Assembly (NCBI GenBank): GCA_024277375.1
Contig: JAJRVD010000025.1
Coordinates: 19,846 to 83,845 of the forward strand
Direction of reading: 5' to 3'
DNA length: 64,000 bases
Origin: Candidatus Omnitrophota bacterium
GTDB taxonomy: Bacteria; Omnitrophota; Gorgyraeia; Tantalellales; Tantalellaceae
In this document: positions 1-64,000 of the stretch, one piece after another
Layout of the letters: each line of letters starts with the position of its first letter
How positions within the stretch are numbered: the stretch's first letter is position 1
The notes under the pieces: model-generated
What the model was told of the DNA's origin: nothing
The model's database searches: none
The model's input: the letters and a program-made list of their open reading frames with translations, nothing else
Translations under genes and position numbers: made by a program

Positions 1-108
1 CGGCAATATCAAAAGTATGTGTTTTGGTCATAGACTGAATACTCACCGGATGGAAAGATCCTATCTTCACATTCCCGACCATAACTGTCCTCGTCTTTCG
101 TCGTGCTA

Positions 109-1185
109 TCACTTGCCTCCAAATGGAAGAATTTTGACGATATCCTGCCAGCTTACAAAAAGCGCGAAACCGATCAAAAGGATCAGCGCCGCCTGAGTTA
201 CTATTTCCTGGGCCTTTAACGATAACGCTTTACCCCGCGCCTTTTCGAGACCAAGAAATATTATGTGTCCTCCATCCAGAACAGGAAACGGTAAAAGATT
301 AAAAATAGCCAACGCCATATTTACATGTGCCGTAATGATCATAAGCGGCACTATGCCCAACTTAGCGGCCTGGCCCATAAGGCGCGCTATTCCTATCGGC
401 CCTGAAACAGAACTTTTTACCGGCATGCCGCCCGTTATGAGAAGCCATATGCCTTTATATGTCACTCCGGTAAGGGTAAGCAACCTCTTCCCGCCTAAAT
501 ATATGGCCGAAAGAGGATCATGCGGGATCGACAATATTTTGTCCTTAGGCGCGACTCCGATCATGGGCCTGGAAATAGTCTGCCCGAAAACATTTGTAAC
601 GGTTGAAATGTCAGGGATGACTTCTATATCAAGAGTTTTCCCTCCGCGCACAACGGTTATATTCAACCTGGTATTTTCACTGTCGGCAGATTCTGTCTTT
701 ATGGCACCCACTATATCATCCCAATATTTTATCTCGTGATGGTTGATAGAGGTTATCTCATCCCCCACCTTGATCCCGGCTTTCGCGGCAGGATAACCTT
801 TCAATACTTCTCCTATCTCATTCGAGAGCATAGGAACACCTATCGTGAAAATAACGCTAAAAAGAATAAAAGCGAAAATATAGTTTGTAAGCGATCCCGC
901 GGCCATGACCCAAAAACGATGACCTACCGGTTTTGACGCGAGCTCGTCATCTCTGCCTTCTACATCGGCGGGGTCTTCTCCCCGCATCTTGACGTACCCG
1001 CCAAAAGGTAAGAGCGAAATACGATAATCCGTTCCTCCGCGTTTAACTCCGCATAAACGCTTACCAAATCCGAGTGAAAATACTTCCACATCAACACCAA
1101 TTTTTTTTGCCGCAACCAAGTGCCCCGCCTCATGCACAAGTATGATCACGCTAAAAACAGCTAATACCACAATAATTGTTAACAA
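109..1185 (-). CDS. rseP: RIP zinc metalloprotease RseP (site-2 protease)
   Basis: 358-aa ORF with an HEAGH zinc motif near the N-terminus, a PDZ-like middle region and multiple TM segments; canonical position after dxr; TTG start, TGA stop. Confidence 0.9.
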
Positions 1186-2321
1186 GACCTTAACACCTCC
1201 TCAATCGCCCACTTTTCCGCGTTTTTTATATCGTCCATAGACGGCTCATCTATACTTTTGTGACCGTCAATCGTTTTAGACACGATCTTTATTATATCCG
1301 TAAATCTTATCTTATTTTCAAGAAACATGTTCACCGCCACCTCATTAGACGCGTTAAGAACAGCCGGCACCGTACCACCCGCACGCATAGCGTCAAATGC
1401 CAATTCAAGAGCCGGGAATTTTCTGGTATCCGGTTCCATGAAAGAAAATCCCTTTATGGCCGTAAAATCCACCCTGGGGAAATTGCTTTCCATGATATCA
1501 GGGAACGACAACGCCTTTAATATGGGAAATCTCATATCCGGACAAAAAAGGCTGGCACTTACAGTCCCATCCAGAAACTCTACCATTGAATGTATTATAG
1601 CCTCAGGATGGATAACAACTTTTATGGCCGCCGGCGGAATATCAAACAGCCATCTCGCCTCTATGGCTTCCAGCCCCTTGTTCATGAGCGTAGCGGAATC
1701 CACGGTTATTTTCTGCCCCATATTCCACTTCGGATGATCGAGAACTTCTTCAAGCGTGATCGAACCGAAATCCTCTTCTTTTTTATCTTTAAGAGACCCC
1801 CCGCTCCCCGTAAGATATAAAGTTCTTACGTCTTTAGTACTCCTGCCCGAGAGACACTGCATAACAGCGCTATGTTCGGAATCCACAGGTATGATACGGG
1901 CTTTCTTTTCCCGTTGGATCTTTTGTATTACCGCCCCCGCGCTGACTATCGGCTCCTTGCTGGCCAACGCCACTGTCCTTGAGTTATTCAAAGCCGCTAT
2001 AAGCGGATCTAGCGCCGCCATACCACCGATGGCAATAAAAACAATATCCGCCTTTACCTCGCAGGCAAGCCTGACCACCTCTTCTCCTCCGGCGAAAACT
2101 TGTACCCCCGCCGGAACGCTATCTTTAAGATCGGAGTAATATTTTTCATTGCCTATCACCGCGACGTCAGGATGGAACTCTTCCGCCTGTTCAAGAAGAG
2201 AATCAAGATTTTCATTGCTCGCGATCGCCCTTATACGAAACTTATCGGAATAGTGCCTGACTACATCGAGAACATTTTTCCCTACAGATCCCGTGGAACC
2301 GAGAAGAATAATATCTTTCAT
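1179..2321 (-). CDS. dxr: 1-deoxy-D-xylulose 5-phosphate reductoisomerase
   Basis: 380 aa; N-terminal LLGSTGSVG NADPH-binding motif; full-length Dxr homology; ATG start, TAA stop; overlaps rseP start by 7 nt. Confidence 0.95.
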   Translation of the reverse strand: MKDIILLGSTGSVGKNVLDVVRHYSDKFRIRAIASNENLDSLLEQAEEFHPDVAVIGNEKYYSDLKDSVPAGVQVFAGGEEVVRLACEVKADIVFIAIGGMAALDPLIAALNNSRTVALASKEPIVSAGAVIQKIQREKKARIIPVDSEHSAVMQCLSGRSTKDVRTLYLTGSGGSLKDKKEEDFGSITLEEVLDHPKWNMGQKITVDSATLMNKGLEAIEARWLFDIPPAAIKVVIHPEAIIHSMVEFLDGTVSASLFCPDMRFPILKALSFPDIMESNFPRVDFTAIKGFSFMEPDTRKFPALELAFDAMRAGGTVPAVLNASNEVAVNMFLENKIRFTDIIKIVSKTIDGHKSIDEPSMDDIKNAEKWAIEEVLRSC

Positions 2322-2324
2322 AAG

Positions 2325-3140
2325 CTAAAACGCCTTTATATAAAAGTAAAAAACCGGGGCGGTGAATAACAGGCTGTCAATAAGGTCAAGAAAGCCGCCG
2401 ATACCAGATAATTGCAGCCCGGAATCTTTTATATTGCAATCTCGTTTTATAAGGCTTTCAGCCAGATCTCCCACTTGCCCCAAAGTCGCCAGAACAATGC
2501 CTAGTATCGACAAGTGCACTATAGAGAAACCCGTCAAATGCGCGCCTAAAGTAATAGCGACCAAAACACTGACTATGATACCGCCCAGGGTACCTTCTTT
2601 TGTTTTATTTGGACTTATTCTCGGTATCAGTTCGCTCTTACCAAACTTTCTACCGATCATATAGGCGCCCATATCAGCGCTCTTAGTAACGATAATAAGA
2701 AAAGCTACGAGATTCGCTCCATTTTCTAAAAATTTAATTTTCACAAAAAACGAAAAAAACCAGGCGACATAAAAAAGCGAAAACAGGGTCAAGGCCGTGC
2801 TTACAAGATGATCTCGAGCGTTATCCCGCCTTATAAATTGCAAAGTTAAAGCAAAAAGACTGGCGATCACTATTAAAAACGATTCCAAATTCTTCAACTC
2901 AGGAAGAATATTGCCAAGAAAAATAACGATCGGAATGAGACATCCTACTGCTGTTCCAAAATATTTATAAACAAATACACCTCTATGCTCGACCATTTTA
3001 AAGAATTCAAATTGGCCAAAAGCCGCGAACAAAGCGATAATTAAACAAAATGCCCAGTTAGGTATCGCGTATATCACCAAAGATACGAACAGTACAAGTA
3101 TTATGCTGGTAACAGTCCTTGAGATAAATTTATTCACCAA
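2325..3140 (-). CDS. cdsA: phosphatidate cytidylyltransferase
   Basis: 271-aa multi-TM protein with the CdsA C-terminal signature (KRDxxxKDSGxxxxGHGGxxDRxDS-like); TTG start, TAG stop 4 nt before the dxr ATG. Confidence 0.88.
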   Translation of the reverse strand: MVNKFISRTVTSIILVLFVSLVIYAIPNWAFCLIIALFAAFGQFEFFKMVEHRGVFVYKYFGTAVGCLIPIVIFLGNILPELKNLESFLIVIASLFALTLQFIRRDNARDHLVSTALTLFSLFYVAWFFSFFVKIKFLENGANLVAFLIIVTKSADMGAYMIGRKFGKSELIPRISPNKTKEGTLGGIIVSVLVAITLGAHLTGFSIVHLSILGIVLATLGQVGDLAESLIKRDCNIKDSGLQLSGIGGFLDLIDSLLFTAPVFYFYIKAF

Positions 3141-3822
3141 ATCTCCTCTCCCTTAGCGAATACTCTTCTAACGCCTTTCTCAGATCTTCTTCATTAAAAT
3201 CGGGCCAAAGGGTTTTTGTTACATATATTTCCGCATATGCCGATTGCCACAACAAAAAATTACTCAACCGCATCTCGCCCGAAGTACGTATTATGAAATC
3301 AAGCGGCGGGAGGCCTTCGGTGTATAGGAATTTCTCAAAATCATCCTCTTTCAGCGACGACACTTCGAGCTGACCGTTTTTATTCTTTTCGCAAACTTTT
3401 TTGACCGCGTCCAATATCTCCCGGCGTGCGCCATAATTCAATGCCAGGGTAAGTACCATTCCGGAGTTATTGGAAGTACTCTTTGTGATCTTTTTTATCG
3501 CGGCCTGCAATGACTCGGGAAAAGCGTCGATCCGGCCGATCACATTAAATCTCATATTCCCTTCACGTAAAAGGTCTTCTTTTTCCCGCAGGCTCCTTTC
3601 AAGAAGCTTCATAAGCGCGCTTACTTCCTCTTTTGAACGTTTCCAGTTTTCAGAGGAAAAGGTATACAATGTAAGTGCTTTCACGCCCTTATCCGAACAC
3701 TCTTTTACTATCAGATCGACGTTTTTCACTCCCGAACGATGTCCCATTACACGAGGAAGATTTCGTTTCCTGGCCCACCGTCCGTTCCCATCCATTATTA
3801 TGGCTATATGTTCCGGTAACAT
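3130..3822 (-). CDS. uppS: undecaprenyl diphosphate synthase (isoprenyl transferase)
   Basis: 230 aa; HIAIIMDGNGRWA motif and full UppS homology; conserved uppS-cdsA-dxr-rseP order. Confidence 0.95.
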   Translation of the reverse strand: MLPEHIAIIMDGNGRWARKRNLPRVMGHRSGVKNVDLIVKECSDKGVKALTLYTFSSENWKRSKEEVSALMKLLERSLREKEDLLREGNMRFNVIGRIDAFPESLQAAIKKITKSTSNNSGMVLTLALNYGARREILDAVKKVCEKNKNGQLEVSSLKEDDFEKFLYTEGLPPLDFIIRTSGEMRLSNFLLWQSAYAEIYVTKTLWPDFNEEDLRKALEEYSLRERRFGE

Positions 3823-3837
3823 GATCGTATGGTTATA

Positions 3838-3875
3838 GGGGACAGCCTCCTTTTGCCCAAAAGGAGGCTGTCCCC
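3838..3875. other. 13-bp-stem hairpin 16 nt upstream of the uppS start codon
   Basis: GGGGACAGCCTCC-TTTTGCCCAAAA-GGAGGCTGTCCCC; on the plus strand a T-run follows; on the minus strand it sequesters the only GGAGG near the uppS start. Confidence 0.5.
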
Positions 3876-3898
3876 TATTCTTCCCTTATTTTTGTCTC

Positions 3899-4573
3899 TT
3901 ATTTAAAATTGTTTCCGGTTGCGCTGTCTGATATTTTTTCGGCGGAAAACTCCGGCAATATCACTATTTCAACCCTTCGGTTCTTTGCCCTTCCATCGGA
4001 GGAATTATTAGATGCCAAAGGCCGGTGTTCTCCATATCCGGTCGCTGAAAGCCTTCTTGGCGAAATACCTTTGTCCTCAAGGTAATGAAGAACATTAGTG
4101 GCCCGACGAGTCGAAAGTTCCCAGTTAGACGGCCATGATGAATGCTGTATAGGTACGTTGTCGGTATGCCCGCTTACGCCTATGTCTTTATCGGGCACTT
4201 CCCTTTTGATCACTTTCGCGAGTTTATCCAATACGGGATATGCCTCGCTTTTTAACTCCGCCTTACCTGAAGCGAATAGAATTTCGTCCGACAGGATCAC
4301 GACCAGACCACCTTCACCAAGCCTGAATGACACTTGGTCGTCAGCTATTTGCCCCTTAAGCTTGCTCTCCAACATACGCCTGACTTCTTCGAATTGTTTA
4401 CGTTCACGACGGCGCTCGGCTTCGAGATCACTGATCTTGCCTTTTAGCTCTTTGATCTGTTTTTTTGCCCGAGGACTTTGTTTATAAAAATTAACGGCAC
4501 ATCCTGATGTCATAAGACTAACGAAAATGATCAAACACACGCTCTTCAATAGAATAAAACGCTTTAACATCAT
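3899..4573 (-). CDS. OmpA/MotB-family peptidoglycan-associated lipoprotein with coiled-coil linker
   Basis: 224 aa; signal peptide plus lipobox (LMTSGC); coiled-coil region; C-terminal OmpA-like domain (GHTDNVP...NRRVEIV). Confidence 0.7.
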   Translation of the reverse strand: MMLKRFILLKSVCLIIFVSLMTSGCAVNFYKQSPRAKKQIKELKGKISDLEAERRRERKQFEEVRRMLESKLKGQIADDQVSFRLGEGGLVVILSDEILFASGKAELKSEAYPVLDKLAKVIKREVPDKDIGVSGHTDNVPIQHSSWPSNWELSTRRATNVLHYLEDKGISPRRLSATGYGEHRPLASNNSSDGRAKNRRVEIVILPEFSAEKISDSATGNNFK

Positions 4574-4583
4574 AAGGACCCCC

Positions 4584-5927
<1,344 letters not shown>

Positions 5928-5969
5928 CTATGTAATTTGCGTTACTGTGTTCCCAAGTTACAGTCTCAG

Positions 5970-7568
5970 TTATTCCGCTAACCGAACCTGCTTAACGTCA
6001 TTGATATCTTTAGACTGCTTAAGCTTCTTGATAAGTTCTTTCGGAATAGCACTGTCTACGTTTAACAAACTTATAGCCTGGCCGGTTTTCTTGTCCCTGC
6101 CAAAACTCATCTCAGCTATATTTATCCCCTGCCTACCCAATACGGTGCCTATTTTACCAACTACACCCGGGACATCATCATTAGAGACAACCAGCATATC
6201 CCCGTGAGGTATCGCTTCAACATAAAATTTGTCCATTTTTATGATCCGAGGTTCTTTGTTGGAAAAAAGCGTACCCATTATAAAATGCTTTTTCTTGCCG
6301 GTATCAAATTCAACTGTAATAAGATTAGCAAAATCCGTAATGTTCGTAGTCTTTTTTTCGGATACTTTTATGCCTCTTTCTTTGGCTATCAAGAGTGAAT
6401 TCACATAATTAACTTCTTCTTCCAATATTGGATTAAACACACCCTTCAATAAAGCGCGTGTAATGATCCCCACATCCGTGTTCGCGACTTCACCCACATA
6501 ATTTACGGTGATACTTTTTATCGGTTTATCTATAAGTTGTGTCTGCATAGACCCCAGACGTTCCGCCAGATTAACATAAGGTTGCGCCATTTGCAGAGCC
6601 TCTTCTTCCATCGCCGGAATATTTGCCGCGCTACGAAAACCCTTTCCCAGAAGAGCGTCTGAAACGGACCTGGCGATATCCATTGCCACGTTCACCTGGG
6701 CTTCCGCGGTAGATGCTCCCAGGTGAGGAGTGGTAACCACTTCATCCATATTCACCACAGGACTGTCAACCGGAGGTTTCGCCTTAGTCTCAAAAACATC
6801 AAGTGCCGCGCCTTTTACCTTGCCGGATCTTAGATTCTTGGCTAAAGCCGCCTCATCAATTATCCCGCCCCTGGCAGCATTAATTATACGAACGCCTTTT
6901 TTCATCTTTTTAAACGCCTTTTCGTCGATGAGATGTTTTGTCTCATCCGTCAGAGGAGTGTGTATTGTTATGAAGTCCGCTCCTCCAAGAAGTGTGTCTA
7001 AACTCGCCGATTCTACATTTAAAGATTTCGCTTTTTCCTCAGACAGGAACGGATCAAAAACCAGTATCTTCATACCAAAGCTCAAGGCACGTTTGGCGAA
7101 TTCGGCACCAATACGTCCCATGCCGATAATGCCCAGTACTTTCCCGTACAATTCCACACCCATAAACTTCTTTCTGTCCCATTTACCCTGCTTAATAGAT
7201 TGATTGGCCTGGGGAATATTCCTGGAAAGTGACATCATAAGGCTAAAAGCGTGTTCAGCGGTAGATATAGTATTCCCGGCCGGCGCGTTCATGACCACTA
7301 TACCTTTTTTGGACGCCGCCTGCACATCAACGTTATCCAAACCCACACCCGCTCTGCCGATAACTTTCAGTTTGTTGGATGCGTCTATGATCTTTTTTGT
7401 TACCGTCGTTCCGCTTCTTACAATAAGAGCGTCGTATCCTTTTATCTTTTTGACGAGTTCGCTTTCGGAAAGTTTAAAAACCTCATCGACCTTAAGGTTG
7501 TTTTCCCTTAATATATCCACCCCTTCCTTTGCCAGGGGATCACTTATAAGAACTTTGATCGCGGCCAT
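5970..7568 (-). CDS. serA: D-3-phosphoglycerate dehydrogenase
   Basis: 532 aa; 2-hydroxyacid dehydrogenase NAD-binding domain (GxIGxGRIG) plus C-terminal ACT domain. Confidence 0.93.
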   Translation of the reverse strand: MAAIKVLISDPLAKEGVDILRENNLKVDEVFKLSESELVKKIKGYDALIVRSGTTVTKKIIDASNKLKVIGRAGVGLDNVDVQAASKKGIVVMNAPAGNTISTAEHAFSLMMSLSRNIPQANQSIKQGKWDRKKFMGVELYGKVLGIIGMGRIGAEFAKRALSFGMKILVFDPFLSEEKAKSLNVESASLDTLLGGADFITIHTPLTDETKHLIDEKAFKKMKKGVRIINAARGGIIDEAALAKNLRSGKVKGAALDVFETKAKPPVDSPVVNMDEVVTTPHLGASTAEAQVNVAMDIARSVSDALLGKGFRSAANIPAMEEEALQMAQPYVNLAERLGSMQTQLIDKPIKSITVNYVGEVANTDVGIITRALLKGVFNPILEEEVNYVNSLLIAKERGIKVSEKKTTNITDFANLITVEFDTGKKKHFIMGTLFSNKEPRIIKMDKFYVEAIPHGDMLVVSNDDVPGVVGKIGTVLGRQGINIAEMSFGRDKKTGQAISLLNVDSAIPKELIKKLKQSKDINDVKQVRLAE

Positions 7569-7600
7569 GTTACTCCTTTTTCTAACATGTAGTAGACTCC

Positions 7601-7752
7601 TGCAAAACGCTTTTTTTTAATCAGACTGTACCATAATGTAGGGGCTTGATTCATCAAGCCCATTATATCGGGTTCGATGAATCGAACCCCTACAATCAAT
7701 ACATTGTATGCGGACATCCGCAAAACGAATTACGAAAGTCCTATTTTGCAGG
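7601..7752 (+). repeat. MITE-like element, family A, copy 1
   Basis: Outer ends TGCAAAACG / ATTTTGCAGGA; arms CAGACTGTACCATAAT / AATTACGA; core GTAGGGGCTTGATTCATCAAGCCCATTATATCGGGTTCGATGAATCGAACCCCTAC; lies between serA and the aminotransferase gene. Confidence 0.85.
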
Positions 7753-7786
7753 ATCCTTTAACGTGTACGAGCACGGCGCCGTGCCC

Positions 7787-8917
7787 CTACTTAAACAATT
7801 CTTGTGCCTTGCCAACACCTTTACCCAACCGAACATCAAAACCCAGCTGGCTGAGAACTATTTCTATTCCCGCTAGAGCCCCGATAGTGTCATACTCATC
7901 CATGTATCCAAGGTGAGCTAATCGAAATATCTTCCCTTTAAGCGCGGCCTGTCCGCCCGCGATCGTTACTCCCTGCTCATCACGCATTTTCTTTGCTAAC
8001 GCTCCGCCATCAACGCCTTCCGGGACTTTTACCGCGGTAACAGCATTCGAAGGCTTCTCAGAAAAAAGTTCAAGCCCCATAGCTTTTACCGCTTCACGCG
8101 TAGCATTCGCGAGTTTCGCGTGCCTCTTTAAAACATTATCAAGCCCCTCTTCCAGCAGCATATCAAGCACGGTATTAAGCCCCATTATCAACGATACTGC
8201 CGGAGTGTACGGGGTATCATCTTTCGCGTGCGCTTTTAACGCCGCCTTAAGATCAAAGTAATATTTAGGAAGGCTGGACGATTCCACAAGTTTCTGAGCT
8301 TTCCGGCTCAGACTCAAGAATGCCAGACCCGGGGGAAGCATAAGACCTTTCTGAGAACCGCAAACCACTACATCAACTCCCCATTCATCCGTTTTTAGTT
8401 CATCCGCGGATAATCCGCTAATAGCATCGACAACAAGCACAGCGTCGGTTGCCGAAACCACTTTAGCTATCGCCTTAATATCATTAACAACGCCGGTAGA
8501 TGTCTCGCATAAAGTACTGTATACGGCCTTCACGTCAGGATTTTCTTTAAGCAATTCGGACACAACTTCCGGATCCACGCTTTTTCCCCACTCAACGTCG
8601 CAATCTACAACTTCCACCCCGTAGGCACTACTTATCTCGGCAAATCTCTCACCGAATTTTCCGCCCTTTACAACGATAACCTTATCACCTCTGGACACTA
8701 AGTTCACTACAGAAGCTTCCATAGCACCGGTTCCGCTCGAAGCGAAAACAAAAACCGGGTTTTTCGTCTGAAAAAGTTTCTTAAGCTTAATGTTCACGTC
8801 CTTAAGCACAGCCTGGAACTGAGGTGTTCTATGGTGGATAATGGTATCGGCCATCTTTAGTAACACTTTTTCCGGCACAGGCGTAGGGCCCGGCGCCATC
8901 AATCTATATTTTCGCAT
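7787..8917 (-). CDS. class-V aminotransferase, probably phosphoserine aminotransferase (serine-glyoxylate/SerC-like)
   Basis: 376 aa; class-V PLP fold (SGTGAMEA ... SQKGL); immediately downstream of serA; TAG stop. Confidence 0.75.
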   Translation of the reverse strand: MRKYRLMAPGPTPVPEKVLLKMADTIIHHRTPQFQAVLKDVNIKLKKLFQTKNPVFVFASSGTGAMEASVVNLVSRGDKVIVVKGGKFGERFAEISSAYGVEVVDCDVEWGKSVDPEVVSELLKENPDVKAVYSTLCETSTGVVNDIKAIAKVVSATDAVLVVDAISGLSADELKTDEWGVDVVVCGSQKGLMLPPGLAFLSLSRKAQKLVESSSLPKYYFDLKAALKAHAKDDTPYTPAVSLIMGLNTVLDMLLEEGLDNVLKRHAKLANATREAVKAMGLELFSEKPSNAVTAVKVPEGVDGGALAKKMRDEQGVTIAGGQAALKGKIFRLAHLGYMDEYDTIGALAGIEIVLSQLGFDVRLGKGVGKAQELFK

Positions 8918-8938
8918 CTATTGCTCCTTACATTAATG

Positions 8939-8966
8939 GTAGGGGCGTATTGCAATACGTCCCTAC
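8939..8966. repeat. REP-like palindrome type 3b (GTAGGGRCGTAYYGCAAYACGYCCCTRC)
   Basis: GTAGGGGCGTATTGCAATACGTCCCTAC between clpP and the aminotransferase gene. Confidence 0.75.
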
Positions 8967-8976
8967 AATCGTTAAT

Positions 8977-9561
8977 TTATATCGCTTCAACAACGTGATC
9001 AACTATTCCATACTCTTTCGCCTCTTGGGCGGTCATAAAATAGTCTCTATCCGTATCTTTTTTGACCGTCTCCACTGACTGTCCGGTATGTTTTACCAGT
9101 ATCCCTTCCAACTGCTCTTTCATCCTGGTGATCTCTTTTGCCTGAATATGTATGTCCGTTGCCGTACCCTGAACTCCACCCCACGGCTGATGCACCATTA
9201 TCCTGGAATACGGAAGCGCGTAGCGTTTCCCTGTGGCACCCGCGGCAAGAAGAACAGCACCCATGCTCGCGGCTTGCCCGACACAATACGTATTAACCTC
9301 AGGTTTGATAAACTGCATCGTATCGTAAATTGACAGACCGCTGGTAATACTTCCGCCGGGAGTATTAATGTATATGTCTATATCCTTCTCGGCGTCTTCC
9401 ATTTGCAGATATAAAAGTTCAGCGATAACAATATTCGCCACATTATCATCAATAGGCGTTCCTATGAATATAACTCTATCCTTAAGAAGACGCGAATATA
9501 TATCATACGCCCTTTCCATTCTTCCCTCTTTCTCAATAACCATAGGTATTACGCCGCTCAT
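8977..9561 (-). CDS. clpP: ATP-dependent Clp protease proteolytic subunit
   Basis: 194 aa; canonical ClpP sequence including the active-site region GQAASMGA and HQP; no clpX is adjacent. Confidence 0.95.
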
Positions 9562-9595
9562 ATGTTCCTCCTTTTACGTACAGCGTATATTGCCT

Positions 9596-9748
9596 CTGCA
9601 AAACGCTGTTTTTTTAATCAGACTGTGTCATAATATAGGGGCTTGATTCATCAAGCCCGTTATATCGGGTTCGATGAATCGAACCCCTACAATATATTGT
9701 ATGCGGCCATACGCAAAACAAATTACGACACAAGTTCCATTTTGCAGG
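9596..9748 (+). repeat. MITE-like element, family A, copy 2 (flanked by the direct repeat GTACAGCGTAT)
   Basis: Full arms plus core; 11-bp direct repeat at 9578-9588 and 9755-9765; lies between tig and clpP. Confidence 0.85.
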
Positions 9749-9793
9749 ACCCTTGTACAGCGTATGGCATACAGCGCATAGCGTTATTGAAAA

Positions 9794-11068
9794 CTATTTT
9801 TTCTCGACTATTTCCGCCTCATCGAGGAGAAAATCCAGTGTTTTATCTTCTCTTATCTGTTCCTCAAGCCCTCCGATAAGATCATTTTCTCTGTAGTATT
9901 CCTTAACTTTGTCGAAGGGTTGGTTATAACTGACAGCGAGATTCCTGATCCATTCCTCCGTCTCTTCGTCCGTGGACTCAACCTTCTCAATGTTCGCGAT
10001 CGCGTCGAGGATAAAATACAATTTAACTTTGTTTTCGGATTCTCTGGTAAGTTGGTCCTTTAGTTCCGCTTTATGCGATTCCATGGTCTTCTCATCTACG
10101 CCTTTCTGCTTCAATTCGTTTTCCGCTTTTTCCGTAAGCACTTTCAATTGTCTCGCGACCATAGTTTCCGGGAGGTCAAAGGCATGTTTCTTGAGCAGTT
10201 GTTCCATGATCTGATTTTTCATAGCCACTTTATCGTTGTACTGTTTTCTCTCTAAGAGTTGTGCTCGCACTTCATTCCGCGCGTCATCCATTGTTTCTTT
10301 GCCTATCTTTTTGGCAAATTCGTCATTCAACTCAGGCAGTTTTTTCTATTTCGTTTCTTTGACTTCAACCTTAAATATAGCTTTTTTGCCGGCATATTTT
10401 TCGTCAGGATAATTTTCCGGTAAAACGATCTCCATGTCTTTCCGGTCTCCTTTTTTTAGACCGATAAGCTCCTCGCCCATCCCCAGAAGAGAGGTTTCTT
10501 TGTCTGCTTCGATCCACATGTTCTCGCGTTTTTTTGAGATCAATTTATCATCCATAAAAGTTTCCACATCACAAACACCAAAATCTCCTTTTTTCATGGA
10601 TCTCTCGATATCACTAAATTCGGCATTCATGCTCTGGAACCGCTCTATGGTCTCCTCTACTTCTTTGCCTTCAACTGTTATCTTCTCTGCGGAAACTTTC
10701 AAACCCTTATATTTCTGTAACTTTATCTCCGGATGTGTATCCACTTTAGCTTTAAATTTAAGACCCCCTGAAGCTTCCATGACCACATCTGAAACCTCAG
10801 GAAGACTTACCGGCGTGATACCGTGATCGTTCAACGCCCATTGATACCCCTCGGAAACCAAACGACGTTGAACTTCATCGGTCGCTTCCTCATGATGATG
10901 TTTTTGCACAATATCCATAGGAGCTTTACCCGTCCTGAAACCCGGAATAGTCACGGTTTTACGAATATCTTCCAGCACCTCTTTATAAACTTCTTCAACT
11001 TTCTGGCTTGGGATCTCTATGTCCAACTGCCTGGACGTTCCTTTAAGTTTTTTTATCTTACCTTTCAT
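9794..11068 (-). pseudogene. tig: trigger factor (tig) interrupted by a single in-frame TAG at 10346-10348
   Basis: ORFs 10346..11068 (N-terminal ribosome-binding plus PPIase domains) and 9794..10330 (C-terminal domain) are in the same frame. Translation reads ...KVEVKETK-TAG-KKLPELNDEFAKK, collinear with the trigger-factor consensus (ELPELDDEFAK). No frameshift; combined length is 424 codons. Confidence 0.8.
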
Positions 11069-11096
11069 TGTTTTTTCCTATCGTTTTACCCCGTTA

Positions 11097-11630
11097 TTAA
11101 AATTTGGGTTCTACCAGCCCATAATTACCATCGTGCCGTTTATACAAAACATTAACCTCTCCGGTATCCGCGTTCTTAAACACAAGAAAATCTTTATCCG
11201 TATTATTCAATTCCATTTTGGCTTCTTCCGGAAGCATTGGCTTATCCGCGAACATGTTTGTCCTGATGATCTCGCCTTCTTCAGGGAAAAATACTTCTTC
11301 TTGAGACCAAAAGCGCACAAAACGATTAAACACTCTTCTTCTTCTTGAACTAGTCCTATCGCTGATCCTTCTTAACTGTTTTTTTATGCTGGTTGCCGCG
11401 CTGTCTATCGAAGCGTATACGTCTGTTGAGCTCTCTTTGGCAACTATTTTACTTCCCTTTATGTACAAGATTATCTCAACGTTCTGCCTCATCTTTTCTT
11501 CCTCGAGAACAACGTCACATGCCTGGATCCCCTTATACATGCGTTCCAGTTTTCCCAGGCGCTTTTGGATGTATCCTTTTATGTCATCACTTAACTCAAT
11601 ATTCCGTCCGGTAATATTAATATCCATCAC
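11097..11630 (-). CDS. hpf: ribosome hibernation promoting factor (long form, sigma-54 modulation protein family)
   Basis: 177 aa; RaiA/HPF N-terminal domain plus C-terminal dimerisation extension; lies downstream of lptB as in the canonical locus, but rpoN is absent. Confidence 0.88.
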   Translation of the reverse strand: MMDINITGRNIELSDDIKGYIQKRLGKLERMYKGIQACDVVLEEEKMRQNVEIILYIKGSKIVAKESSTDVYASIDSAATSIKKQLRRISDRTSSRRRRVFNRFVRFWSQEEVFFPEEGEIIRTNMFADKPMLPEEAKMELNNTDKDFLVFKNADTGEVNVLYKRHDGNYGLVEPKF

Positions 11631-11749
11631 TTAGGCTCCTTTCACATGAATAATCCGAAAAATAAGAAATATAACTATACCACTATGCGTTACGTTTTTC
11701 AATAGATTTTGACGCTATAGTTCGCCAATCTGCCTCAATTTCTCGTCAT

Positions 11750-11888
11750 TCAGACTGTGTCATACCGTAGGGGCTTGATTCAACACCGTAGGGGCTTGAT
11801 TCATCAAGCCCGTTATATCGGGTTCGATAAATCGAACCCCTACTTCGACTCGGTCTCGTCTCACTCGCTTCGCTCGTTCGCCCAGGAT
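11750..11888 (+). repeat. MITE-like element, family A, copy 3 (internal partial duplication, composite with tail module)
   Basis: GTAGGGGCTTGATTCA duplicated; the core is followed by a type-2 tail (...CGCTTCGCTCGTTCGCCCAGGATGAC); lies between hpf and lptB. Confidence 0.75.
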
Positions 11889-11946
11889 GACGTTACATTA
11901 TACAACTTACGTTCACTTCGTTCCGTAAGTTGTATAATGTAACGTC
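11889..11946 (-). terminator. type-5 long perfect hairpin (23-bp stem, loop TTCACTTCGTTC) at the lptB 3' end; candidate terminator or RNA-stability element
   Basis: GACGTTACATTATACAACTTACG-TTCACTTCGTTC-CGTAAGTTGTATAATGTAACGTC; overlaps the lptB TGA; no U-tract follows. Confidence 0.5.
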
Positions 11947-12667
11947 ACAAGCTAAATCTTTCCCCAAGGTATATCTCCCGGGCTTTAGGATCATTAATCA
12001 GTTCTTCCTTGGTTCCCGAGATGAGAATACGCCCTTCATACATGATGTATGACCTGTTCGTAATAGAAAGAGTTTCCCTCACATTATGATCCGTAAGAAG
12101 GATCCCCAGACCCATTTCTTTCAATTCACGTATAACTTCCTGGCAATCAAATACAGCTATAGGATCGATCCCGCTAAAAGGTTCATCCAATAAAATAAAC
12201 ATGGGGTTCGTAACCAGAGTTCTTGTGATCTCAAGCCTTCTTCTTTCTCCCCCTGAAAGTGTATACGCTTTATTTTTCCTGAGATGCGATATTTTCAACT
12301 GATCAAGCAACCTATCCAACTGGCTTTTCCTTTCCTTGCGGGGAAACCCCAATGTTTCCATGATCGCCATAATGTTTTCCTCAACCGTAAGTTTGCGAAA
12401 AATAGACGGCTCTTGTGACAGGTACCCTATCCCTGATCGCGCGCGTTGATGTATAGGCAGTTTCGTGATATCTTTCTGGTCAAAAATAACGTGTCCTCTA
12501 TCCGGTTTTATAATACCCGTAACCATGTAAAACGTTGTTGTCTTTCCGGCTCCGTTAGGGCCTAAAAGCCCTACCACCTCGCCTCTTCGAACATTTATGC
12601 TCACGCCTTTAACGACTCTTCTGCCGCCATATTGTTTGATTAGGTCTCTCGTCTCCAAAAGATGCAT
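11945..12667 (-). CDS. lptB: LPS export ABC transporter ATP-binding protein
   Basis: 240 aa; Walker A GPNGAGKTT, ABC signature LSGGERRR, Walker B ILLDEP; follows lptA/C; TGA stop. Confidence 0.93.
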   Translation of the reverse strand: MHLLETRDLIKQYGGRRVVKGVSINVRRGEVVGLLGPNGAGKTTTFYMVTGIIKPDRGHVIFDQKDITKLPIHQRARSGIGYLSQEPSIFRKLTVEENIMAIMETLGFPRKERKSQLDRLLDQLKISHLRKNKAYTLSGGERRRLEITRTLVTNPMFILLDEPFSGIDPIAVFDCQEVIRELKEMGLGILLTDHNVRETLSITNRSYIMYEGRILISGTKEELINDPKAREIYLGERFSL

Positions 12668-12678
12668 ATTTCTCCTTA

Positions 12679-13554
12679 TTATTGTCCCGCTATATCCGTT
12701 CCCTGAAACTCCTGAAGCTGTTCGGGCGCGATGATCACCCGGGGCTTACCTATGAGTTTAGCGCTTTTTGTGCTTTCGGTGTATATGGCCTTTTCACTGA
12801 TTGTATAGCTGTCGCCGCGCTTCACTTTTACATTGCCTTCCGCTTCGACTCTGGCAAGTTTCTGTGTTTCCCTATCAAAATAGACAACAAGTTTATCAGC
12901 GAACATCTGGCCATCTTTATCTGTTACCTTTACGTTTTCAAGAAAGACAGCCGTATTATCATCGTACCTGACTTCCATAGAACCGTCACACGTCACTATG
13001 GTGTTGGGCTCTATCACAACTTCAACATTTTGTTTTAATACTGCCCACTTCTCCTCGGAGTTCGCTACAGCACCGATACCAATCGCGACCATGCCTTCGC
13101 GTTCTACGCGCACTTTATCGGCAGTTGAGATCTCCTTGGTCAGCTGAGACCACTTGGCACTTTCAGTTATCAACACAGCCCCATCATCTGAAACAACCTC
13201 AACATTACCGATAAGCTCAACCTCTCCCTTTTCTTTACGGTAAATACCCTTGTCTGAAGTAAGATCGATCTTAGAATCATCTCCATAAGCCACTGCCTTC
13301 AGATCGTTCAGATATATGTCATCCCCTATAATTTCGGCTGAATTCCCCTCGAGATGCCACTGTTTTGCCCCCTTGGGACTTCGTCCGTCAATGACAAATG
13401 ACAACACCTTCTGCTCCAGGTCAGATCCGACTGCCGCGGAATCCCTCATAAGTGCTATTTCCGGAACACTCTGCCGGCCATATCGCACCTGATGGCTCCA
13501 CATCGCGGCCGCTATAGACGCTATTAACATTAACCATAAAAATCCTCTTCCCAT
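12679..13554 (-). CDS. lptA: LPS transport periplasmic protein, LptC-like N-terminal anchor fused to LptA/OstA-like domain
   Basis: 291 aa; N-terminal TM segment; two OstA-like beta-jellyroll regions; immediately upstream of lptB. Confidence 0.7.
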   Translation of the reverse strand: MGRGFLWLMLIASIAAAMWSHQVRYGRQSVPEIALMRDSAAVGSDLEQKVLSFVIDGRSPKGAKQWHLEGNSAEIIGDDIYLNDLKAVAYGDDSKIDLTSDKGIYRKEKGEVELIGNVEVVSDDGAVLITESAKWSQLTKEISTADKVRVEREGMVAIGIGAVANSEEKWAVLKQNVEVVIEPNTIVTCDGSMEVRYDDNTAVFLENVKVTDKDGQMFADKLVVYFDRETQKLARVEAEGNVKVKRGDSYTISEKAIYTESTKSAKLIGKPRVIIAPEQLQEFQGTDIAGQ

Positions 13555-13555
13555 G

Positions 13556-14446
13556 TTATACCTTTTTTGTTTTCCACCTATTGTGAATCCATACCCACTG
13601 GTCCGGATATTCTTTTACGTATCTTTCGAGAACATCCGTCCATTCCTGCGTATACTTTCTTACATTGTCTTCCTTGTCGCCTTCCCGCGACAAAACAATA
13701 GGTTTTTCTACGACAAATTTATACGTATTATCGGCCTTACGTATCATAAACGCCGGAAGGATATCAACGCCGGCAATCATCCCTATCTTAACCGGACCCG
13801 TAGGCGTATACGCGTCTTTGCCGAAAAATTTTACAAATACACCTTCCACGCTCTCAACATCCTGATCGGCTAACATCCCTAAGATCTGACCATCCTTAAG
13901 AGCTCTGAACATCTTTTTCGGGCTTTCATCCCTATACACAAGGTTAGCGCCAAAACGTTTACGTATACCAACGATCATTTGATCGTACTTATGAAAATAT
14001 ATCCTTTTCGCGATTATTGTTCCTCTATACCCCATCGAATGTGTATACGCGGACAACAGCTCCCAGTTCCCGAAATGAGAGACCATAACAATGACACCCT
14101 TACCTCCTTCCAATGCTCTATCCAGGTTCTCAAGGCCGCTCGTCTCTGTCACAAGACCGATCACATCTTTTTTGTCCATAGACATTAGCTTTAACCAATC
14201 CACACCGATCATGGCCATGTTCCTGAACACATCTCTTGCCAGCTTGACGTTTTCTTCGTGGCGGCCTTCAAAAACACTGTCTAAATTGGATATCGCGATA
14301 TTTCGATACTTTCCCAACAGCATAAACGCGGCTTTCCCTAAAAGATCAGCTATGAACAAACTGATGTTTCTTGGTATCAGCCGCGAGATGTAAAGAAACA
14401 ATTTTAACGCGTAATAGATGTAATACCGTCTGGTCTTGATCTTCAT
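13556..14446 (-). CDS. lpxL: lipid A biosynthesis lauroyl/myristoyl acyltransferase (LpxL/HtrB family)
   Basis: 296 aa; lysophospholipid acyltransferase fold with the HFGNWE motif and C-terminal WIHNRWK typical of LpxL/LpxM. Confidence 0.85.
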   Translation of the reverse strand: MKIKTRRYYIYYALKLFLYISRLIPRNISLFIADLLGKAAFMLLGKYRNIAISNLDSVFEGRHEENVKLARDVFRNMAMIGVDWLKLMSMDKKDVIGLVTETSGLENLDRALEGGKGVIVMVSHFGNWELLSAYTHSMGYRGTIIAKRIYFHKYDQMIVGIRKRFGANLVYRDESPKKMFRALKDGQILGMLADQDVESVEGVFVKFFGKDAYTPTGPVKIGMIAGVDILPAFMIRKADNTYKFVVEKPIVLSREGDKEDNVRKYTQEWTDVLERYVKEYPDQWVWIHNRWKTKKV

Positions 14447-14835
14447 CTTGTATATTCCGCTTCTACCGTCGTTGTTATCCCACCACGGACATTAAACACG
14501 CCGGTCACTTTCATCATACGAGGTTCAACGGCTTTAACCAAGTCCTCAAGCAGTCTATTGACCACATGTTCGTGAAAAATGCCACAACTTCTGTAAGCAA
14601 CAAGATATTCCTTAAAAGACTTAAGCTCAATACAATTTTTGTCAGGCGAATATTCTATAAAAATACGCGCGAAGTCAGGCAATCCCGTCTTAGGACATAT
14701 ACAACTGAATTCCCCGGTATCAAATTTAATGAGGTATTCTTTGTCCTGATATTTGTTTTCCCAAACCTCTATTTCGGGAAGTTCTAATCCCCTTACGTCT
14801 TCCTGCAAACTCTCATAACTCGACTTATTGTCCAT
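14443..14835 (-). CDS. queF: NADPH-dependent 7-cyano-7-deazaguanine reductase
   Basis: YkvM-type QueF homology (CPxTGxPDFA, E...HE motifs). Start placed at the internal ATG (MDNKSSYE) because the upstream MTKKKKGTG codons run into the MITE end; the ORF-track start is 14862. Confidence 0.85.
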   Translation of the reverse strand: MDNKSSYESLQEDVRGLELPEIEVWENKYQDKEYLIKFDTGEFSCICPKTGLPDFARIFIEYSPDKNCIELKSFKEYLVAYRSCGIFHEHVVNRLLEDLVKAVEPRMMKVTGVFNVRGGITTTVEAEYTR

Positions 14836-14854
14836 TCCTGTTCCTTTTTTCTTC

Positions 14855-15035
14855 TTCGTCATTCAGGCTGTGTCATAATGTACGGGCTTGATTCATCAAG
14901 CCCGTTATATCGGGTTCGATAAATCGAACCCCTACCGTATATAGTATGCGGCCACCCGCAAAACGAACTACGATACAGCCTGATTGCGCGGGAGCACAGC
15001 AACCGAAGCCATCTCTACATAAGATCCTTCGACCA
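14855..15035 (+). repeat. MITE-like element, family A, copy 4 with right-arm extension
   Basis: Core plus arms; right extension GAGCACAGCAACCGAAGCCATCTCTACATAAGATCCTTCGAC; lies between queF and queE. Confidence 0.8.
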
Positions 15036-15036
15036 T

Positions 15037-15067
15037 GCAACTTACGTCACTTCGTTCCGTAAGTTGC
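15037..15067 (-). terminator. type-5 hairpin (same loop and stem core as 11889-11946) at the queE 3' end
   Basis: GCAACTTACG-TCACTTCGTTC-CGTAAGTTGC, 9 nt after the queE stop. Confidence 0.5.
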
Positions 15068-15075
15068 GGTCTCAC

Positions 15076-15762
15076 TTACCTTATCCCCAAATACTTATGC
15101 ATCTGCCCGAGTATGGTAACATTCTTGCACGTCTCATTTTCCAGAAACTTCTTAAAATACGAGAGCATCTCTTCATCCGGAGCGGCGATATCAGCGACAG
15201 GTGTTACCGGCTGCAAAATGATGGAAAAGTCATTCTCCACCTCTCTGAGCACACATGGTATATGTTTAATGTCGTCCATCACGGTAGTATCCGTTACTAT
15301 AGCCTTAATTATCAACTCTTTTCGACCGGCGATACGGACGAATTTTTCATGCCGAGGCCAAAGATCTTCCGCGCATCCTGTGGAGGAAGGCAATTTCAGA
15401 TCCATCGCCACTATATCCACATAATCTATTACTTCGCTAAGCGCGTCGGGAAGCGTCCCGTTTGTTTCCAGATAGACCCTGTGTTTTCGGTGTTTTCTAA
15501 AAAAAGGTAAAAATCCTTTAAGGAATTCCGCATAAAGCAAAGGCTCGCCGCCGGTAAGAACCAGCTCATTATAATTATCGCCAAAGTCCAGAACGTTCCC
15601 CAATAACGTTTCGGCGGAAAACGATTTATAGCTCTCAAGAGTTGTATCACAAAAATCGCAGCTAAGATTACATTCAAAAAAACGCAAAAACAACTGGCGG
15701 CTCCCCGCGAAAGGACCCTCACCTTGATGTGATAAAAATATTTCTGAAACTTTTGCCTGCAT
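15076..15762 (-). CDS. queE: 7-carboxy-7-deazaguanine synthase (radical SAM)
   Basis: QueE homology including the CxxxCxxC-like cluster CNLSCDFCDT. Start at the internal ATG (MQAKVSEIF), which avoids overlap with queC; the ORF track extends to 15909. Confidence 0.88.
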   Translation of the reverse strand: MQAKVSEIFLSHQGEGPFAGSRQLFLRFFECNLSCDFCDTTLESYKSFSAETLLGNVLDFGDNYNELVLTGGEPLLYAEFLKGFLPFFRKHRKHRVYLETNGTLPDALSEVIDYVDIVAMDLKLPSSTGCAEDLWPRHEKFVRIAGRKELIIKAIVTDTTVMDDIKHIPCVLREVENDFSIILQPVTPVADIAAPDEEMLSYFKKFLENETCKNVTILGQMHKYLGIR

Positions 15763-15772
15763 AATGCTCCGG

Positions 15773-16441
15773 TTATAGGTTTTTAGCTGTAAGCGGATCC
15801 TCAATTCCCGCCTCACCAAACGCTTTCGAGCGAAGAAGACAAGATTCGCATATTCCGCAAGGCTTATCGCCATCAATATAACATGACCACGTATTCCCGA
15901 AAGGAACACCCAGGTTAGATCCTATTTCAATTATTTCTTTCTTCGTCTTGTTTATGATCGGGGTTTCTATCTTTATCCCGCGCCCCCGGGTACCTTTTTT
16001 AGTCCCCCTGCGAACTGACTCCTGAAAACTTTCAAAAAATTCACCCCGACAATCGGGATAATTAGAATAGTCCAGCTGATGCGCCCCGATGAACACGGCA
16101 TCCGCGTCAATAGCCTCCGCGAACGACGTCCCAAAACTCAACATTATAATGTTCCGGGACGGAACGTATGTAGCCGGGATCGCGCCCCCGGCGCTGGCGG
16201 AACCTTCAGGAACAGCCTCCGCTTCGTCCAACAAAGCGCTTCCCTTCCACGGCAACGATATCTCTAACACATAAAACGGGGCTTTTGAGACCTCGGCGAT
16301 TTTTTTAGCGCATTTGATCTCACTTGCGGCTTTTTGCCCATAATCGAATATCAGACAATGACATTCATAGGTTTCTTTTGCCATATAAAGTGTAACCGCC
16401 GAATCCATCCCCCCGGATAATAATACGATAGCTTTTTTCAT
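15773..16441 (-). CDS. queC: 7-cyano-7-deazaguanine synthase
   Basis: 222 aa; PP-loop LLSGGMDS; C-terminal zinc-binding CxxC...CxxC cysteines. Confidence 0.95.
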   Translation of the reverse strand: MKKAIVLLSGGMDSAVTLYMAKETYECHCLIFDYGQKAASEIKCAKKIAEVSKAPFYVLEISLPWKGSALLDEAEAVPEGSASAGGAIPATYVPSRNIIMLSFGTSFAEAIDADAVFIGAHQLDYSNYPDCRGEFFESFQESVRRGTKKGTRGRGIKIETPIINKTKKEIIEIGSNLGVPFGNTWSCYIDGDKPCGICESCLLRSKAFGEAGIEDPLTAKNL

Positions 16442-16476
16442 TAGCTCCTTACAAAAGAAATAAGATGCAAGATGAC

Positions 16477-16548
16477 GTAGGAGCCGCCTCCGGCGGCGAA
16501 TTGATGAATTGTTCGCGGCCCATCGCCGAAGGCGAGGCCGCTCCTACG
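16477..16548 (-). repeat. type-4 repeat (CCGTAGGAGCGGCC...CGCCGAAGGCG...GGGCCGCGAACAA)
   Basis: Long imperfect inverted repeat GTAGGAGCCGCCTCCGGCGGCG...CGCCGAAGGCGAGGCCGCTCCTAC between queC and queD; related copies are at 41611, 48466 and 61352. Confidence 0.7.
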
Positions 16549-16583
16549 AACTTTTCGCAAATGATCTTTACCTCTCTACTTCT

Positions 16584-16958
16584 TTATCTCTTGCTGTACG
16601 TCGCTGCCGACGAATCCGTTTCCCAAACCGTAACTTCCTTGATATTTATTCCGGACAGTTTTTCGGCTGCTCTCTCATATATAAACCGGGCTATATTCTC
16701 AGATGTCGGGTTAATTTCCTTAAAATCATCTAACTCATTCAAATATTTATGGTCTAACCTTTCTAAAATACCTTTCAAAATACCTTTTAGCTCGGTAAAA
16801 TCCGCCACCATACCCGTCTTATCAAGATCTTCGGAAGATGCCGAGAGCTCTACGTGCCAATTATGGCCGTGCAGTGCCTCACATTTACCTTTATACCCTC
16901 TCAGGTTATGTGCACTACTAAATCGTAATTTGACTTTAACTGTATACATATTATTCAA
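16584..16958 (-). CDS. queD: 6-carboxy-5,6,7,8-tetrahydropterin synthase
   Basis: 124 aa; PTPS fold with the zinc ligands HGHNW and the catalytic Cys/His/Glu pattern. Confidence 0.9.
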   Translation of the reverse strand: MNNMYTVKVKLRFSSAHNLRGYKGKCEALHGHNWHVELSASSEDLDKTGMVADFTELKGILKGILERLDHKYLNELDDFKEINPTSENIARFIYERAAEKLSGINIKEVTVWETDSSAATYSKR

Positions 16959-17487
16959 AGTAGCAGGCCATTATCTCGTCCCATATACCTTGGGCTTTCA
17001 TAAGAAGGTCACAAACCTCTCTTACCGCGCCGCGACCACCGTTTTTTTTGGTAAGAACGTGCGCGAACGGTTTAACATCATCCATAGCGTTAGGGGGACA
17101 TACCGCCAACCCCACTCTTTTCAAGACCGGAATATCTATGAGGTCATCTCCTACAAAACAGATCTCTTCATCATTGACTCTGAATTTTCTTTTGATCTTA
17201 TGTAACGCTTTGATCTTATAATGAAAATTATGGTAAACCTTGTCTATGCCCAGGTCTTTTGCGCGTTTAGTAACAACACGAGAACCTTTTGCTGTAAGTA
17301 TCACACATTTCATTTTGGAACGTTTTAAAAGTATTATGCCCAGCCCGTCGTTTACGTCAAAATTCTTTATCTCGTCCCCATAATTCCCATATATAATTCT
17401 GCCGTCGGTAAGCACTCCATCAACATCAAGAACAAGAACCTTTATTTTTTTTGCTCGCTCTAAAATTTCCAGTGGATATTCAGTCAT
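16951..17487 (-). CDS. kdsC: 3-deoxy-D-manno-octulosonate 8-phosphate phosphatase
   Basis: HAD-IIIA family (DVDGVLTDG, GDD motifs). Start at ATG 17485-17487 with an AAGGAA RBS; the ORF-track start at 17523 lies inside a palindromic repeat. Confidence 0.85.
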   Translation of the reverse strand: MTEYPLEILERAKKIKVLVLDVDGVLTDGRIIYGNYGDEIKNFDVNDGLGIILLKRSKMKCVILTAKGSRVVTKRAKDLGIDKVYHNFHYKIKALHKIKRKFRVNDEEICFVGDDLIDIPVLKRVGLAVCPPNAMDDVKPFAHVLTKKNGGRGAVREVCDLLMKAQGIWDEIMACYFE

Positions 17488-17513
17488 ATTATTCCTTTCT
17501 TGTTTTTTATGTT

Positions 17514-17541
17514 GTAGAGGCACGGCATGCCGCGCCCCTAC
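17514..17541. repeat. REP-like palindrome type 3a (GTAGRGGCACGGCATGCCGYGCCCCTAC)
   Basis: 28-bp near-perfect palindrome between kdsD and kdsC; shares GTAGGGG/CCCCTAC ends with the MITE core. Confidence 0.75.
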
Positions 17542-17544
17542 AGC

Positions 17545-18516
17545 CTAGACCAATCCCGCTTTAAGAATATCCTGAACGTCAAGCAATCCTGCCGGTTTTC
17601 CTTTTTTATCCACAACGGGAATTTCATCAATATTTTTATCTCTAAGAACCTCAAAAGCTTCAGCAGCCAAACGTTCACCGGTGATCGACACGGGATTTTT
17701 CGTCATAACATCTTTGACCTTTTCATCCATAAAGGCCGCGCCTTTCTCAAAATGTCTTCTGAGGTCGCCGTCAGTGAATATACCGATCAATTTACCCTTA
17801 TCATCCACAACGCTTGCGCTGCCCGCGCGCATTTTTGTTATCTTAAGAAGAACATCCTTTATCCTGACATTCTGTTTTACGATCGCTGTTTTGGATTTTG
17901 GACGCATAATATCTTCAACTCGGAGCAACAGTCGTTTCCCCAACGCGCCACCGGGATGGAACAAAGCGAAATCTTTAGGTTGAAATTTCTTCTTTTCAAG
18001 AAGAGCGACAGCCAAAGCATCACCTAACGCCAGCATAGCGGTCGTGGATGTTGTCGGAGCAAGACCCAGTGGACAAGCTTCCTCGGCCACTGAACTATCA
18101 ATAACATAATCGCTATTAATCGCGAGGATAGATTTCTTATTGCCTGTAATCGCGATAAGTTTGGCACCTATCTTCTTAATGATCGGCAACAACTTAATGA
18201 CTTCTTCTGTCTCCCCGCTATTGGAAAAAGCGACAATAGCATCCCGGGATGTAACTCTGCCCAAGTCTCCGTGAAGAGCCTCGGCCGGATGCAAATAGAG
18301 CGATGGAGTCCCAGTCGAAGACATTGTCGCTGAAACCTTCTGCGCGATAAAGCCGGGTTTTCCCATGCCGGTCACTATAATGCGTCCGGTGGTTTCAGAC
18401 AACAGGTTCACTATTTTCTCAAAAGTACCATCGATCCTGTTCGCGAGAACGGCTATTGCTTTACTTTCATTAAGCAGTACCCTTTTAGCTCTTACTTTAG
18501 CGCTCAAAGACTTCAT
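17545..18516 (-). CDS. kdsD: arabinose-5-phosphate isomerase
   Basis: 323 aa; SIS domain plus tandem CBS domains, as in KdsD/KpsF. Confidence 0.9.
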   Translation of the reverse strand: MKSLSAKVRAKRVLLNESKAIAVLANRIDGTFEKIVNLLSETTGRIIVTGMGKPGFIAQKVSATMSSTGTPSLYLHPAEALHGDLGRVTSRDAIVAFSNSGETEEVIKLLPIIKKIGAKLIAITGNKKSILAINSDYVIDSSVAEEACPLGLAPTTSTTAMLALGDALAVALLEKKKFQPKDFALFHPGGALGKRLLLRVEDIMRPKSKTAIVKQNVRIKDVLLKITKMRAGSASVVDDKGKLIGIFTDGDLRRHFEKGAAFMDEKVKDVMTKNPVSITGERLAAEAFEVLRDKNIDEIPVVDKKGKPAGLLDVQDILKAGLV

Positions 18517-19340
18517 AATTCTCTTACCGCCTTCTCTACCTTTTTAACTTCCTTAAGAAAATTTTCGAGATCACTTAACTTTAACATATTCGGCCCATCA
18601 CTCTTGGCAATATCAGGATCTTCATGTACTTCTATAAAAAGCGCGTCGCATCCGACAGCTACAGCCGCCTTAGACAAGGGTAATACGTACCGTGATTCAC
18701 CGTCCGAGACAGTTCCCTTGCCTCCCGGCATCTGCACCGAATGGGTGGCATCATAAACCACCGGATACCCCGTCTCGCCCATTATGACCATCCCTCTGAA
18801 ATCATTAATGAGCATATTATATCCGAATGTGGTTCCTCTTTCCGTAAGCAATATATTCTCATTGCCGGATGAGACGATCTTAGAAACAACGTTATCCATT
18901 TCCTTTGGCGACATGAATTGCCCTTTTTTCACGTTAACGACCTTTCCGGTAGCTGCCGCCGCTAAGAGCAGATCCGTCTGTCTGCATAAAAACGCGGGAA
19001 TCTGTATTATGTCCAGAATTTCCGCGGCCGGACTTACTTCGCTCGTACAATGCACATCACTTACAACGGGTACACCTAGCTCATCCCTGATAGTTTTAAG
19101 TATCTCGAGTCCTTTTTCCAATCCCGGCCCCCGGAAAGATTCTTTAGAACTCCTATTCGCTTTGTCATAGCTGGATTTAAAAATGAAAGGTATTTCCATT
19201 TTATCTGCAATTTCTTTTATGTTTTTGGCATGCTCAAGCGCGCTCTCTCTCGACTCAATAACACATGGCCCGGCCATCAGAACAAGCGGGTTTCCGGCAC
19301 CTATTGTTATCTTCCCGACTTTCACGATTTTATTCTTCAT
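18513..19340 (-). CDS. kdsA: 3-deoxy-8-phosphooctulonate synthase (KDO8P synthase)
   Basis: KdsA homology (GPCVIES, DVHxxxQ). Start at MKNKIVKV (ATG 19338-19340), downstream of the kdsB stop. Confidence 0.93.
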   Translation of the reverse strand: MKNKIVKVGKITIGAGNPLVLMAGPCVIESRESALEHAKNIKEIADKMEIPFIFKSSYDKANRSSKESFRGPGLEKGLEILKTIRDELGVPVVSDVHCTSEVSPAAEILDIIQIPAFLCRQTDLLLAAAATGKVVNVKKGQFMSPKEMDNVVSKIVSSGNENILLTERGTTFGYNMLINDFRGMVIMGETGYPVVYDATHSVQMPGGKGTVSDGESRYVLPLSKAAVAVGCDALFIEVHEDPDIAKSDGPNMLKLSDLENFLKEVKKVEKAVREL

Positions 19341-19353
19341 GGTTTTCACTCTT

Positions 19354-20139
19354 TCAATTGACCTTTTGCGGTTCGCTTTCTCCATTCAATATAGCTTTTA
19401 CTTTTTCCAAGTCATCCGGGGTGTCGACCCCTATCGTATCGTATCTTGTTTCAATGGTCCTTATCTTGTATCCATGCTCGAGAACTCGCAACTGTTCTAA
19501 TTTTTCTTCATCCTCAAGCGTAGACTTAGGAAGGTTAGTAAAGACTCTCAGAAAATCCTTCGTATACGCGTACAACCCGATATGTTTAAAATACCTGGCA
19601 CTGGCATCATCGAGTTCCTCCCCACTTGAGATCGTCTCTTCCCCATCTCTTCTTAAATACGGGATCGGACTTCTCGAAAAATATAGCGCGAACCCTTTCC
19701 TGTCCACAACCACTTTCACAATATTAGGATTAGCTATTTCTTCTTTTTCATGTATCCTTTTTATTAGTGTCGCCATCTGTACATTTTTTTCATATTCAAA
19801 AACTTGCGCTAATTCGTCTATCATTGAAGGCTGCACCAATGGTTCGTCAGCCTGAATATTTATAACCACATCCACATCCACATCTTTAACAGCTTCCGCT
19901 AACCTATCGGTTCCCGAAGGATGTTCGGGAGAAGTCATAACCGCCCTGCCGCCAAAAGATTCAACCGCCTTAAAAACTCGTTCTTTGTCTACCGCTACGA
20001 TCACATCATCAATATTCTGAGCCTGTTTGACTCTTTCCCATACATACTGGACCATGGATTTACCGTTTATGTCCGCCAACACCTTTCCTTTGAATCTGGT
20101 AGATTGCCATCTGGCGGGGATTACCGCGAGAACTTTCAT
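19354..20139 (-). CDS. kdsB: 3-deoxy-manno-octulosonate cytidylyltransferase (CMP-KDO synthetase)
   Basis: 261 aa; VIPARWQSTRFKGK nucleotidyltransferase motif. Confidence 0.95.
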   Translation of the reverse strand: MKVLAVIPARWQSTRFKGKVLADINGKSMVQYVWERVKQAQNIDDVIVAVDKERVFKAVESFGGRAVMTSPEHPSGTDRLAEAVKDVDVDVVINIQADEPLVQPSMIDELAQVFEYEKNVQMATLIKRIHEKEEIANPNIVKVVVDRKGFALYFSRSPIPYLRRDGEETISSGEELDDASARYFKHIGLYAYTKDFLRVFTNLPKSTLEDEEKLEQLRVLEHGYKIRTIETRYDTIGVDTPDDLEKVKAILNGESEPQKVN

Positions 20140-21083
20140 ATCTTCCCCTTTCCTATTACCTGCTTTATCCTTCCCAATAGCTCGGCGGGCTCAACAACCG
20201 CGACCCCGGCCTTACCAACCACGATACCGGCTGCGCAATTTGAAATATGCGCGGCCACGATCGGGGAAGCGCCACTTATCACCGACAACGTATATACAGC
20301 TATAACAGTATCTCCGGCACCGGAAACGTCAAACACCTCCTGCGCCGTCGTAGGTATTTTGCAAGGCTTTTTCCCTTTCACGAAAACCATCATACCTTCT
20401 TCACCGAGAGTTACAAGCACGACTTCGGCTTTAAGTTTCTTACGAAGCGCCTCTCCGGCCTTTTTGAGCTTAGCGTCATTATTAAGCAAAACACCTACAG
20501 CCCGGCCGGCTTCATGATGGTTGGGGGTTATCACATTAACGTTCGTATAGTAATCAAAATGACTTTCTTTCGGGTCTACCGATACGATCTTACCGTATCT
20601 CTTTGCCATTCGAACAGTTTCCTTTATCAACAAGGGTGTAATAAGACCCTTCCCATAGTCTTCAATTATGACGCCATCAACCGCCTTTATATTCTGTTTT
20701 ATGTACTCTTTTATCTTATTTGAAATATTCACAGGGATAGGCTCAACTTCTTCCTTATCAATGCGAAGCACCTGTTGGTTGTGCCCGGCAAAAACACGAG
20801 TCTTAAGGATCGTGGGCCTTTTTTTGTATTCAAAAATACCGTTTGTTATTATGTTTTTTTCTTCGAGCCGCTCTTTAAGGATATCCGCTTTATCATCGCC
20901 CCCGACAACTCCGACCAAAGACACTTCCGCCCCTAAAGCCGTAAGATTACTCGCGACATTACAAGCTCCTCCGGGCATATACTTAAGCTCTTTCTGCCAG
21001 ACAACGGGCACGGGAGCTTCAGGAGAAATACGTGTAACTTCCCCTCTGATGATCCGATCAAGCAAGAGATCCCCAATTACCAT
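20136..21083 (-). CDS. hldA: D-glycero-beta-D-manno-heptose-7-phosphate kinase (HldE domain I only, pfkB family)
   Basis: pfkB ribokinase-like fold (GGxxNVA ... DVSGAGDT). No adenylyltransferase domain II follows. Start at MVIGDLLLD; the ORF-track N-extension runs into the MITE. Confidence 0.8.
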   Translation of the reverse strand: MVIGDLLLDRIIRGEVTRISPEAPVPVVWQKELKYMPGGACNVASNLTALGAEVSLVGVVGGDDKADILKERLEEKNIITNGIFEYKKRPTILKTRVFAGHNQQVLRIDKEEVEPIPVNISNKIKEYIKQNIKAVDGVIIEDYGKGLITPLLIKETVRMAKRYGKIVSVDPKESHFDYYTNVNVITPNHHEAGRAVGVLLNNDAKLKKAGEALRKKLKAEVVLVTLGEEGMMVFVKGKKPCKIPTTAQEVFDVSGAGDTVIAVYTLSVISGASPIVAAHISNCAAGIVVGKAGVAVVEPAELLGRIKQVIGKGKI

Positions 21084-21180
21084 AATTTTCTTCCTGGAAA
21101 AGCTCTTTACCGTATTTGACAAAGTGGCATACTTATATCGCTTCACTAATGACTCCCCTGTTATTACATATTCAAGGATC

Positions 21181-21345
21181 CTGCAAAATGAAATTTTCGT
21201 CATTCGGACTGTGTCGTAATTCGTTTAGCGGATAGCCGCATAAAATATATCGTAGGGGTTCGATTTATCGAACCCGATATAGCGGGCTTGATGAATCAAG
21301 CCCCTACATCATGGTACAGTCAGATTTAAAAAACAGCGTTTTGCA
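21181..21345 (-). repeat. MITE-like element, family A, copy 5 (reverse orientation)
   Basis: Reverse complement of the full-length element, including outer CTGCAAAATG / CGTTTTGCA ends; lies between the heptose kinase gene and trxA. Confidence 0.85.
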
Positions 21346-21367
21346 TAAGCCTAATTACATATTTCCG

Positions 21368-21394
21368 GCAGGGCGTATCGCAACACGCCCCTAC
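21368..21394. repeat. REP-like palindrome type 3b
   Basis: GCAGGGCGTATCGCAACACGCCCCTAC between MITE copy 5 and trxA. Confidence 0.7.
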
Positions 21395-21399
21395 CCAAA

Positions 21400-21729
21400 T
21401 TAAAGTTGAGCGTCGATCTTAGAAACAATATCGTTTTTCGGTACTACGCCCACCATTTTCTCAGCTACTTCCCCACCTTTGAAGATGATCAAACTGGGTA
21501 TGTTCATAATACCGTATTCAGACGCCGTTTTCTGTCCCTCTTCAACGTTCAGCTTACATACCTTAAGTTTACCGTTATATTCCTGAGCTAATTCACCGAT
21601 CGTAGGCGCTATCATGCGACATGGTCCACACCATTCCGCCCAGAAGTCTACCAATACCGGCAGTTCTGATTCCAAAACTTCCTGTTTGAAATTTTCATCA
21701 TTTACCTTGATCTCTAATTCTTCGCTCAT
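21400..21729 (-). CDS. trxA: thioredoxin
   Basis: 109 aa; WCGPC active site. Confidence 0.93.
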   Translation of the reverse strand: MSEELEIKVNDENFKQEVLESELPVLVDFWAEWCGPCRMIAPTIGELAQEYNGKLKVCKLNVEEGQKTASEYGIMNIPSLIIFKGGEVAEKMVGVVPKNDIVSKIDAQL

Positions 21730-21806
21730 AGCTCCCCCCCCTAATAATATATATTATTCAGCCTATTATTATATGCTTTTTTTTTAAGTACGTAAAGGGG
21801 CTAGTC

Positions 21807-22850
21807 TTAAGTCTTTTGTTTTAATATGGTTACAGAGGCTTGAAACACTTCCTCGTCGGTTACTGCTTGCAAGCATTCAAAGTGTCGTTCACAATTATGG
21901 GCAAGACATTTTTGACAGCCCACGTCTTTGTGCAACACCTTATCACTTTCGCCTAAAGGCCCCCACCGCAAGGGCGAAAGCCCCGGGTCACTCCGACCGA
22001 AAATAACTACTGTCGGAGTTCCAACAGCTACGGACACATGAACGGGACCGGAATCGTTAGAAATGAATAAACGGCAGCGAGAAAGAACTTCGGACAGTTC
22101 ACCAATAGACAATTTTTGTGTTAGATCAAAAGCCTTGGATCTTACTTCGGAGACGATTTGAGAACTATACGTTTTTGTTTCACCCGATCCCACAACAACA
22201 ATGTCACACCCATATTTTTCAACAAGCATATCGGCGACTTGAATAAAACGCTCGGGAGGCCATCGTTTTGACGGACAGCTGGCGCCGGGATGAAAAGCAA
22301 TAATGTTATCCCCTATCTCATTTTCCTCAAGAATAAAGTCGACACGTTTTTTTTGGCGCTCATCGGTCACTACATAAGGCAGACGATCCGCGCCATCCGT
22401 ATCCAATCCACATTTTTTTAAAAGATCGAAATTGTAATCTACCTCATGCTTTGTTCCTTCTTGTTTATCATGAAATATTTTTTCTGTTAGCAAACAGCCC
22501 ATTTTCCTGTCATATCCTATCCGGCGGGAGATCCCGGCCAAAAACAACATGACATGCACACGGTTCGTAGGATGAAGCGCTATCGCCATATCAAACCCTT
22601 TTTTTCTGAGTCTGAAAGCGAAGTTTATCGTACTCCAGAAACTTTTGTGAATGCCGCGCTTATCATAAATAATTACTTCATCAAGGTGGGGATTATTGGA
22701 AACTACGTCAAAGTTTTCCGGCCTTACCATAAAAGCAATGTACGCATCGGGGTTTTGTTCTCTCAGAAGGCGGATCGCCGGAGTTGAAAGCACGACGTCG
22801 CCGAGTCTATCGGTCCGTGTGATCAGTATACGTCGAGAATTGCCTGTCAT
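21807..22850 (-). CDS. ADP-heptose:LPS heptosyltransferase (GT9 family)
   Basis: 347 aa; GT9 N-terminal signature (ILIxRxxxLGDVVLSTPA) and C-terminal domain; lies within the LPS core cluster. Confidence 0.8.
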   Translation of the reverse strand: MTGNSRRILITRTDRLGDVVLSTPAIRLLREQNPDAYIAFMVRPENFDVVSNNPHLDEVIIYDKRGIHKSFWSTINFAFRLRKKGFDMAIALHPTNRVHVMLFLAGISRRIGYDRKMGCLLTEKIFHDKQEGTKHEVDYNFDLLKKCGLDTDGADRLPYVVTDERQKKRVDFILEENEIGDNIIAFHPGASCPSKRWPPERFIQVADMLVEKYGCDIVVVGSGETKTYSSQIVSEVRSKAFDLTQKLSIGELSEVLSRCRLFISNDSGPVHVSVAVGTPTVVIFGRSDPGLSPLRWGPLGESDKVLHKDVGCQKCLAHNCERHFECLQAVTDEEVFQASVTILKQKT

Positions 22851-22870
22851 GCCATCCTTTATCAGCGTTT

Positions 22871-22988
22871 AGATCCCTCCCCTCGCTTCGCTCGGTCGGG
22901 ATGACAGACTTTTTGTCATCCCATCGAGGCCCGAAGGTCCGGACATTGTCGTCCTGAGCGAGGCCTTCAGGCCGAGTCGAAGGATCTC
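22871..22988. repeat. type-2 GC-rich repeat (GTCATCCTGAGCG...GAGTCGAAGGATCTC), head-to-head dimer, solo
   Basis: AGATCCCTCCCCTCGCTTCGCTCGGTCGGGATGAC followed by GTCATCCC...CGTCCTGAGCGAGGCCTTCAGGCCGAGTCGAAGGATCTC; the same unit forms the tail of MITE copies 3, 7, 10 and 15. Confidence 0.7.
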
Positions 22989-23013
22989 ATTTTTAGCGTC
23001 TAGCGTACGCTAG

Positions 23014-23520
23014 TTATTTCGTTAGCTCTTCGTAAATTTTTTGGTACACATCAAGATCTCTCGCGCTAAAGCATACATACACTATACGATCAAAATCACC
23101 TCTGTGTTTTATGCCTTCTTCCAAAGCTATGCGTGTCGCTTCCTCAACAGGAAATCCGTAAATACCGGTACTTATGGCCGTAAAAGCGATCGTTCTCGAT
23201 CCATTTTCTATCGCGCACTTAAAGCTATTGATATAACAATTCCTCAATAACCCCGACTCGCCGGAATGACCACCGTACCATACGGGTCCCGGGGTATGGA
23301 TAATATTTCGCGCGAGGAGGTTTCCGGCAGTCGTAATGACAGCTTCTCCTGTTTCACATCCACCAATCCCTCGGCATTCTTCCATAACCGAAGGGCCCGC
23401 GGATCGATGAATAGCGCCATCAACACCACCTCCACCCTTAAGACCCGTGTTTGCGGCATTAACGATCGCGTCTACGTCTTCTTTTGTTATGTCACCCCGC
23501 TTAATAATGATCTGGCCCAT
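23014..23520 (-). CDS. macro-domain protein (O-acetyl-ADP-ribose deacetylase-like)
   Basis: Macro domain motifs (VNAANxxLxxGGGVDGAIH, ISTGIYG). Start at MGQIIIK; the ORF-track extension covers a palindromic repeat. Confidence 0.8.
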   Translation of the reverse strand: MGQIIIKRGDITKEDVDAIVNAANTGLKGGGGVDGAIHRSAGPSVMEECRGIGGCETGEAVITTAGNLLARNIIHTPGPVWYGGHSGESGLLRNCYINSFKCAIENGSRTIAFTAISTGIYGFPVEEATRIALEEGIKHRGDFDRIVYVCFSARDLDVYQKIYEELTK

Positions 23521-23532
23521 GACAGCCCCCCG

Positions 23533-23560
23533 GTAGGGACGTACTGCAATACGTCCCTGC
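23533..23560. repeat. REP-like palindrome type 3b
   Basis: GTAGGGACGTACTGCAATACGTCCCTGC between the macro-domain gene start and the upstream heptosyltransferase stop. Confidence 0.75.
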
Positions 23561-23590
23561 ATATTGTTTTATTCACTCCGTTACCTAATA

Positions 23591-24604
23591 TCAGCTACGT
23601 AACAAAATCTCTTTCGCGGCCCGAAAAACGTCTTCCAATACCACGTCTGTTATACATCCTTCCTCTGGTCCCTGGTCACATAACGCGTTTTCGCAAGGAC
23701 GACATGACTTGCGCGGCTTAAGGACCCTGCTTTCTTTCGCCAAAGGACCATATTTTCGCTCGTCGGATGGACCGAAAATAGCTACAGTGGGTGTGTTTAC
23801 CGCACTGGCTACGTGCATGGGAGCGCTATCATTCGTTATAAGTAGTTTGGCGGAACCTATAAGTCCGGCAAGTTCCGAAATGGATGTTTTGCCATGCAAA
23901 TCATTCACCGGCTCTTTCACTTCAGCTAGAAAATTTTCTATCACTTCCTCATCGTCTTCATTCCCGGTTACAATTATTCTACAGCCGAGTTCTGTTACCA
24001 GTTTATCAGAGAGTTTCGCGTACTTTGAAACATCCCATCGTTTCAGATGACTTTTAGCCCCGGGATTAATTACGACTAACTGTTTTTGTTTTCTTGAACC
24101 CATTATTCCACTGACAATATTTTTTTGAGTATTATCTACCGGCAGGTAAAACCTTGTTCCGAGAAACGCCTCTATCCCAAAGTCTAATAACTTCGAAAGA
24201 TGTTCTTCCTTTTTATGTTTTACGAATTCCTTCTCTCCACCGGTGAATATCTTTTTTTTCGTAAACACTAAATTCGATAAACCCGGACGAAAACGTGATC
24301 CTACAAGGAATGGGATCAGTGAATTTTTCAGATCCACAACAAGATCATATTTTTTGTCGCGCAGGTAGAGTATTTGCCGCATAGCCTCGGGAAGAGGCTG
24401 TTTCTTATTGTGGACGATAACTTCCCTCACACGAGAATGCCCCTCAAAGATCTCCTTGCCCGGCGCTCCGGTCAATATGTCTACGTCTGAGGAGGGAAAT
24501 TCGTCACATAATTTCTCTAAAACGGGAGTTGTTAATATAATATCTCCCAGATTGCTCAATGTAATAAACAGGATCGATTTAACTTTTTCTTTATCTATTT
24601 CCAT
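23591..24604 (-). CDS. heptosyltransferase-family glycosyltransferase (GT9)
   Basis: 337 aa; LGDIILTTPV N-terminal motif and C-terminal GT9 domain (NDSAPMH). Confidence 0.75.
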   Translation of the reverse strand: MEIDKEKVKSILFITLSNLGDIILTTPVLEKLCDEFPSSDVDILTGAPGKEIFEGHSRVREVIVHNKKQPLPEAMRQILYLRDKKYDLVVDLKNSLIPFLVGSRFRPGLSNLVFTKKKIFTGGEKEFVKHKKEEHLSKLLDFGIEAFLGTRFYLPVDNTQKNIVSGIMGSRKQKQLVVINPGAKSHLKRWDVSKYAKLSDKLVTELGCRIIVTGNEDDEEVIENFLAEVKEPVNDLHGKTSISELAGLIGSAKLLITNDSAPMHVASAVNTPTVAIFGPSDERKYGPLAKESRVLKPRKSCRPCENALCDQGPEEGCITDVVLEDVFRAAKEILLRS

Positions 24605-24623
24605 ATTTCCTTTGAATACCCGG

Positions 24624-25646
24624 TTAGCTCGCTAATACCTCTTCCGCGGCATTAAAGACCTCGTCTACAGTGACCGATCTCATACACTTATAATCCTTCT
24701 CACATTCCTCTGCATAGCAAGGCACGACACAATCTATACTTTTCTGGATCACAATGTTCCTTCCCTTACCCCTCGGCCCCGTAATCTCACGCGACGTTGG
24801 GCCAAAAATCCCTATCGTTGTTGTCCCGGTAGCCGAAGCCAGGTGAAGAGGCCCGGAATCCGCGCTTACAACAAGATCGCATTTCTCGAAAAGAACACCC
24901 AACTCTTTTAAATCTGTCTGACCCGCGACAGCATAACATCTCCCGGACCCTATCTCCTTAACTATACCCCCGACATATTTCACATCTTTCGCCGCGCCGG
25001 GTATCATTACTTCAATATCGTCGAAACGATCCAGCAATTTTTTTCCCAGTGAAATAAAATTCTCAACCGGCCATCTTTTGGCTATCCAATTGCCGCCGGG
25101 ATTAAGCGCTACCATTCTCTTTACCCCGCCTTTTACATTGTGAAGTATCACATTCGCCCTATCCCGCTCTTCCGGCTTGGAAAAATATTCATATGTCCCA
25201 TCCGCTTCCGTCACTCCAAATACACCTGCCAACATCAGGATCTGATCGGCTCTATGAATATTGCCCTTCGGCATTTCAACTTCTTTTGTTAAAGATGTCT
25301 TTTTTCCCGCGAATCCGACACGTTCAGGGATACCCGCCAAAACCGCCATGGCGGTTTTCATAGAGGAAGGTTTCAAAAGCAAACACGTATCATATCCTTC
25401 TTTTCGTATCATTCTGACAAACGCCATTTTATCGCCCAGTGAAGTGATCTTATTGCTGTCTGAAAGCGCGTGCACACTATTTATCCAGGGATTATTTGTC
25501 AATAGATCCGCGTATCTTGGCACAACAACACATGTTATATAAATATCCGGGAAAGTTTTTCTGATAGCACGCAATAGCTGAAAGGAAAATAAAATATCAC
25601 CCATCCAATTCAGCATAAAAATGATCATTCTTTCCGGTTTTTTCAT
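24624..25646 (-). CDS. heptosyltransferase-family glycosyltransferase (GT9)
   Basis: 340 aa; GT9 fold (MGDILFSFQLL ... ADSGPLHLA). Confidence 0.75.
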   Translation of the reverse strand: MKKPERMIIFMLNWMGDILFSFQLLRAIRKTFPDIYITCVVVPRYADLLTNNPWINSVHALSDSNKITSLGDKMAFVRMIRKEGYDTCLLLKPSSMKTAMAVLAGIPERVGFAGKKTSLTKEVEMPKGNIHRADQILMLAGVFGVTEADGTYEYFSKPEERDRANVILHNVKGGVKRMVALNPGGNWIAKRWPVENFISLGKKLLDRFDDIEVMIPGAAKDVKYVGGIVKEIGSGRCYAVAGQTDLKELGVLFEKCDLVVSADSGPLHLASATGTTTIGIFGPTSREITGPRGKGRNIVIQKSIDCVVPCYAEECEKDYKCMRSVTVDEVFNAAEEVLAS

Positions 25647-26749
25647 TACCTACCCAGAACCTCTTCATATACTTTTATCGTTTTCTCCACACTCTCTTCG
25701 ATCGAAAAATTATTATGCGCCTTCAGCTTCGCTTTTTCCGCGAAACGGCGACGAAGCGCCCGGTCCTTCAAAAGACGCGTAATGGCTTCCCCCACAGCTT
25801 CCGAGTCTCGCGGCGGCACCAATATTCCGTCCTCTTCATTTTTGATCAACTCCGCGAGCCCGCCTACATTGCTCGCGACACAGGCTCTCCCCGCGGCCAT
25901 AGCCTCCATTAAAGACAATCCCAATCCCTCATGTATGGACGGCAGACAGAAAATATCAATAGCCATAAAATGTCTTTCGAGCGGGACGCCACCCGGAGCA
26001 AAAGAAATACTACCCGCGATCCCCAGATCAACGGCCTGTTGCTCTAAAGCCTTCCTTTCCGGGCCATCACCAACAATAAGCAACTGGATATTATCATCTT
26101 CCGACAACGCGTATTTGAAAGCGTCAATAAGATATTTATATCCTTTGACGGAAGAAAGCCTTCCTACGGTTCCGACTATTGTTTTGCCGGGATCCAACCC
26201 TAAGCTTTCCTTGAATTCACTGCCGTTCTCAACGGTTATTTCTTTGTATTTACTGAGTTCTATGCCATTGTATACCAATTCTATCCGATCAGCGGAGACA
26301 CCCAGATCCTCCCGGAGGTGTTTATATACACTTTTACTGATCGCTATAGCTTTTTTTCCCCAACACGGCAACAATCTACGAAAGATCTTACGATGTCTGA
26401 AAAATCCATGACATGTCGAAACAAATGGTACGCCAGAGATCTTTTCCGCAAAAAAAGCGAGCACCTGCGTAACGCGTGTTTGAGCATGCACAACATCAAT
26501 GCCATTTTCTTTGATCAAACGCGTTAATGAAGGTATAGCTTTCCACATTTTTAATCCAAATTCGGATTTTGTCTTTATGTCCAGCGGAATATGGGCTATG
26601 CCCTCCTCTTTAAGTATACCTTTTAAATCTCCCCCGCTGGAAGCCACAGCGACATCCATACCGTTCTTTTTTAAATATTTGGCAAGACTTATCGTATAAA
26701 CGCCTACGCCGCCGGTATTTAAGTGTGTTGTAAGTAAGAGAATTTTCAT
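25646..26749 (-). CDS. glycosyltransferase family 4 (GT-B, RfaG-like)
   Basis: 367 aa; N-terminal GT4 region (KILLLTTHLNTGGVGVY) and C-terminal glycos_transf_1 domain (EGLGLSLMEAMAAG). Confidence 0.8.
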   Translation of the reverse strand: MKILLLTTHLNTGGVGVYTISLAKYLKKNGMDVAVASSGGDLKGILKEEGIAHIPLDIKTKSEFGLKMWKAIPSLTRLIKENGIDVVHAQTRVTQVLAFFAEKISGVPFVSTCHGFFRHRKIFRRLLPCWGKKAIAISKSVYKHLREDLGVSADRIELVYNGIELSKYKEITVENGSEFKESLGLDPGKTIVGTVGRLSSVKGYKYLIDAFKYALSEDDNIQLLIVGDGPERKALEQQAVDLGIAGSISFAPGGVPLERHFMAIDIFCLPSIHEGLGLSLMEAMAAGRACVASNVGGLAELIKNEEDGILVPPRDSEAVGEAITRLLKDRALRRRFAEKAKLKAHNNFSIEESVEKTIKVYEEVLGR

Positions 26750-26755
26750 GATATA

Positions 26756-28849
26756 TTAAGACTGCTTCATAACTTCCATCAAAGCATCAACAACTTTTTC
26801 AGGTTTGATCGAAGTTATACATTTTGATCTATCCTTACACGTCGGTTTATAACAGGGTGAACACTTTAAATTTTTATATAAAACTCTCATGTCTTCTGAC
26901 GGAGGAATATGCCTGTCGGGGTCTGTGGGACCAAAAAGGGCCACAAACGGCGTCCCGGTAGCGGCCGCCACATGCATAGGCGCGCTATCTCCCGTAACTA
27001 AAGCGTTACATCTCTCAATAAGGCTGATGAGTTGTGGAACATTCGTCTTCCCCACCGCGTCTATGGGTTTCGCTTCCGTCTTTTTGAGAAATTCCGCGGC
27101 ACACGGCCTGTCTTCTTCCGCCCCTAAAAGGACGACTCTCATCCCCTTATCACGAGCAAGTATCCGCGCCAATTCCACCATAGCCGGTACTCCCCAGTTT
27201 TTTGTCTCCCATCGTCTCGAGGCGGATAAGCTTAGAGCAACCAGTTTTTGTCCTTCTATCATCCATCGTTCTTTTAGAAACCTTTCGGCCCAAGCCTCAT
27301 TCGCGTCACCCGGCCATAATTCCAGGTTTTGTTTGATGCCTGTAATACCAAGAAGCCCCAAAACAAAGCTTTGATGTTTCACCGGTGTCATGGGTCTCCT
27401 CGGAACGCTGATTTTACGATTAAGAAGGAAACTTAACTTGCCATTATCATAGCCGAATCTTTCGGGTATCGCGCTTAAAAAAGAAAGAAGATGACTCTTG
27501 CGATTATTCTGAAGATCTATCGAAACATCAAAATCCTCTGCTCTTAATTTTCCGGCTAATTTTAAAAATCCGATCCCATTATCCCTGTTTTTAAAGTCAC
27601 CGGCAATGATCTCGTCGATATAGGGACAGTTGTCCAACAGCTCCCTGAAACGCACATCAACGAGGATCTTAATATTAGCGTTTTTAAAGCGGTTTCTAAC
27701 AGCGCGCAGCGAGGGAGTGCTGAGAATAATATCACCGAGCGAACTTATTTTAAAAATAAGTATATTTTTCAGACCAAAAACACGTTTGTACGCTTCCAGC
27801 GTCATAGTCATCGTTTTTTCCAGAGAATAATTCTCTTCCACATATTTCCTGGCATTTTCGGCAACTTTCATGACCAGATCGGGTTCCTCGGCATAACGCA
27901 TGATCTTGGCGGCCATATCGGTTGGATCTTTTGGCGCGCAGAAGAGACCCGTCAAACCATCATTTATATTTTCCACAACACCACCTATTCTGGTAGCTAC
28001 AACCGGAACACCCCTGGCCTGTGCCTCGATAATCGACCTTCCAAAAGCTTCCTGTTCACTGTTTGCGGAAACCAGGACATCTAACCCTCCAATAACATCC
28101 GCTACATCTTTAGTGCTATCAACAAATTTCACCGATCTTTCGATCATCAGGCGACGCATCGTAAGGCTGATCCTTCTAAGATACTCCTCCTTAGCGGACG
28201 TTCTGTCTCCCATCATAACGATCTCAACATCAGGGATCTTACGCAAAACGTGCGCCATGGCTTTCAGAAAATCCACATGACCCTTTAGCGGTGTAAACCG
28301 ACATATCATTCCTACCCGAAAAGGCTTACTTCTCGCGGCCGACGGGGGGACAAAGGAAAATTTCTTAAGATCCACGCCCCGGGGAATAATAGTGATCTTT
28401 TGCCGGGGTACATTGAAATTATCTTTCATGTACCTGGCCATCGTCTCATTGGCGGTAATAACAACTTTTCCCCACCCCATAACTTTACTGATCAGATGTT
28501 TTCTATATTGACCATGCGCGGTTGTAACAAATGTCTTCTGCAAAGAACGAGCGGCAAAGTAACCTATAAGTGCCGGAACCCTGCTTCTGCCGTGTACAAT
28601 ATCTATACTGTCCTTTCGAATGATATGCCTGAGCTTAAAGTAACAACGTATCATGACTAAAGGATTCTTACTGCCTACAGGAAGCGTATAATGGCGTCCC
28701 CCGATAGCGCTGAGATCTTTCTCCATGCGGCCACCTGCCGAGACCACTACCGCTTTATGACCGTTAAGGGTTAAGTACCGGGCGACTTCTATGGTCCCCT
28801 TCTCTACTCCACCGACATTAAGTTTTGGAACTAACTGTAAAATATTCAT
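26756..28849 (-). CDS. bifunctional glycosyltransferase: N-terminal GT4 fused to C-terminal GT9 heptosyltransferase
   Basis: About 700 aa; residues ~1-370 are GT4 (EAFGRSIIEAQARGVP); residues ~375-712 are GT9 (ILIFKISSLGDIILSTPSL ... GDSAPMHVAAA). Start set at MNILQLV to avoid overlap with the upstream gene. Confidence 0.75.
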   Translation of the reverse strand: MNILQLVPKLNVGGVEKGTIEVARYLTLNGHKAVVVSAGGRMEKDLSAIGGRHYTLPVGSKNPLVMIRCYFKLRHIIRKDSIDIVHGRSRVPALIGYFAARSLQKTFVTTAHGQYRKHLISKVMGWGKVVITANETMARYMKDNFNVPRQKITIIPRGVDLKKFSFVPPSAARSKPFRVGMICRFTPLKGHVDFLKAMAHVLRKIPDVEIVMMGDRTSAKEEYLRRISLTMRRLMIERSVKFVDSTKDVADVIGGLDVLVSANSEQEAFGRSIIEAQARGVPVVATRIGGVVENINDGLTGLFCAPKDPTDMAAKIMRYAEEPDLVMKVAENARKYVEENYSLEKTMTMTLEAYKRVFGLKNILIFKISSLGDIILSTPSLRAVRNRFKNANIKILVDVRFRELLDNCPYIDEIIAGDFKNRDNGIGFLKLAGKLRAEDFDVSIDLQNNRKSHLLSFLSAIPERFGYDNGKLSFLLNRKISVPRRPMTPVKHQSFVLGLLGITGIKQNLELWPGDANEAWAERFLKERWMIEGQKLVALSLSASRRWETKNWGVPAMVELARILARDKGMRVVLLGAEEDRPCAAEFLKKTEAKPIDAVGKTNVPQLISLIERCNALVTGDSAPMHVAAATGTPFVALFGPTDPDRHIPPSEDMRVLYKNLKCSPCYKPTCKDRSKCITSIKPEKVVDALMEVMKQS

Positions 28850-28850
28850 A

Positions 28851-30800
28851 TTAGAATAATCTGTACATCCTCTCGTACATCCGTTTATCATCATCAGGCA
28901 AAACGGTTTCGTTTTTGTCTTCTATGGCGCGAATCGTTTCTTTTCTTATCTCGCCCGCCTCTATACATTTGACGTATCCGTTCTTCGCGAGATCATTGAC
29001 AAACCGTTCATACTTGGTGACTTTCCTGGTTTTTTTCTCGGGCATGAAAACCAGGGTTGGCTTCCCGGAAGATACTGCCTCCGAAACCATCGAAATGCTT
29101 TCTCCCGAAACAACAACAACATCACTTTTCGCTAATATTTTTTCAACTGTATTTTTATCCTTATCTTGCACGCCTGAAACAAACTTACCTTTCACCTCTT
29201 TATTCTCAATATTTTCTTTGAGAATCGCTTCAATCTCTTTCGGTGTTCTTCGTGATGTAGTCACGTAAAAACCGCCCTCTATACCGACACACGCGTCACG
29301 TATTCCATCCGCTACAACTTTTGCCAGATCCTCGCCAAAACTGAAATGCGGATTGTCTCCGCCAAACAGCAAGCCAATACATTTTCGCTTGTCATCTGAC
29401 CCGCCCACCGTAGCTTCAGCGAGAGTGGGAGCCTCTATGTGTGCTTTTAGCCCTTCAGGGTCTATAAGATTAGGGGCTAGTTCCGTAACTATCACATTAT
29501 CTCTAACTTTTCCGCGCTGGTCATGTTTTGGCATAACTACAAGGTCAAAGCTCCTGCGATTGCCCCATCCCGGATCAAGCACAGTTACGTTTCGGGCATT
29601 ATTCTCTATTTTTATCATTTTATTAACCCCGAACAGTGTAGATCCGCAACTTATTATAACATCACCATACCGGCTACTTAGAACCTCGTAGCTTTCATTA
29701 GAAAGCGCCCGCTTTAAACATTTTAAACATCCCTGACAACGCCTGGTAAAAAACGGACTTATAGCGTTAAAAACAGCCTTGGCCCGCTTGCTTTTAAACT
29801 GAACTCTGAGGATATCAACTTCAACTTCCCCCTGCCGAAACCCTTCGTCTCTCCTATACATCTCGATCTGTTTAACAACCGCCAACGACTGTTTAAGATG
29901 CCCCTTTTTACCATCGTCCAGAACCATGATCTTTTTAACGGGGGTCAACTTCCATCTCTTATGCATCCAGAACCACTGTTCGGGATACGCCCTTATGTGC
30001 TTTTCGAGAAGCTTATTGTACCTTCGAGCATAAAGAGTAACATCCTCATCTTTTCCGACAACCATGGGTTCTTCCAGGATCAATTCCTGATAAGGTCCCT
30101 TGACCCGGTGAATAAACGCCGGTAATACCCATGCTCCGCTCTTTTGAGCGAATCGGTATGGACCAATGGCTGTTGATGCCGGCCGTCCGAAAAAATCTAT
30201 AAGCTTACCGCTGGTACCCGCGTTTTGATCCGCGAGAAGGCCCACGCTTCTCCCTTCACGAAGAAGCCGGAACATCCTCTTGATATCCATCCCCTTGCGA
30301 ATTACGGTAGCTCCTTTTGATTCCCGCAGCTGATTAAAAAGCTCATTAAGCCTTTTCATTTTCTGCTCTCGCGCCAAAATACACAATGTGTATCCCTTAA
30401 TAGCGCTTGCCGCCGTACTTAATTCCCAATTCCCAAAGTGCGCGGAAACCATTATCATACCCTTCGGGTTTTTCGATGCTTTCTCTATCCTTTCCATATT
30501 TTGGATCTTTATGTATTTATCAACATACTTCTCATCGACCTTTGTCAAAGAAACAAGTTCGGCAAAAGTCTGTGCCATATGTCTGTAAACACCTTTTGAG
30601 ATATGCTTTATCTCTTTTGGTGTTTTCTCCCGGCAGAATGCCGCTTTGAGGTTGGCATATGTTATCCCTATTCTCTTTCCACTCAAAAGACGCACAAGAT
30701 CCCCAAGACACCTGCCCAACCAAAGGTTAAATCCTATCGGCATGACATGAAGAAACCGGTTCAATCCCCTAACCAGAAATGACGCTATTAAGTCCAGCAC
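28851..30800 (-). CDS. LpxL-family lipid A acyltransferase fused to ELM1/DUF1022-like GT-B domain
   Basis: 649 aa; N-terminal ~290 aa are LpxL/HtrB-like (HFGNWE, WFWMHKRWK); C-terminal ~350 aa match the mitochondrial-fission ELM1-like bacterial family (TTSRRTP ... SMVSEA motifs). Confidence 0.7.
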   Translation of the reverse strand: MLDLIASFLVRGLNRFLHVMPIGFNLWLGRCLGDLVRLLSGKRIGITYANLKAAFCREKTPKEIKHISKGVYRHMAQTFAELVSLTKVDEKYVDKYIKIQNMERIEKASKNPKGMIMVSAHFGNWELSTAASAIKGYTLCILAREQKMKRLNELFNQLRESKGATVIRKGMDIKRMFRLLREGRSVGLLADQNAGTSGKLIDFFGRPASTAIGPYRFAQKSGAWVLPAFIHRVKGPYQELILEEPMVVGKDEDVTLYARRYNKLLEKHIRAYPEQWFWMHKRWKLTPVKKIMVLDDGKKGHLKQSLAVVKQIEMYRRDEGFRQGEVEVDILRVQFKSKRAKAVFNAISPFFTRRCQGCLKCLKRALSNESYEVLSSRYGDVIISCGSTLFGVNKMIKIENNARNVTVLDPGWGNRRSFDLVVMPKHDQRGKVRDNVIVTELAPNLIDPEGLKAHIEAPTLAEATVGGSDDKRKCIGLLFGGDNPHFSFGEDLAKVVADGIRDACVGIEGGFYVTTSRRTPKEIEAILKENIENKEVKGKFVSGVQDKDKNTVEKILAKSDVVVVSGESISMVSEAVSSGKPTLVFMPEKKTRKVTKYERFVNDLAKNGYVKCIEAGEIRKETIRAIEDKNETVLPDDDKRMYERMYRLF

Positions 30801-31812
30801 TGATCTTCTCCTCTCCCTCGGTAATATTGATCACAATGTCCAGTATAAAAAGTTTCTTTTCAACGGAAGAAACATCCAAGTCCTTCATTTTTACATAATC
30901 TTTCCGTGTAGTAATAATTTTTTCCACCCTGCTGCCTGCACATTTATCGCATATTCTGGAAATATCATCCTGCGTGTAACTATGATGATCCGCGTAATCT
31001 ATTCTCAAGACGCCGGCAACACCCAGAGTATTTGTTATAAATTCAAAATAATCGGGATCCCCTATCCCGCTCACAATACAGACTCTCTCACCTTTGAGAT
31101 CTTCCATAGAATAACCGCCACCCGCCGGGTCACTAAGCGCGGACGGCATATGGCGAGCTGTTACCACAGGTTTTCCGGGGGCTATCTTTTCTAACTTCTT
31201 TAAAATGAATCTTTTGCGTTCCTCTCCGGCCATATCGATCTTTGTAAGCACGAACATATCCGCCCGGTTAAGAGAGGATACCGGCTCCCGTAAGGTACCC
31301 CTGGGGAACAATGAATTGCTTCCGGAGAAGGAAACGCTATCCAACAGCACAATGTCCAGATCTCGCTTTATTCTCCTGTGCTGAAAACCATCATCGAGAA
31401 CAAGAACATTTTTTTCTTCCCGGGTGGCTCGCGCGGCGCTTAACACTCTATCCTGTCCCACAAAAACCGGAACACCCGGAAGATCTTCTTTGATCATACG
31501 GCATTCATCTTTGCCATATCCTCTGGTAAGCACCGCGGGAGCGGCATTCATCGAAAGAAGCCGATCCACGATATACATTACAAACGGCGTCTTACCCGTG
31601 CCTCCCAGGGTTATATTTCCAACACTTATGACAGATACTTTCACTTTATGTTGACGCCGCATCCCTGAACGAAATCCCCAATTTACAGAACCAACGGCGA
31701 TCGCGTAGACCCACGAGAGAACACGTAAAAAACCTTTCACGATAACGTGAGGAAACCCATTACGTTTATCTATCATAAGAGACAATATATACAATTTTAG
31801 CGATGCGAACAT
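30769..31812 (-). CDS. lpxK: tetraacyldisaccharide 4'-kinase
   Basis: LpxK homology with the P-loop VISVGNITLGGTGKTP; the true start is possibly the internal MIDKRNG. Confidence 0.85.
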   Translation of the reverse strand: MFASLKLYILSLMIDKRNGFPHVIVKGFLRVLSWVYAIAVGSVNWGFRSGMRRQHKVKVSVISVGNITLGGTGKTPFVMYIVDRLLSMNAAPAVLTRGYGKDECRMIKEDLPGVPVFVGQDRVLSAARATREEKNVLVLDDGFQHRRIKRDLDIVLLDSVSFSGSNSLFPRGTLREPVSSLNRADMFVLTKIDMAGEERKRFILKKLEKIAPGKPVVTARHMPSALSDPAGGGYSMEDLKGERVCIVSGIGDPDYFEFITNTLGVAGVLRIDYADHHSYTQDDISRICDKCAGSRVEKIITTRKDYVKMKDLDVSSVEKKLFILDIVINITEGEEKISAGLNSVISG

Positions 31813-31825
31813 AAGCTCTATTCTC

Positions 31826-31983
31826 TGTCATTCTGGCTGTGTCGTAATGTAAGGACTTGATTCATCAAGCCCGTTATGTCGGGTTCGCTAAGCTTGTCCC
31901 CGCGAAAGCGGGGATCGAACCCGATATAACATATTGTATACGGCCATTCGAAAAACAAATTGCGACACAGTCTGATCGCGAGG
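31826..31983 (+). repeat. MITE-like element, family A, copy 6, with a GC hairpin (TCCCCGCGAAAGCGGGGA) inserted in the core
   Basis: Arms conserved; the core centre is replaced or interrupted by a 21-bp GNRA-type hairpin; lies between lpxK and waaA. Confidence 0.75.
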
Positions 31984-31985
31984 GT

Positions 31986-33290
31986 TTATAAATACTCTTC
32001 AACTTTCTCTATCGTAACACTTACCGCTCCGGTATTTTCCTCTATAACTTTCCGCGCGCCTTCCGCCGCGCGGTCACGTTTTTCTGGATCATTCAAAAGT
32101 TCCTCTGTTAGATCCTTAAGGTGCCTTTTATCCTTTACCCGGAAGGCTGCGTTATGCTCCAGGAATATATCGGATACTTCGCGAAAATTAAACATATGCG
32201 GACCGAAAACAACTGCCTTACCCCATCTTGCCGCTTCAATCGGGTTCTGTCCTCCCTTTTTCACAAGACTTCCGCCAATAAAAACCACGGTAGCTATACC
32301 ATAAATATCCTTGAGATGACCTATCGTGTCGACGAGCAAAACATCGTAACCTGTGTCTTCAGCACTGCCTGATAAACAGCGACACTTTAGCCCCTCTTTT
32401 TCAACATGGATCTTTATGGCTTCGGCTCTCTCAATATGCCGTGGAGCTAAAACAAGTTTCAAATTCTTCCTGTCAGCTTTGAGGTCCTTATAGATGTCGA
32501 TGATCTCGTTCTCTTCGGGACAATGGGTGCTACCCGCGACAACGATCTCATCATTGGCATTAAAGCCCCACCGTTCCCTACCTGGTACCGCGTCGAAAGG
32601 AACGGGATCTTTTTCGTCAAATTTCATATTGCCGGTAACAAAAACTTTTTCTGACGAAGCGCCTAATTCCTGTATTCTTTCAGCATCCCGATCGGACTGC
32701 ATACAAAAACAACTAATACCCTTGAGAATACGCCTGGTTACAAACCTTATCTTCTTGTAATTCTCAAAGGACCCATCTGATATGCGACCATTAGCAATAA
32801 CAACCGGAACATCCTTCGAATACAATTCTTCCAGGAGATTAGGCCAGAGCTCCGTTTCTACCATCACATACAAACGAGGTTTCAAGAGACGTACCACACG
32901 AGCGGTTACCATCCTCATGTCTATCGGATAGTAAAATACGGCATCGACATTGCCGTTGGCAAGTTTTCGTATCATATTATTCCCGGTCTGTGTAGTTGTC
33001 GACACTATAACCGGAGTGTCTTTAAACTTACATTTGATGTCCGCGGCCAATTTTGCCGCCAAGGCCGCCTCCCCCACGCTCACCGCGTGTATCCAAACAG
33101 GATTGGAGAGTATCGTAACCTCTCTGGGCAAAAATCCAAGCTTTTGAAAAAAATCCCGGTGGGCTTTTCGCTTTACCAGAAGATACGGAATGTAAAAAAT
33201 GCTGAAAATTATAAAAAACAGATCGTATATTAATCTCATAGTAGCCTTGTCGGCGAATAGTCGTTGGTAAATAGTATTGGACCGGCTCAA
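31986..33290 (-). CDS. waaA: 3-deoxy-D-manno-octulosonic acid transferase (Kdo transferase)
   Basis: 434 aa; WaaA/KdtA family; N-terminal membrane anchor; alternative start at MRLIYDLFF (33239). Confidence 0.88.
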   Translation of the reverse strand: MSRSNTIYQRLFADKATMRLIYDLFFIIFSIFYIPYLLVKRKAHRDFFQKLGFLPREVTILSNPVWIHAVSVGEAALAAKLAADIKCKFKDTPVIVSTTTQTGNNMIRKLANGNVDAVFYYPIDMRMVTARVVRLLKPRLYVMVETELWPNLLEELYSKDVPVVIANGRISDGSFENYKKIRFVTRRILKGISCFCMQSDRDAERIQELGASSEKVFVTGNMKFDEKDPVPFDAVPGRERWGFNANDEIVVAGSTHCPEENEIIDIYKDLKADRKNLKLVLAPRHIERAEAIKIHVEKEGLKCRCLSGSAEDTGYDVLLVDTIGHLKDIYGIATVVFIGGSLVKKGGQNPIEAARWGKAVVFGPHMFNFREVSDIFLEHNAAFRVKDKRHLKDLTEELLNDPEKRDRAAEGARKVIEENTGAVSVTIEKVEEYL

Positions 33291-33317
33291 GACTATTCAC
33301 CATAAACCATTCACGCG

Positions 33318-34193
33318 CTACGCGCGTGGATGTGCTTTCGAGTATATCTCTTTTATACGTTTTGAACCGAGATGCGTATATATTTGTGTTGTCGATAAAT
33401 TTTTATGACCTAAAAGCTCCTGCACACTCCTGAGATCCGCGCCATTATTGAGCATATGGGTCGCGAATGAATGCCTGAGCGAATGCGGTGATATTTTTTG
33501 TTCTATCCCGCATTTAGTTATATATTTGTCAATAACTCGCCTTATGCTCCGATCAGTAAGGCGCGTGCCCCTCGCGTTAAGAAAAAGAGCTTTTACGGAA
33601 TCCTGCCCCTCGAGGCTTCTTTCTTTCAGATAATTCCGTAACGCGCTCCCGGCTTCCGATCCCAACAAGGTAAGCCGCTCTTTTTTTCCCTTACCTTTAA
33701 CTTTTGCCACTCCCGAGAGAAGATCCACATCCTGCTGATCTAGCTGAACCAATTCACTAACACGCATCCCCGTTGAATACAATATCTCCAGGATAGCCCT
33801 ATCTCGCAATCCAAGGATATTATCCGACAATGGCGAGGTTATAAACTTAAGCATCTTTTCGGTATCCAAAAATTCCGGCAAACGCCTATCCAGCTTTGGA
33901 GTAAAAATGCTATCCGCCGGATTTTGTGTTAAATATTTTTCCCTAAAAAGAAATCTAAAAAAAGAGCGTATCGCTCCCAGCTTTCTTACAACCGTACGTT
34001 TGGCGCAATTTCTCCCTTTAAGCTCCGCTAGGAAACGCCTGAGATCAAGGTGAGTTGTTTTTCTAGGATCTTTATCGTCCAAAAAATCAGCAAGCTCATT
34101 AAGGTCTGTCTTATAACACCGTAATGTATGCGCTGAATAGTTCTTCTCTATATCCAGATAAGAAACGAACTTCACAACGAAACGTTTCATCAT
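33318..34193 (-). CDS. tyrosine site-specific recombinase XerC/XerD
   Basis: 291 aa; phage-integrase catalytic domain with R...HxxR...Y (HSLRHSFATHML ... LGHKNLSTTQIYTH). Confidence 0.85.
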   Translation of the reverse strand: MMKRFVVKFVSYLDIEKNYSAHTLRCYKTDLNELADFLDDKDPRKTTHLDLRRFLAELKGRNCAKRTVVRKLGAIRSFFRFLFREKYLTQNPADSIFTPKLDRRLPEFLDTEKMLKFITSPLSDNILGLRDRAILEILYSTGMRVSELVQLDQQDVDLLSGVAKVKGKGKKERLTLLGSEAGSALRNYLKERSLEGQDSVKALFLNARGTRLTDRSIRRVIDKYITKCGIEQKISPHSLRHSFATHMLNNGADLRSVQELLGHKNLSTTQIYTHLGSKRIKEIYSKAHPRA

Positions 34194-36346
34194 TATTCAC
34201 CCTTCACGCCGCCATCACCATCTCCATTCTCTTTCTCGTCGGCAGCCGGAAGTGTTTTGGTAATAAACGTACATTTCGGATACTTCGTGCATCCATAGAA
34301 TGCGCCCCTTCGGGATCTTCGTTCTATAAGCTCACCATCACAGTCTTCGGTAGGACATTTAACTCCACTCGTTATCGATTTTGAGAACTTGCATTCAGGG
34401 AACGTTGAACAACTCATAAAACGTCCACGACGACCCCATTTTATCACAAGGGGCTTCCCGCACTCGTCACAAAACTCATCAGTCTCAATATCTTTGTGTT
34501 TGACCTTTTTTATGTTTTCTTGCGCCGCTTTAAGCATTTCCGAAAAGGGCCCATAAAAATCTCTCAATACGGCAACCTTGTCAATTTTCCCGTCTTCAAC
34601 ATCATCCAACTCATCCTCCATACCGGCCGTAAACGCGTCATCAACAATTTTCGGAAAATGCTCTACAAGTAATTTGTTTACCAACTCACCCAGTTCTGTC
34701 GGCTGCAAACTTTTCCCCAAACGCTTAACATAATTACGACGAATTATCGTTCTTATCGTAGGGGCGTATGTTGACGGTCTTCCTATCCCTTTTTCCTCAA
34801 GAATTTTAACGAGAGAAGCGTCCGTATAGCGTGGAGGCGGCTTAGTAAAATGCTGCCCCGGGATCAATTCCTCAAGATCGGTTTCTTCCAAAACTTCCAA
34901 CGGCGGCATCTCCGCCATATCCTCGCCTCTTTCTCCGTCATCAATATAAACACGAAGAAAACCGTCAAATTTGAGCTGCGCGCCACCGGCTTTAAACCTG
35001 TAGTCCCCCGCGTCAATACTGACGCTCAAAACAGAATAAAGCGCGTTTGTCATCTGGCTCGAAACAAATCTCTTCCATATAAGTTTGTAAAGCTTGATCT
35101 CGTCGTCATTAAGAAAAGGGGCGACATCGTCCGGATGACGAATGGGCAGTGTCGGCCTTATAGCTTCATGAGCTTCCTGGGCTCTCTTTTTTGATTTGTA
35201 TACCGGCGGCTTTTCCGGGCAATATTTGTCCCCGTACTTGTCCTTGATATACTGACGAACTTCCACTTGCGCGTCCTGAGAAATACGAACTGAATCTGTA
35301 CGCATGTATGTTATTAAACCTACGCTCCCCTCAGAACCCAGTTCAACCCCTTCATAAAGACTTTGCGCTATTCTCATGGAATTTGAAGCCGAAAAATTCA
35401 GTTTATTGAAAGCGTCCTGCTGCATAACAGAAGTGGTATATGGTGAACGCGGATAACTCTTTTTCTCTTTGCGGCTCACACTGCTCACTATAAATTTTTC
35501 TTTTTCTATCTCTTCGACTATTTTATTTACACTTTCCTCGTTTTGAATATGTATTTTTTCACCCTTGTGTTTTGCCAGCTTAGCTTCAAATGTAAGAGGC
35601 CCGTTATAACCCTCGGGGGGTGCTATTTTTTTCTTAAGACGCGCGACTAAACTCCAGTACTCCTCTTTTACGAAATTTTTTATATCCTCTTCCCTGTCTA
35701 CTATCAACCGAACAGCTATAGACTGCACTCTTCCGGCACTTAAGCCCCGTGTCACGTTTTTCCATAAAATGGGACTCAGTGAATACCCCACAATCCTGTC
35801 CATGATCCTTCTGGCCTGCTGGGCATTCACTTTCTCCATATCTAAAGTACGCGGATTTTCGAAAGCCTTTTTAACCGCTTTCGCCGTGATCTCATCGAAA
35901 CTTACTCTGTAAATTTCCGGATTTTTAGAATCGAGTTCATTTTTTAAATGCCAGCAAATAGCTTCCCCTTCTCTATCCGGGTCAGCCGCGAGGTATATTG
36001 CCTTTACAACTTTAGCTTCTTTCACCAGGCTGGTAAGATACTTTTTTCGCCCCTTCATAACCAGATATTCAGGCTCAAAATCCTTTTCAAAATCTATACC
36101 CATTCGGCCGGCGGGCAAGTCTATAATATGCCCCATGCTCGCGAGAACTTTGTATTCCCTACCCAGGATCTTATTTATAGTTTTTGATTTCGCCGGTGAT
36201 TCTACAATAACCAGATAGCCTGACCTTTTCTTTGGACTAGCCTTTCTCTTCGAAACGGCCTTTTTCTTAGCAGTGGTCTTTTTTACAGCTGGTTTTGCGG
36301 ATTTCTTTTTTGTATCCGATGTGGTTCCCTCTTTCTTAGTCGGCAT
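34193..36346 (-). CDS. topA: DNA topoisomerase I
   Basis: 717 aa; Lys-rich N-terminal tail; Toprim and topoisomerase IA core; C-terminal C4 zinc ribbons (CxxC pairs). Confidence 0.95.
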   Translation of the reverse strand: MPTKKEGTTSDTKKKSAKPAVKKTTAKKKAVSKRKASPKKRSGYLVIVESPAKSKTINKILGREYKVLASMGHIIDLPAGRMGIDFEKDFEPEYLVMKGRKKYLTSLVKEAKVVKAIYLAADPDREGEAICWHLKNELDSKNPEIYRVSFDEITAKAVKKAFENPRTLDMEKVNAQQARRIMDRIVGYSLSPILWKNVTRGLSAGRVQSIAVRLIVDREEDIKNFVKEEYWSLVARLKKKIAPPEGYNGPLTFEAKLAKHKGEKIHIQNEESVNKIVEEIEKEKFIVSSVSRKEKKSYPRSPYTTSVMQQDAFNKLNFSASNSMRIAQSLYEGVELGSEGSVGLITYMRTDSVRISQDAQVEVRQYIKDKYGDKYCPEKPPVYKSKKRAQEAHEAIRPTLPIRHPDDVAPFLNDDEIKLYKLIWKRFVSSQMTNALYSVLSVSIDAGDYRFKAGGAQLKFDGFLRVYIDDGERGEDMAEMPPLEVLEETDLEELIPGQHFTKPPPRYTDASLVKILEEKGIGRPSTYAPTIRTIIRRNYVKRLGKSLQPTELGELVNKLLVEHFPKIVDDAFTAGMEDELDDVEDGKIDKVAVLRDFYGPFSEMLKAAQENIKKVKHKDIETDEFCDECGKPLVIKWGRRGRFMSCSTFPECKFSKSITSGVKCPTEDCDGELIERRSRRGAFYGCTKYPKCTFITKTLPAADEKENGDGDGGVKGE

Positions 36347-37475
36347 TAAACACTCCCTTATTTGATCGTAAGTCCTTGCGAACGAAATTCTTACCTGCTT
36401 GTGCTTTCACTAACCCCTTTATTTCAAGTTTCATTAATATCTCCGATAACTTTCTGGGGTCAGTACTCGAACTTGCCGAAAGCTGGTCTATATGCAGTGG
36501 AACTTGTTCTTCCAGCATGCCCAGGACACCTCTTTCCTCTTCCCCAAGTCCATACATAACTAAAGATTCTTCCTTTGTTTTTACATCAATGTTTTGCGGT
36601 GCGGATATTTCAAATTCTTCCAGAATATCACCAACATGTAACACCAGTTTGGCACCGTTCTGTATAAGACGATTAGTACCCCTACTTGTAAGTGAATCCG
36701 CCCTTCCGGGAAAAGCAAAAACCTCCCTACCCTGGTCAAGCGCGAAATCAGCTGTTATCAAAGCGCCGCTTCTTTCGGCAGCCTCAACAACTACTACGCC
36801 CCTGGCCATGCCTGAAATTATCCTATTCCTTCTGGGGAAAGACGATTTACTCGGCATAGTATCGGAAGAATACTCAGTAATAACCGCGCCGTTGTAAGCT
36901 ATCGTCGAGACAAGTTTTTCGGATCCTTTGGGATAAATATGTCTGAACCCGCTTCCCATAACGGCAATTGTGCGCCCTCCCGCTTTTATTGCCCCTTTAT
37001 GCGCGGCCTGATCTATGCCTTTGGCCATACCGCTGATAACGGTTACACCCTTTTTAGCAAGATCAAATGCCAACCTTTCCGCCATCTTAAGCCCATACAA
37101 AGAACATCTTCGAGGCCCCACTATCGCCACTGCCTCAGCGTCGACCGGCCTCAGACTTCCCTTGCAAAAAAGCACGGGCGGCGGATCATAAATATTTTTT
37201 AAAGATTCCGGATAAGCTCTATCAAAACAACATATCGGATGGATGTCTTCCGAATCCATATAAGTCATTTCCTCCGCGTAAACTCGCGACTTTCTTACAT
37301 CCGACATCTGCTCTATCCCTCCGTAACGCAATCCTGTTAGCTCTGCCAGGCGAGCGGGAGCCAGCGAAAAGATCTCTTCGGTATTCTGAGTGTTTTTCAA
37401 TAACGTCATTATTCTTTTGGGACCAAGCCCTTCCAATAAATTCAAAGCCACTATATCCCGACATGTTTTATTCAT
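36336..37475 (-). CDS. dprA: DNA processing protein DprA (Smf)
   Basis: 379 aa; DprA Rossmann-like domain (GMAKGIDQAAH ... GALITA); canonical dprA-topA adjacency. Confidence 0.9.
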   Translation of the reverse strand: MNKTCRDIVALNLLEGLGPKRIMTLLKNTQNTEEIFSLAPARLAELTGLRYGGIEQMSDVRKSRVYAEEMTYMDSEDIHPICCFDRAYPESLKNIYDPPPVLFCKGSLRPVDAEAVAIVGPRRCSLYGLKMAERLAFDLAKKGVTVISGMAKGIDQAAHKGAIKAGGRTIAVMGSGFRHIYPKGSEKLVSTIAYNGAVITEYSSDTMPSKSSFPRRNRIISGMARGVVVVEAAERSGALITADFALDQGREVFAFPGRADSLTSRGTNRLIQNGAKLVLHVGDILEEFEISAPQNIDVKTKEESLVMYGLGEEERGVLGMLEEQVPLHIDQLSASSSTDPRKLSEILMKLEIKGLVKAQAGKNFVRKDLRSNKGVFNAD

Positions 37476-37530
37476 ACATCACCCACTCCTTCACTTTAAG
37501 CCACAGAGCGCTTTATGCCTTAACACCCCT

Positions 37531-37745
37531 GTCATTCAGACTGTGTCATAATGTAGGGGCTTGATCCATCAAGCCCGTTATATCGGGTTCGATGAATCGA
37601 ACCCCTACAATATACTGTATGCGGCCACCCGCAAAACGAATTACGACACAGCCTCATTGCAAGGCCTGCAAGATAGAAGCAATCTCTAGATGATATCCTT
37701 CGACTCGGCCTCGCATGTCTCGACTTCGCTCAGGATAAATTCGAA
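37531..37745 (+). repeat. MITE-like element, family A, copy 7 (composite with type-2 tail)
   Basis: Core plus arms at 37531-37665, then AGCAATCTCTAGATGATATCCTTCGACTCGGCCTCGC...CGCTCAGGATAA; lies between dprA and the aroK-HD-GYP gene. Confidence 0.85.
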
Positions 37746-37787
37746 ATACAATTTATGTTCGCTTCGCTCCATAAAATGTTTCTTCAT

Positions 37788-39302
37788 TTAAAAGACTCCT
37801 TTTCTGACCATATCAAGAAATATATCCGTAAGCCGGGGGTCAATTTTGTGACCTTTTTCATTTTCCATTATCGCTACCGCCTCATCGATAGAGAACTTTT
37901 CGCGATATGGCCTGTCTGCAGTTAACGCCTCATATATATCGGCTATGCTTAATATCCGCGCTTCCAGTGGGATCCGCCATCCCTTTCGTCCTTTAGGATA
38001 ACCCGAACCATCAAAATTTTCGTGGTGATTTACAATGATAGGTATGGTCTTACGCAGAAAATAGATCAGCCGTGCCATCTCGGCACCCCAGTAAGAATGC
38101 ATCTTCATCTGTCGAAACTCATTTTTTGTCAGCTGTTCTTTTTTGAACAAGATACTCTCTTCTACACCCAACTTCCCTATATCATGCAGAAGCGCTGCCA
38201 CTTTAAGCCTTTCTGTCTTCACTTTACTCAGTTTGATCTTTTTCGCCAGACTGGCGGCAAAGGTCTTAACCCTAGCAGAATGTTCAGCCACCCATGGCTC
38301 ACTTCTCATGCCGGCATCGAACAGTATACCCATCATTTCAAGATGCGCCGCATGCAGCTCTTTCGATGAAAGAGTATGACTTTTCGCGCTACTATCTACC
38401 GGATCCTCCTTTTCTCTTCCGACAAACATATAAAACACGGTTTTCTCTTCTTTTATGGGCACCACCAACCAGGAGATATATTTCCCGGAGACACCGGACG
38501 CGACAACAGGCATATCAAATTTAAAAAGCCTGTTTTTTCTTTTCATCTCTTTATTTATTTTCCACGCGTCGCCTCGCGCAGATTCGGGTATTATACCATT
38601 GATCCAGGACCGATTCATGATATCGTTTTCAAGAAGAGAGAACGCGGTTAAATATTTTTTGTTCACAAAAACAACCTGACCTTCGTTATCCACGAGCATT
38701 ACAGGGTATTTTATGTTCTGCAGCAATCTTTCAGAAAAATAACCCCAAAGAACGGTATTCTCTTCTAACCCCCGGCCTCTACCCTGTCGTCCTTCAAGGC
38801 GGTTACGCATAATATTCTTCACGCGATCTAAAACGATCGTAAGATCGAGTCCCGTAGTATCTATGTGATAGTTCGCTTTCTTGTAATATGGCCGACGATA
38901 TTCCAGAAGTTCTCTTATCATTTTCCGAGGATCATCAACTTCAAGAAGCGGCCTATGCGCATATTCTTTCGTTCTATCGTATATGGCGTCAACATCAGCC
39001 CATAGACATATAACAACACCAGTCCTACGAAGATCCTTCATATTTTGCCGATTCAAAACTACTCCACCGCCGGTGTCGATCACCTGATCCAATTTTGCCG
39101 AAACCTCTTTTACAACTTCTCGCTCGACCGTTCTGAAATATTCTTCACCTTCATCTCTGAAAATATCAGAAATAAGTTTGTCCTCCCGTATCTCTATGAG
39201 ATTGTCTACACTGACGTATTCCTTGCCCGTATCGTGAGCAAGCGCTTTGGCGATCTCGGTTTTCCCGGATCCCATAAAGCCTACAAGTACAATATTTTTC
39301 AT
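37788..39302 (-). CDS. shikimate kinase fused to PAS-like sensor and HD-GYP phosphodiesterase domain
   Basis: 504 aa; residues 1-175 are a complete AroK (GFMGSGKT Walker A, conserved shikimate-binding pattern); middle ~150 aa are PAS-like; the C-terminus carries HDIGK ... HHENFDGSGYP (HD-GYP signature). Confidence 0.75.
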   Translation of the reverse strand: MKNIVLVGFMGSGKTEIAKALAHDTGKEYVSVDNLIEIREDKLISDIFRDEGEEYFRTVEREVVKEVSAKLDQVIDTGGGVVLNRQNMKDLRRTGVVICLWADVDAIYDRTKEYAHRPLLEVDDPRKMIRELLEYRRPYYKKANYHIDTTGLDLTIVLDRVKNIMRNRLEGRQGRGRGLEENTVLWGYFSERLLQNIKYPVMLVDNEGQVVFVNKKYLTAFSLLENDIMNRSWINGIIPESARGDAWKINKEMKRKNRLFKFDMPVVASGVSGKYISWLVVPIKEEKTVFYMFVGREKEDPVDSSAKSHTLSSKELHAAHLEMMGILFDAGMRSEPWVAEHSARVKTFAASLAKKIKLSKVKTERLKVAALLHDIGKLGVEESILFKKEQLTKNEFRQMKMHSYWGAEMARLIYFLRKTIPIIVNHHENFDGSGYPKGRKGWRIPLEARILSIADIYEALTADRPYREKFSIDEAVAIMENEKGHKIDPRLTDIFLDMVRKGVF

Positions 39303-39331
39303 ATGCTCCCTTTTACATACTTTTTAGGCTT

Positions 39332-39504
39332 GTGCAAAACGCTGTTTTTTTTCAATCAGCCTGTGTCATGATGTAGGGGCTTGATTCATCAAGCCCGTTA
39401 TATCGGGTTCGATGAATCGAACCCCTACAATATGTTGTATGCGGCCATCCGCAAAACAAATTACGGTACAGCCTGAATGACGAGAATTCCATTTTGCACA
39501 AGTC
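39332..39504 (+). repeat. MITE-like element, family A, copy 8 (flanked by the 15-bp direct repeat TTACATACTTTTTAG)
   Basis: Inverted ends CTTGTGCAAAACG / CATTTTGCACAAG; identical 15-bp direct repeats at 39313-39327 and 39505-39519; lies between the aroK-HD-GYP gene and aroC. Confidence 0.88.
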
Positions 39505-40632
39505 TTACATACTTTTTAGTTGCTCCAAATATCCCTCGTAATTCCGGCGGATCTCTTTCATGGAGTCTCCGCCAAACTTCTCTAAAAATACGGCGCCAAT
39601 TTCTATAGCCACAGCCGCTTCGGCGATAACACCGCAAGCCGGAACCGCGGTTACATCAGAACGCTCCGTAGCGGCTTCCGCTTCCTTCTTCGTATCGATA
39701 TCAACAGTTTTTAACGGACTTGCCAAAGTCGCTATGGGCTTCATAAAAGCCTTTACTACAACCGGAGCTCCATTCGTAACTCCGCCCTCTATTCCTCCGG
39801 CATTGTTAGATTCTCGCGTGAACATTCTCCCCAAACTATCATATCCTATCGGATCATGCGTGAGCGAGCCCTTTCGCTACGCGCATTCTATTCCCTTTCC
39901 TATCGAAACCGCCTTTACCGCGGGTATTGCCATAACGGCACGTGCTATCCGACCATCCAACCTTCTGTCCCACTGCGCGTATGTCCCCAATCCCGGAGGG
40001 ATTTCAAGTACCGCGATCTCGATGGTACCACCCAAAGTATCACCGCAAATTTTCGCGTTATCAATGATCTTACGCATACTTTTCGCGGCATTCTTGTCCG
40101 CGCATCTAAGATCTGAAACTTCAGCGATCTTTTTTATTTCATCAAAGAAAAGTCCGTCGGTTTCCGCCTCGACGTTTCCTATCGCGGTAACATGGCTCAT
40201 TACATCAATACCAAATTCTTTAAATATCAATTTCGCGACAGCACCAACAGCGACTTTTATCGCTGTCTCTCGTGCCGAGGCTCTCTCCAGAACATCCCGG
40301 GCGTCTCCAAGAGCATATTTCTGCACACCGGCCAGATCGGCATGTCCGGGACGAGGACATTTTACATCAGGAAGTTTATCGATCTTATGATCCTTATTGC
40401 GTATCAAAAGCCCCACAGGACTGCCTATAGTAAACCCGCCTCGAATGCCGGTCACTACTTCGACCTTATCCCTCTCGATCTTCATCCGGCCGCCTCTACC
40501 ATACCCTACCATACGCCGGGTGAGCTCTTTGTTGATGAATTCTTCATCCATTTTGAGACCCGCGGGCACGCCGTCCAAAACCGCCATTAATCCCTTGCCG
40601 TGGGATTCTCCCGCAGTCATATACCTTAGCAT
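39505..40632 (-). pseudogene. aroC: chorismate synthase (aroC) interrupted by a single in-frame TAG at 39877-39879
   Basis: ORFs 39877..40632 and 39505..39834 share a frame. Read-through gives ...SIGKGIECA-TAG-RKGSLTHDPIGYDSLGRMFTRESNNAGGIEGG, collinear with the AroC consensus (GxGFxxAxxxGSxxxDxI...RSNxAGGIxGG). Total 376 codons. Confidence 0.8.
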
Positions 40633-40717
40633 GGCAAACTCCTTTTTTTCGTATTCCGGATATCGTCAAATCAATGGGGATCAGACCTGCCCCAAAGTCT
40701 TTGCCACCTCTTCTCTG

Positions 40718-40790
40718 TCATCGTGTCGTGTAGGGGTTCGATTCATCGAACCCAATATAACGGGCTTGATAAATCAAGCCCCTACATTAT
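40718..40790 (-). repeat. MITE-like element, family A, copy 9 (minimal core-only copy, reverse orientation)
   Basis: GTAGGGGTTCGATTCATCGAACCCAATATAACGGGCTTGATAAATCAAGCCCCTAC with short arms; lies between aroC and pilD. Confidence 0.75.
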
Positions 40791-40828
40791 GACGAAGCTA
40801 TCACTATAAACACCACTCTCCTACGTAA

Positions 40829-41593
40829 CTAAATTAAAAAATAACCTAAGATCGCATCGCCGTACAATAAACTTATTATCGCCCCTAACGCCAGATAGGG
40901 GCCGTACGCGATAACGTCTTCCCTATGCTTAAGCTTCGCGAAAATACCTACACCGGAACCCATAACCGGCGCGAGAAAAAAAGTAAGAAGTATTAATTTC
41001 CATCCGAGGAACGCTCCAAGCATGGCCATCAGTTTCATATCTCCACCGCCTAATGCCTCTTTTTTGAACAAAACTTCCCCTAAAAGAGCCAGGAGAAACA
41101 TACTGCCGAATCCGGTTACCACCCCCAGTGCGGAATTAATAAACGCCCCCAGCGTTGTCGCGGAACCGTCTAATCTCAACACCGTCATAAGAATAAGCCC
41201 GACGGCTATCCCCTGCAGGCTCAAACAATCGGGTATTTCCTGAAATTCCAGATCAATGAACACAATAACTATCAGCACACATGTTAATGTCCAATAGACA
41301 AAAAACGCGCTGCCCAACGGGTAATAGCGCAAAATGAGCATCGCGCTTAAAGCAGTTACCAGCTCAACCACAAAATACCTTTTAGATATCTTTTCCCCAC
41401 AATGACGGCACCTGCCCCTGAGCGATAAAAAACTTATAAACGGCACATTATCGAACCATCCGATAGTCTTCCGGCATTTCGGACAATAAGAACGAGGTCC
41501 GACTATAGACTCATTCCTCGGTATGCGGTAAATACATACGTTAAGAAAACTCCCTATGATAGCTCCAAAAATAAAAACGATCAAATATTCCAT
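40829..41593 (-). CDS. pilD: type IV prepilin peptidase (A24 family)
   Basis: 254 aa; N-terminal CxxC zinc-finger pairs (CPKC ... CRHC) and the A24 aspartyl peptidase membrane domain. Confidence 0.85.
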   Translation of the reverse strand: MEYLIVFIFGAIIGSFLNVCIYRIPRNESIVGPRSYCPKCRKTIGWFDNVPFISFLSLRGRCRHCGEKISKRYFVVELVTALSAMLILRYYPLGSAFFVYWTLTCVLIVIVFIDLEFQEIPDCLSLQGIAVGLILMTVLRLDGSATTLGAFINSALGVVTGFGSMFLLALLGEVLFKKEALGGGDMKLMAMLGAFLGWKLILLTFFLAPVMGSGVGIFAKLKHREDVIAYGPYLALGAIISLLYGDAILGYFLI

Positions 41594-41610
41594 AGTTTAG
41601 TGCTCCATGT

Positions 41611-41640
41611 TCCGTAGGAGCGGCCTCCGGCCGCGAACAA
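41611..41640 (+). repeat. type-4 repeat copy
   Basis: CCGTAGGAGCGGCCTCCGGCCGCGAACAA upstream of pilD. Confidence 0.7.
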
Positions 41641-41684
41641 CACGTCGTACATCGCATAGCGTACATCATACAGCGTGTTCTCCT

Positions 41685-41885
41685 GTCATTCAGACTGTAT
41701 CATAATGTAGGGGCTTGATTTATCAAGCCCGTTATATCGGGTTCGATGAATCGAACCCCTACAATATGTTGTATGCGACCATCCGTAAAACGAATTACGA
41801 CACATCCTTAACCGAGGACATCGTTCCCGAGTAAGTCCCGGGACCAGAGGTTCTCGGGAAAGGGCCGAGTCAAAGGATCTCTTAT
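41685..41885 (+). repeat. MITE-like element, family A, copy 10 (composite with type-2 tail)
   Basis: Core plus arms at 41685-41806, then a tail ending GGGCCGAGTCAAAGGATCTC; lies between pilD and aroE. Confidence 0.82.
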
Positions 41886-42784
41886 TTGTCTCTCTTCAAC
41901 TCCGCCAAAACCGCTTCTTTCATAACTTTTTTCGTCTCTTCAAGAGGCTTCCCCGTCCATATATTAAAAGCAATGGCCGCCTGGTTGATCAGCATACCCA
42001 ATCCATTAACCGCTGTGAGCCCTTGTTCTTTCGCGGTTTTTAGAAGCCTCGTTTCCCGGGCATAGACAAGATCATATACTGTCATCCCCTCTCTTAAACA
42101 CTCAAGAGGAACAGCCGAACGATCATCCCCCTCTTTCGTTCCGATCGGGGTCGCGTTTACAACAAGTTCGCATTAGGCCATTCTTCCGGAAATATCTTTT
42201 GCCTCAACAGGGACGCACGCGTCCGGCCCAAACTGCTTCTTGCAAACAGTTGCCAATTGACAAAGTAGATCCTCTTGCGAATCATAAAGAAATATTTCTT
42301 CAGGTGCCGCCTCACCGATAGAAGCAAGATACATGCACAGAGCTCGCCCCGCCCCGCCGGATCCAAACAGAAAAACCTTTTTACCTTTGGGGTCAAATCC
42401 CGCGTCTTCTTGCAATGATTGATAAAACCCTTCCACGTCAGTATTATACCCCTTAACCTTTTCACCATCACTCCTGACGGTATTGACAGCACCCAGCAAT
42501 TCCGCTTCGCTATCTATAGTACACTTCTGTCCGGATTTCAGCATATCAAACACGGCTATCTTATAAGGTACCGTAACATTAATACCACCAATATTGTTGT
42601 CCTTGATAAGACTCAAGAAATCCTTATCTATATGTTTTGCTCTGGTGTCAAAATCTCTATCGAAAAGTTTATATTCGGTTGGTATGCCAAAATGGGCAAG
42701 CGCCGCATTATGCATGACGGGAGACAAAGAATAGCTTATATTCTTCCCAAGAAGACCGTATACTTTAGCGTTGACGTTCGACAT
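41882..42784 (-). pseudogene. aroE: shikimate dehydrogenase (aroE) interrupted by a single in-frame TAA at 42173-42175
   Basis: ORFs 42173..42784 (N-terminal substrate domain; Rossmann GSGGAGRA) and 41882..42085 are in the same frame. Read-through gives ...DISGRMA-TAA-CELVVNATPIGTKEG...MTVYDLVY..., matching the AroE consensus DLVVNATxxGM. Confidence 0.8.
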
Positions 42785-42834
42785 AGAATGCTCTCCTCTG
42801 ATCTGTCATTGCGAACGAACTAGCGTGAGCGGAA

Positions 42835-43030
42835 CAATCTCTGCAAAAATAATGTTTTATGGGGATTGCCGCGTCATCATTCGCTTTGCAAATGAACTCC
42901 TCGCATTCAGGCTGTGTCACAAGTCACTTTATGAAAGCTACATACAACATATTGCAGGGATTCATTTATCAAACCCGATATAACGGGCTTGATAAATCAA
43001 GCCCCTACATTGCGACACAGCATGAATGAC
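42835..43030 (-). repeat. MITE-like element, family A, copy 11 (degenerate, reverse orientation)
   Basis: One core half is retained (GATATAACGGGCTTGATAAATCAAGCCCCTAC); the other half is degenerate; the arms carry the CAAGTCACTTT...ACATACAACAT subfamily sequence; lies between aroE and leuA. Confidence 0.65.
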
Positions 43031-43037
43031 AATACAT

Positions 43038-44588
43038 CTATTTCTTGCTTGTTTTCTTTTTCGCCTTAGTGGCTTTCGCCGAAAGGCGATTAACGGCATT
43101 TATGTATGCTCTAACACTTGCCTCTATAACATCGGTACTGGAACCTCTGCCCATTACGATCTTTTTGCCGAAAGACACCTTCACGCTGGCTTCTCCAAGC
43201 GCGTCTTTGCCGCTGGTAACAGCGTTTATTCTGTAATCTACAAGTTTGCCCTTTTGGCCGATAGCTTTATCGATGGTCTTGAAACAAGCGTCAACGGGAC
43301 CATCACCCGTCGCGGTGGCTGAAAGTAGTTTTTTGTTTTTTTTAAGATCTACAGTGGCTAAAGGATCTACCTTATTACAACTAGTCACCTGAAAATTAAC
43401 AAGTTTATACTCTTCGGTAACCGTAGCGAGGTCATCTTCCACGATAGTAGCGAGATCTTCATCGTATATTTCAGCTTTTTTGTCAGCAAGGGTCTTGAAT
43501 CGCGCGAAGGCCTGGTCGAGTTCTTTATCAGAAAGAAAATATCCGAGTTTTTTCAACCGGGCTGATACCGCGTGACGTCCTGAAAGTTTTCCGAGGACTA
43601 TCTTTGAGCCCGAAAACCCGACATCCTGAGGCCTTATGATCTCATATGTAACGCGTTTTTTCATCACACCGTCTTGGTGTATCCCGGATTCATGGCTGAA
43701 AGCGTTCTCGCCGACGATAGCTTTGTTGGGCTGGGGGTTTATCCCGGTTAACTTGGCGACCAATTTACTTGTCTTATATAATTCTTTCGTAATGATCCCG
43801 GTCGTTATTCCCTTGAATATATCCTTACGCATCTTGACGGCCATAATAACTTCTTCAAGAGCGGCGTTACCCGCTCTTTCTCCCAGGCCGTTAATGGTAC
43901 ACTCTATCTGACGCGCGCCGTTCAAAACCGCTTCTAAAGAATTGCTTACCCCAAGCCCCAGGTCATTATGACAATGTACGCTTATTACCGCCTTACCGAT
44001 ATTGCTCACATTTTCATTGAGATATCGTATAAGGCTCCCAAATTCGCCGGGCACGGCATAACCTACGGTATCCGGAATATTGACCGTCCGCGCTCCGGCG
44101 GCGATAACCGCCTCCACGACTTCCGCGAGAAAATCGGGTTCCGTTCGCGACGCGTCCTCGGGGGAGAATTCAATATCCGAAATTTTCTTACGGGCATATT
44201 TTACCGCGTCCACTGAAGCCTTAAGTATCTCGTCTTTAGCTTTATTAAGCTTATATTTTCGATGTATACTCGAAGTTGCCAGAAAAACATGTATCCTGGC
44301 CCTTGCGGCTTTCTTAAGAGCCAGATAAGCGTCATCTATATCTCTTTTGGTCGCCCGGGCCAAACCACATATTATCGGTTTTTTGACGTGCTTTGAGACA
44401 GTCTTTACCGCGTCAAGATCTCCCGGACTGGTACGCGGAAACCCCGCTTCGATAACGTCAACACCCAGAGTTTCAAGCTGAAGCGCGATCTTTAATTTCT
44501 CATTCGCGTTCAGACTCGCTCCGGGTGTTTGTTCGCCATCCCTTAAAGTCGTATCAAAAATGATAACCTTGTCTTTCTTCATGATCAA
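43038..44588 (-). CDS. leuA: 2-isopropylmalate synthase
   Basis: 516 aa; HMGL-like TIM barrel (LRDGEQ) plus C-terminal LeuA dimerisation/regulatory domain. Confidence 0.95.
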   Translation of the reverse strand: MIMKKDKVIIFDTTLRDGEQTPGASLNANEKLKIALQLETLGVDVIEAGFPRTSPGDLDAVKTVSKHVKKPIICGLARATKRDIDDAYLALKKAARARIHVFLATSSIHRKYKLNKAKDEILKASVDAVKYARKKISDIEFSPEDASRTEPDFLAEVVEAVIAAGARTVNIPDTVGYAVPGEFGSLIRYLNENVSNIGKAVISVHCHNDLGLGVSNSLEAVLNGARQIECTINGLGERAGNAALEEVIMAVKMRKDIFKGITTGIITKELYKTSKLVAKLTGINPQPNKAIVGENAFSHESGIHQDGVMKKRVTYEIIRPQDVGFSGSKIVLGKLSGRHAVSARLKKLGYFLSDKELDQAFARFKTLADKKAEIYDEDLATIVEDDLATVTEEYKLVNFQVTSCNKVDPLATVDLKKNKKLLSATATGDGPVDACFKTIDKAIGQKGKLVDYRINAVTSGKDALGEASVKVSFGKKIVMGRGSSTDVIEASVRAYINAVNRLSAKATKAKKKTSKK

Positions 44589-44649
44589 TCCTTTTTAACG
44601 TACATCTCATAGAGTACATCGCACAGCGTGTTTCTACCATCTACCCTGT

Positions 44650-44815
44650 TGTCTCAAGTCACTTTGCAAAGAACAACATACAACATAACATACAACATAC
44701 TGTAGGAGTTTGATTTATCGAACCCGATATATCGGGCTCGATAAATCAAGCCCCTACATTGCAACACAGACTGATCGCGAGGAGCACAGCAACGAATCAA
44801 TCTCTACGATATGTG
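44650..44815 (-). repeat. MITE-like element, family A, copy 12 (subfamily variant, reverse orientation)
   Basis: Core variant GTAGGAGTTTGATTTATCGAACCCGATATATCGGGCTCGATAAATCAAGCCCCTAC; shares the CAAGTCACTTT / ACATACAACAT arm with copy 11; right extension GAGCACAGCAACGAATCAATCTCTACGATA; lies between leuA and ilvC. Confidence 0.75.
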
Positions 44816-44857
44816 TACCCCGAAAAATCGGAAATAAGTCCAGCTATAACTGACAAC

Positions 44858-45847
44858 TTAGTCCATCCAAGGCATCATACCGCGCAGCTCTTCGCCGACT
44901 ATCTCTATCTGATGTTTCTTTTCCTCTGATGTTATCTTATTATAATTCGGACGCCCCGCTTCATTCTCTTTGATCCATTCCTCAGCAAATTTACCGGACT
45001 GCACTTCACCAAGGATCTTTTTCATCTCATCACGTGTTGCCTGATTGATGACCCTTTTACCTCTTGTGATGTCGCCATATTCGGCCGTATCCGAAACCCT
45101 GGATCTCATACCTGAGATACCATTTCTATAAATGAGGTCTGTTATGAGCTTTAACTCATGCAGACACTCAAAATACGCGATCTCCGGCTGATATCCAGCT
45201 TCAACCAAAGTATCAAAACCGGCTTTTATAAGTTCCGAAGCACCCCCGCAAAGTACTGCCTGTTCCCCGAAAAGGTCCGTTTCGGTTTCCTCGGTAAAAG
45301 TTGTCTCAATAACACCGGCTTTTGTTCCGCCGATCGCCTTGGCATAAGCCAGAGCCTTGTCCTTCGCTTTACCGCTGGCATCCTGATAGATCGCGATAAG
45401 AGCCGGAACACCTTTACCCTGTTCGTACATCTCTCTTACCAAAGCACCGGGCCCTTTAGGAGCGACCATTATAACATCCACATTTTCAGGCGGCACGATC
45501 TGCTTGAAATGTATGTTGAACCCGTGCGAAAAGGTAAGCGTATTACCTTCGAGGAGATTAGCCTCGATAGCGTTCTTATAAACCGAAGCCTGAACATGGT
45601 CCTGGGTCAATATCTGGATTATATCGGCCTGCTTTGCCGCCTCGGAAGCTGAAATAACATCAAAACCATCTTTCTTTGCCTGTTCATAGTTAGGGGTGCC
45701 TTCCAGTTCACTGACCAGAACATCAATACCACTGTCTCTCAGGTTAAGCGCCTGCCCACGGCCCTGTATACCGTAGCCGATTATCGCTACCTTTGAATCC
45801 TTGATCACATCAAGCTCCGCGTCTTTATCATAGTACATCTTCGCCAT
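44858..45847 (-). CDS. ilvC: ketol-acid reductoisomerase
   Basis: 329 aa; class I KARI ([17 protein letters not shown]). Confidence 0.95.
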
Positions 45848-45903
45848 CTCACTTCCTCCTTTTTACTAGCGCTCATGCTTCATGCACAATACACTTTTTC
45901 CCC

Positions 45904-45985
45904 GTCCATTCAGACTGTATCATAATGTAGGGGCTTGATTCATCAAGCCCGTTATATCGGGTTCGATAAATCGAACCCCTACATT
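45904..45985 (+). repeat. MITE-like element, family A, copy 13 (right arm truncated)
   Basis: Left arm plus full core; ends 3 nt before the ilvH TAG stop; lies between ilvC and ilvH. Confidence 0.8.
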
Positions 45986-45988
45986 ACG

Positions 45989-46474
45989 CTATTCACTATC
46001 CGACCGCAAAGCTATCTTTCCGGTCCTCACGATCTCCAAAATTCCATAGGGACGTACCAGCTCCACAAGAGCTTTTATCACATGGTCATCCCCTGACTCT
46101 TCAACAGTAAGAGACTTCTTACCGACATCCACTATCTCCGCACCGGTAGTGTCAACAACTTTTACGATCTTTTCCCTGACCTTAGTATCCGGCGCCTTGA
46201 CCTTTATCAGTATAAGCTCTCGCCCGATATGCTCTCCCTCGGTAAGGTCCTGCACGCTAATGACATCTATAAGTTTATTAAGCTGTTTCTTTACCTGTTC
46301 CAATATCTTCTCATCCGCCGCCACGACTATTGTCATCCTTGATGTATCAGGATCTTCCGTTTCACCTACCGCTAACGACGTAATGTTAAACCCCCGTGCG
46401 GAAAAAAGTCCGGCAACCCTCGCCAAAACACCAAACTTATTTTCTACTAAAACTGATAGTACAAATTTAGACAT
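45989..46474 (-). CDS. ilvH: acetolactate synthase small (regulatory) subunit
   Basis: 161 aa; ACT domain plus C-terminal ALS_ss_C; TAG stop abuts a truncated MITE. Confidence 0.9.
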   Translation of the reverse strand: MSKFVLSVLVENKFGVLARVAGLFSARGFNITSLAVGETEDPDTSRMTIVVAADEKILEQVKKQLNKLIDVISVQDLTEGEHIGRELILIKVKAPDTKVREKIVKVVDTTGAEIVDVGKKSLTVEESGDDHVIKALVELVRPYGILEIVRTGKIALRSDSE

Positions 46475-46502
46475 TATTACTCCTTAGCTTTCAGTCTTAG
46501 AC

Positions 46503-46675
46503 TCATGCAAAACGCTGTTTTTTCAATCAGACCGTATCATAATGTAGGGGCTTGATTCATCAAGCCCGTTATATCGGGTTCGATAAATCGAACCCCTACA
46601 ATATCTTGTATGCGGCCATCCGCATAACAAATTACAACACAGGCCGAATGACGAAAGTTCCGTTTTGCAAAACCC
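46503..46675 (+). repeat. MITE-like element, family A, copy 14 (full length)
   Basis: Outer ends ATGCAAAACGCTG / CCGTTTTGCAAAA; flanking CAGTCTT / AGCTTTCAG direct-repeat motifs on both sides; lies between ilvH and ilvB. Confidence 0.88.
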
Positions 46676-46738
46676 TATTCAGTCTTCAGCTTTCAGCCTT
46701 CAGCTGCTGATAGCTGAAAACTGATAGCTGATAGCTCA

Positions 46739-48433
46739 CTACGCCAATCCGTGTAACATCTCGCTTATCGACTTACCTGCCGGTACCATCGGGAACACGT
46801 TCTCTTCCCTTTCTATGACGAAATCCAGTATAACCGGCCCTTTAGCCTTCAATGCTTCCTTAATTGACTTTTTTACATCTTCTTTTTTCTCGATCCTTAT
46901 ACCCTTGGCGCCGAAACTTTCAGCTAACTTCACAAAGTCCGGACATACGGTACCTTTTTCCCCGCCCACAACTGTCCAGGCATAACGCTTATCATAAAAT
47001 AGTTCCTGCCATTGACGTACCATACCAAGATAACCGTTGTTAAGTATCACAATAATGACAGGTATCTTCTCAAGAACCGCGACCGCCATCTCCTGGATGT
47101 TCATCTGAATACTACCGTCACCGGCAATATCAAAAACAATTGCTTCAGGTTTTCCTATCTTAGCGCCTATCGCCGCAGGAAAACCGTAACCCATAGTACC
47201 CAATCCACCACTCGACACTAACGTCCGTGGTTTTGTATACGTATAATGCTGTGCGGCCCACATCTGATTTTGACCAACTTCGGTGGCTATGATAACCTCT
47301 TTATCTTTGGTCATGTCATGTATCGTCTCGATAATGTACTGCGGCCTCAACTTGTCGTCATCCTTATATTTGAGCGGCAACTCTTTTTTCCACTCAGAGA
47401 TCATTTTGTGCCACTCTTCACGTTCTTTTTTTGTTATCATGGTGTTAAGTTCTTTGAGTATTGCCTTAGCGTCCCCGATAACCGGGATATCAACCTGCAC
47501 ATTCTTACTTATACTCGAAGGATCCACGTCAATATGCGCGACTTTAGCATTTGGCGCAAATTCATCTATCCGCCCTGTAACCCTGTCATCAAACCTGGCA
47601 CCGATCGCTATAATAAGATCCGAAGACTGTATGGCATGATTCGCGTACGCCGTTCCATGCATACCCAGCATACCAAGACTTAATGGATCATCTTCAGGAA
47701 AAGCGCCCAACCCCATCAACGTAGTCGTAACAGGTATATCCGTTTTACGCGCCAGACGTGTAAGCTCTTTATCCGCACCCGAAAGAATTATTACGCCGCC
47801 GGCATATATGATCGGGCGTTTACTTTTCTCGATAGCTTTGGCTATCTTTTTTATCTGACCGGAATGCCCCGTACAAGTCGGGTTATAACCTTTAAGCTTC
47901 CGCAAAGACGGTTCTTTGAATTCGGTCGTATTAACCTGAACGTCAACAGGTAAGTCTATCAGCACAGGACCGGGCCTCCCGGTTCTAGCTATATGAAAAG
48001 CTTCTTTTACCACTTGCGCGAGATCTTTTACATCCTTAACCAGATAGTTATGTTTTGTAATAGGACGTGTTATCCCGACCATATCAACTTCCTGAAAAGC
48101 GTCATTGCCTATGAGGCTTGAATTTACCTGTCCGGTAATGGCGACAAGAGGGATCGAATCCAAATGTGCCGTCGCGATACCTGTAACCAGATTAGTCGCG
48201 CCGGGTCCTGAAGTAGCTATACATACCCCGACCTCACCCGTAGCGCGCGCGTACCCGTCAGCGGCATGAATAGCTCCCTGTTCATGTCGGGTCAGATGGA
48301 ACTTTATCTCCTCCACACTGTAAAGTTTGTCCGCTAAAGGGATTATAACTCCACCAGGATAACCGAAAATATGTTTAACCTTCTCTTCCAACAACATCTT
48401 GATCAAGATCTCAGCACCGGTAATTTTAGTCAT
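46739..48433 (-). CDS. ilvB: acetolactate synthase large subunit
   Basis: ThDP-dependent enzyme (GDGSIQMNIQE). Start at MTKITGAEIL (ATG 48431-48433); the ORF-track extension to 48511 covers a type-4 repeat. Confidence 0.92.
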   Translation of the reverse strand: MTKITGAEILIKMLLEEKVKHIFGYPGGVIIPLADKLYSVEEIKFHLTRHEQGAIHAADGYARATGEVGVCIATSGPGATNLVTGIATAHLDSIPLVAITGQVNSSLIGNDAFQEVDMVGITRPITKHNYLVKDVKDLAQVVKEAFHIARTGRPGPVLIDLPVDVQVNTTEFKEPSLRKLKGYNPTCTGHSGQIKKIAKAIEKSKRPIIYAGGVIILSGADKELTRLARKTDIPVTTTLMGLGAFPEDDPLSLGMLGMHGTAYANHAIQSSDLIIAIGARFDDRVTGRIDEFAPNAKVAHIDVDPSSISKNVQVDIPVIGDAKAILKELNTMITKKEREEWHKMISEWKKELPLKYKDDDKLRPQYIIETIHDMTKDKEVIIATEVGQNQMWAAQHYTYTKPRTLVSSGGLGTMGYGFPAAIGAKIGKPEAIVFDIAGDGSIQMNIQEMAVAVLEKIPVIIVILNNGYLGMVRQWQELFYDKRYAWTVVGGEKGTVCPDFVKLAESFGAKGIRIEKKEDVKKSIKEALKAKGPVILDFVIEREENVFPMVPAGKSISEMLHGLA

Positions 48434-48465
48434 ATAACTCCTCTCTGCACTATGTGTACCCGATT

Positions 48466-48511
48466 CCGTAGGAGCGGTATCACAGCACCTTCGGTGATGG
48501 GCCGCGAACAA
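48466..48511 (+). repeat. type-4 repeat copy
   Basis: CCGTAGGAGCGGTATCACAGCACCTTCGGTGATGGGCCGCGAACAA in the ilvB leader. Confidence 0.7.
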
Positions 48512-48673
48512 ATAAATCAGGAATCTATCTCCCCCCTGTCATTCCCGCGAAAGCGGGAATCTATTAATATTAATAGTCAGTTCCTATTAAATCAGGAAAC
48601 CAAGGATTTTACAATTACATAAGTATAACACAAGAAATTATGTTGTCAAGCGCTTCTCGGGGAACAAGAATGG

Positions 48674-48701
48674 GTAGGGGCACGGCATGCCGTGCCCCTA
48701 C
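48674..48701. repeat. REP-like palindrome type 3a
   Basis: GTAGGGGCACGGCATGCCGTGCCCCTAC, a perfect palindrome immediately left of MITE copy 15. Confidence 0.8.
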
Positions 48702-48709
48702 AAATAATT

Positions 48710-48928
48710 TGTCATTCAGGCTGTGTCGTAATGTAGGGGCTTGATTCATCAAGCCCGTTATATCGGGTTCGATAAATCGAACCCCTACAATATATTGTAT
48801 GCGGCCATCCGCAAAACGAATTGCGACACGGCCTGATTGCGAGGAGGAGCGGAACAACGACGAGGCCGAGGAACAACGTTTCCGAGGTCATCCTGAGACC
48901 AGAGAGTCTCAGGGCGGCAATCTCTAAA
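48710..48928 (+). repeat. MITE-like element, family A, copy 15 (composite with type-2 tail)
   Basis: Core plus arms at 48710-48850, then GTCATCCTGAGACCAGAGAGTCTCAGGGCGGCAATCTC; lies between ilvB and the giant ORF. Confidence 0.85.
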
Positions 48929-48967
48929 TAAAAACTCCCGGAGTGGGATTTGCTTCCACTCTGGGAG
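48925..48967 (-). terminator. rho-independent terminator downstream of the giant ORF
   Basis: On the minus strand: CTCCCAGAGTGGAAGCAAATCCCACTCCGGGAG followed by TTTTTATTT. Confidence 0.7.
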
Positions 48968-49011
48968 TGTACATTCTTCTATGAACCATGAACTACAAAC
49001 TATAAACTCCC

Positions 49012-52000
49012 TTACACCGATCGCCAGACTTCTGACGTCGCCGCGAAGATCTCCTTGATCATACCCATATCCACTTTTGTTATCGCCGGCAATGCCAGGT
49101 TAAAAACTATTTTAACGAAATCTCCTATACCTTTGGAATTAAATGCCTCTACTAATTCTTTCTCGAAATCCTCGATGCTATTCGCATTGTTAGTCGCACG
49201 CGCTAATGCCCTGGCCTTTAGCCTTACGGCGTCTTCCTGGTCTTTCGGTGTTGCTCTATTTTCCTTAGCAAGATTTGCCACATGTCCCAAGTTAAGATTG
49301 GCAAATGATACGCCCATCAAACTGCCGTACGGCATCACAGCCGCAGGATCTTCCGCATTCTCTTTATCCTTCCATATCGTAAGCATAGTATTTTCATTAA
49401 GAAAATCTTCTACACTTTTCTCTCGCGTCAAATCTTTCAACGCCTCTAACTTCTCTAATTCTTCAAGTACCGATCTGGCTATCTGAAGATCTATCCGGGT
49501 ACGGCTATCATCTTCCCCCTTAAACGCGTCAATAGCTTCGCGAATAATTTTTTCAGCTTCATTCGTACCCATTGTATTTCTTAATCTTATGTTACCTTCC
49601 TTGCCCAAATCATGTTCGGCTATAAAGTTGTTTCCGCTGCTTTTCAAAGCGGTTAATCGTGACGCGAATTCCACTTGCGTCACCCCTTCCGGCTTGCCAC
49701 CCGCGATTATACCGTAGCACGGGGGTAGATCTTTACTCATAACTTCAGCGACATCCATTGCAGACGCTTCGACACCCTTCGTCATTGCTTCTTTGACCTC
49801 GTCTTTATTTCCTTCATACGGCTTGCTGCCATCGATGGTCACAGAATCATCGGTTACATTAAATTCTACAACATCCACAGCTTCAAGCTCATCCAAAAAT
49901 TGTTTCCTTATATTGTGATACCGACGTATTATACCGTCAGCCGTATCATCACTTGTTGCTACGAGCCGGACACCATTAAATACGACACTAGACATATCAC
50001 CCGGCAGAAGGTCCTCTACCATTCGGCTAGCAATACTTTCTATTGTTTCATCGGCATCCGGTATCACCTTGAACATCTGGGGCCCATCACCTTCCGACGC
50101 TATTATCTCTTTGGCGCGCGCCAATACCATGTTCTGTCGTTCGATATCAGTTATATCGTTCATCTCAAGAAACCCTACAATATCTGATTCAGCTTTAAAA
50201 ACTTCTTTATAATTATCCGGAAAAATTCTTGCAGCGTTGAGAGAATATATTTCTTCTGCCAAAATGACGGCGTCTTTGAATCTTTGTGTCAATATCAGTG
50301 CAAACGCGTTTTCTTTATCTGACAAACCGGAGATCTCTGCTCTTGCCGTAGATTCTTCAACAAGTTTCTCTCCCTGCGGAGACAAGATCTTTTTAGCCAG
50401 CTTCAATATCTTATCCTGACGTGTACTCTCTCTTATATTGTATTTTTCAAGAAAACTTACGACAGCGTCTTCAGCTTTCCTAGCTGGGGCACCCCAATCC
50501 CTTGCGATAGCAGCATCACCATAAATTCCTTCCGCTAAATTGACATCTCCCCGCTTACCAAAGGGGGATTGTGCTAATAACCTGGCTAAAATGGTATCAT
50601 CCAAATTTTTAAACTTATGATCAGGTAAATTCCCATCATATAATATCTTGTTCAAACTAATCGTCTGCGCGTACATCAATACTATGTCCTGTATCAACTT
50701 TGGAACATCCTTATCTTCAGTATTTTTAATTAGCTGAGGTGAGATATAGAGCTTTCCTGCTTCAAAATATATACCATCCATAATGCCAGCGGTATCGGAG
50801 GGCCTTAGCTCTTTTTCTGCGAACGGAATAGCGATATTCTGTCCACTAGATATGTCTGCAAGCACAAACTCAATTATTTTATTAACAACCGTTTTCGCAT
50901 CCAGAGTCTCATTAATGCCTATTTTTTTAAGAAGCTCTTTCTCCATCCGTTTTGTCATCTGCTCACGATTGTGATTTAATAGCTTGCCCATATCATCCTG
51001 CATATACCTCAGTCCTTCGATCAACCTGAATGCCACACGAACAGTTTTTCCATTAAAGAACATATTGCCATACCATGCGCTTAGTTGCATCTCTTCAAAC
51101 GCGCGGATCAGCTCATTTGCTTTTGCCCTGATAGACACAACCTCTTCCGGAGCATTCAAATACCTGGGATTTATGTATATCACACCATCGTTTTGATGCA
51201 TTGTATACTTCGTCAGGTCCGTAAGATTCTGGTTGTTTAAAACGTCTATATTTGAGGCTCTCTCCATGCTGTTCCTTCTCAACATGTCCGCGACATCTCT
51301 CGCTACCAAATCGAGACTACTCATCTTTACTATTTCATCGAACAGCTTCTTGCCTTCTCCTCCTTCAAGATCTAAAAAGTCAGAGCCATATATTCCAACC
51401 GCTTCCCTATGTAATAAGCCCTGATGACTCTCTGCCGCTAATACAGCAATGGCTTCTGTAACTTTCTTGTCCCTCGTAAATTCTTCCCCGTCCGCTCTTG
51501 CCTGCTCCTCAGCTACCAAGTCTAACTGTGCGAACTCATCTAAGCCTTCAATCACATCACTTCTTTCTTTCACTTCATGGTACAATTGTCTGCTGATCTC
51601 CTCTAAATTTCCCGCATCAAACAATTCCTGTGGTAAATATATCTGCGCTCTCGAAACGCCATAATGTCCGCTCCTTAAACCTGGCACAATTATGATCTGC
51701 ACATCCTTCAATAAACTAGTTCTATTTGGCAGCCCGCCTATAACCTCAACCAATAGCCTCATTTGAGCCGGAACCAATCCGGGAGTTTCATTTTGCTTAA
51801 ATGTTTCTCCAGTTTTTCCGTCGGTTTTCACATAAGATTGGACTATCTCGCCATCATCAAACTGATAGGAAGTGGTTAACCCGTCTTTGAGCGGTTTTTC
51901 GATCCACCTTTTATACTCCTTGTTGTCCAACCCCTCCACGCCGCGGCCGTAGGCAAATTTATTGGAAGTTACATTGCTCTTCTTAGCCTGATAATAATGA

Positions 52001-53844
52001 TTTTGTGTTCCCCCCCTTAATATCCTGTCTCCCTCTCTGATCTCTTCCAGTTTTATCAACATATCATCTCTCAAGCCCTCTTGTGGCTTTGGTCTTGCGC
52101 GGCTGACCACTACAAAAAGATCATCCCCCCACTTCTCTTTGAACAACTCCACGCCGGGAGCAGCATTTCTCCAATCTTTTATCATTTTTTCTATTCGCAA
52201 CAACTTCTCATTCTCCTCAATAAAATCCATCCCATCCATATTCTTTTTTATGTTCCGGATAGTTTTGGCCAACTCTATTACGTTATCGGTAAAGTCTTCC
52301 GAAGACACATCCGCGAATCCATCCACTTTTGCCAGACCCGTCAACTGTTCAAACAGATCCACGCCATAGGCAAAATCCCTGTCTCCACCTTTTTCTATTC
52401 GGTCTCCTTCCATAGCAAGATTAATTATTTCCATAGCGTCCATATCCATGCTCTCGCTGTGTTTAATGCTATATGCCGCGCCTGTTTCATGTATTAAAAC
52501 TTCCGCTAATTGCGTATAATCTTGTAACAAATCCGGGTTCAGATATATCGTTTCGTAACTGGCATGGCCACTTACAGGTATTGACTTGTTCCAAATTTGT
52601 ATGTCCTGTTTCATGATAAAATCTATCTGGGATTCTTCTAACCTTAAACTACGAAGAGCAGCTTTTAGTTCCTCCAGGTCTTCGCCCTGCTCCCCAAACT
52701 TATGCATTCCTGCCTCTTTCCCTAATGCGTCTATCCATACTTCATGCTGCAGATACGTCATCGTGTCACCGTCTACAAGAACAATGTCTATGAAGTCCGC
52801 CATACGCCGAATATCCTTATCTGTTTCTACGTAAATATCGACCCCTATTAGAAGCCCTACATCCATAGCAAACCCGGTATCCGAATGTCTTGGTGCTATG
52901 TATGTGGTATCATAATCGGCCGAATGAATGTCTATCCACCCAAACTTGGTCTTAATCGTCAACGTTTCGTTTTTGGCTAACGCTTCCGCTGCCTTGACCA
53001 TCAACTCCATCATATTTTTATTTCTCACATCTATACCCATCTCAGAAAACAGGCTCTGTACGGCTATGGTAGAAGCTCCGGGGGTATAAGAGACCGCTTT
53101 GGTTATAAGCTCCTCGAAGGGCGACTTTTCGCCCGCCAGAAGAGCAAAATACGGACTGTCTTCCTCAACTTGAAGGCGTGGCATTACCTCGATGTATGAG
53201 TATCCTTCTTTTTCAAAGAGTTCCGCCAGGTTTTCCGTATGGAATCCCCCTGTTACAAGAACGGCTATTTTTTTGTCACCGAACTTAGCTCCGATATTCT
53301 TTAAAAACGCGTCATCCCTTTTGAATGCATAGTCATAGAATCCTTCCATATGTTCTCTATAGGAATCTAGTTTTGCTATACCAGAAGGAGTTGTTAGTTT
53401 CAGGCCGTACTGCGGAGCCTTCGCGTCAAAAAAGGCGGTAAAACATTTAACTCCGAACCCGTCTCTGTTGGCCTTGTAATACTCATACTTGTCCCTGACA
53501 AGTGAAAGTGCGAAGAGATCCTTAAGTATGCTCAGTTTTTTTGAAAGTTCGATGAGCCTCTCCTGATCAGGAGTTTTCGCGAACGTCTTCATAAGAGCCT
53601 CTTCTATTTTCCGTACGTCCTTATTAAGGGACGCTTTATCAATATGTTCATAATTTTTCACATATTCAGCATATTTAACAAGGTTGGGCAACTTGCTAAA
53701 GTCTACCGACGCGAATTCCGCTTTCTTAAAAAGATATACATAAAAATCTTCGGATGAAATGTCACCGGTCTTGAACGCGATGGTCTTAACAGCCAGACGT
53801 TTGGCGGCTTTTCTGGATAGTTTTTTGGTAAGTTTATCGATCAA
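49012..53844 (-). CDS. giant hypothetical protein (1,610 aa in this ORF)
   Basis: Uninterrupted 4.8-kb ORF with coding-like composition and no recognisable catalytic motif; a rho-independent terminator follows at 48925-48967. The ORF-track start is a TTG with no RBS, and the ORF is in frame with the upstream ORF 53959..54702. Confidence 0.6.
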   Translation of the reverse strand: MIDKLTKKLSRKAAKRLAVKTIAFKTGDISSEDFYVYLFKKAEFASVDFSKLPNLVKYAEYVKNYEHIDKASLNKDVRKIEEALMKTFAKTPDQERLIELSKKLSILKDLFALSLVRDKYEYYKANRDGFGVKCFTAFFDAKAPQYGLKLTTPSGIAKLDSYREHMEGFYDYAFKRDDAFLKNIGAKFGDKKIAVLVTGGFHTENLAELFEKEGYSYIEVMPRLQVEEDSPYFALLAGEKSPFEELITKAVSYTPGASTIAVQSLFSEMGIDVRNKNMMELMVKAAEALAKNETLTIKTKFGWIDIHSADYDTTYIAPRHSDTGFAMDVGLLIGVDIYVETDKDIRRMADFIDIVLVDGDTMTYLQHEVWIDALGKEAGMHKFGEQGEDLEELKAALRSLRLEESQIDFIMKQDIQIWNKSIPVSGHASYETIYLNPDLLQDYTQLAEVLIHETGAAYSIKHSESMDMDAMEIINLAMEGDRIEKGGDRDFAYGVDLFEQLTGLAKVDGFADVSSEDFTDNVIELAKTIRNIKKNMDGMDFIEENEKLLRIEKMIKDWRNAAPGVELFKEKWGDDLFVVVSRARPKPQEGLRDDMLIKLEEIREGDRILRGGTQNHYYQAKKSNVTSNKFAYGRGVEGLDNKEYKRWIEKPLKDGLTTSYQFDDGEIVQSYVKTDGKTGETFKQNETPGLVPAQMRLLVEVIGGLPNRTSLLKDVQIIIVPGLRSGHYGVSRAQIYLPQELFDAGNLEEISRQLYHEVKERSDVIEGLDEFAQLDLVAEEQARADGEEFTRDKKVTEAIAVLAAESHQGLLHREAVGIYGSDFLDLEGGEGKKLFDEIVKMSSLDLVARDVADMLRRNSMERASNIDVLNNQNLTDLTKYTMHQNDGVIYINPRYLNAPEEVVSIRAKANELIRAFEEMQLSAWYGNMFFNGKTVRVAFRLIEGLRYMQDDMGKLLNHNREQMTKRMEKELLKKIGINETLDAKTVVNKIIEFVLADISSGQNIAIPFAEKELRPSDTAGIMDGIYFEAGKLYISPQLIKNTEDKDVPKLIQDIVLMYAQTISLNKILYDGNLPDHKFKNLDDTILARLLAQSPFGKRGDVNLAEGIYGDAAIARDWGAPARKAEDAVVSFLEKYNIRESTRQDKILKLAKKILSPQGEKLVEESTARAEISGLSDKENAFALILTQRFKDAVILAEEIYSLNAARIFPDNYKEVFKAESDIVGFLEMNDITDIERQNMVLARAKEIIASEGDGPQMFKVIPDADETIESIASRMVEDLLPGDMSSVVFNGVRLVATSDDTADGIIRRYHNIRKQFLDELEAVDVVEFNVTDDSVTIDGSKPYEGNKDEVKEAMTKGVEASAMDVAEVMSKDLPPCYGIIAGGKPEGVTQVEFASRLTALKSSGNNFIAEHDLGKEGNIRLRNTMGTNEAEKIIREAIDAFKGEDDSRTRIDLQIARSVLEELEKLEALKDLTREKSVEDFLNENTMLTIWKDKENAEDPAAVMPYGSLMGVSFANLNLGHVANLAKENRATPKDQEDAVRLKARALARATNNANSIEDFEKELVEAFNSKGIGDFVKIVFNLALPAITKVDMGMIKEIFAATSEVWRSV

Positions 53845-53958
53845 AGCCCGACGTTCCCTGTTGGCTTTTTTAAAATCAATAGACTTTTCGTCCCCAAGCA
53901 GTTTAAGAAGAGCATTAACATCCGCGTGTTGCTCAATATCTACACCGTTAGCCTTACT

Positions 53959-54702
53959 TTACTTCGCTAGAAAAGTTACATATTCTTTAAACTCAATTTT
54001 TTTCCCATTATATGCCATACGTTTTCCATCAACAACTTTAAGAGCCGACGTGTATATCTTGCGCTTTAAATTACTCATCCCGTTCTCTAAAAATTTTAGG
54101 TATCTATCGGCATCCTCTTTAAACGCCAGCGAACTCCTGTAAGCGTTTAAGTTTCCAAAATATAACTCTTCATTTTCGATCCCTGAAAGCTCGATCTTGT
54201 ATGGATTGTTTATAGCGAAGAATTCGGCACCTGTAACACGTCCGGCTTTCACAAATAAGTCGGATACCTGTTCTCTTACCTGTCGGTCACGTATGTCGGT
54301 AAACATCGACAGGTCATACTCGCCCGCTCCCCCTTCAAGAAACGCGAGATCCGCGCCATAAGCTTCATTGGTATACTTCATGAGGTTGGCGATAGATCGT
54401 TGGGCGGAATAGTTACAATGGGCGTCCTGGATGTGGATGATCGTTTTACCATTCTCACCGGAGATCCTGCGTTTTATCTCTCCAAAACGTAGCGGCACCG
54501 TAGAGGAGGCGGGGTCGAATTCCTCCCGGGCATATACCTCGCCTCCCGGGATACCGGCAATAATTCCCGGCACCTCGACAGCAGCGATGGCTCTAGCCAG
54601 ATCCGCGCCTATCATTGTGAACGAAAAAGAACACAGCGTAATTATCGCGAATGTTCTCATCAGCGTCTTTCTGAGACCGGTTTTATTATTAGAATAACAC
54701 AT
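53959..54702 (-). CDS. hypothetical secreted protein (possible N-terminal part of the giant protein)
   Basis: 247 aa; N-terminal signal/TM segment; strong AGGAGGA RBS before ATG 54702; same frame as 49012..53844, separated from it by one TAA plus 38 stop-free codons. Confidence 0.55.
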   Translation of the reverse strand: MCYSNNKTGLRKTLMRTFAIITLCSFSFTMIGADLARAIAAVEVPGIIAGIPGGEVYAREEFDPASSTVPLRFGEIKRRISGENGKTIIHIQDAHCNYSAQRSIANLMKYTNEAYGADLAFLEGGAGEYDLSMFTDIRDRQVREQVSDLFVKAGRVTGAEFFAINNPYKIELSGIENEELYFGNLNAYRSSLAFKEDADRYLKFLENGMSNLKRKIYTSALKVVDGKRMAYNGKKIEFKEYVTFLAK

Positions 54703-55290
54703 GGTTCCTCCTGAAAGTTTTTAAACGACCTTAATTAGTTTGCAAAAAAATATCGTCCAGATCACCTAAATTATTTCACTTAAACGCGCTATGCGCATCT
54801 ACATATTAGTTTACCTAATAGACTAGAATTTACAAACTTTATAATCGTACTTTTTCATATCTAACCATAGCGTGGCCCTCATATCGGGGCCCATCCTGGG
54901 GCCAGGCCCCAAGGGGCCACCCCTGAGCACAAAAAATGGCCGATATTCTAACTTTTTCGCTTAACAGACGCCCCTGCTACCGATTGGTGCAGGCCACAGC
55001 TGTCCGGTAAAAATTTCTACGAGGATCTTTCGTGTTTATTTCATCAAGAGGCAGAACGATTTAACAGTGTAACCTCAATATTTATAGCAATCACCAAATA
55101 AATTGTTTTCGTATCGTATGCTGTCCAATAAATTTCTCGCAAACAATGTCCCGGGTAAATCCACAGTACCAGGTTCCCGTAATCACAGAGCCTCTTATAT
55201 GAGGGGGTGTGCCGCGCGCAGGCACGGAAAAAAGGGAAAATGTTTCCGTTTTTACGCATGTTTGAGCACGGTATACCCCCTCAGATACAA

Positions 55291-55405
55291 ACTGTGTCGT
55301 AACGTAGGGGCTTGATTTATCAAGCCCGTTTATATCGGGTTCGATGAATCGAACCCTTACAACATATTGTATGCGGCCATCCACAAAACGAATTACGACA
55401 CAGCC
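55291..55405 (+). repeat. MITE-like element, family A, copy 16
   Basis: Arms ACTGTGTCGTAACGTAGGGG / ATTACGACACAGCC; core with minor substitutions; lies between the giant-ORF upstream region and alr. Confidence 0.82.
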
Positions 55406-55529
55406 TCTCATATAAGGAGCCTACCTATTTATGAAGAGATTCTTCAGTCGCTATCGCTCCTTCAGAATGACGAATTTTTACGATTTCCCCGAACAGGTGT
55501 GGGTGCAAACTGAAAATCATACAAAAAAA

Positions 55530-56660
55530 TTAACCTTTATAAATTCTTGGGACACGGTCGGTTATGGCGGAAAGGATCTCGTATGGAATGGTTCCGGCAA
55601 GTTTGGCTATTCTTTCGATGGATATTTCCGAAGTGCCCTGCTTGCCGATAAGGACGACTTCGTCGCCGACTTTTACGTTCTCAATATGACCCACATCCAG
55701 AAGAGCCTGATCCATGGTCACCATGCCAACTACCCTGGCATGCTGTCCCTTTAAAAGGGCCTCGGCTTTATTGGAAAGGATTCTACCATAACCGTCAGCA
55801 TAGCCTATCGGTATCGTAGCTATCTTTGTGTTTTTTTGCGTTATATATGTCCGGCCGTAGCTTATAGCACGACCGGAAGGGGTCTCCTTGAGGTGTACTA
55901 TTTTGGTCTTAAGATTCATCGCGGGACGCAGGTGAAACCTCCCGCGAAAATTTTCTTTAGGATACACACCATACAAAAGTATCCCTGTCCTTACAAGATT
56001 TAGATGGGAGCCCCTCCAATAAATAACAGCAATACTATTAGCCGCGTGTTTGTATTTAATCTCGATCCCTTCGGCATCTATGACATCGAGGACCTTACGA
56101 AAAGAATTGATCTGCAGATTTGTTGTTTTCCTGTCACGCGCGGCTGAGGAAAAATGAGTGTATATTCCCTCGATGTCTATATCTTCAGAGGAATGAACTT
56201 TTTTGATAAATTCAAGCGCTTCCTCATGCCACACACCTATACGTCCCATCCCTGTATCTATTTTAAGATGCACCTTAGGGCGCGCCGTTATTTCTTTTGC
56301 CAGCTTTATGATTATCCGGAATAGCTCCTGATCACATAATGTCAGTGTGATATCATGCATTACAGCAGCTTTAGCTTCTTCGCGGAGCACTGAACCGAGA
56401 ACAAGTACAGGTGCTAATATCCCGGAAGACCTTAGAGACAAAGCTTCATCAACGGTCGCCACGCCTAGATAATCGACCCCGCCTTCGCTTAATACACGGC
56501 CGATCCGATCAATACCATGGCCGTAAGCGTTTGCTTTAACAACGGCCATTATCCCTGTGTTTTTGTCAATATGGTCGCGGATACACCCCAGGTTATACCT
56601 GACAGCATCCAAGTCTACTTCCGCCCATGTCGGCCTGTAATTTTTGTTTATTGTGTTCAT
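55530..56660 (-). CDS. alr: alanine racemase
   Basis: PLP-binding VVKANAYGHG motif and full Alr homology; start at MNTINKNYRPTWAEVDL (ATG 56658-56660); the ORF track extends to 56705. Confidence 0.9.
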   Translation of the reverse strand: MNTINKNYRPTWAEVDLDAVRYNLGCIRDHIDKNTGIMAVVKANAYGHGIDRIGRVLSEGGVDYLGVATVDEALSLRSSGILAPVLVLGSVLREEAKAAVMHDITLTLCDQELFRIIIKLAKEITARPKVHLKIDTGMGRIGVWHEEALEFIKKVHSSEDIDIEGIYTHFSSAARDRKTTNLQINSFRKVLDVIDAEGIEIKYKHAANSIAVIYWRGSHLNLVRTGILLYGVYPKENFRGRFHLRPAMNLKTKIVHLKETPSGRAISYGRTYITQKNTKIATIPIGYADGYGRILSNKAEALLKGQHARVVGMVTMDQALLDVGHIENVKVGDEVVLIGKQGTSEISIERIAKLAGTIPYEILSAITDRVPRIYKG

Positions 56661-56673
56661 TGTGTTTGTTGCG

Positions 56674-57081
56674 TTATACGTCCCATACCGACCAGCTCCC
56701 TCCACCCACCAATATCAAGGGAATGCAGGAACTTAATACGAGTAAATTATACTCGATCTCCGCTGATTGCACGAAAGAACCGTAGACAATATTTACCTTC
56801 CATATACGGATAAACGTAACAAGAACTATGCCTACGGCGGCTCCTCTTGCCGATATCCCCAGAACAAGAAAAATACCGCCAATAAATTCTATACCCGCCC
56901 ATACCAACGCCAGAATATGAGGATTGGAGAATCCAAGCCCTTCAACCATCTTTGTCATACCTTCGATCCCAATGCCGCCAAACATCCCGAACATTTTTTG
57001 CGCGCCATGGACCACAAAGATCGAACCCACTATTATCCTCAGCATGAGCATCGCAAGATTAAACGCATTGTCTCTCTCCAC
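56674..57081 (-). CDS. DoxX-family membrane protein
   Basis: 135 aa; four predicted TM helices; DoxX-like N-terminus (LRIIVGSIFVVHGAQK). Confidence 0.65.
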   Translation of the reverse strand: MERDNAFNLAMLMLRIIVGSIFVVHGAQKMFGMFGGIGIEGMTKMVEGLGFSNPHILALVWAGIEFIGGIFLVLGISARGAAVGIVLVTFIRIWKVNIVYGSFVQSAEIEYNLLVLSSCIPLILVGGGSWSVWDV

Positions 57082-57235
57082 TTATCCCCCCTTTGTATCT
57101 GTTCCATTTTAACGCAATCGAAAGCAAAATCAAGATTATTCATAAAAAGTGAATGTATTTGACCAAAAAAAGTGTCTTATACTAATGAGAGGGGGTATCG
57201 CAGAAGTCAGGAGTCAGAATGATAAAGGGGAACAT

Positions 57236-57904
57236 ATGCTACAACTCAAAATTATCACATCGGCCATTATTAACGTTTTGTTTCCCGCGGAGTGTCCCGC
57301 GTGCAAAACCCGATCGGCCAAGTTTCCTGTGCCAATCTGTGAGAGATGCACACAGGATATCTCATCAAGTTCGTCGCTACCATCTACTTCGTCTTTTTAC
57401 CTTGCGAAGATACTCTCCTGCCGCCCGTATGATGGGACACTCAAACAATGTATCCGACAATTTAAATACCATCGAACAGAACGAATGATACTCGTCTTTG
57501 ATGAACTCATCAAAAAAACATACCTGAAAAATAAACATTCACTTAACGACATAGACATCATTGTCCCCGTTCCAATTAACAAACACAAAAAACGTCTGCG
57601 CGGGTTTAACCAAGCTGAGATACTAGCGCAGGTACTTGGTAACACCCTTTCACTACCGGTACCTTCCGCCAACCTTAAAAAAATAAAAAAAACTATCCCC
57701 CAGGCCGGACTCTCAAAAGAAAAACGTATTAACAATTTAATAAAAGCATTCTCTATTCGGGAACCACTTCTAATAAAGGAAAAACACATATTGTTAGTGG
57801 ATGACGTTATGACAACGGGAGCGACACTTGACACTTGTGCCAAGGAACTTTTAAAGGCCGGAGCAAAATCAGTCACTGGCTTTACGCTGGCGAGAACGTT
57901 ATAG
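57236..57904 (+). CDS. comFC: ComF-family phosphoribosyltransferase-domain protein
   Basis: The only plus-strand gene; N-terminal CxxC...CxxC zinc finger; C-terminal PRTase motif LLVDDVMTTGATL; start at the internal ATG (MLQLKII). Confidence 0.7.
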   Translation: MLQLKIITSAIINVLFPAECPACKTRSAKFPVPICERCTQDISSSSSLPSTSSFYLAKILSCRPYDGTLKQCIRQFKYHRTERMILVFDELIKKTYLKNKHSLNDIDIIVPVPINKHKKRLRGFNQAEILAQVLGNTLSLPVPSANLKKIKKTIPQAGLSKEKRINNLIKAFSIREPLLIKEKHILLVDDVMTTGATLDTCAKELLKAGAKSVTGFTLARTL

Positions 57905-57960
57905 ACGTGAAGACCGGATATATCCCGCACAGGCCATCGATGAGCGAGAAAGCTTGGTCT

Positions 57961-57992
57961 TTTAAAAGGGGGACAGTCCCCTTTTTAAAAGT
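57961..57992. terminator. bidirectional rho-independent terminator between convergent comFC and lptG
   Basis: TTTTAAAAGGGG-GACAGT-CCCCTTTTTAAAAGTTTT: 8-bp stem flanked by A/T runs on both strands. Confidence 0.75.
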
Positions 57993-58076
57993 TTTGAGCG
58001 AATCGTCGAGTGAGGTTTTCCGATGGATAAAACCGGACGTGCCTGATAGGGATATATTCGGTATTTGTTATATGGA

Positions 58077-59165
58077 CTAACTCTTCTTATTCACAAAATA
58101 CGCGCCGCAAACAGCGAAACAGACATTACTTAGCCATGCCGCTGCAACGGGAGGAAGGGTTCCGCCTTTACCCAACGCGAGACTTATCGCGGCAACCGGC
58201 AAATATAACATGGCTATCGCGATACCCCTTACCATACCGATCAACGGAGAAGCCCGGCCCGTCTCTATACTGAACGGAACACCCATCAGAACGGTAATAA
58301 GCGCGGTAAAAGGAAATGCCAGCTTATAGTTCAGATCCACTAAAAGCCGCCGCACAGTCTCGGGAGACGCTATATTAAAAACCTCTAAATATTTCTTAAG
58401 CTGGCGATAGCTCATAAATTTCGGATCCCACTGGTTATTCGCGAAATACGCCGGTTCTTCCTCAATATCAATATTCTTTCGTTTATAGTTTTCGGGATCC
58501 TTCGAAAAGGTACCGTCAGGAGATATTTTAAAGATAAGAACATCCACCCCCTGCCAGATCCCATTACCTTGCCATTTCACAAGACGTGAATTGATCTTCT
58601 CTATCACGCGATGATCCTTATCCTGCCTGTGAATTATCACGTCTTCCATAACATCTGTATGGCGATTATATGATTTAGCGAATATTATCTGGTTGCCTTT
58701 AGCATACACGGTAAGGTTACGTATCCTCGCGCCTTTTTTCTCGCCTTCTCGTTCAAGTTCTTCATTCCTTATCCTGTTGGCCTTCCCCATAGCGGTAGGA
58801 ACAAACCTCTCGTTTATAATAAGCGTGAACAGACAAATGATAAACGTCGACAAAAGTATTGGCCTCAGGAGTTTCCAGAGACTTAACCCGCTGGTTATAA
58901 CGGCGGTTACTTCGTGGTTCTTACTTAAAGAGTTGAATACATACACCGCGCTTAAAAGAGCGGCAAACGGAACCATATTGACGAACGCGAACGGCGCCAG
59001 ATAAAAATAAAAAGACAGGATACTGACAAGAGATATGCCGTTTTTTAATATGTCGTCCAGAAAACCCAAGACATCACCGATGATCCCCAGAACCATAAGC
59101 AGCGTTATGCAGAAGAAAAACGCGGAGAGAAAGCCTTTAACAACGTATTTTTCTAAAATTCTCAT
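58077..59165 (-). CDS. lptG: LPS export ABC transporter permease LptG
   Basis: YjgP/YjgQ family; 6 TM helices plus periplasmic beta-jellyroll. Start at MRILEKYV, overlapping the lptF stop by 4 nt (ATGA); the ORF-track start is 59240. Confidence 0.85.
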   Translation of the reverse strand: MRILEKYVVKGFLSAFFFCITLLMVLGIIGDVLGFLDDILKNGISLVSILSFYFYLAPFAFVNMVPFAALLSAVYVFNSLSKNHEVTAVITSGLSLWKLLRPILLSTFIICLFTLIINERFVPTAMGKANRIRNEELEREGEKKGARIRNLTVYAKGNQIIFAKSYNRHTDVMEDVIIHRQDKDHRVIEKINSRLVKWQGNGIWQGVDVLIFKISPDGTFSKDPENYKRKNIDIEEEPAYFANNQWDPKFMSYRQLKKYLEVFNIASPETVRRLLVDLNYKLAFPFTALITVLMGVPFSIETGRASPLIGMVRGIAIAMLYLPVAAISLALGKGGTLPPVAAAWLSNVCFAVCGAYFVNKKS

Positions 59166-60256
59166 TTCTTTGCTATCCGGTAGAACGCGAAAAGGCTTAA
59201 CAGGAACAATAAAATATTTGCCGACCACACACCCGTCCATGCGGGAACAAGACCCCTTATGGCAAAGGCTATACCTCCCAGCATAATTCCCCAGTATACC
59301 ATAAAGAGTGCCATGGCAAGCCCAAAACCTATAAATTTCTCACGACGGTGAGTCGTTATCGCCAACGGGATACCTATCATTACAAAAACAAAATTAGAAA
59401 AAGCTAACGCGAGTTTTTTGTGCAATTCTATCCGTAGAGGCATAGCGTTTATCTCATCCGTTTTGAGCTCGTCAATATCAGCCAAAAGCTCTTTTATGCT
59501 TTTCTCCCTGGCCTTCTTTTGGATATCATTTACATTAACGGTTTTCTCCAAATTCAGCGTCATGAAATATTCCTTTAAAGATAACTTATAAAACTCGTTC
59601 GGTTTCTCCGGCACTATTTCATCTGCCGTTCCGTCAACAAGCTTTAGTTTTATACTGTTTTCTTCCGGCATAGGAATTATCTCTCCCGAGCGCGCTACTA
59701 TTGTTCGGGTTGGCTTATTTTCTCTGGGTTGATAAATACGAATATTTTCAAGCTTGTTGCCTTTTATGTCGTTCACAAAAAGTATATAATCCTTGAACCC
59801 CTTAACAAATACACCCGGCTCAAGCATGGCGGCAGGATGTTTAATGCCCAGGCTTTTCACCAGTTTTCTTGCCTCGAATTCAGCCTGTGGTAATATTCTA
59901 TCATTTAGCGGCACACTCATAAGGCTTATGATAAATCCACACATAATAACGGGAAACACTATCTTATAAATACTTATACCGCTTGTCCTTAATGCGGTTA
60001 CTTCATTATCGCTCGAGAGCCTACCGAACCCGAGAAGCACCGCGGAAAGCACTGATATCGGGATTGTAAAGATAAGAACATAAGGAAGGAACAACAAAAA
60101 TATTTTAAGGACCTGCATGAGCTCTACACCTTTATTTACTACCATGTCAGCGGTCTGAATAATATTTCCCGCGGCAAGAATAATGGTTGAAATAAATAGA
60201 GCAGCTAAAAAGGGACCACCGAGCTCTTTAAGGGTGTATCTTACTATGACTCTCAT
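59162..60256 (-). CDS. lptF: LPS export ABC transporter permease LptF
   Basis: 364 aa; YjgP/YjgQ family; paired with lptG. Confidence 0.85.
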   Translation of the reverse strand: MRVIVRYTLKELGGPFLAALFISTIILAAGNIIQTADMVVNKGVELMQVLKIFLLFLPYVLIFTIPISVLSAVLLGFGRLSSDNEVTALRTSGISIYKIVFPVIMCGFIISLMSVPLNDRILPQAEFEARKLVKSLGIKHPAAMLEPGVFVKGFKDYILFVNDIKGNKLENIRIYQPRENKPTRTIVARSGEIIPMPEENSIKLKLVDGTADEIVPEKPNEFYKLSLKEYFMTLNLEKTVNVNDIQKKAREKSIKELLADIDELKTDEINAMPLRIELHKKLALAFSNFVFVMIGIPLAITTHRREKFIGFGLAMALFMVYWGIMLGGIAFAIRGLVPAWTGVWSANILLFLLSLFAFYRIAKK

Positions 60257-60289
60257 GATTTAGTATTACCTCGTAATGACGAACGTCAG

Positions 60290-61273
60290 TTACGTTGCTA
60301 AAAGTTTCGTCAAAGAATAAAGCTCCTCATACAACTTCATATCTCTATCCGCGTCATAACAAGCTTTGTCATAACGCACAAGCTGTAATTTGTTCCCCTG
60401 GATGCTGACCATAGCTCCGGAATGCCCCTTAATTAAAGCATCTATGGAATACGCTCCCATCCTAGACGCGAGTATTCTGTCCGGAGCATTCGGGGCGCCG
60501 CCTCTCTGAACGTGCCCGAGAGTTACAGCTCTTACCTCATACCCGGTTTTATCTTTTAATTTGTTGGTTATATCCTCGGACGTAGAAACCCCTTCGGAAA
60601 CTATAAGTATCCAGCTTTTTTTGCCTTTTTTTGATCCTTCTTCTATCTCAGAAGCGATCTTATCCAGATCAATAACCCCTCCCGGGAACAAAACCTCTTC
60701 AGCGCCACCCGCCAAACCTGCCATAATCGCGATATATGGCTCTTCCCGGCCCATCACCTCCATGACATAGATCCGTTCCATACTGGTTACGGTATCACGT
60801 ATTTTGTCAACAGCATCCAATACTGTATCTATCGAAGTATGTGCTCCGACCGTATAATCGGTATACCCGAGGTCATTGTCGATAGTTCCGGGGACACCTA
60901 TGCTGGTTATCCCCCAAGTGTCATGTAATACATGCGCGCCTTTAAATGATCCGTTGCCGCCTATAATAACAAGAGCGTCTATCTCGTTTTTCTCAATTGT
61001 CTCGACTGCCTTTTTCTGGCCCTCTTTTGTTATAAATTCCTTTGACCTGGCGGTTTTAAGTATAGTTCCTCCACGGGAAAGAATATTACTCACGCTACGG
61101 GAATTCATACCGATACACTTATCGTTTATCAATCCCTCATACCCTTCCATTATCCCGAGGACTTCTATACCTTCAAACACGGCCTTACGGACAACACTTC
61201 TTATCGCCGCGTTCATTCCCGGGGAATCGCCACCGGAAGTCAGCACACCAATTTTTTTGATATTTTTTTTCAT
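60290..61273 (-). CDS. pfkA: ATP-dependent 6-phosphofructokinase
   Basis: PfkA motifs (GVLTSGGDSPGMNAAIR, GGNGS, TIDND). Start at MKKNIKKIGVL (ATG 61271-61273); the ORF-track extension covers repeats. Confidence 0.9.
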   Translation of the reverse strand: MKKNIKKIGVLTSGGDSPGMNAAIRSVVRKAVFEGIEVLGIMEGYEGLINDKCIGMNSRSVSNILSRGGTILKTARSKEFITKEGQKKAVETIEKNEIDALVIIGGNGSFKGAHVLHDTWGITSIGVPGTIDNDLGYTDYTVGAHTSIDTVLDAVDKIRDTVTSMERIYVMEVMGREEPYIAIMAGLAGGAEEVLFPGGVIDLDKIASEIEEGSKKGKKSWILIVSEGVSTSEDITNKLKDKTGYEVRAVTLGHVQRGGAPNAPDRILASRMGAYSIDALIKGHSGAMVSIQGNKLQLVRYDKACYDADRDMKLYEELYSLTKLLAT

Positions 61274-61291
61274 AATATTTTCTTTTTTTTT

Positions 61292-61338
61292 AGAGATCCT
61301 TCGACTTTGTGCCCTTCGGGCACTCCGCTCAGGATGAC
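61292..61338 (-). repeat. type-2 GC-rich repeat, solo copy
   Basis: AGAGATCCTTCGACTTTGTGCCCTTCGGGCACTCCGCTCAGGATGAC with an internal GTGCCC-TTCG-GGGCAC hairpin; lies upstream of pfkA. Confidence 0.7.
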
Positions 61339-61351
61339 ATTTATTTTGTGT

Positions 61352-61385
61352 GCCGCCCATCGCCAAAGGCGATACGGCTCCTACG
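61352..61385 (-). repeat. type-4 repeat copy (partial)
   Basis: GCCGCCCATCGCCAAAGGCGATACGGCTCCTACG upstream of pfkA. Confidence 0.6.
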
Positions 61386-61453
61386 TCACACATCACTCTT
61401 CACGTATCACATCTTACTTCTCATAGTCGATGGACCATTGACTATGGACTAGC

Positions 61454-62869
61454 CTAATATCTATAGTGTTCCGGTTTATAAGGACCTTCAACAGGGATTC
61501 CTAAATAATCGGATTGTCCCTTGGAAAGTTTTGTGAGTTTCACTCCGATCTTGTCCAGATGAAGTCTGGCAACTTCCTCATCAAGCTCTTTGGACAATCT
61601 ATAAACTTTATTCTCGTATTTACCCTGATTTTCCCAAAGATCTATCTGTGCCAGAACCTGATTTGTAAAAGAGTTCGACATAACAAAAGAAGGATGCCCC
61701 GTAGCGCAACCCAGGTTGACCAGACGTCCCTCCGCCAGAAGATATATTTCTTTACCGTCCGGGAAGATATACTTATCTACCTGCGGTTTGATGTTTACCT
61801 TTTTTATGCCGGGGTACGCTTCAAGACCCGCGACCTCTATTTCGTTATCGAAGTGTCCTATATTACACACGATGGCCTGGTCTTTCATTTTTGCCATATG
61901 TTCAGCCGTAAGAACATCGCGATTTCCGGTTGCGGTAACATAAATATCACCTACACCAAGTGTATCTTCCACGGTCGCGACCTCATAACCTTCCATAGCC
62001 GCCTGCAAAGCACATATAGGATCGATCTCGGTTGTTATAACACGAGCTCCTAAGCTTCGTAACGACTGGGCAGAACCTTTACCCACATCACCATACCCGC
62101 ACACAACGGCTACCTTACCGGCAAGCATAACGTCCATAGCTCTTTTCAGTCCATCACCAAGTGACTCACGACAACCGTACAAATTATCAAATTTGGATTT
62201 CGTAACAGAGTCATTCACATTGATGGCCGGCACCAAAAGCTCTTTCTTCTCCATCATCTGATATAAACGATGTACTCCGGTAGTCGTCTCCTCTGACACA
62301 CCTTTCCATTCGTCAAGCATATTTGTCCACTTGCTCAGATTAACTTTCTGAATTTTCTTAAGGAGCCTGAAAAGCTCCACCTCATCCTCACCGCCTGGAG
62401 TTTTATCAAGCACCGATTTATCTTTTTCGGCACTGGCTCCAAGATGTATCATAAGTGTCGCATCTCCGCCATCATCCACTATAAGCTGAGGCCCTTTATC
62501 CCCGGCAAATGTCAATGCCTGGTCCGTACACCACCAAAACTCTTCAAGCGTTTCACCTTTCCACGCAAATACCGGAACTCCACTTTTAGCAATCGCGGCA
62601 GCCGCATGGTCCTGAGTAGAAAATATGTTACAGCTCGCCCATCTGACTTCAGCCCCCAAAGCAACAAGTGTTTCAATTAGCACCGCTGTCTGTATGGTCA
62701 TATGCAATGAGCCCATTATCCGTACGCCCGAAAGTGGTTTTTTAGAAGCATATTTTTCCCGTATGGCTATAAGACCCGGCATTTCATGCTCGGCGACAGA
62801 TATTTCTTTCCTGCCATAATCTGCAAGACTCATGTCTTTAACTTTGTAGTCCCGCACTGAAGTAGACAT
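61454..62869 (-). CDS. ahcY: adenosylhomocysteinase
   Basis: 471 aa; SAHH family with an NAD-binding Rossmann motif (GYGDVGKG). Confidence 0.95.
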
Positions 62870-62892
62870 TTTCCCCCTTTTTTTGATTTGAT

Positions 62893-62918
62893 AGGGGCAC
62901 GGCGCGCCGTGCCCCTAC
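62893..62918. repeat. REP-like palindrome type 3a variant
   Basis: TAGGGGCACGGCGCGCCGTGCCCCTA between ahcY and metK. Confidence 0.75.
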
Positions 62919-62936
62919 GTACTTGTATCCCGATTA

Positions 62937-64000
62937 TCACGCTTTCGCCGTTGATCTGCTCTTAAGCACTTCGGCCATATCTGTTTCTTCCCAGGTAAAG
63001 CCTTCCTCGTTCCTGCCGAAATGACCGTAAGCAGCTGTCTTCCTGAAAATAGGCCTTCTTAGTCTTAATTTTTCTATTATGCCGCCGGGTGTCAGGTCAA
63101 AAGTTTCCCTTGCCAGCTTCACAATATTTTTTTCAGACAGTTTGCCCGTCCCGAAAGTATTGACCATAACACTTACCGGTTCCGCAACCCCTATGGCATA
63201 CGCGAGCTGTACTTCACATTTGTTAGCCATGCCTGACGCGACGATATTTTTCGCGACATAACGCGCCATATACGAAGCGGATCGGTCAACCTTTGTAGCA
63301 TCCTTACCGCTAAAACACCCGCCGCCATGGCTCCCTACACCTCCGTAGGTATCAACTATTATTTTTCTTCCGGTAACACCTGTATCACCCTGGGGACCGC
63401 CTACTTCGAATCTTCCGGTAGGATTAATGTATATTTTAGTATCCCCATCCATCAAGTCCGCCGGAACGATCTCGTGTATTACCAAGTTCTTCATATCCTC
63501 ATAAATCTCTTTCATATCGGTTTTATGATCATGGTGCGCGCTTATGACGATCGCGTCAACTCTCTTTGGGGCGCCATCAACGTACTCTACTGTTACCTGG
63601 CTTTTGCCATCAGGACGCAGATAATTCACAAGACCTTCTTTTCTGATCTTCGCAAGTCGCCTGGTAAGAGCATGCGCCAAAGTTATAGGCATTGGCATAA
63701 GAGTTTTGGTCTCATCAGTGGCATAACCAAACATCATACCCTGGTCACCCGCGCCTCCTGTATCAACACCCATCGCTATGTCCGGAGACTGCCCCTGTAT
63801 GGATGTGATAACCCCACATGTCTCGTAATCAAAACCGTAATCAGCGTGTGTATACCCTATACTTTTAATGGTTTCCCGTATAACTTTATGGATGTCGACG
63901 TAACAGGAAGTCGTTATCTCCCCTGCAACAAGCGCGAGGCCCGTCGTCACCATCGTCTCACAGGCGACTCTTCCGGACGGATCCTCTTTCAATATCTCAT
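62937..64000 (-). CDS. metK: S-adenosylmethionine synthetase (N-terminal part runs past the window end)
   Basis: MetK C-terminal and central domains (GGGAFSGKD, DRSAAY); the ORF continues past position 64000. Confidence 0.93.

Follow-up and report, generated by a model that had tools for sequence, protein, structure and literature searches.

The window, by which we mean the whole 64-kb stretch of Omnitrophota DNA analyzed here, carries on its minus strand an uninterrupted open reading frame (ORF; 37788..39302) that runs for 504 amino acids from an ATG start to a TAA stop and encodes a shikimate kinase (SK), a linker, a PAS domain and an HD-GYP domain. The SK domain (residues 1-172, 38787..39302) is assigned from Pfam SKI, PDB and Foldseek matches, and is the positional orthologue of standalone aroK. 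It contains the Walker A motif or P-loop, GFMGSGKT (residues 8-15, 39258..39281), recognized by its conservation in alignments, and has S31-V32-D33 at the canonical D-x-D site (39204..39212), as placed by alignment to PDB kinases. The ATG of Met165 (38808..38810) marks the fusion point, which we located by a three-frame comparison of the junction with five relatives in which the genes are split (L001, L003, L006, L018 and L019). Downstream of the kinase, a flexible linker of low model confidence (residues 173-180, 38763..38786; part of RQGRGRGL) originates in the N-terminal tail that the downstream gene encodes. The PAS domain follows (residues 181-298, 38409..38762), supported by Pfam PAS, AlphaFold2 secondary structure and a Foldseek match to 9rc0. 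The HD-GYP domain (residues ~313-500, 37803..38366) is supported by Pfam HD_5, PDB matches and invariant residues, and holds both HDIGK (residues 373-377, 38172..38186) and the GYP motif (HHExxDGxGYP), here HHENFDGSGYP (residues 426-436, 37995..38027). All of these features are on the minus strand.

The neighboring genes lie on the same strand. The chorismate synthase gene aroC (39505..40632) lies immediately upstream and shares an operon-like block with the fused gene; it is followed by the prepilin peptidase gene pilD (40829..41593) and, beyond it, the shikimate dehydrogenase gene aroE (41882..42784); the next gene downstream is dprA (36336..37475). Both the dprA position and that of pilD between aroE and aroC are the same in all related loci. 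The preliminary description was right about the shikimate-pathway setting, the minus strand and the interposed pilD, but it placed aroC and aroE downstream of the fused gene, whereas they are upstream. A palindromic intergenic repeat of ~150 nt is inserted on each side of the fused gene, with cores on the plus strand at 39376..39429 (between aroC and the fused gene) and 37556..37609 (between the fused gene and dprA). Two conserved genes are interrupted by in-frame nonsense codons, aroC by TAG (39877..39879, minus strand) and aroE by TAA (42173..42175, minus strand), and a third, tig, also has one (TAG, 10346..10348); the preliminary description mentions neither the aroC nor the aroE stop. We considered stop-codon reassignment and rejected it, because the stops are of two kinds and genes in the window end normally at all three codons, TAA, TAG and TGA. 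No tRNA genes were found in the window, no Rfam family matched it, and a promoter and terminator scan around the fused gene gave nothing above shuffle expectation.

All three domains are recovered as significant Pfam matches: SKI (PF01202) over residues 10-151 (E 1.3e-37, 129.8 bits against a cutoff of 22.1), PAS (PF00989) over residues 191-278 (E 1.4e-5, 25.5 bits against 22.6) and HD_5 (PF13487) over residues 335-491 (E 4.2e-39, 134.5 bits against 27.2). The AlphaFold2 model of the 504-residue protein is confident (mean pLDDT 92.8, pTM 0.70), and pLDDT falls below 50 over three or more residues solely at the linker, residues 172-180. The AroK, PAS and HD-GYP architecture given in the preliminary description is thus borne out, and the three motifs that it quoted (GFMGSGKT, HDIGK and HHENFDGSGYP) are all found in the ORF. 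However, because the linker is short and of low confidence and the pTM is only 0.70, the model predicts no confident interface between the domains.

The kinase domain adopts an NMP-kinase-like fold with pLDDT above 90 over most of its length. It superimposes on the crystal structures 4y0a, 1u8a and 1l4u with target-normalized TM scores of 0.85-0.91 and rmsd of 1.5-2.0 Å (Foldseek), and PDB shikimate kinases match it by sequence, down to E 7e-27. In the shikimate kinase MtSK, Asp32 contributes the Mg2+ site, Asp34 the shikimate/Mg2+ site, and shikimate binding involves Ile45, Phe49, Arg58, Gly79-81 and Arg136, with Arg117 in the LID (PMC2593004). Across the fused proteins, the Walker A motif, D33 (MtSK Asp34, the second Asp of D-x-D), I44, F48, R57, G78-80, R110, R117 and R136 are invariant. 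The P-loop residues G11, G13, K14 and T15 are the same in 13 of 13 fused proteins and are kept in 116-119 of the 120 closest standalone kinases, among which the entries that carry a source name are all labelled Omnitrophota or Omnitrophica.

One signature difference stands out at the D-x-D site. The first Asp is replaced by serine (S31) in all 13 fused proteins and equally in 111 of the 120 standalone kinases, whereas the PDB kinases in the displayed alignments have Asp at that position. Of the AroK that the preliminary description called complete, the residues that bind ATP and shikimate are conserved, the one exception being the Mg2+-site Asp32, which is Ser and unusual in this respect among solved shikimate kinases. 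From these alignments the Asp32-to-Ser change appears to be a phylum-wide trait and the sole deviation of the kinase domain, and the domain itself is, judged by its sequence, an orthologue of standalone aroK that keeps its shikimate- and ATP-binding residues. Consistent with this, its identity is 60-63% to standalone kinases, the named ones being from Omnitrophota, and 43-56% to the SK domains of other fused proteins. NCBIfam shikimate-kinase equivalog models all score under their own cutoffs, the best being PRK13947 (169.5 bits against 204). An SK-like homoserine kinase of the Desulfovibrio type (NF040667) was weighed as another identity for the domain. Its model reaches 85.1 bits, with a cutoff of 197, and so scores far under the shikimate-kinase models; for this reason, and because the shikimate-binding residues are conserved, we rejected it. 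A second SK was not detected within the 64-kb window.

Of the two classes of c-di-GMP hydrolase, the HD-GYP enzymes are the more poorly understood, and for most of them the input signal is not known. In our protein the PAS domain is modeled at pLDDT of ~90 or higher, with an N-cap helix (residues 180-196) and a core of five strands flanked by helices, and its Foldseek match is the PAS/HD-GYP structure of DvhD (9rc0). The C-terminal domain matches the HD-GYP structures 4mcw, 4r8z, 9rbz and 9rc0. Residues H341, H373, D374, K377, H402, H426, H427, E428 and D431 are invariant in the fused set, as are G432, G434, Y435, P436 and D455. The metal-ligand set (H341, H373-D374, H402, H426-H427 and D455) is intact and aligns with that of PmGH, and E335 aligns with the PmGH glutamate upstream of the first metal-site histidine, which we take to be a ligand of the third metal. 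By sequence, the top two PDB matches are the cGAMP-specific 5z7c (E 1.5e-37) and the c-di-GMP enzyme 4mcw (E 3.8e-35), so these matches do not discriminate between the HD-GYP substrates. The window contains no GGDEF motif, and its EAL-like matches are trivial.

The combination of shikimate kinase and PAS-HD-GYP in one protein is real and rare. It is carried by ~13 protein clusters at 90% identity (at 50% identity, 4 of 1.84 billion representatives), all of them within the same Omnitrophota block of genes. An hmmsearch with the SK profile (best 150 of the 1.84 billion representatives, plus the first 120 homologues) recovered no SK joined to HD-GYP outside the Omnitrophota set. The fused proteins of different lineages are only 40-49% identical to each other. 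Two of them, P0009 and P0012, are each found on 6 contigs from several sources, which puts the existence of this kind of fusion outside the window lineage beyond question. We found no paper linking shikimate kinase with HD-GYP in such a fusion. An architecture already common and annotated would have told against the preliminary description; we find instead ~13 clusters confined to one block and no published account.

In every related Omnitrophota locus that we examined, the gene order is ilvBN-ilvC-leuA-aroE-pilD-aroC-aroK-[PAS-HD-GYP]-dprA-topA-xerC-waaA-lpxK. Five unfused lineages (L001/L002, L003, L006/L007, L018 and L019) have an SKI gene of 168-177 amino acids directly upstream of a PAS-HD-GYP gene of ~340 amino acids, with the two in different frames by the three-frame junction comparison. 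The gap between them is +32 nt in L001/L002, -23 in L003, -17 in L006/L007, -20 in L018 and +1 in L019. In the fused lineages (L004, L016, L017 and L008) the block is identical, with a single gene replacing the two, and in P0046/L008 the SK is joined straight to HD-GYP without a PAS domain. Assemblies with a fused gene include GCA_015231405.1, GCA_035403965.1 and the 746-kb ENA contig ERZ27257507:k141_110358. For 22 further unfused PAS-HD-GYP clusters, the longest contig is equal in size to that of a standalone SK cluster; some of these contigs are 1.7-2.3 kb. Overlapping junctions are common across the whole block. In several loci this holds for the junction with the downstream dprA as well, yet no dprA fusion occurs among the 120 best PAS-HD-GYP homologues.

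Two trees bear on the origin of the fusion in the window. Its PAS-HD-GYP part is placed in an unfused clade (99 of 100 bootstraps), and a tree of LeuA, AroC and TopA groups the window with three split-gene genomes (83% bootstrap). Because of this latter grouping, the window fusion is an event separate from the other fusions, and the trees indicate that fusion or fission has happened separately two or more times among Omnitrophota lineages. The route would be short. With the 3' end of aroK abutting or overlapping the PAS-HD-GYP start codon in another frame, as in the split relatives, a one-base frame change just upstream of the old start codon (now Met165) would have removed the aroK stop, and translation would run on from aroK into the complete downstream PAS-HD-GYP protein. 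The ATG of Met165 occupies the site of the downstream start codon in the split relatives and is here in frame with aroK. The Shine-Dalgarno (SD)-like purine stretch before that start reads aaaggg or aaggagg in L003, L006 and L018, and gaagaat in the window.

Several searches were made for a second copy of the window lineage. Protein-pattern scanning of the GTDB representative genomes turned up nothing closer than distant shikimate kinases from Bacillota/Clostridiales, and the same kind of scan of JGI metagenome contigs gave matches only at 34-44% identity. The exact junction-spanning 29-mer had no match in the JGI contigs, and an exact-protein look-up for the fused protein returned no record. 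The fused protein of the window forms a singleton cluster.

We favor, with a probability of about 0.6, the interpretation that the ORF is an in-frame fusion of a housekeeping aroK with the adjacent PAS-HD-GYP gene, and that its product is most likely bifunctional. In this model, the N-terminal domain would phosphorylate shikimate as the enzyme of pathway step 5, and the C-terminal module would hydrolyze a cyclic dinucleotide, most likely c-di-GMP, under its own PAS sensor. The short flexible linker would tether the two halves, which would guarantee 1:1 co-production and proximity. The analysis establishes which domains are present, the orthology to standalone aroK, the conserved catalytic and binding residues, the adjacency across the phylum, the independence of the fusion events and how rare the combination is outside this block, whereas both activities, the HD-GYP substrate and any cross-talk between the halves are what we infer here. 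Counting against this interpretation are the serine at the Mg2+ site, the equivalog scores below cutoff and, for the window, a singleton fusion that hinges on one base in an assembly with three nonsense codons in conserved genes. That the fusion persists across lineages sharing just 40-49% identity, and that fusion or fission has recurred, may also point to something beyond passive tethering.

A rival reading is that the two halves form a coupled module, in which shikimate/ATP occupancy of the kinase or LID closure modulates c-di-GMP hydrolysis, or in which the PAS/c-di-GMP state controls the kinase. In the split relatives, the same partnership would exist as a non-covalent complex formed through translational coupling. 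Such coupling is suggested by the adjacency of aroK and PAS-HD-GYP in five of five unfused lineages, plus the 22 contig-size matches, and by start/stop overlaps of 17-23 nt in three of the five. The two or more separate fusion or fission events, the retention of the fusion in divergent lineages, the direct SK-HD-GYP joining in P0046/L008 and the complete lack of dprA fusions among the 120 homologues point in the same direction. However, all 14 genes of the block are frozen in place, functionally unrelated ones such as pilD, dprA, topA and xerC among them, so adjacency alone is weak evidence of coupling; overlapping junctions are likewise common throughout the block, and no confident inter-domain interface is predicted across the short linker. 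The preliminary description had read from the fusion a link between aromatic flux and second-messenger signaling. That link is not established by genes that were already adjacent in a frozen block and that a one-base change could join through a low-confidence linker of 9 residues. We consider it unlikely that this regulatory coupling operates, and only tentatively propose that SK and PAS-HD-GYP are a conserved functional pair in Omnitrophota, translationally coupled when split and fused at least twice independently, with either shikimate or ATP in the kinase gating c-di-GMP turnover or the PAS/c-di-GMP signal gating entry into the lower shikimate pathway. If true, the pair would provide a direct link between aromatic-precursor flux and a second messenger, of a kind that we did not find described for any bacterium.

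A different concern applies to the window itself, namely that the real genome has two genes, and that a single-base indel error in the assembly or consensus upstream of the Met165 ATG merges them. The nesting of the window lineage among split-gene genomes fits an error of this kind. When one base is added before the ATG, aroK ends in ...KNIxA*, with the TAA inside ATGCGTAA, which is a typical overlap arrangement. The cluster is a singleton for which no second assembly was found, and the same assembly has the nonsense codons in aroC, aroE and tig noted above. However, these other anomalies are substitutions, not indels, and no split or frameshifted gene is evident in the ORF map. The weakened SD-like stretch (gaagaat) would suit a gene in which internal initiation is no longer required, although this argument is weak because L001 has a stretch that is just as poor. 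Fusions of this kind are also real elsewhere, as seen for P0009 and P0012. On balance, an artefact in this assembly is an unlikely explanation for the ORF.

The remaining alternative, that the SK-like domain is no longer catalytic and instead acts as an input domain of the phosphodiesterase by binding shikimate or a nucleotide, has a precedent in BzdR, in which an SK fold was recruited as an effector-binding domain (PMC3602430), and could draw on the serine at the Mg2+ site and the sub-cutoff equivalog scores, but it is very improbable: the same serine is found in 111 of 120 standalone kinases that, at the examined loci, sit in the aroK slot and must supply the step, every other ATP- and shikimate-binding residue is invariant, PRK08154, the BzdR-type model, reaches only 72.4 of the 204 bits that its cutoff requires, and the fused kinase shows no sign of the loss of enzymatic activity that was essential for the BzdR SK domain to become regulatory (PMC3602430). 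The suggestion in the preliminary description that the kinase fold acts purely as a ligand sensor is accordingly not supported, given a positional orthologue of aroK with its binding residues kept and no other SK within the window.

Returning to the bifunctional fusion, what it would add is a biosynthetic kinase as the covalent partner of an HD-GYP domain in some lineages, and as its invariable, often overlapping upstream neighbor in the rest. It also carries a caution for Rosetta-stone-type reasoning: overlapping stop and start codons make such a fusion a one-base event, so that functional coupling should not be deduced from a fusion alone. In annotation, the name ‘bifunctional shikimate kinase / HD-GYP phosphodiesterase’ is preferable to ‘HD domain-containing protein’, because under the latter label the aroK step appears to be missing from pathway reconstructions of such uncultured bacteria.

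Overlaying the fused protein on known systems shows what is shared and what is new. Standalone AroK enzymes (4y0a, 1kag and 1l4u/2iyq) have the same fold, P-loop, shikimate-binding Asp, Arg57/58, GGG, LID Arg117 and Arg136, and the standalone Omnitrophota aroK sits in the same genomic slot after aroC. Relative to these enzymes, the fused protein adds a covalent signaling module of 330 residues, and the N-terminal tail of the downstream protein takes the place of the last ~5-7 residues of AroK. It differs from the solved kinases in having Ser for the first Asp of D-x-D, as do its closest standalone relatives. In the other half, PmGH (4mcw), PA4781 (4r8z), V-cGAP3 (5z7c) and DvhD (9rc0/9rbz) share the HD-GYP fold, the metal ligands and the GYP motif. 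DvhD, described as a c-di-GMP-binding regulatory protein (PMC13090378, PMC10990149), further resembles the fused protein in having PAS directly N-terminal to HD-GYP. Compared to the known PAS-HD-GYP proteins, ours has an extra metabolic kinase at its N terminus.

Two kinds of fusion involving the SK fold are instructive. BzdR pairs an HTH with a C-terminal SK-like domain that binds benzoyl-CoA and has lost kinase activity (PMC3602430). It is thus also an SK fold joined to a regulatory or signaling partner, but in our protein the SK domain is N-terminal, retains its catalytic and shikimate-binding residues, and scores far below the cutoff of PRK08154. The AroK-AroB proteins (PRK13951 and PRK14021) and the eukaryotic pentafunctional AROM likewise fuse shikimate kinase to the product of a neighboring gene. 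There, however, the partner is another enzyme of the shikimate pathway, whereas here it is a second-messenger phosphodiesterase with no known pathway role. Closest of all are the split aroK and PAS-HD-GYP pairs. That of Ca. Makaraimicrobium thalassicum (P0129 plus P0014) is orthologous to the fused protein, with ~60% identity in the SK and ~52% in PAS-HD-GYP, and such pairs occupy the same slot in the same block as the fused gene, but as two polypeptides.

The fused gene (37788..39302, minus strand) is a single unbroken ORF of 504 codons, in which Pfam places an SKI domain at residues 10-151 (E 1.3e-37), a PAS domain at residues 191-278 (25.5 bits, barely over the gathering score of 22.6) and an HD_5 domain of the HD-GYP family at residues 335-491 (E 4.2e-39). 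The top NCBIfam models are shikimate kinases, with PRK13947 first at 169.5 bits and none reaching its strict equivalog cutoff; NosR, an HD-GYP response-regulator model, is likewise matched. Among solved structures, 17 shikimate kinase entries match residues 1-176 (top 4y0a, E 7e-27), and the C-terminal two-thirds have hits to the HD-GYP enzymes V-cGAP3 (5z7c, E 1.5e-37), PmGH (4mcw, E 3.8e-35) and PA4781 (4r8z). An AlphaFold2 model made from an alignment of 106 sequences has a mean pLDDT of 92.8 and a pTM of 0.70, with residues 172-180 as the one stretch where pLDDT falls below 50. In Foldseek comparisons its N-terminal domain fits shikimate kinase crystal structures with target-normalised TM scores of 0.85-0.91 and rmsd of 1.5-2.0 Å, and its C-terminal part superposes on HD-GYP structures, among them the PAS/HD-GYP protein DvhD (9rc0). 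Because these lines of evidence agree, the preliminary description of a shikimate kinase followed by PAS-like and HD-GYP regions was correct. The best-supported reading is of a bifunctional protein derived from joined neighbours, in which a predicted shikimate kinase is flexibly tethered to a PAS-controlled HD-GYP phosphodiesterase.

A word-indexed search of 5.8 billion proteins returned three groups: the window's protein itself (P0001), a singleton cluster sourced from NCBI; 11 further clusters with the full-length SKI-PAS-HD-GYP architecture (P0002-P0012), 40-49% identical to it; and about 45 clusters of PAS-HD-GYP proteins of ~340 aa that lack the kinase domain (42-52%). Many clusters carry no source label; where labels are given, they read Omnitrophota, Omnitrophica or Candidatus Makaraimicrobium. 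In five of five lineages with separate genes, an SKI gene of 168-177 aa lies directly upstream of the PAS-HD-GYP gene in a different frame, with intergenic gaps of +32 nt (P0014, loci L001/L002), -23 nt (P0022, L003), -17 nt (P0023, L006/L007), -20 nt (P0048, L018) and +1 nt (P0058, L019). Split and fused loci (the latter P0009/L004, P0011/L016, P0012/L017 and P0046/L008) share the gene order ilvB-ilvN-ilvC-leuA-aroE-pilD-aroC-aroK-[PAS-HD-GYP]-dprA-topA-xerC-waaA-lpxK, and the window's minus strand has exactly this order from ilvB to lpxK. A search with the kinase domain only found standalone shikimate kinases of ~170 aa at 50-65% identity, all labelled ones from Omnitrophota. For 22 of them the longest contig is equal in size to that of an unfused PAS-HD-GYP cluster; some of these contigs are just 1.7-2.3 kb, so that adjacency of the two genes is forced. 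From the neighbourhoods and this search together, the fused gene is aroK joined to its constant downstream neighbour. The 14-gene block (window ~31900..48500; L001-L008, L016-L019) keeps its order at LeuA+AroC+TopA identities of merely 60-74%; its genes serve amino-acid biosynthesis, pilin processing, DNA metabolism and LPS, and overlaps occur at many of its junctions.

All three domains are well known, but their combination is rare and undescribed, and among the sequences searched it is confined to this Omnitrophota gene block. When the fused-protein profile was run without a word index against 1.84 billion representatives, just four (P0005, P0001, P0011 and P0012) covered the whole profile, and an SK-domain HMM, applied to the 150 top-scoring representatives and the first 120 homologues, found the kinase domain solely in the Omnitrophota set. 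One variant in the same block, P0046 (L008), lacks the PAS domain, its kinase running straight into HD-GYP. A full-text literature search found no paper on the shikimate kinase-HD-GYP combination, and the source annotations name the proteins only in general terms, as 'shikimate kinase', 'HD domain-containing protein' or 'putative nucleotidyltransferase with HDIG domain'. Thus the architecture is not already common and annotated, and its annotation should be corrected to keep the aroK step from being counted as absent.

The junction suggests how the genes were joined. The split aroK products end in ...ERIKGILNGAEKRD (L003) and ...NKIKGILNCEKNI (L006), each followed by a stop, and in a different frame these final codons contain the downstream start codon. 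In the window, aroK homology extends to ...DRVKNI and is followed by an ATG (Met165, 38808..38810). The residues after Met165, RNRLEGRQGRGRGLEENTVLWGYF..., are the counterpart of the downstream protein's N-terminal tail and first helix (P0022 reads MAQKREIKRTKRAKDTLLWDFF there), and neither of the other two frames contains anything homologous at the junction, just stops. With one base added ahead of the ATG, aroK would again end in ...KNIxA and a stop, the TAA lying within ATGCGTAA. This comparison of frames indicates that the fusion is a one-base frame change, which drops the last few AroK residues and keeps the downstream protein entire. The low-confidence linker at residues 172-180 is the former N-terminal tail of that protein.

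The window's fusion is an event of its own. By neighbour-joining on the PAS-HD-GYP portion, the window's protein falls within an unfused clade, and in 99 of 100 bootstraps it groups with at least five unfused proteins to the exclusion of the main fused group (P0002-P0010), whose own monophyly has low support (22%). The kinase domain shares 60-63% identity with standalone aroK products, against just 43-56% with the other fused kinase domains. As an independent species-tree proxy, LeuA+AroC+TopA (1535 ungapped columns) places the window with split L001, L003 and L006 (83% bootstrap), apart from fused L004, L016, L017 and L008. Because the three comparisons agree, there have been at least two changes between the fused and the split state; the deepest protein-tree branches (P0046, P0012 and P0011) are all fused, so the older changes could be fusions or fissions.

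Could the kinase and PAS-HD-GYP parts be interacting partners in a coupled module? Several features would fit such a pair: their adjacency is constant, the gene ends often overlap, the state changed repeatedly, the fusion has long been kept across lineages just 40-49% identical to each other, a PAS-less form exists and none of the 120 best homologues is fused to dprA. However, the entire block is frozen, unrelated genes included, overlapping junctions are common all through it, fusion costs a single base and no confident inter-domain interface is predicted. On these grounds we regard coupling as unlikely, and the link between aromatic flux and second messenger proposed earlier is no more than a possibility.

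An assembly indel at the window's junction seems similarly improbable to us. The window's fused protein is a singleton with no second copy found in GTDB representative genomes, JGI metagenome contigs or an exact-protein look-up, and the same assembly has three in-frame nonsense codons in conserved genes. On the other hand, fusion in other lineages is independent of the window, P0009 and P0012 each being found on six contigs from several sources, and the Shine-Dalgarno-like purine run before the downstream start in L003, L006 and L018 is weaker in the window, a mild argument at best for a genuine fusion. The nonsense codons, all on the minus strand with homology on both sides in the same frame, are a TAG in aroC (39877..39879), a TAA in aroE (42173..42175) and a TAG in the trigger factor gene (10346..10348). 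Orthologues have Tyr/Ser/Ala/Gly at the aroC site and Glu/Lys/Asn/Asp/Val at the aroE site; as L006, the nearest relative, carries Tyr and Glu there, both stops are explained by single-base nonsense changes. TAA, TAG and TGA are all ordinary terminators in the window, which rules out codon reassignment. The three stops reflect either genuine pseudogenisation of recent date, with two of the three falling in shikimate-pathway genes beside the fused aroK, or errors in the consensus. A further in-frame TAA (53959..53961, minus strand) separates ORFs 53959..54702 (247 aa) and 49012..53844 (1610 aa), with flanking open stretches of 253 and 1648 codons in the same frame; the two ORFs may be the pieces of a fourth interrupted gene for a giant protein, or just neighbouring genes.

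The window also holds at least 12 copies of a ~150-nt palindromic intergenic repeat; they lie in many of the gaps of an operon block that is otherwise compact, including those on both sides of the fused gene. The 54-nt core, GGGGCTTGATTCATCAAGCCCGTTATATCGGGTTCGATGAATCGAACCCCTACA, forms two 9-bp hairpins and is flanked by the inverted repeats TCAGACTGTGTC ... GACACAGCCTGA and TGCAAAA ... TTTTGCA. Cores occur at 7641-7694, 9638-9691, 11791-11844, 14883-14936, 21251-21304, 37556-37609, 39376-39429, 40729-40782, 41710-41763, 45930-45983, 46547-46600 and 48736-48789, with 0-3 mismatches (chance expectation, 0 matches). Absent from all 19 related loci and matching no Rfam family, the repeat resembles a MITE- or REP-like expansion specific to this lineage.

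The kinase domain is most likely the organism's working shikimate kinase, judging from orthology and residue conservation. Compared with a published residue list (PMC2593004), the P-loop (G11, G13, K14, T15), D33 (Asp34 of the reference kinase MtSK, shikimate/Mg2+), I44, F48, R57 (MtSK Arg58), G78-G80, R117 of the LID and R136 are invariant in the fused set; MtSK Thr17 is not conserved, and the window has E16. The sole systematic deviation is S31 in place of MtSK Asp32, the Mg2+-site first Asp of the D-x-D motif (window residues 31-33). Every solved kinase with an alignment shown has Asp here, and Ser is found in 111 of the 120 closest standalone kinases, in 13 of 13 fused ones and in the standalone aroK of L001 (7435-7968) and L003 (7505-8023). 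Its presence in standalone kinases points to a phylum-level trait of the pathway enzyme, not decay after fusion. No second shikimate kinase is detectable within the 64-kb window. A kinase fold serving only as a ligand sensor is known from BzdR, whose shikimate kinase domain had to lose its enzymatic activity before it could take on a regulatory role (PMC3602430); such a reading is unlikely and unsupported here, since the other ATP- and shikimate-binding residues are kept and S31 is common to standalone pathway kinases.

The main value of the fusion is a cheap, testable hypothesis on an input to HD-GYP signalling, along with the corrected annotation. AlphaFold2 models the PAS domain with a canonical fold, the domain shows no recognisable cofactor motif, and the 64-kb window contains no GGDEF motif. 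In the HD-GYP part, H341, H373-D374, K377, H402, H426-H427-E428, D431, G432, G434-Y435-P436 and D455 do not vary in the fused set and line up with PmGH's metal ligands and GYP motif, so that by default an active phosphodiesterase would be expected. Its two best solved relatives differ in substrate, one being a 3'3'-cGAMP-specific enzyme and the other a c-di-GMP enzyme.

Follow-up and report, generated by a model that had tools for sequence, protein, structure and literature searches.

An inverted-repeat element with a doublet of GTAG-headed palindromes in operon spacers of an Omnitrophota genome is probably a non-autonomous transposable element

The spacer between aroC and the gene for an aroK-PAS-HD protein in a Candidatus Omnitrophota genome holds a full-length, 182-bp copy of a repeated element (copy 8; 39325..39506, plus strand), which lies between the aroC stop codon and the Shine-Dalgarno (SD) sequence of the aroK-PAS-HD gene. 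The spacer is part of a 64-kb stretch of DNA that was analysed as a whole and is referred to here as the window. The left outer terminal inverted repeat (TIR) of copy 8, TAGGCTTGTGCAAAACG (39325..39341, plus strand), is complementary to the right end, with outer TIR CATTTTGCACAAGTCTT (39490..39506, plus strand), at 14 of 20 positions, and the core of the element is a head-to-head doublet of GTAG-headed palindromes (39373..39428). An initial annotation of the sequence had described slightly shorter inverted ends for this copy, CTTGTGCAAAACG (39329-39341) and CATTTTGCACAAG (39491-39503), and these are indeed complementary at 12 of 13 positions. It had also described identical 15-bp direct repeats just outside the ends, and re-reading the sequence returned TTACATACTTTTTAG, exact over 15 bp, at 39313-39327 and 39505-39519. 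Because the TA on the left and the TT on the right are conserved termini of the element, the 15-bp repeat is most simply a 10-bp duplication plus five coincidental nucleotides. The duplication itself reads ACATACTTTT on the left (39315..39324) and on the right (39507..39516), the longer exact repeat being reached by counting TT and TAG; its right-hand copy holds the aroC stop codon (minus strand).

Copy 8 is one of 16 members of a family (family A) that repeat finding, BLAST and a profile search identified in the window. All 16 are intergenic and sit among housekeeping genes that are almost entirely on the minus strand, in a run that includes serA, clpP, tig, hpf, lptB, queF, trx, LPS genes, dprA, aroK, aroC, pilD, aroE, leuA, ilvC, ilvN and ilvB. 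Full-length copies measure 166-182 bp and combine imperfect outer TIRs of ~17 bp (consensus TAGRCTYNTGCAAAACG ... CRTTTTGCANNAYCCTT) with long complementary inner arms. Outer TIRs are present in copies 1, 2, 5, 8 and 14 only, hereafter the long copies, where 11-14 of the 20 terminal positions are complementary and position 2 of the element end is A in nine of the ten ends. The remaining 11 copies either reach only as far as an inner inverted repeat (about CYCCTGTCATTCAGRCTGTGTCRTAAT) or show additional truncation or rearrangement. A full copy is predicted to fold into a single rod, at -82 kcal/mol as RNA (z = -10) and -40.8 kcal/mol as DNA (z = -7.3). No reading frame is open across any whole element, each containing at least one stop, and no Rfam covariance model matched at its gathering threshold anywhere in the window.

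Each long copy is abutted by a direct repeat of its own once the termini are set at the same place in all of them, 8 nt outside the conserved TGCAAAA/TTTTGCA cores. Copy 2 (166 bp; 9589..9754, plus strand) lies between exact 11-bp copies of GTACAGCGTAT at 9578-9588 and 9755-9765, as first reported. Copy 5 (180 bp; 21174..21353, minus strand) is a fifth long copy that the initial annotation did not cite; it has AATATGTAAT, read in the sense of the element, on both sides (21354-21363 and 21163-21172), exact over 10 bp with a 1-nt offset. The flanking repeat reported for copy 1 (166 bp; 7593..7758, plus strand) is present as (C)TAACATGTA(G) and (T)TAACGTGTA(C) but is not exact: TAACATGTAG (7583-7592) and TAACGTGTAC (7759-7768) match at 8 of 10 abutting positions, and the repeat overlaps the CTAC tail of a type-B REP. 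For copy 14 (180 bp; 46498..46677, plus strand), the reported TTCAGTCT does abut both ends, exact over 8 bp (46490-46497 and 46678-46685), but the site falls within a tandem array of heptads, which makes this duplication ambiguous and the weakest of the five.

We compared these repeats with 400,000 random anchor pairs at element-like spacing. An exact abutting repeat of at least 8 nt arises there with P ~9e-5, and at least 8 of 10 matches at zero offset with P ~6.5e-4. All five copies with outer TIRs have copy-specific abutting repeats of 8-11 bp, modally 10, and flank pairs swapped between copies (in trans) match at 7 of 10 positions at most. Since the repeats are copy-specific and match in cis only, they are real and do not form part of a longer conserved element, an alternative that the initial annotation had itself raised. 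That alternative, in which the repeats are chance matches or pieces of a longer element and nothing is mobile, can draw on the tandem array at copy 14 and on the TT and TAG of the 15-mer at copy 8, which are conserved termini. It was refuted by the comparison of cis with trans flanks, it has to contend with the low per-copy probability of an exact repeat and with syntenic relatives that are wholly without family A, and we give it practically no credence.

The same comparison among the 11 short copies yielded exact repeats of at least 8 nt only as non-abutting 8-mers at the chance rate, and a search for degraded repeats gave no signal (mean score 5.6 in cis versus 5.2 in trans). Window-wide, duplications are confined to copies with an outer TIR, which is the pattern expected of a transposase acting on the outer ends. 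The earlier proposal of target-site duplication by a transposase therefore holds for the five copies with an outer TIR and not for the other 11 of 16, which have neither TIR nor duplication. Nor are the duplications 11-15 bp and longer than those of most IS families, as had been thought; at 8-11 bp they fall inside the ordinary IS-family range. The duplications of the IS4 and ISAs1 families are roughly 8-13 bp, a span that includes those of family A, and an assignment to any IS family is only a lead. The TIR may resemble ISL3-type ends (GGCTCTTTGCAAAA-like), but the conserved TA/TT outside the GG does not fit them and such an assignment is not claimed.

The short copies differ in what they retain. 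Copies 4 (14852..14999, plus strand) and 7 (37528..37669, plus strand) have the inner TIR alone and no duplication. Copy 3 (11740..11853, plus strand), without an outer TIR, has the left half of hairpin 1 duplicated in tandem over 21 nt, and the rearranged copy 6 (31821..31986, plus strand) has an extra hairpin within its second palindrome. Copy 9 (40722..40796, minus strand) is a core-only remnant, copy 13 (45905..45990, plus strand) consists of the left arm and core, and copy 12 (44689..44781, minus strand) is diverged. Copy 11 (42894..43034, minus strand) still has a degenerate trace of its right outer end (GAGTTCATTTGCAAAGCG). The other short copies are copy 10 (41679..41822, plus strand), copy 15 (48707..48848, plus strand), which has a type-B REP 9 nt away, and copy 16 (55280..55423, plus strand).

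Common to all copies is a nearly invariant core of 56 nt, GTAG-GGGCTTGAT-tc-ATCAAGCCC-gttatatc-GGGTTCGAT-ga-ATCGAACCC-CTAC. Each half consists of a GTAG head and a perfect 9-bp palindrome, with the heads outward (units GTAG+GGGCTTGATnnATCAAGCCC and GTAG+GGGTTCGATnnATCGAACCC), and the 8-nt spacer between the palindromes, GTTATATC, is kept in nearly all copies. Mean pairwise identity is 94% in the core versus 64-69% in the arms across all copies, and 97% versus 78-84% across the long copies. The core stems are essentially invariant and so carry no covariation information. GTAG-headed palindromes number 42 in the window versus ~6 in shuffled sequence. Single ones fall into two additional sequence types (GTAGGGGCACGGCRYGCCGTGCCCCTAC and GTAGGGGCGTATTGCAATACGYCCCTAC) and occur as type B (GTAGGGGCACGGCATGCCGTGCCCCTAC) at 48674..48701, 7765-7790, ~17510-17537 and 62891-62918, and as type C (GTAGGGGCGTATTGCAATACGTCCCTAC) at 8939..8966, 23533-23560 and 21367-21394. 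The doublet of GTAG-headed REPs at the core was missed in the initial annotation, and it brings in a second possible system of mobilisation or maintenance, that of the RAYTs.

GTAG-tagged REPs and their head-to-head dimers (REPINs) are recognised by RAYT (Y1/HUH) transposases, which cleave at GTAG (PMC3733652). Longer palindromes sometimes enclose such dimers, for which target duplications are not described (PMC3733652). These precedents, together with the outward-facing GTAG heads on the two 9-bp palindromes, the excess of single palindromes of two other types, the higher identity of the core than of the arms and the 11 of 16 copies with no duplication, argue for reading family A as a REPIN, spread and maintained by a RAYT through single-stranded DNA and with no duplication of the target; the copies with TIRs would then be a derived sub-lineage with IS-type ends, or REPINs inside a separate MITE. 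We regard this as possible but doubtful. Transposition of the Y1 type makes no duplications, and those of the five full-length copies are tied to outer TIRs that are not REPs; the window holds no RAYT gene; and the arms are homologous in long and short copies, with an outer-end remnant kept in copy 11. Given that homology, the short copies may be decayed long ones.

In our view, family A is probably a non-autonomous transposable element (MITE) with a REP-dimer core, moved through its outer TIRs by a transposase acting in trans and generating duplications of ~10 bp. A transposase encoded elsewhere in the genome would recognise the outer inverted repeats, and insertion would take place at staggered cuts ~10 bp apart (8-11 bp as observed), the repair of which would create the copy-specific flanking direct repeats. 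The insertions that survive are located in the short spacer separating a stop codon or REP hairpin from the next SD, and there both genes remain intact. The enzyme acting in trans would presumably be a DDE transposase. The 11 copies without outer TIR and duplication are presumably decayed or truncated derivatives, or were spread by a second route. Something maintains the core, for which RAYT, gene conversion and a host function of the hairpins are candidates; its stronger conservation would reflect maintenance by a RAYT-type enzyme or by a function of the hairpins for the host in polycistronic mRNA.

Several observations count against a MITE moved by its TIRs. A comparison of the ~55 ORFs of the 64-kb window with Pfam revealed no transposase of the DDE or the Y1/RAYT type. 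The sole recombinase in the window is a housekeeping protein of the XerC/D type, encoded beside topA and dprA and conserved in relatives. TIR and duplication occur together in 5 of 16 copies, the TIRs are imperfect, and the duplications spread over 8-11 bp.

Removal of the element and one copy of its repeat leaves, at each long copy, an ordinary junction of stop codon or REP, SD and start codon. The reconstructed empty site of copy 8 has aroC ending in ...LKSM-TAA, followed by AAGGGAG and the ATG of aroK, and at copy 1 the CTAC tail of the adjoining REP palindrome is made whole again by the repeat copy on the downstream side. The distance from a long copy to the start codon downstream of it is 22-27 nt in all five cases, and the duplication stops 1-6 nt short of the SD.

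To these reconstructions we added sites in relatives, a check that the initial annotation had also proposed. The databases hold no close relative: the nearest match to the aroK-PAS-HD protein other than itself is 49% identical, and the matches are annotated as Candidatus Omnitrophota. Three contigs of relatives (L003, L004 and L005) are perfectly syntenic from ilvB to lpxK. The aroC-aroK spacer is 10 and 17 nt long in L003 and L004; it measures 202 nt here and 10 nt in the reconstructed empty site. Of nine junctions with an element that were compared, eight span 141-579 nt here and -47 to 92 nt in relatives. The ninth, kdtA-lpxK, is longer here (173 nt) than in L003 (42 nt) and shorter than in L004 (309 nt), where there is an extra small ORF. 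Three junctions without an element are short in all genomes compared. The profile search found no family A in L003-L005, and the relatives have essentially no GTAG palindromes. Orthologous junctions free of the element thus exist, but they come from distant relatives only (43-49% amino-acid identity). The short junctions of the relatives would be empty sites across genera and not alleles, and they seem to agree with lineage-specific insertion.

Searches with the family A core, in exact and in degenerate form, gave no match in 185,579 species-representative genomes and none in viral contigs. In metagenome collections the core was found on two short contigs only (L001 and L002; Ga0114923_10062054 and Ga0209976_10088432). 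Both bear minimal copies made of the core and one partial arm, with no outer TIR, and yet both copies are flanked by long direct repeats. The repeat on L001, of 23-24 bp, amounts to a second copy of the ribosome-binding site and initial codons of a putative gene that appears tsaE-like from its translated N-terminus; it lies 17 nt from the end of the contig and could be an assembly artefact. On L002 the repeat is 16 bp long, sits beside a hairpin that separates an ORF resembling ftsW from a downstream, glycosyltransferase-like ORF resembling murG, and overlaps a hairpin motif found three times locally. A simple model of TIRs and a 10-bp staggered cut does not account for the repeats on these two contigs, which, if real, imply another mode of insertion with long and variable duplications. 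IS1630 of Mycoplasma fermentans makes duplications of 19-26 bp at inverted repeats, and behaviour of that kind could account for the 16-24 bp repeats beside hairpins on L001 and L002.

Repeat length varies more widely with these contigs included (8-11 bp in the window, 15 bp as read at copy 8, 16 bp on L002 and 23-24 bp on L001), and extra tandem copies that resemble duplications lie beside copy 2 (ATGCGCTGTAT gcc ATACGCTGTAC) and copy 14 (the heptads). Such variation would suit flanking repeats that arose by hairpin-provoked template switching or slippage, or through an unusual integrase with long, variable duplications. We think this quite improbable, as repeats in the window are found only with an outer TIR and directly adjoin a terminus that is defined in the same way throughout, a length of 10-11 bp suits four of the five, and the two metagenomic repeats that extend the range are the possible assembly artefact on L001 and the one overlapping a local three-copy motif on L002. 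It is unlikely, too, that family A is a REPIN-like doublet with two modes, its core being preserved, and perhaps dispersed with no duplication, by a RAYT-type enzyme and an IS-ended sub-lineage being moved by a second transposase with ~10-bp duplications, or else that the enzyme of the GTAG doublet itself makes long duplications of variable length (10-24 bp, like those at the minimal copies on L001 and L002). An enzyme of the latter kind, if there is one, would represent a new insertion chemistry for REP-type elements.

Two bacterial MITEs offer points of comparison: Chunjie, reportedly described by Chen et al. 2008, and Nezha, reportedly described by Zhou et al. 2008. Full-length copies of family A qualify as bacterial MITEs by the published operational definition (PMC3184786), being shorter than ~400 bp and dispersed, with no coding capacity, with TIRs and abutting copy-specific duplications, and with a stable fold. 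Chunjie of Geobacter (Geotalea) uraniireducens Rf4 is 178-235 bp long with TIRs of ~21 bp and 9-bp direct repeats (PMC3184786, PMC10969869). It is the closest analogue of family A in size, TIR length, duplication length and location in operons. Both are non-coding with a very stable, rod-like fold, insert inside operons with the genes left intact and have many partial copies without TIR or direct repeat. They differ in duplication length (9 bp versus ~10 bp), in host phylum, that of family A being Omnitrophota, and in the GTAG-REP doublet core, which family A alone possesses. No homology with Chunjie was found: the degenerate family A core had no match among the 185,579 species-representative genomes.

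Nezha, from Anabaena/Nostoc, is 130-170 bp long and has TIRs, direct repeats on its flanks and a stable fold, its mobility being deduced from filled versus empty orthologous sites (PMC3184786). Nezha has an IS partner with the same TIRs, ISNpu3, and empty sites in close species, whereas for family A the window held no such IS and the element-free sites are those of distant relatives.

Among REP systems, the GTAG-tagged REPs and REPINs moved by RAYTs (Nunvar 2010, PMC2817692; Di Nocera 2013, PMC3733652) share with family A a GTAG-headed palindrome of 20-40 nt in high copy and an inverted doublet with a conserved spacer. GTAG REP dimers, like the family A core, consist of two inverted GTAG-headed palindromes and a short conserved spacer, and the GTAG-15 dimers of A. 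variabilis are embedded in a long palindrome as the family A core is in its complementary arms (PMC3733652). The likeness extends to the host genome: several types of GTAG palindrome occur per genome, in intergenic positions within same-strand runs, and the TAG of a REP sometimes serves as a stop codon. In contrast, REPs and REPINs are marked by the lack of a target duplication, which holds for the short copies and not for the full-length ones, and family A alone combines non-REP outer TIRs with target duplications; descriptions of REPs and REPINs include neither.

Family A is probably a new family of MITEs with a REP-dimer core and otherwise an element of a familiar type. What sets it apart from standard MITEs is the GTAG-REP doublet at its core, and what sets it apart from REPINs is its IS-type ends and duplications. 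A GTAG-REP doublet inside an element with classical TIRs and target-site duplications bears on how REPs, REPINs and MITEs relate to one another and mobilise. It also places dense miniature mobile DNA in an uncultivated, small-genome lineage of Omnitrophota, where 16 copies per 64 kb occupy most spacers of a conserved run of housekeeping genes that is compact in relatives. The elements widen the spacers of operons, and polycistronic transcripts would carry a rod of ~-80 kcal/mol shortly before ribosome-binding sites.

Two regulatory roles for the element were considered and rejected. Consensus scans for promoters showed no enrichment (21 found versus 21.6 expected), and terminator-like calls inside the elements were REP hairpins only, without a real T-tract. 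A reassignment of TAG, which might have explained the in-frame stops, was ruled out as well, TAG being the terminal codon of 12 ordinary genes.

A protein probe made from the translation of the element identified four spurious NCBI ORFs that lie over further copies on four other contigs, from which it follows that family A is distributed genome-wide. The elements thereby yield spurious ORF calls in the annotation of metagenome-assembled genomes, and one of the four ORFs encodes the reverse complement of an outer right end.

Five of the 16 copies of family A, the miniature transposable element with a GTAG-headed doublet core, carry outer inverted ends and a target duplication, and at two of these (c2 and c14) the duplication is followed directly by further tandem copies of similar sequence. 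Those beside c2 (window 9766–9793) read ATGCGCTGTAT-gcc-ATACGCTGTAC in gene sense, and those beside c14 (46678–46736) are CTGAARG heptads, for which TRF reports periods of 7 and 14. An earlier insertion followed by excision may have left these extra copies as footprints, or the target sites may already have been repetitive. Other copies adjoin short repeat modules: GAAGCMATCTCTASATRAKATCCTTCGAC and the hairpin ACTTACGTCACTTCGTTCCGTAAGT beside c3, c4 and c7 (11845–11960, 14985–15070 and 37655–37740), and a GAGACCAGAGRKTCTC-type hairpin beside c10 and c15 (41800–41880 and 48850–48920). Together, these modules suggest mosaic, BIME-like intergenic regions.

Two short copies indicate rearrangement within the element. 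In c3 (11764–11803), the left half of hairpin 1 is tandemly duplicated as a perfect 21-nt repeat. In c6 (31875–31915), the second palindrome is interrupted by an additional GC hairpin, CCCCGCGAAAGCGGGG, and the spacer is inverted in orientation.

A sigma-70-like motif (TTGATR, 16 nt, TATGAT; 9–10 of 12 matches) is conserved in the element in gene sense, and at 41699–41726, 45919–45946 and 46536–46563 it lies on the minus strand, directed at the downstream gene. Because promoter-like sites overall were not enriched relative to shuffles, we treat this candidate promoter only as a lead.

At the minimal family A copy on metagenome contig L001 (2433–2558), the 73-nt element and a 23-nt repeat add exactly 96 nt, or 32 codons, which contain no stop when read in frame with the next gene downstream. 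Judged by its translated N-terminus, this gene appears tsaE-like, and a duplicated upstream start could thus give it an in-frame N-terminal extension, similar to the in-frame palindromic elements of Rickettsia.

Distinct from the family A doublet are two more families of single, symmetric GTAG-headed palindromes, both positioned directly downstream of genes: GTAGGGGCACGGCRYGCCGTGCCCCTAC (7765–7790, 17510–17537, 48674–48701 and 62891–62918) and GTAGGGGCGTATTGCAATACGYCCCTAC (8939–8966, 21367–21394 and 23533–23560). The gene at 7787–8917 takes its stop codon from the TAG within the GTAG head of one such palindrome. The gene at 17545–18516 ends in TAG, and a different palindrome of this kind starts 6 nt past that stop.

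A single in-frame stop interrupts each of three housekeeping genes, and past it conserved protein sequence resumes in the same frame: TAG in tig (10346–10348) and aroC (39877–39879), and a non-TAG stop in aroE (42173–42175). In relatives, aroC (377 aa) and aroE (297 aa) are unbroken. Reassignment of TAG was ruled out, since 12 ordinary genes end in this codon; this leaves three readings of the internal stops, namely nonsense mutations, readthrough sites or consensus errors in the metagenome-assembled genome.

A 1,610-aa ORF on the minus strand (49012–53844) and a 247-aa ORF (53959–54702) had no Pfam domains at E ≤ 1e-5. Between 30769 and 48511, the order ilvB-ilvN-ilvC-leuA-aroE-pilD-aroC-aroK(PAS-HD fusion)-dprA-topA-xerC-kdtA-lpxK is fully conserved with three contigs of Omnitrophota relatives (L003, L004 and L005). 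The shikimate kinase–PAS–HD fusion is unusual in itself, and relatives sharing the ilvB-to-lpxK order are only 43–49% identical in this protein.

Follow-up and report, generated by a model that had tools for sequence, protein, structure and literature searches.

In-frame stop codons within conserved genes can encode an amino acid, as in the reading of UGA as glycine in Gracilibacteria and SR1, of UAG as glutamine in recoded phages, and of UAG as pyrrolysine. They are also found as nonsense pseudogenes in the recently degenerating genomes of Sodalis, Shigella, Salmonella Typhi and Mycobacterium leprae, and according to bacterial pseudogene surveys and mutation-accumulation data, roughly one in four to one in three disrupting lesions is a nonsense change. 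Furthermore, raised counts of internal stops are often the result of assembly error, with low-quality short reads mainly adding internal stops and not frameshifts, and MEGAHIT adding the most (Cooley and Wright 2024, PMC11017572). Here we describe an in-frame TAG in the chorismate synthase gene (aroC) of an uncultured Omnitrophota bacterium, along with three more interrupted genes in the same stretch of 64,000 nt, which we refer to as the window. Like the known recoding systems, these genes carry stops inside conserved sequence, and the alignment is continuous over them; unlike in those systems, the same codons end most genes here, two stop codons are involved, and the residues aligned to them are inconsistent. 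The window resembles the degenerating genomes in having single lesions in conserved genes, several per short stretch, in its abundant repeats, and in its intact relatives, whereas those genomes carry frameshifts or insertions at least as often as nonsense changes, and here all four lesions are nonsense, with no other decay visible. The presence of internal stops without frameshifts, in otherwise intact genes of a single assembly, is likewise shared with the artefacts described by Cooley and Wright 2024 (PMC11017572), although four per 64 kb would imply far more error than is usually reported, and the contig is 87.5 kb long. The TAG in aroC has arisen by recent mutation or through an error of the assembly, and is no new way of reading TAG.

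The aroC gene is located at 39505-40632 on the minus strand, as a frame of 375 codons including the internal TAG, with its terminal stop at 39505-39507. A clean in-frame TAG at 39877-39879 had been noted in the sequence-only reading, and translation of the minus strand bears this out, with codon 252 embedded in GAA TGC GCG TAG CGA AAG GGC (E C A stop R K G, within 39895-39865; the plus strand reads CTA at the stop). The upstream ORF (39880-40632) encodes 251 aa ending in SIGKGIECA, and covers positions 1-235 of the 327 in the Pfam profile Chorismate_synt (PF01264; E = 1.1e-78). The remaining C-terminal third (39508-39876, minus strand) comprises 123 codons starting with RKGSLTHDPIGYDS, which stay untranslated if the TAG terminates, and covers positions 238-325 of the same profile (E = 9.1e-25). 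With the stop replaced by X, the joined query of 375 aa aligns end to end with Omnitrophota chorismate synthases of 375 aa at up to 72% identity, and in one stretch, from residue 2 to 374, with the PDB entries 1Q1L (E = 1.7e-115) and 1QXO. The proposed continuity of the alignment over the stop is thus confirmed by the Pfam matches of both fragments, by the homologues of equal length and by the two structures, and this continuity is no chance event. An alignment of orthologues had been suggested as a check; among the 119 AroC homologues that we aligned, none is interrupted at the stop column.

About 100 invariant columns are shared with 32 homologues, before the stop as well as after it; the C-terminal third holds the family-invariant residues H259, D260, R273, N276, G279-G284, K298-P299, E323-R324 and D326. 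L137F is the one deviation at columns where at least 97% of homologues agree, and identity to the best homologues is 63-69% for the C-terminal part and 71-73% for the N-terminal part. As such, the gene has the profile match and the invariant residues of a chorismate synthase, and what it lacks is an uninterrupted ORF for the full enzyme, owing to the TAG at codon 252. It shares full-length homology with the chorismate synthases of PF01264, 1Q1L and 1QXO included, and a relative has the same gene neighbourhood; it differs from the intact enzymes in that the frame is broken at codon 252, leaving an annotated product of 251 residues. A singleton entry for this product traces to an NCBI contig of 87,523 bp, and the stop is therefore present in the deposited assembly. 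Since the truncation lies ahead of the segment with H259, D260 and E323-R324-x-D326, the fragment, devoid of the conserved C-terminal third, is predicted to be inactive. The column of the stop itself is variable in the 119 homologues (G in 40, S in 34, A in 19, Y in 7, F in 4, R in 3 and E in 2, plus others), so that no consistent decoding is implied. The original codon would most simply have been TCG for serine, and less likely GAG for glutamate or a TAY for tyrosine.

The sequence-only reading had placed the rest of the pathway, aroK and aroE, next to aroC. Both genes are indeed adjacent (37788-39302 and 41882-42784, respectively), but to call them the rest of the pathway overlooks that aroE carries an in-frame TAA of its own. 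On the minus strand, aroK is an intact ORF of 504 codons in which the shikimate kinase is fused to a PAS and an HD-GYP-type HD domain, with Pfam matches to SKI at residues 10-151, PAS at 191-278 and HD_5 at 335-491. Between aroC and aroE lies an intact gene for a PilD-like prepilin peptidase (40829-41593, minus strand; A24_N_bact and Peptidase_A24), and the aroE gene is situated two genes upstream of aroC. A syntenic locus of a relative, L001 on contig CAZGQR010000005.1, encodes an AroC of 69% identity within the order leuA-aroE-pilD-aroC-aroK-(PAS/HD)-dprA-topA-xerC, which places the peptidase gene at the same position. The aroE and aroC genes of the window each align with this locus as a single uninterrupted segment. 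In L001 (7129-8659), the kinase and the PAS/HD protein are encoded by two neighbouring ORFs, of 175 and 343 codons, respectively, with a 29-base overlap and a change of frame between them.

Shikimate dehydrogenase (aroE; 41882-42784, minus strand) has 300 codons and is interrupted by TAA at 42173-42175. In the junction GRMA-stop-CELVVNATP, the stop separates the Pfam domains Shikimate_dh_N (upstream) and SDH_C (downstream), and the stop column has glutamate in 50, glycine in 22 and lysine in 17 of the 119 full-length homologues. Trigger factor (tig; 9794-11068, minus strand) has 424 codons and a TAG at 10346-10348, with the junction VKETK-stop-KKLPELNDEFAK. Trigger_N and FKBP_C precede this stop and Trigger_C follows it, which places it where the PPIase domain meets the C-terminal domain, in a column that is glutamate in 84 of 119 homologues. 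The fourth gene, at 49012-54702 on the minus strand, encodes a large secreted protein of unknown function (~1,896 codons), which is split by a TAA at 53959-53961 into ORFs of 247 and 1,610 codons (EYVTFLAK-stop-SKANGVDIEQ). It has a signal peptide and no Pfam domain. Searched with X in place of the stop against 1.84 billion representative proteins, it has 7,895 homologues at E of at most 0.001. Nearly all of the best 150 of these cover query position 248 in a single stretch, typically from ~15 to 594, and a conserved N-terminal module is made up of the first ~600 residues. Locally aligned, 60 of these best homologues are likewise unbroken over the stop, at a variable column with lysine in 22 of the 60 and an otherwise mixed composition. 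These best 150 homologues range from 565 to 7,165 residues in length, which recalls the giant proteins of Omnitrophota.

Interrupted genes were sought as same-frame open segments parted by one stop, with ~52 ORFs annotated by Pfam. The tally of internal stops over these ~52 genes and ~19,000 codons comes to two TAG, two TAA and no TGA, and no frameshifted gene was seen among them. The ~48 other genes look full length, their Pfam profiles being covered end to end. Other same-frame junctions, namely cdsA/dxr, kpsF/kdsC and that of two glycosyltransferases, turned out to be ordinary gene boundaries. At the ends of 50 genes we found 30 TAA, 12 TAG and 8 TGA codons, and several of the TAG and TAA codons are followed by the next gene start within 3-10 bases; cdsA for instance terminates in TAG at 2325, with the ATG of dxr three bases downstream. 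Because all three codons end genes, tight gene pairs included, the genetic code of this Omnitrophota genome is standard. Set against the 1,379 glutamate codons (72 per 1,000), the four in-frame TAR codons in ~19,000 are few. The special status that the sequence-only reading implied for the aroC TAG is therefore not supported, with three more internal stops in the window and TAG ending 12 of 50 genes. The window holds no tRNA genes, and no Rfam family scored above threshold anywhere in it, the vicinity of the aroC stop included. In the literature on Omnitrophota we found nothing relevant on stop-codon recoding, suppression, the genetic code or pseudogenes.

The window has a G+C content of 44% and an extreme strand bias, with ~50 genes on the minus strand and on the plus strand one convincing gene, for a ComF-like phosphoribosyltransferase (57149-57904). 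Within the lipopolysaccharide cluster, two minus-strand genes (26756-28894 and 28851-30800) encode unusual fusions, a protein of 712 codons with GT4 and GT9 (heptosyltransferase) domains, and one of 649 codons with a lipid A acyltransferase domain and an ELM1-like domain. Furthermore, the intergenic regions contain a dense repeat family (~70-155 nt), of which at least 15 copies were counted over the 64 kb, in either orientation (at 7610, 9607, 11739, 14852, 21175-21354, 31821, 37525, 39345, 40702, 41679, 42957, 44674, 45899, 46516, 48705 and 55276), and copies flank both aroC and aroE. Its core, GTAGGGGCTTGATTCATCAAGCCCGTTATATCGGGTTCGATGAATCGAACCCCTAC, forms two small hairpins within a GTAGGGG...CCCCTAC clamp; the repeat, which resembles a REP or MITE element, has no match in Rfam, and its core has no exact match in the JGI metagenome contigs. 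Two more families of small palindromic intergenic repeats, GTAGGGGCACGGCATGCCGTGCCCCTAC and GGTAGGGGCGTATTGCAATACGTCCCTAC, have the GTAGGGG/CCCCTAC ends in common with the large family, and are found at 17508-17541, 48668-48701 and 62885-62918, and also at 8938-8967, 21366-21395 and 23532-23561.

Alignments with 119 homologues were made for each of aroC, aroE and tig, and in all of these homologues the frame runs through the stop column. The only truncated matches among those listed for the four genes are the fragments from the contig itself (P0051, P0121, P0122 and P0363), all of them singletons of one NCBI contig. The nearest relatives are only 58-72% identical, and the collections searched therefore hold no close strain. 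A scan of genome contigs gave, among the matches listed, only relatives at up to 69% identity, and an exact pattern of the aroC stop context, with the stop codon left free, had no match in the JGI metagenome contigs. No second copy of this organism was found in the protein collection, the index of encoding contigs or the JGI metagenomes. By these comparisons, the four stops are specific to this Omnitrophota assembly or lineage.

So how old could these stops be? In aroC, aroE and tig, the sequence after the stop is as similar to the homologues as that before it, and residues private to the window gene are at or below expectation (z = -0.2, -1.9 and -0.3, respectively). At columns with at least 97% conservation, each of the three genes deviates once, a count that lies in the range shown by individual homologues. 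It should be noted that these constraint tests have low power, as the relatives are 58-72% identical and one or two extra changes would go unseen; despite this, they rule out old pseudogenes. The stops, the continuity with intact homologues, the standard stop usage, the intact relatives and the lack of visible secondary decay are all observed directly, and the stops are most readily understood as very recent single-base nonsense substitutions. The simplest routes would be GAG to TAG in tig, GAA to TAA in aroE, TCG to TAG in aroC, and AAA or GAA to TAA in the large protein. Because the stop columns of tig and aroE are mainly glutamate, a single G-to-T change from GAR to TAR is the simple route for these two. 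By these routes, three of the four changes would fall in the G:C to T:A class, which is suggestive only (p ~0.1), as this class makes up 33% of nonsense paths. No sequence motif common to the four sites, such as methylation- or context-specific miscalls would call for, was seen, and given the codon usage, the chance that all four stops would be TAR is 38%.

The reading that we favour, at a probability of about 0.45, is that the stops are genuine and recent loss-of-function alleles in the sampled Omnitrophota population. In such a scenario, the TAG of aroC would have arisen from a sense codon by one base substitution, in a genome with the standard code, and would terminate translation to give the fragment of 251 residues. 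Drift or hitch-hiking could have brought the four alleles to fixation, perhaps helped by a mutation process that is biased to substitutions in this lineage, and the two hits in the shikimate cluster would make this lineage dependent on external aromatic compounds. We infer the presence of the stops in the cells, the inactivity of the products and the cause of their accumulation. As in pseudogenes, the in-frame stops stand against intact orthologues, and the relatives are intact. Two of the four hits being in the aroK-aroC-aroE cluster mildly favours relaxed selection at the level of the pathway; this is a weak test, as the gene lengths give a probability of ~0.12 that, with aroC hit, aroE or aroK is hit too. 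The dense MITE- or REP-like repeats fit weak purifying selection. Moreover, we know of no common sequencing platform that would yield such substitution-only error at the consensus level on a contig of 87 kb. Against real alleles counts that tig and aroC are core genes, kept in every relative found. Furthermore, since nonsense changes normally account for a quarter to a third of disrupting lesions, four out of four without a frameshift are unexpected (~1%) unless the mutational spectrum is unusual. Real alleles thus require an unusual factor, which a substitution-biased mutator or strong drift could provide. As a phenomenon, nonsense mutation is of a known and ordinary kind, and what is unusual here is only the pattern, nonsense-only and TAR-only in core genes.

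Somewhat less probable, yet a serious contender, are base-call or consensus errors in the metagenome assembly, in which case all four sites would have sense codons and the four genes would be intact. The lesions being substitutions only, with no frameshift in ~52 genes, agrees with this, as does the otherwise normal constraint on each interrupted gene, and the four truncated products are singletons of one contig without an independent assembly. Substitution-type lesions at a raised density, without indels and in one unreplicated assembly, are indeed what artefacts would look like, although non-specifically so. Two to three of the four changes are compatible with G:C to T:A, a class that Illumina G/T miscalls are known to produce, as is oxidative damage in library preparation. 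The required number of errors, however, is large. Nonsense changes make up 4.2% of the possible substitutions in the coding sequence of the window, and four random nonsense errors would therefore imply ~45-100 substitutions in 57 kb without any indel (~96 if the errors are random, and roughly half of that if all are G:C to T:A). This amounts to a consensus substitution error of ~0.1-0.17%, which exceeds the usual error of a short-read consensus by orders of magnitude. Moreover, a contig of 87.5 kb speaks against very low coverage, long-read errors would bring along frameshifts that are not seen, and the four sites are without a common motif. As such, assembly error also needs something unusual, and an error-prone short-read consensus would be what rescues it. 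Should the stops be artefacts, substitution errors would be unusually frequent in the deposited genome, and pathway calls based on it, such as 'aromatic amino acid auxotroph', would be wrong.

It is unlikely that the stops are real and are partly read through, either by an ochre-type suppressor tRNA acting on both UAA and UAG, or through leaky RF1-dependent termination. Reduced amounts of full-length AroC, AroE, Tig and the large protein would then be made, and TAR nonsense alleles would be tolerated. In line with this, the internal stops are all TAA or TAG and never TGA, frameshifts, which suppression could not rescue, are absent, and in aroC, aroE and tig the sequence after the stop is as conserved as that before it. 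Three of the four stops are also at variable columns that tolerate most residues, tig being the exception with its 84 glutamates. Conversely, TAR at all four sites is expected by chance in 38% of cases, and 42 of 50 genes need TAA or TAG as their terminator, often a few bases before the next gene. The window has no tRNA gene, and we found no report of suppression or recoding for Omnitrophota. Furthermore, the base after the stop varies (A, C, T and A), and the sites include UAAU, a strong terminator according to the context rule from work on E. coli. More improbable still is a weak natural UAA/UAG suppressor or leaky RF1 that would allow for 'buffered nonsense' in core genes, possibly as an early step in codon reassignment. 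If true, buffered nonsense would be a standing state in a free-living bacterial phylum; tolerated UAA/UAG read-through is the only reading of wider interest, and we grade it as unlikely.

Reassignment of TAG, or of TAA and TAG together, to an amino acid, as in amber-recoded phages, pyrrolysine or ciliate-type codes, is highly improbable. In its favour is the bare presence of in-frame TAG and TAA inside conserved genes, and nothing more. In contrast, TAG ends 12 genes and TAA 30, with the next gene within 3-10 bases in some pairs, in-frame use is as rare as four in ~19,000 codons, and no homologue has a stop at the stop columns of aroC, aroE or tig. The aligned residues furthermore differ by site, being E in tig, E, G or K in aroE, G, S or A in aroC, and K in the large protein. 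Reassignment was thus rejected on both the usage at gene ends and the lack of one residue shared by many genes. Pyrrolysine decoding was rejected as well, as the ~52 genes offer no pyl genes or methyltransferase context, and pyrrolysine would leave the TAA stops unexplained. Whether the stops are real or artefacts, the TAG in aroC is not evidence for TAG recoding. Equally improbable is a functional split of aroC into residues 1-251 and a C-terminal piece re-initiated from the TTG at 39834, which could draw on the 109-codon ORF that this TTG opens in the same frame downstream of the stop (39505-39834) and on the tig stop coinciding with the PPIase/C-terminal domain boundary, but such re-initiation would drop 14 residues, the family-invariant H259 and D260 among them, none of the 120 best homologues has a split AroC, the aroE stop lies between Pfam-matched domains directly before the conserved ELVVNATP motif, and we take neither the aroC nor the aroE stop to be at a structural domain boundary of these enzymes.

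This brings us back to genuine loss-of-function alleles, and to what these would mean for the organism. If the stops are real, the sampled population has only just lost chorismate synthase and shikimate dehydrogenase, and carries a truncated trigger factor. As such, they would show directly that metabolic dependence is under way in a phylum that is suspected of host-dependent lifestyles.

Follow-up and report, generated by a model that had tools for sequence, protein, structure and literature searches.

A premature ochre codon in an otherwise intact shikimate dehydrogenase gene from Candidatus Omnitrophota, with three similar lesions in the same contig

The shikimate dehydrogenase gene (aroE) of an uncultivated member of Candidatus Omnitrophota combines a high level of sequence conservation with a stop codon in the middle of the reading frame, and the question arises whether this stop reflects a genuine loss of function, a codon that is read through, or an error in the assembled sequence. 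The sequence-only reading of this DNA had described the stop as the replacement of one sense codon within aroE, with no frameshift and with the conserved C-terminal region following in the same frame. This description turned out to be exact with respect to the stop, the frame and the gene, although it left unmentioned that the gene lies on the minus strand, and it missed both the variability of the alignment column in which the stop occurs and the existence of like lesions in aroC, tig and a gene for a large secreted protein (Table 1). Because the same lesion is present in these genes, the question concerns the contig and not a single gene.

Table 1. Positions of the interrupted genes, their segments and the adjacent repeats in the window
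Feature	Position	Strand	Remarks
aroE (shikimate dehydrogenase)	41882..42784	-	300 codon positions, counting the internal TAA; true terminator TAA 41882-41884
aroE N-terminal open segment, 203 aa	42176..42784	-	substrate-binding domain (K75, D116) and Gly-rich loop G141/G143/G144
aroE in-frame ochre codon TAA, codon 204	42173..42175	-	context GCC TAA TGC GAA
aroE same-frame continuation, 96 codons	41885..42172	-	NAT motif N210-T212, D238, Y241, G261..Q268 helix, SDH_C; intact
aroC (chorismate synthase), 375 codon positions	39505..40632	-	in-frame TAG 39877-39879
tig (trigger factor), 424 codon positions	9794..11068	-	in-frame TAG 10346-10348
Large secreted protein, ~1,896 codons	49012..54702	-	in-frame TAA 53959-53961
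REP/MITE-like repeat, just downstream of aroE	41690..41800	+	context only, outside the lesion
REP/MITE-like repeat between leuA and aroE	42930..43020	-	context only

In the window, that is, the entire stretch of 64,000 nucleotides analysed here, the stop in aroE can be seen directly in the letters, the plus strand reading tta (...gttcgcaTTAggccatt...) where the minus strand has TAA. Translation in one frame from 42784 to 41882 gives MSNVNAK...DISGRMA-stop-CELVVNATPIGTKEGDDRSAVPLECLREGMTVYDLVYARETRLL...AELKRDK-stop, i.e., 203 codons, the internal TAA, 96 codons and the terminating TAA, with the frame unbroken throughout, and with an X at the position of the stop the junction reads ..DISGRMA-X-CELVVNATPIGTK... 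The list of open reading frames contains a 203-aa frame (42173..42784, minus strand) that ends in DISGRMA, so that instead of the single uninterrupted frame of ~270-300 aa that defines AroE, the called product has 203 aa.

The assignment of the gene to aroE is borne out by the profiles that define the family (PF08501 plus PF18317; TIGR00507) as well as by the ortholog alignment. With X at the stop, Pfam recognises Shikimate_dh_N at residues 11-103 (E 3.7e-18) on one side and SDH_C at residues 261-293 on the other, and TIGR00507 aligns across the stop over profile positions 1-265 of 270, with a score of 193.8 bits against a curated equivalog cut-off of 200.2. The closest solved relatives are the AroE structures 1nvt and 2egg, which align end to end, and the nearest sequences, among the matches listed, are shikimate dehydrogenases from Candidatus Omnitrophota metagenome-assembled genomes (MAGs), with at most 58% identity. 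The joined length of 300 is within the range of the orthologs, mostly ~285-305 aa.

In an alignment with 28 Omnitrophota AroE orthologs, a check that the sequence-only reading had proposed, all invariant residues are retained on both sides of the stop, including the catalytic pair K75 and D116 and the glycines G141/G143/G144 upstream, and N210-A211-T212, D238, Y241, G261, Q268 and W276 downstream. The conserved C-terminal region indeed follows the stop (xLVVNAT...YxxxET.LL...GLGMLxxQA), and the Rossmann NADP(H)-binding domain is complete in the DNA, with the NAT motif and SDH_C located downstream of the stop. The stop itself falls in a variable loop position directly before the C-[DE]-L-V-V-N-A-T strand, in a column occupied by E in 50, G in 22 and K in 17 of 119 orthologs. 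As written, AroE would be cut after residue 203, and such a product is likely to be inactive because it would lack the second half of the Rossmann domain, namely, the NAT motif, D238 and the C-terminal helix.

The window was scanned for cases in which two long open segments in one frame are separated by a single stop, with ordinary adjacent genes set aside. Three cases were detected besides aroE, all on the minus strand, which makes four stops in 51 genes, a pattern that exceeds chance. In aroC, where the junction is ..SIGKGIECA-TAG-RKGSLTHDPIG.., a single Pfam Chorismate_synt match (residues 2-348) spans the stop, the protein passes the NF003793 and TIGR00033 equivalogs, and the orthologs have 375 aa, the same as the joined length. 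In tig, the junction is ..KVEVKETK-TAG-KKLPELNDEFAKK.. (KKLPELNDE after the stop), the Trigger_N, FKBP_C and Trigger_C domains are all present according to Pfam, TIGR00115 is passed, the orthologs have 423-424 aa compared to the joined 424, and the column of the stop is occupied by E in 84 of 119 orthologs. In the large secreted protein (..YVTFLAK-TAA-SKANGVDIEQ..), homologs retrieved in an exhaustive profile search cross the stop in one stretch; for example, P0364 aligns over query positions 4-747 and protein positions 6-767.

The large secreted protein contains no Pfam domain. More than 7,800 representative proteins (E up to 0.001) share the first ~550-750 residues in conserved form, and many of these relatives are 2,000-7,000 aa long, so this part of the protein has the look of an uncharacterised module that very large proteins carry at the N-terminus. 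Giant proteins have been reported for Omnitrophota, and the module is plausibly related to these.

All four truncated products, P0001 (203 aa, identical to the aroE N-terminal segment), P0173 (251 aa), P0324 (240 aa) and P0363 (1,610 aa), are NCBI-only singletons from one contig of 87,523 bp; the deposited MAG, therefore, contains the stops. No close relative of the lineage has been sequenced: at 90% identity, all proteins checked from the contig, even ClpP, AhcY and IlvC, stand alone in a collection of ~15 billion proteins, and the closest relatives, among the matches listed, show 58% (AroE) and 72% (AroC) identity. Exact-protein look-ups for independent copies of the locus, performed with the AroE fragment, PilD, P0001, IlvC and IlvN, gave no result; a scan of the GTDB-representative genomes with the AroE protein found nothing, the genome not being part of that set; and the context of the aroE stop, with the stop itself given as NNN, was not found in JGI metagenome contigs.

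Apart from the four interrupted genes, the window appears to be in good condition. End-to-end Pfam profile matches were obtained for ~45 of the 51-52 genes, and the other ~48 genes showed neither frameshifts nor truncated domains; the overlapping pairs of open reading frames, queC/queE, alr/doxX and lptF/lptG, are normal neighbours. Essential neighbours, such as topA, dxr, cdsA, uppS, lpxK and metK, are intact. Older pseudogene remnants were not found in the two larger intergenic gaps inspected, of which one (21203-21807) contains an intact thioredoxin gene and a copy of the repeat described below, and the other (54702-55530) contains a repeat copy and no recognisable gene. The extra lesions and relaxed constraint that are typical of decayed pseudogenes are not seen in the interrupted genes, each of which carries one lesion; in particular, AroE deviates at two of the columns that are 95% conserved, and 12% of the orthologs have as many such deviations or more.

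Several other features of the window deserve mention in their own right. All genes are on the minus strand except for a comF-like gene (57149-57904, plus strand). A shikimate kinase gene (37788-39302, minus strand) encodes a fusion protein of 504 aa in which SKI (residues 10-151) is joined to PAS and HD_5 (HD-GYP-like) domains, an unusual architecture that ties an enzyme of the shikimate pathway to a signalling-type phosphohydrolase. A lipopolysaccharide core cluster (26756-30800, minus strand) includes a fusion of GT4 and GT9 (heptosyltransferase) of 712 aa and a lipid A acyltransferase/ELM1-like fusion of 649 aa, along with three further GT9 genes, kdtA, lpxK, kdsA, kdsB, kdsC and kpsF.

In addition, a REP/MITE-like intergenic element of ~120-130 nt is present in at least 18 copies in the 64 kb. 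It consists of the adjacent hairpins GGGCTTGATTCATCAAGCCC and GGGTTCGATGAATCGAACCC inside an outer stem formed by TGTAGGGG and CCCCTACA, followed by a conserved tail, ..TATGCGGCCATCCGCAAAACGAATTACGACACAG.., with cores at 7663, 9660, 11813, 14905, 21267(-), 31874/31914, 37578, 39398, 40745(-), 41732, 42968(-), 44717(-)/44727, 45952, 46569, 48758 and 55330. Copies are found after most operon ends and flank aroE on both sides. The element has no match in Rfam, and its core has no exact match in GTDB-representative genomes or JGI metagenome contigs.

Whichever explanation holds, the lesion in aroE is a plain premature ochre codon. We tentatively prefer the explanation that the four stops are real, recent nonsense mutations in the sampled population, although it is somewhat less likely than all competitors taken together. 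A single base change, most parsimoniously G to T in an ancestral GAA codon for glutamate, would have converted a sense codon to TAA in an otherwise intact gene, and translation would now stop after residue 203, with the substrate-binding domain and the Gly-rich loop retained. The changes, presumably of biological rather than technical origin, would be so young that no further decay shows, and could represent a burst in which nonsense substitutions hit dispensable functions, twice in the shikimate pathway.

Omnitrophota are inferred to be largely host-dependent, and trigger factor is a non-essential chaperone in E. coli. All four genes, which account for two steps of aromatic biosynthesis, a chaperone and a surface protein, appear to be dispensable when nutrients are supplied, and two lesions in one pathway are what the early loss of aromatic biosynthesis is expected to look like. 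Moreover, the clean profile matches elsewhere in the window make an indel-prone error process unlikely, and indel-prone long-read error in particular is ruled out by the intact reading frames throughout the window. In-frame stops that persist only briefly are documented for bacterial genes that are otherwise under constraint (Belinky et al. 2021, PMC7918605).

Against the interpretation of the stops as recent mutations, four nonsense lesions with zero frameshifts are unusual for natural inactivation, considering that in surveys of pseudogenes indels usually comprise half or more of the lesions; at such a share, p would be roughly 0.01-0.1. Furthermore, a window representative of the genome would mean that about 7% of all genes are broken, which is hard to square with viability. 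Nor is there an excess of change at conserved columns: the four proteins together show 13 deviations at columns that are 90% conserved compared to 14.9 expected in a leave-one-out comparison, a test of low power given that only 1-2 extra deviations would be expected. Finally, no second copy of the lineage was found in the collections searched, and the allele comes from one assembly.

The same dependence on one assembly speaks for a technical artefact, that is, four wrong consensus bases in place of codons that are sense codons in the living organism, and we regard this explanation as unlikely although deserving serious consideration. A possible route is a substitution-only error caused, for example, by a damaged template, by early amplification in a low-input or low-complexity library, or by a local consensus error. 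The density of stops is far above that in other Omnitrophota assemblies, with none split among ~355 full-length aroE, aroC and tig orthologs listed from other genomes; the only short ortholog matches, among those listed, have 100% identity and are the organism's own fragments from the 87,523-bp contig. The four genes are otherwise pristine, and for three of the four stops a G:C to T:A change, the kind produced by 8-oxoG damage, suffices to reach the stop from a codon for the commonest compatible residue in the orthologs (GAA to TAA, GAG to TAG and TCG to TAG).

A random process, however, would come at a considerable cost. By the codon counts of the window, 4.2% of random single-base changes create a stop, so that ~100 substitutions in 57 kb (about 0.17%) would be needed for four stops, a figure that falls to ~43 for a process confined to G:C to T:A changes; a common assembly route that combines such a substitution rate with zero indels on an 87-kb contig is not known to us. 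Where the lineage has residues of its own at conserved columns, the underlying codons show no preference for G:C to T:A changes, and all four lesions miss essential genes (rough p ~0.2 under random errors).

A different possibility is that the stops are real but tolerated, full-length proteins still being made thanks to an ochre-type suppressor with a UUA anticodon, which reads both UAA and UAG, or to raised readthrough; we consider this explanation improbable. Nonsense changes would then drift in at substitution-tolerant positions while frameshifts are purged, an outcome to which we likewise assign a low probability. On paper, suppression fits best the observed pattern, in which the in-frame stops are TAA or TAG and never TGA, frameshifts are absent, and the downstream sequence is fully conserved with no decay, but the low prior makes it a doubtful choice. 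The more specific claim that the lineage tolerates UAA and UAG in conserved housekeeping genes through an ochre-type suppressor tRNA or through weakened RF1/RF2 termination appears still somewhat less likely. It has been argued that many bacterial in-frame stops are still under purifying selection (Belinky et al. 2021, PMC7918605).

Each of the hints of tolerance is statistically weak. TGA makes up 21% of the stops that random single-base changes create, so the absence of TGA among four stops (p 0.39) is uninformative, and the stop columns are rather variable, with a mean top-residue frequency of 0.47, which in a comparison with random stop-prone codons gives p 0.13. The terminators of the 51 genes are TAA in 30, TAG in 12 and TGA in 9, that is, TAA or TAG in 42 (82%), with no shift to TGA, and back-up stops directly after the terminator, found in 7 of the 51 genes, are no commoner after TAA or TAG (5 of 42) than after TGA (2 of 9). 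In E. coli, TAA followed by T (TAA-U in the message) is the strongest known termination context, and this is the context of the aroE stop, where unaided readthrough would be negligible. The 64-kb window contains no tRNA gene, and no report of stop-codon recoding in Omnitrophota was found in the literature.

An outright change of the genetic code, with TAA and/or TAG serving as sense codons in this organism, could be invoked because conserved genes contain four TAA/TAG codons in frame, but is very improbable and is effectively refuted by terminator usage: these codons terminate 82% of the genes, including aroE and aroC, both of which end in TAA, and are used in frame four times in 19,153 codons. 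Neither are the residues at the stop columns consistent, being E/G/K in aroE, G/S/A/Y in aroC, E in tig and K/L/R/T in the large protein. Rfam families were not detected in the window, and RNA structure in 95 nt around and after each stop is no better than in shuffled sequences (z 0.19 for aroE; -0.34, -1.49 and -0.54 for the others). Recoding thus is unsupported because TAA and TAG are the usual terminators, the residues at the stop columns differ, and no tRNA, Rfam family or structure accompanies the stops. Recoding of the selenocysteine or pyrrolysine type was rejected for aroE, where the codon is UAA, the fold z is 0.19 and there is no Rfam match.

The four stops share no motif other than the 4-mer CGAA, which occurs at most 9 nt from each stop at differing offsets (post-hoc p ~0.014), with equal spacing in tig and the large protein (CGAA-R-TAR). 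This is probably a by-product of the GAA-rich coding sequence.

It is also conceivable that aroE is a split gene, the two halves of which are made separately through re-initiation and assemble into an active enzyme. Nothing points specifically in this direction apart from an in-frame ATG with a purine-rich stretch at 42085, 30 codons past the stop. This possibility is remote: the 29 codons that follow the TAA include no in-frame start, which would leave the second half without the NAT motif, the break lies inside the Rossmann domain and not between domains, and no ortholog among those listed is split at that point.

The implications of the four stops differ depending on the explanation. For metabolic reconstruction, the interruption of both aroE and aroC means that the genome, in its deposited form, is unable to make chorismate; the cluster of four stops also flags the quality of the data. 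If the stops are an artefact, about 0.1% of the bases in the assembly would be substitution errors, and the gene content would be under-called. If they are real and inactivating, we might be observing a host-dependent lineage caught at the onset of the loss of aromatic amino-acid synthesis. If they are real and read through, this would be a rare case of natural bacterial UAA/UAG suppression, in which the two main stop codons are decoded ambiguously, and aroE, aroC, tig and the gene for the large secreted protein would still function despite their premature stops.

Among the known systems, ochre suppression in E. coli (supC, supG) would read UAA and UAG and not UGA, which are exactly the codons seen in frame here; the differences are that TAA is the main terminator in this contig and that no suppressor tRNA is seen in the window. 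Such suppressors, of which supC and supG are examples, are laboratory alleles of low efficiency: mutants of tRNA-Tyr, tRNA-Lys or tRNA-Gln with a UUA anticodon. Systems of stop reassignment (codes 4 and 25 in bacteria; TAG recoding in phages) have in common with the present case the in-frame stops in conserved genes, but in these systems the codon is no longer a terminator and occurs many times per gene, whereas here TAA and TAG end most of the genes and are scarce in frame. In selenocysteine and pyrrolysine recoding, a stop codon within a gene is read as an amino acid; these systems, however, belong to specific enzyme families and rely on UGA plus a SECIS element or on UAG plus the pyl genes, in contrast to the structureless UAA of aroE. 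The aroE case belongs to no recoding system, the defining features that can be tested being absent.

The young stops analysed by Belinky et al. (2021, PMC7918605) are alike in that a single stop, inferred to be young, interrupts a conserved and apparently constrained gene; that study, however, relied on stops shared by relatives and on dN/dS, whereas the present lineage has no relative above 58-72% identity. The closest category is the ordinary gene with an internal stop, of the kind flagged by genome annotation, in which, as in aroE, a stop takes the place of one sense codon, shortening the product and leaving the frame as it was. Ordinary internal-stop pseudogenes nevertheless differ from the situation described here, with four lesions in 51 genes, no frameshift and no other decay: the kind of lesion is already known, and it is the density of lesions that are exclusively nonsense that is odd.

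Follow-up and report, generated by a model that had tools for sequence, protein, structure and literature searches.

GTAG-tagged palindromic repeats of REPIN type, probably selfish, fill the intercistronic spacers of an ilv-leu-aro gene array in Candidatus Omnitrophota

Why should the two subunit genes of acetolactate synthase, ilvB and ilvH, be separated by 264 nt (46475-46738), and ilvH and ilvC by a further 141 nt (45848-45988), when each of these spacers holds a copy of the same palindromic repeat? The genes lie in a 64-kb stretch of DNA (the window, meaning the whole stretch that was analysed), with 44% G+C and ~52 genes, all but 1-2 of them on the minus strand. IlvC-based retrieval placed the organism in Candidatus Omnitrophota, a group of uncultured and possibly host-dependent nanobacteria. 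An earlier note on this DNA had called the repeats MITEs inserted between the genes of classical operons, and had proposed that they are transcribed within polycistronic mRNAs, where their hairpins could act as processing or stability determinants or as attenuators. We asked what kind of element this is, how it came to occupy these spacers, and whether its presence in the operon mRNA reflects a host function. The features around the two spacers are given below.

46739-48511, minus strand: open reading frame of ilvB, acetolactate synthase large subunit (Pfam); the true start is probably the ATG at 48433
45989-46474, minus strand: ilvH/ilvN, acetolactate synthase small subunit (Pfam)
44858-45847, minus strand: ilvC, ketol-acid reductoisomerase (Pfam)
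43038-44588, minus strand: leuA (Pfam)
46498-46677, plus strand: copy 14 of the repeat, full-length type A, in the ilvB-ilvH spacer
46490-46497 (left) and 46678-46685 (right), no strand: target-site duplication TTCAGTCT of copy 14
46678-46738, no strand: heptamer tandem arrays, TTCAGCT x3 and GCTGATA x4.4
45904-45988, plus strand: copy 13 of the repeat, short form, in the ilvH-ilvC spacer

After leuA, the minus-strand genes continue with aroE, pilD, aroC, an aroK-PAS-HD fusion and dprA; the co-orientation described earlier was borne out, with all of these genes on the minus strand. The 264-bp spacer and its full-length copy were also exactly as first reported. The outer terminal inverted repeats (TIRs) of copy 14 have the termini TAGACTCATGCAAAA on the left and TTTTGCAAAACCCTA on the right, and enclose an inner TIR (46524-46543 and 46631-46653), a core (46544-46599) and a 31-nt hairpin module (46600-46630). 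The two heptamer arrays together form a ~25-bp hairpin directly after the ilvB stop codon. The heptamer region (46678-46738) is probably the pre-insertion spacer, with the type-A element having landed in one arm of its hairpin. Copy 13 comprises a left inner TIR (45904-45926) and an intact core, right hairpin included (45927-45982), after which only the 6 nt ATTACG (45983-45988) survive from the right inner TIR, adjoining the ilvH stop codon (45989-45991) with no gap. Copy 13 had been reported to have its right arm truncated 3 nt before that stop codon; it is indeed truncated, but the right hairpin is whole, the cut falls in the inner repeat, and the distance to the stop codon is 0 rather than 3 nt.

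Copies were counted with the 24-nt left hairpin motif, allowing up to 3 mismatches and using 100 shuffles as the control. The motif matched 16 times in the window and not once in the shuffles; the 56-nt core repeat is thus present in 16 copies where chance would give 0. An nhmmer profile made from ten of the long copies recovered 16/16, with E-values from 1e-22 to 1e-61. Besides copies 13 and 14, the window contains the following copies and one simple palindrome.

48692-48868, plus strand: type-B copy, big1610-ilvB spacer
48674-48701: simple GTAG palindrome GTAGGGGCACGGCATGCCGTGCCCCTAC, beside the type-B copy of the big1610-ilvB spacer
44689-44782, minus strand: divergent copy with reversed core, leuA-ilvC spacer
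42881-43038, minus strand: divergent copy with reversed core, aroE-leuA spacer
41666-41828, plus strand: type-B copy, pilD-aroE spacer
40728-40794, minus strand: short decayed copy, aroC-pilD spacer
39325-39506, plus strand: type-A copy, aroC/aroK junction, target duplication ACATACTTTT
37513-37698, plus strand: type-B copy, dprA-aroK spacer
31820-31983, plus strand: rearranged copy, lpxK-kdtA spacer, its right hairpin split by the small palindrome CCCCGCGAAAGCGGGG
21174-21353, minus strand: type-A copy, trxA/pfkB junction, target duplication AATATGTAAT
14839-15028, plus strand: type-B copy, queF-queE spacer
11738-11843, plus strand: hpf-lptB spacer copy, part of its left hairpin duplicated in tandem (21 nt), right-hand modules missing
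9589-9754, plus strand: type-A copy, tig/clpP junction, target duplication GTACAGCGTAT
7593-7758, plus strand: type-A copy, junction of a class-V aminotransferase gene and serA, imperfect duplication TAACATGTA / TAACGTGTA
55269-55426, plus strand: type-B copy, 827-nt spacer between alr and unk247

Every junction named in the earlier note (leuA/ilvC, aroE/leuA, pilD/aroE, aroC/pilD and tig/clpP) proved to hold a copy, and the list grew by those at aroK/aroC, dprA/aroK, ilvB/big1610, serA/aminotransferase, hpf/lptB, queF/queE, trxA/pfkB, lpxK/kdtA and near alr. All 16 copies are intergenic, and nearly all window spacers of 173 nt or more bear one. The nine consecutive junctions of the co-oriented genes big1610-ilvB-ilvH-ilvC-leuA-aroE-pilD-aroC-aroK-dprA carry one copy each, a run with P = 1.5e-4 under random placement (16 occupied among 51 junctions); this could reflect targeting or selection instead of neutral accumulation. 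The core is oriented 12:4 with respect to transcription (two-sided p ~0.08), and the orientation of the shell relative to transcription is inconsistent between subfamilies. Decayed, truncated, rearranged, internally duplicated and nested copies are all present, some interrupted by other small palindromes. The predicted ORF starts of pfkB and queF fall within element termini.

The 56-nt core reads GTAG-GGGCTTGAT-NN-ATCAAGCCC / GTTATATC / GGGTTCGAT-NN-ATCGAACCC-CTAC. It consists of two inverted (head-to-head) hairpins with an 8-nt spacer between them and the GTAG tags outermost and unpaired. Each partner has an 8-9-bp stem closed by a 2-4-nt loop; the two stems diverge at two base pairs, C-G versus T-A at one and T-A versus C-G at the other, and each difference is compensated inside its own hairpin. 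Across 18 cores, standard pairs filled 99.2% of cells under this two-hairpin model and 90.3% under a single long helix, and the GTAG tag was kept in 16-17 of the 18 when aligned. Perfect GTAG-headed hairpins, of five sequence types, occur 32 times in the window, compared with 2.5 times in shuffles and 0-2 times per 20 kb in relatives. In 15/16 copies a left-type hairpin stands head-to-head with a right-type one, the exception being the rearranged copy at 31849.

Around the core lie inner 23-nt inverted repeats, CGTCATTCAGRCTGTGTCATAAT and its complement ATTACGACACAGCCTGAATGACG; on its right side the core may be followed by a 31-nt module with a small hairpin (AATATATTGTATGCGGCCATCCGCAAAACGA). 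The outer shells are of at least two kinds, and the copies are mosaics. Type A, represented by five copies including that between ilvB and ilvH, is 166-182 nt long and non-coding, with outer TIRs of 15-16 nt (TAGRCTYNTGCAAAA, complement AAGGRTCCTGCAAAA). The type-B shell has a different upstream part (GTAGAGATTGCTTCGGTTGCTGTGCTCCTCGCGATCAG), and the interior is inverted relative to the shell ends between the two types. Judged by its sequence, the conserved core is a REPIN-type unit, a head-to-head heterodimer of GTAG-tagged REP hairpins. The term MITE is apt for the ilvB/ilvH copy and for type A as a whole, which have the TIRs and target duplications that define one; it does not describe the conserved core, which is a REPIN-type unit and not a generic MITE.

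We compared the locus with orthologous loci from other Omnitrophota to assess how the copies arrived. The order ilvB-ilvH-ilvC-leuA-aroE-pilD-aroC-aroK-HD-dprA is conserved in ~25 Omnitrophota loci. In the closest relatives, L001 (IlvC 85% and IlvH 80.5% identical) and L081-L084 (IlvH 86% identical), the ilvB-ilvH spacers measure 35-49 nt and the ilvH-ilvC spacers 24-40 nt; the other junctions are overlaps or gaps of at most 38 nt, except for one 118-nt spacer, the overall range starting at -4 nt. These operon spacers contain no copy of the repeat, although the gene order is the same, and a profile search found none in the other relatives fetched. Since relatives share the gene order, have short spacers and carry no copy, the comparison indicates that the copies are lineage-specific insertions into an ancestrally compact operon. 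The view that these are inserted mobile repeats is upheld most directly by L001 and L081, where the same genes are joined by ilvB/ilvH/ilvC spacers of 24-49 nt and no copy is present.

Target duplications provided a second line of evidence. In four of the five type-A copies, exact direct repeats of 9-15 nt lie outside the TIRs at a constant spacing (p <= 0.01 for each), and the fifth is flanked by an imperfect one; the type-A flanking repeats together span 8-15 nt, and from them the empty sites can be read. No target duplication was seen around type-B and short copies. At the aroC/aroK junction the exact flanking match is 15 nt in all and covers the last aroC codons and the stop codon; the pre-insertion spacer is therefore 10 nt, in line with the relatives. 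A degenerate core pattern also matched three metagenome contigs from other Omnitrophota, each with a single copy. One separates ftsW from murG and has a 14-nt direct repeat on either side (L087); another lies upstream of tsaE, with a 23-nt direct repeat that holds the tsaE ribosome-binding site (RBS) and first codons (L085); the third is downstream of recJ. Exact core patterns of 41 and 48 nt had no match in GTDB species representatives or JGI metagenome contigs, and the core pattern had none in viral contigs and plasmids. Rfam at gathering thresholds returned nothing for the whole window, and at permissive thresholds, applied to 45700-48800, gave only chance-level matches (E = 0.36 and 0.7).

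GTAG REPs are thought to move by means of RAYT (HUH) transposases, which are expected to leave no target duplications. The 57 window ORFs searched with Pfam included no transposase or RAYT (Y1_Tnp), no parent insertion sequence (IS) with matching TIRs lies in the window, and plasmid, viral, genome and metagenome collections gave no match. Insertion without target-site duplication, the expectation for an IS200/IS605-type mechanism, is contradicted by the repeats of 8-23 nt seen here. These duplications weaken the inference of RAYT-mediated movement, not the structural classification as REPINs, for which the insertion mechanism is itself unproven. Core and shells may each be moved by an enzyme of their own, or insertion may follow some other mechanism entirely.

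Whether the elements reach the mRNA depends on where transcription starts and stops. The feature that bears on this is the following.

48622-48649, minus strand: predicted promoter TTGACA-N16-TATACT with extended TG, matching 11/12, upstream of ilvB

This is the best promoter-like site within 36-50 kb and the only strong one of the sigma-70 type. The motif upstream of ilvB is common to the window, L001 and L081 (TTGACA-N16-TGTTATACT, cTTGACAA-N13-TGTGTTATACT), and the site is likely the operon promoter. Sequence and synteny spoke against a sigma-54 promoter, which was also considered. On the sense strand no U-tract comes after the hairpins of copies 13 and 14, so that an intrinsic terminator reading was rejected for them; a weak likeness to terminators is confined to the reversed copy (40762-40781) and the simple palindrome (48674-48701). 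Because of the conserved ilvB-upstream promoter and the missing U-tracts, the elements are likely co-transcribed by read-through, and the polycistronic transcription proposed in the earlier note emerges as the likeliest state.

In such a transcript the spacers would be highly structured. The predicted fold of the 264-nt spacer is -117.1 kcal/mol (z = -11.2), with the ilvH RBS unpaired, and that of the 141-nt spacer is -55.4 kcal/mol (z = -7.4). The core RNA is predicted to form one long hairpin with G-U pairs, at -37.8 kcal/mol (sense) or -32.8 kcal/mol (antisense), against -26.1 kcal/mol for two hairpins, whereas as single-stranded DNA it is predicted to prefer the two-hairpin form. The "double hairpin" originally described thus holds for single-stranded DNA, and gives way to one long hairpin in the minimum-energy prediction for RNA. 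Raw folding energies made the sense strand stabler than the antisense in 12/16 spacers. The sense strand is G+U-rich, which explains this raw advantage, and the excess over dinucleotide shuffles was equal on both strands; we therefore rejected the sense-strand advantage as evidence of function. Spacers of the relatives showed no consistent bias either (sense stabler in 24, antisense in 17). No covariation was detected among the 18 cores under the two-hairpin or the long-hairpin model, the covariation signal being too low to be informative under either.

We consider it probable that the repeats are non-autonomous selfish palindromic mobile elements of this Omnitrophota lineage, transcribed as passengers of the operon. 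They entered the narrow gaps between the cistrons of an ilvB-...-dprA operon that was originally compact, usually just upstream of the next gene's RBS, so that coding sequences and RBSs stayed intact; the type-A shell, with its 16-nt TIRs, inserts with target duplications of 8-11 bp. Read-through from the conserved promoter upstream of ilvB would then place each element in the mRNA as a long near-perfect duplex, with a core of 27-31 bp and ~-38 kcal/mol. Long RNA duplexes are the type of substrate cut by RNase III, and they block 3' exonucleases. The duplexes would probably influence how the operon transcript is processed and degraded, as a by-product and not as a selected function. We prefer a selfish to a selected origin because the copies point both ways, neither strand has the larger folding excess, no covariation was seen, and some copies are decayed, truncated, rearranged or nested. 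An effect of the elements on the mRNA is plausible by analogy with other systems.

The main competing explanation is that the hairpins have been domesticated as RNA punctuation, kept as RNase III or RNase E sites or as 3'-exonuclease barriers that set the stabilities of individual cistrons. Very stable predicted RNA structures, positions between co-oriented genes with the downstream RBS unpaired, and occupation of 9/9 junctions are what it would lead one to expect, and there are precedents in the REPs of E. coli operons and the Correia elements of Neisseria (PMC2649163, PMC3733652). Other Omnitrophota, moreover, have unrelated hairpin-forming repeats at the same junctions. We nevertheless judge it unlikely: the sense folding advantage vanishes under composition control, the copies do not covary and are mixed in orientation, the closest relatives do without elements in spacers of 24-49 nt, and sense RNA in relatives is no stabler than antisense. 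For the same reasons (12:4 orientation, strand-equal folding excess, no covariation, relatives without elements) the role in mRNA stability, processing or attenuation suggested by the earlier note gained no computed support, though a host mRNA function is a reasonable analogy. The clustering in the operon, together with the unrelated hairpin repeats found elsewhere, is compatible with permissive sites, local hopping or selection.

A more elaborate scenario joins the two themes. In Omnitrophota, GTAG-REP doublets would be inserted by a route other than HUH/RAYT, with duplications of 8-23 bp, would be directed to intercistronic spacers (often into heptamer-repeat hairpins already present), and would be kept at every junction of the 10-gene operon as RNase III-type punctuation that uncouples the cistrons. 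We regard this full combination as distinctly improbable.

Improbable, too, is the proposal that the elements are portable promoters or insulators, with an outward TTGATG-N16-TATGAT (towards the left arm), a weak terminator, or both, splitting the operon into independent transcription units. The motif does match 9-10/12 and faces the downstream gene in the 12 copies with a plus-oriented core, the reversed copy at 40762-40781 was flagged as terminator-like, and Correia elements are known to create promoters (PMC2649163). Yet promoter-like sites inside the array are no commoner than in shuffles (22 vs 24.3), the element-internal motif is a weak promoter match beside the conserved ilvB promoter (11/12), it sits inside a strong palindrome, and 4/16 copies face the other way.

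We give very little credence to a role as DNA-level host sites, whereby the elements would bind gyrase, IHF/HU-like proteins or DNA polymerase I and organise supercoiling as E. coli BIMEs do (PMC3733652, PMC2817692). The preference of the single-stranded core for a two-hairpin, cruciform-like form and the heterodimer design, which preserves each small hairpin, would suit such sites, but these features would equally fit recognition by a transposase, the analysis turned up no protein-binding motif, and the relatives lack the elements. Integron-like attC sites between cassettes, or an assembly artefact, can be dismissed on the synteny evidence: similar-sized imperfect palindromes do lie between co-oriented genes, but these are housekeeping genes whose order is conserved in ~25 Omnitrophota loci without the repeat, RYYYAAC/GTTRRRY ends and an integron integrase are both missing (the sole tyrosine recombinase found is a XerC-like gene beside topA), and variation among the copies in sequence, in subfamily and in their unique flanks, together with the target duplications, shows that they did not arise by collapse or duplication during assembly.

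Since the 1980s it has been known that REPs can lie between the genes of an operon and affect its mRNA. The locus described here is a natural before/after case, in which a 10-gene operon is compact in two relatives and has an element at every junction in this genome, a contrast through which the influence of such elements on the operon's mRNA can be tested directly. Target duplications that flank a REP doublet are also relevant to the question of how REPINs insert. At a practical level, repeats of 90-190 nt at such density break short-read assemblies and create false start codons.

Among known systems, the Correia elements of Neisseria (CREE/NEMIS) resemble the Omnitrophota repeats in size (~100-190 nt); as is predicted for the repeats here, they are often co-transcribed with their neighbours and form a long RNA hairpin, and their RNA is a known RNase III substrate (PMC2649163). 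There is no sequence relation, however: CREE have 26-bp TIRs and an IHF site and duplicate TA, compared with 8-11 nt here, so that termini and duplication lengths both differ. The Omnitrophota repeats fall outside the Correia family, and the likeness, which the earlier note had drawn, is one of functional analogy only.

Bacterial MITEs (reviewed in PMC10969869 and PMC2229807) share more with the type-A copies, which are likewise small, non-coding and multi-copy, with TIRs, target-site duplications and intergenic AT-rich targets. In the present elements a REP dimer takes the place of a deleted IS in the interior, target duplications are not seen for type-B and short forms, and the interior is flipped relative to the shell between subfamilies.

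The BIMEs and REPs of the E. coli malEFG and hisJQMP operons are established to be transcribed and to stabilise upstream mRNA (cited in PMC3733652, PMC2817692). They too are mosaics in which inverted REPs cluster in the intergenic spaces of a single operon, but sequences and module sets differ, and here there is one element at each junction of a 10-gene array whose closest relatives have none.

The closest correspondence is with the head-to-head (HH) heterodimers of GTAG-tagged REPs (Di Nocera, De Gregorio & Rocco 2013, PMC3733652) and with REPINs (Bertels & Rainey 2011, PMC3116915). The present repeats depart from these in a spacer of only 8 nt, in the wrapping of the dimer in 1-2 TIR layers, and in the 8-23-nt flanking direct repeats, which are not expected under the RAYT (IS200/IS605-like) mechanism. 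The nesting of GTAG dimers within longer palindromes is itself shared with elements described for Anabaena variabilis (PMC3733652). Further shared features are the short stems and loops, the unpaired GTAG on the outside, inverted units whose partners differ in the stem, and the capacity to fold as two hairpins or as one long one. Like the known elements, ours are extragenic, mostly between unidirectional genes, present at high copy number (16 doublets/64 kb, a window count) and of several REP types within one genome. Even the supply of TAG stop codons by REPs (PMC3733652) recurs, in the aminotransferase gene whose TAG (7787) comes from a REP terminus. As the GTAG-REP surveys did not cover Omnitrophota, these likenesses extend GTAG-REP/REPIN-type repeats to a phylum in which they were previously undescribed.

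The listed start of ilvB, a TTG codon (48511, minus strand), is probably wrong; the start position in relatives corresponds to the ATG at 48433. The leader that separates this codon from the conserved promoter has roughly double the length seen in relatives.

48433-48720, minus strand: ilvB leader region

An element-terminus motif and a REP remnant of the GTAGGAGCGG type lie within the leader, as does a small palindrome (TTCCCGCTTTCGCGGGAA); immediately downstream of the promoter lies an ATAGGAA motif that is conserved across the window and its two closest relatives with the same gene order, L001 and L081. For pfkB (21203) and queF (14862), the first in-frame ATG falls within the terminus of the mobile element (...CTGAATGACG), and the mechanical ORF starts, which extend into the repeat, are probably false in both cases.

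The strand bias of the window is extreme, with ~51 of the 52 genes in the whole 64 kb on the minus strand. Three observations concern gene content.

49012-54702: a 1610-aa ORF and a 247-aa ORF, between alr and ilvB
37788-39302: shikimate kinase fused to a PAS-HD domain protein in one 504-aa ORF
21395-21725, minus strand: small thioredoxin-like ORF with a WCGPC motif, recognised by eye only

Neither the 1610-aa nor the 247-aa ORF had a Pfam match. Since alr lies immediately upstream of ilvB in L081, the two genes look like a lineage-specific insertion in this comparison of gene order. Shikimate kinase and PAS-HD are fused in the window, whereas in L001 and L081 they are two adjacent or overlapping genes. 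The thioredoxin-like ORF, located between the GT9 gene and pfkB, had been left out by the 120-aa ORF cut-off.

Three genes that are otherwise well conserved carry one in-frame stop codon each.

10346-10348, minus strand: in-frame TAG in tig
39877-39879, minus strand: in-frame TAG in aroC
42173-42175, minus strand: in-frame TAA in aroE

Homology resumes in the same frame past the stop codon in all three, and AroC is 69% identical to its L001 counterpart across the full 373 residues. The stops could represent recent pseudogenes, sequencing errors or read-through. In combination with the expansion of the repeats, these stops would be consistent with a decaying genome.

Simple GTAG palindromes were found both in the window and in L021, a distant relative whose IlvC is 71% identical.

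8938-8967, 21366-21395 and 23532-23561, window: simple GTAG palindrome (GTAGGGGCGTATTGCAATACGCCCCTAC)
9258-9285, L021: the same palindrome, in the ilvB-ilvH spacer

Its presence in both loci indicates, at the level of sequence, that separate Omnitrophota lineages have REP types in common, even those without the doublet family of head-to-head hairpins. The GTAG head of another palindrome, GTAGGGGCACGGCGCCGTGC (7771-7790), supplies the TAG stop codon of a class-V aminotransferase gene; other GTAG REPs likewise form TAG stop codons (Di Nocera et al., PMC3733652).

Heptamer tandem repeats are frequent in the intercistronic spacers, and an array is often partnered by a roughly complementary one, forming a hairpin.

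46678-46736, 44673-44700, 41646-41676 and 9750-9790, window: heptamer repeats
3724-3826, 4336-4412, 5442-5587 and 10315-10436, L002 (another Omnitrophota locus): heptamer repeats

Such repeats also occur in L003, L017 and L021, and across the Omnitrophota loci arrays of period 7 numbered 69, against 11 of period 6 and 20 of period 8. In L002, a heptad hairpin occupies nearly all junctions of the same operon, and the antisense RNA of these hairpins is more stable than the sense RNA by 5-26 kcal/mol; in L021, a GTAG palindrome is enclosed between heptad arms. The Omnitrophota heptamer pattern is reminiscent of the cyanobacterial STRR and the TAACTGA repeats of Beggiatoaceae (PMC4679880).
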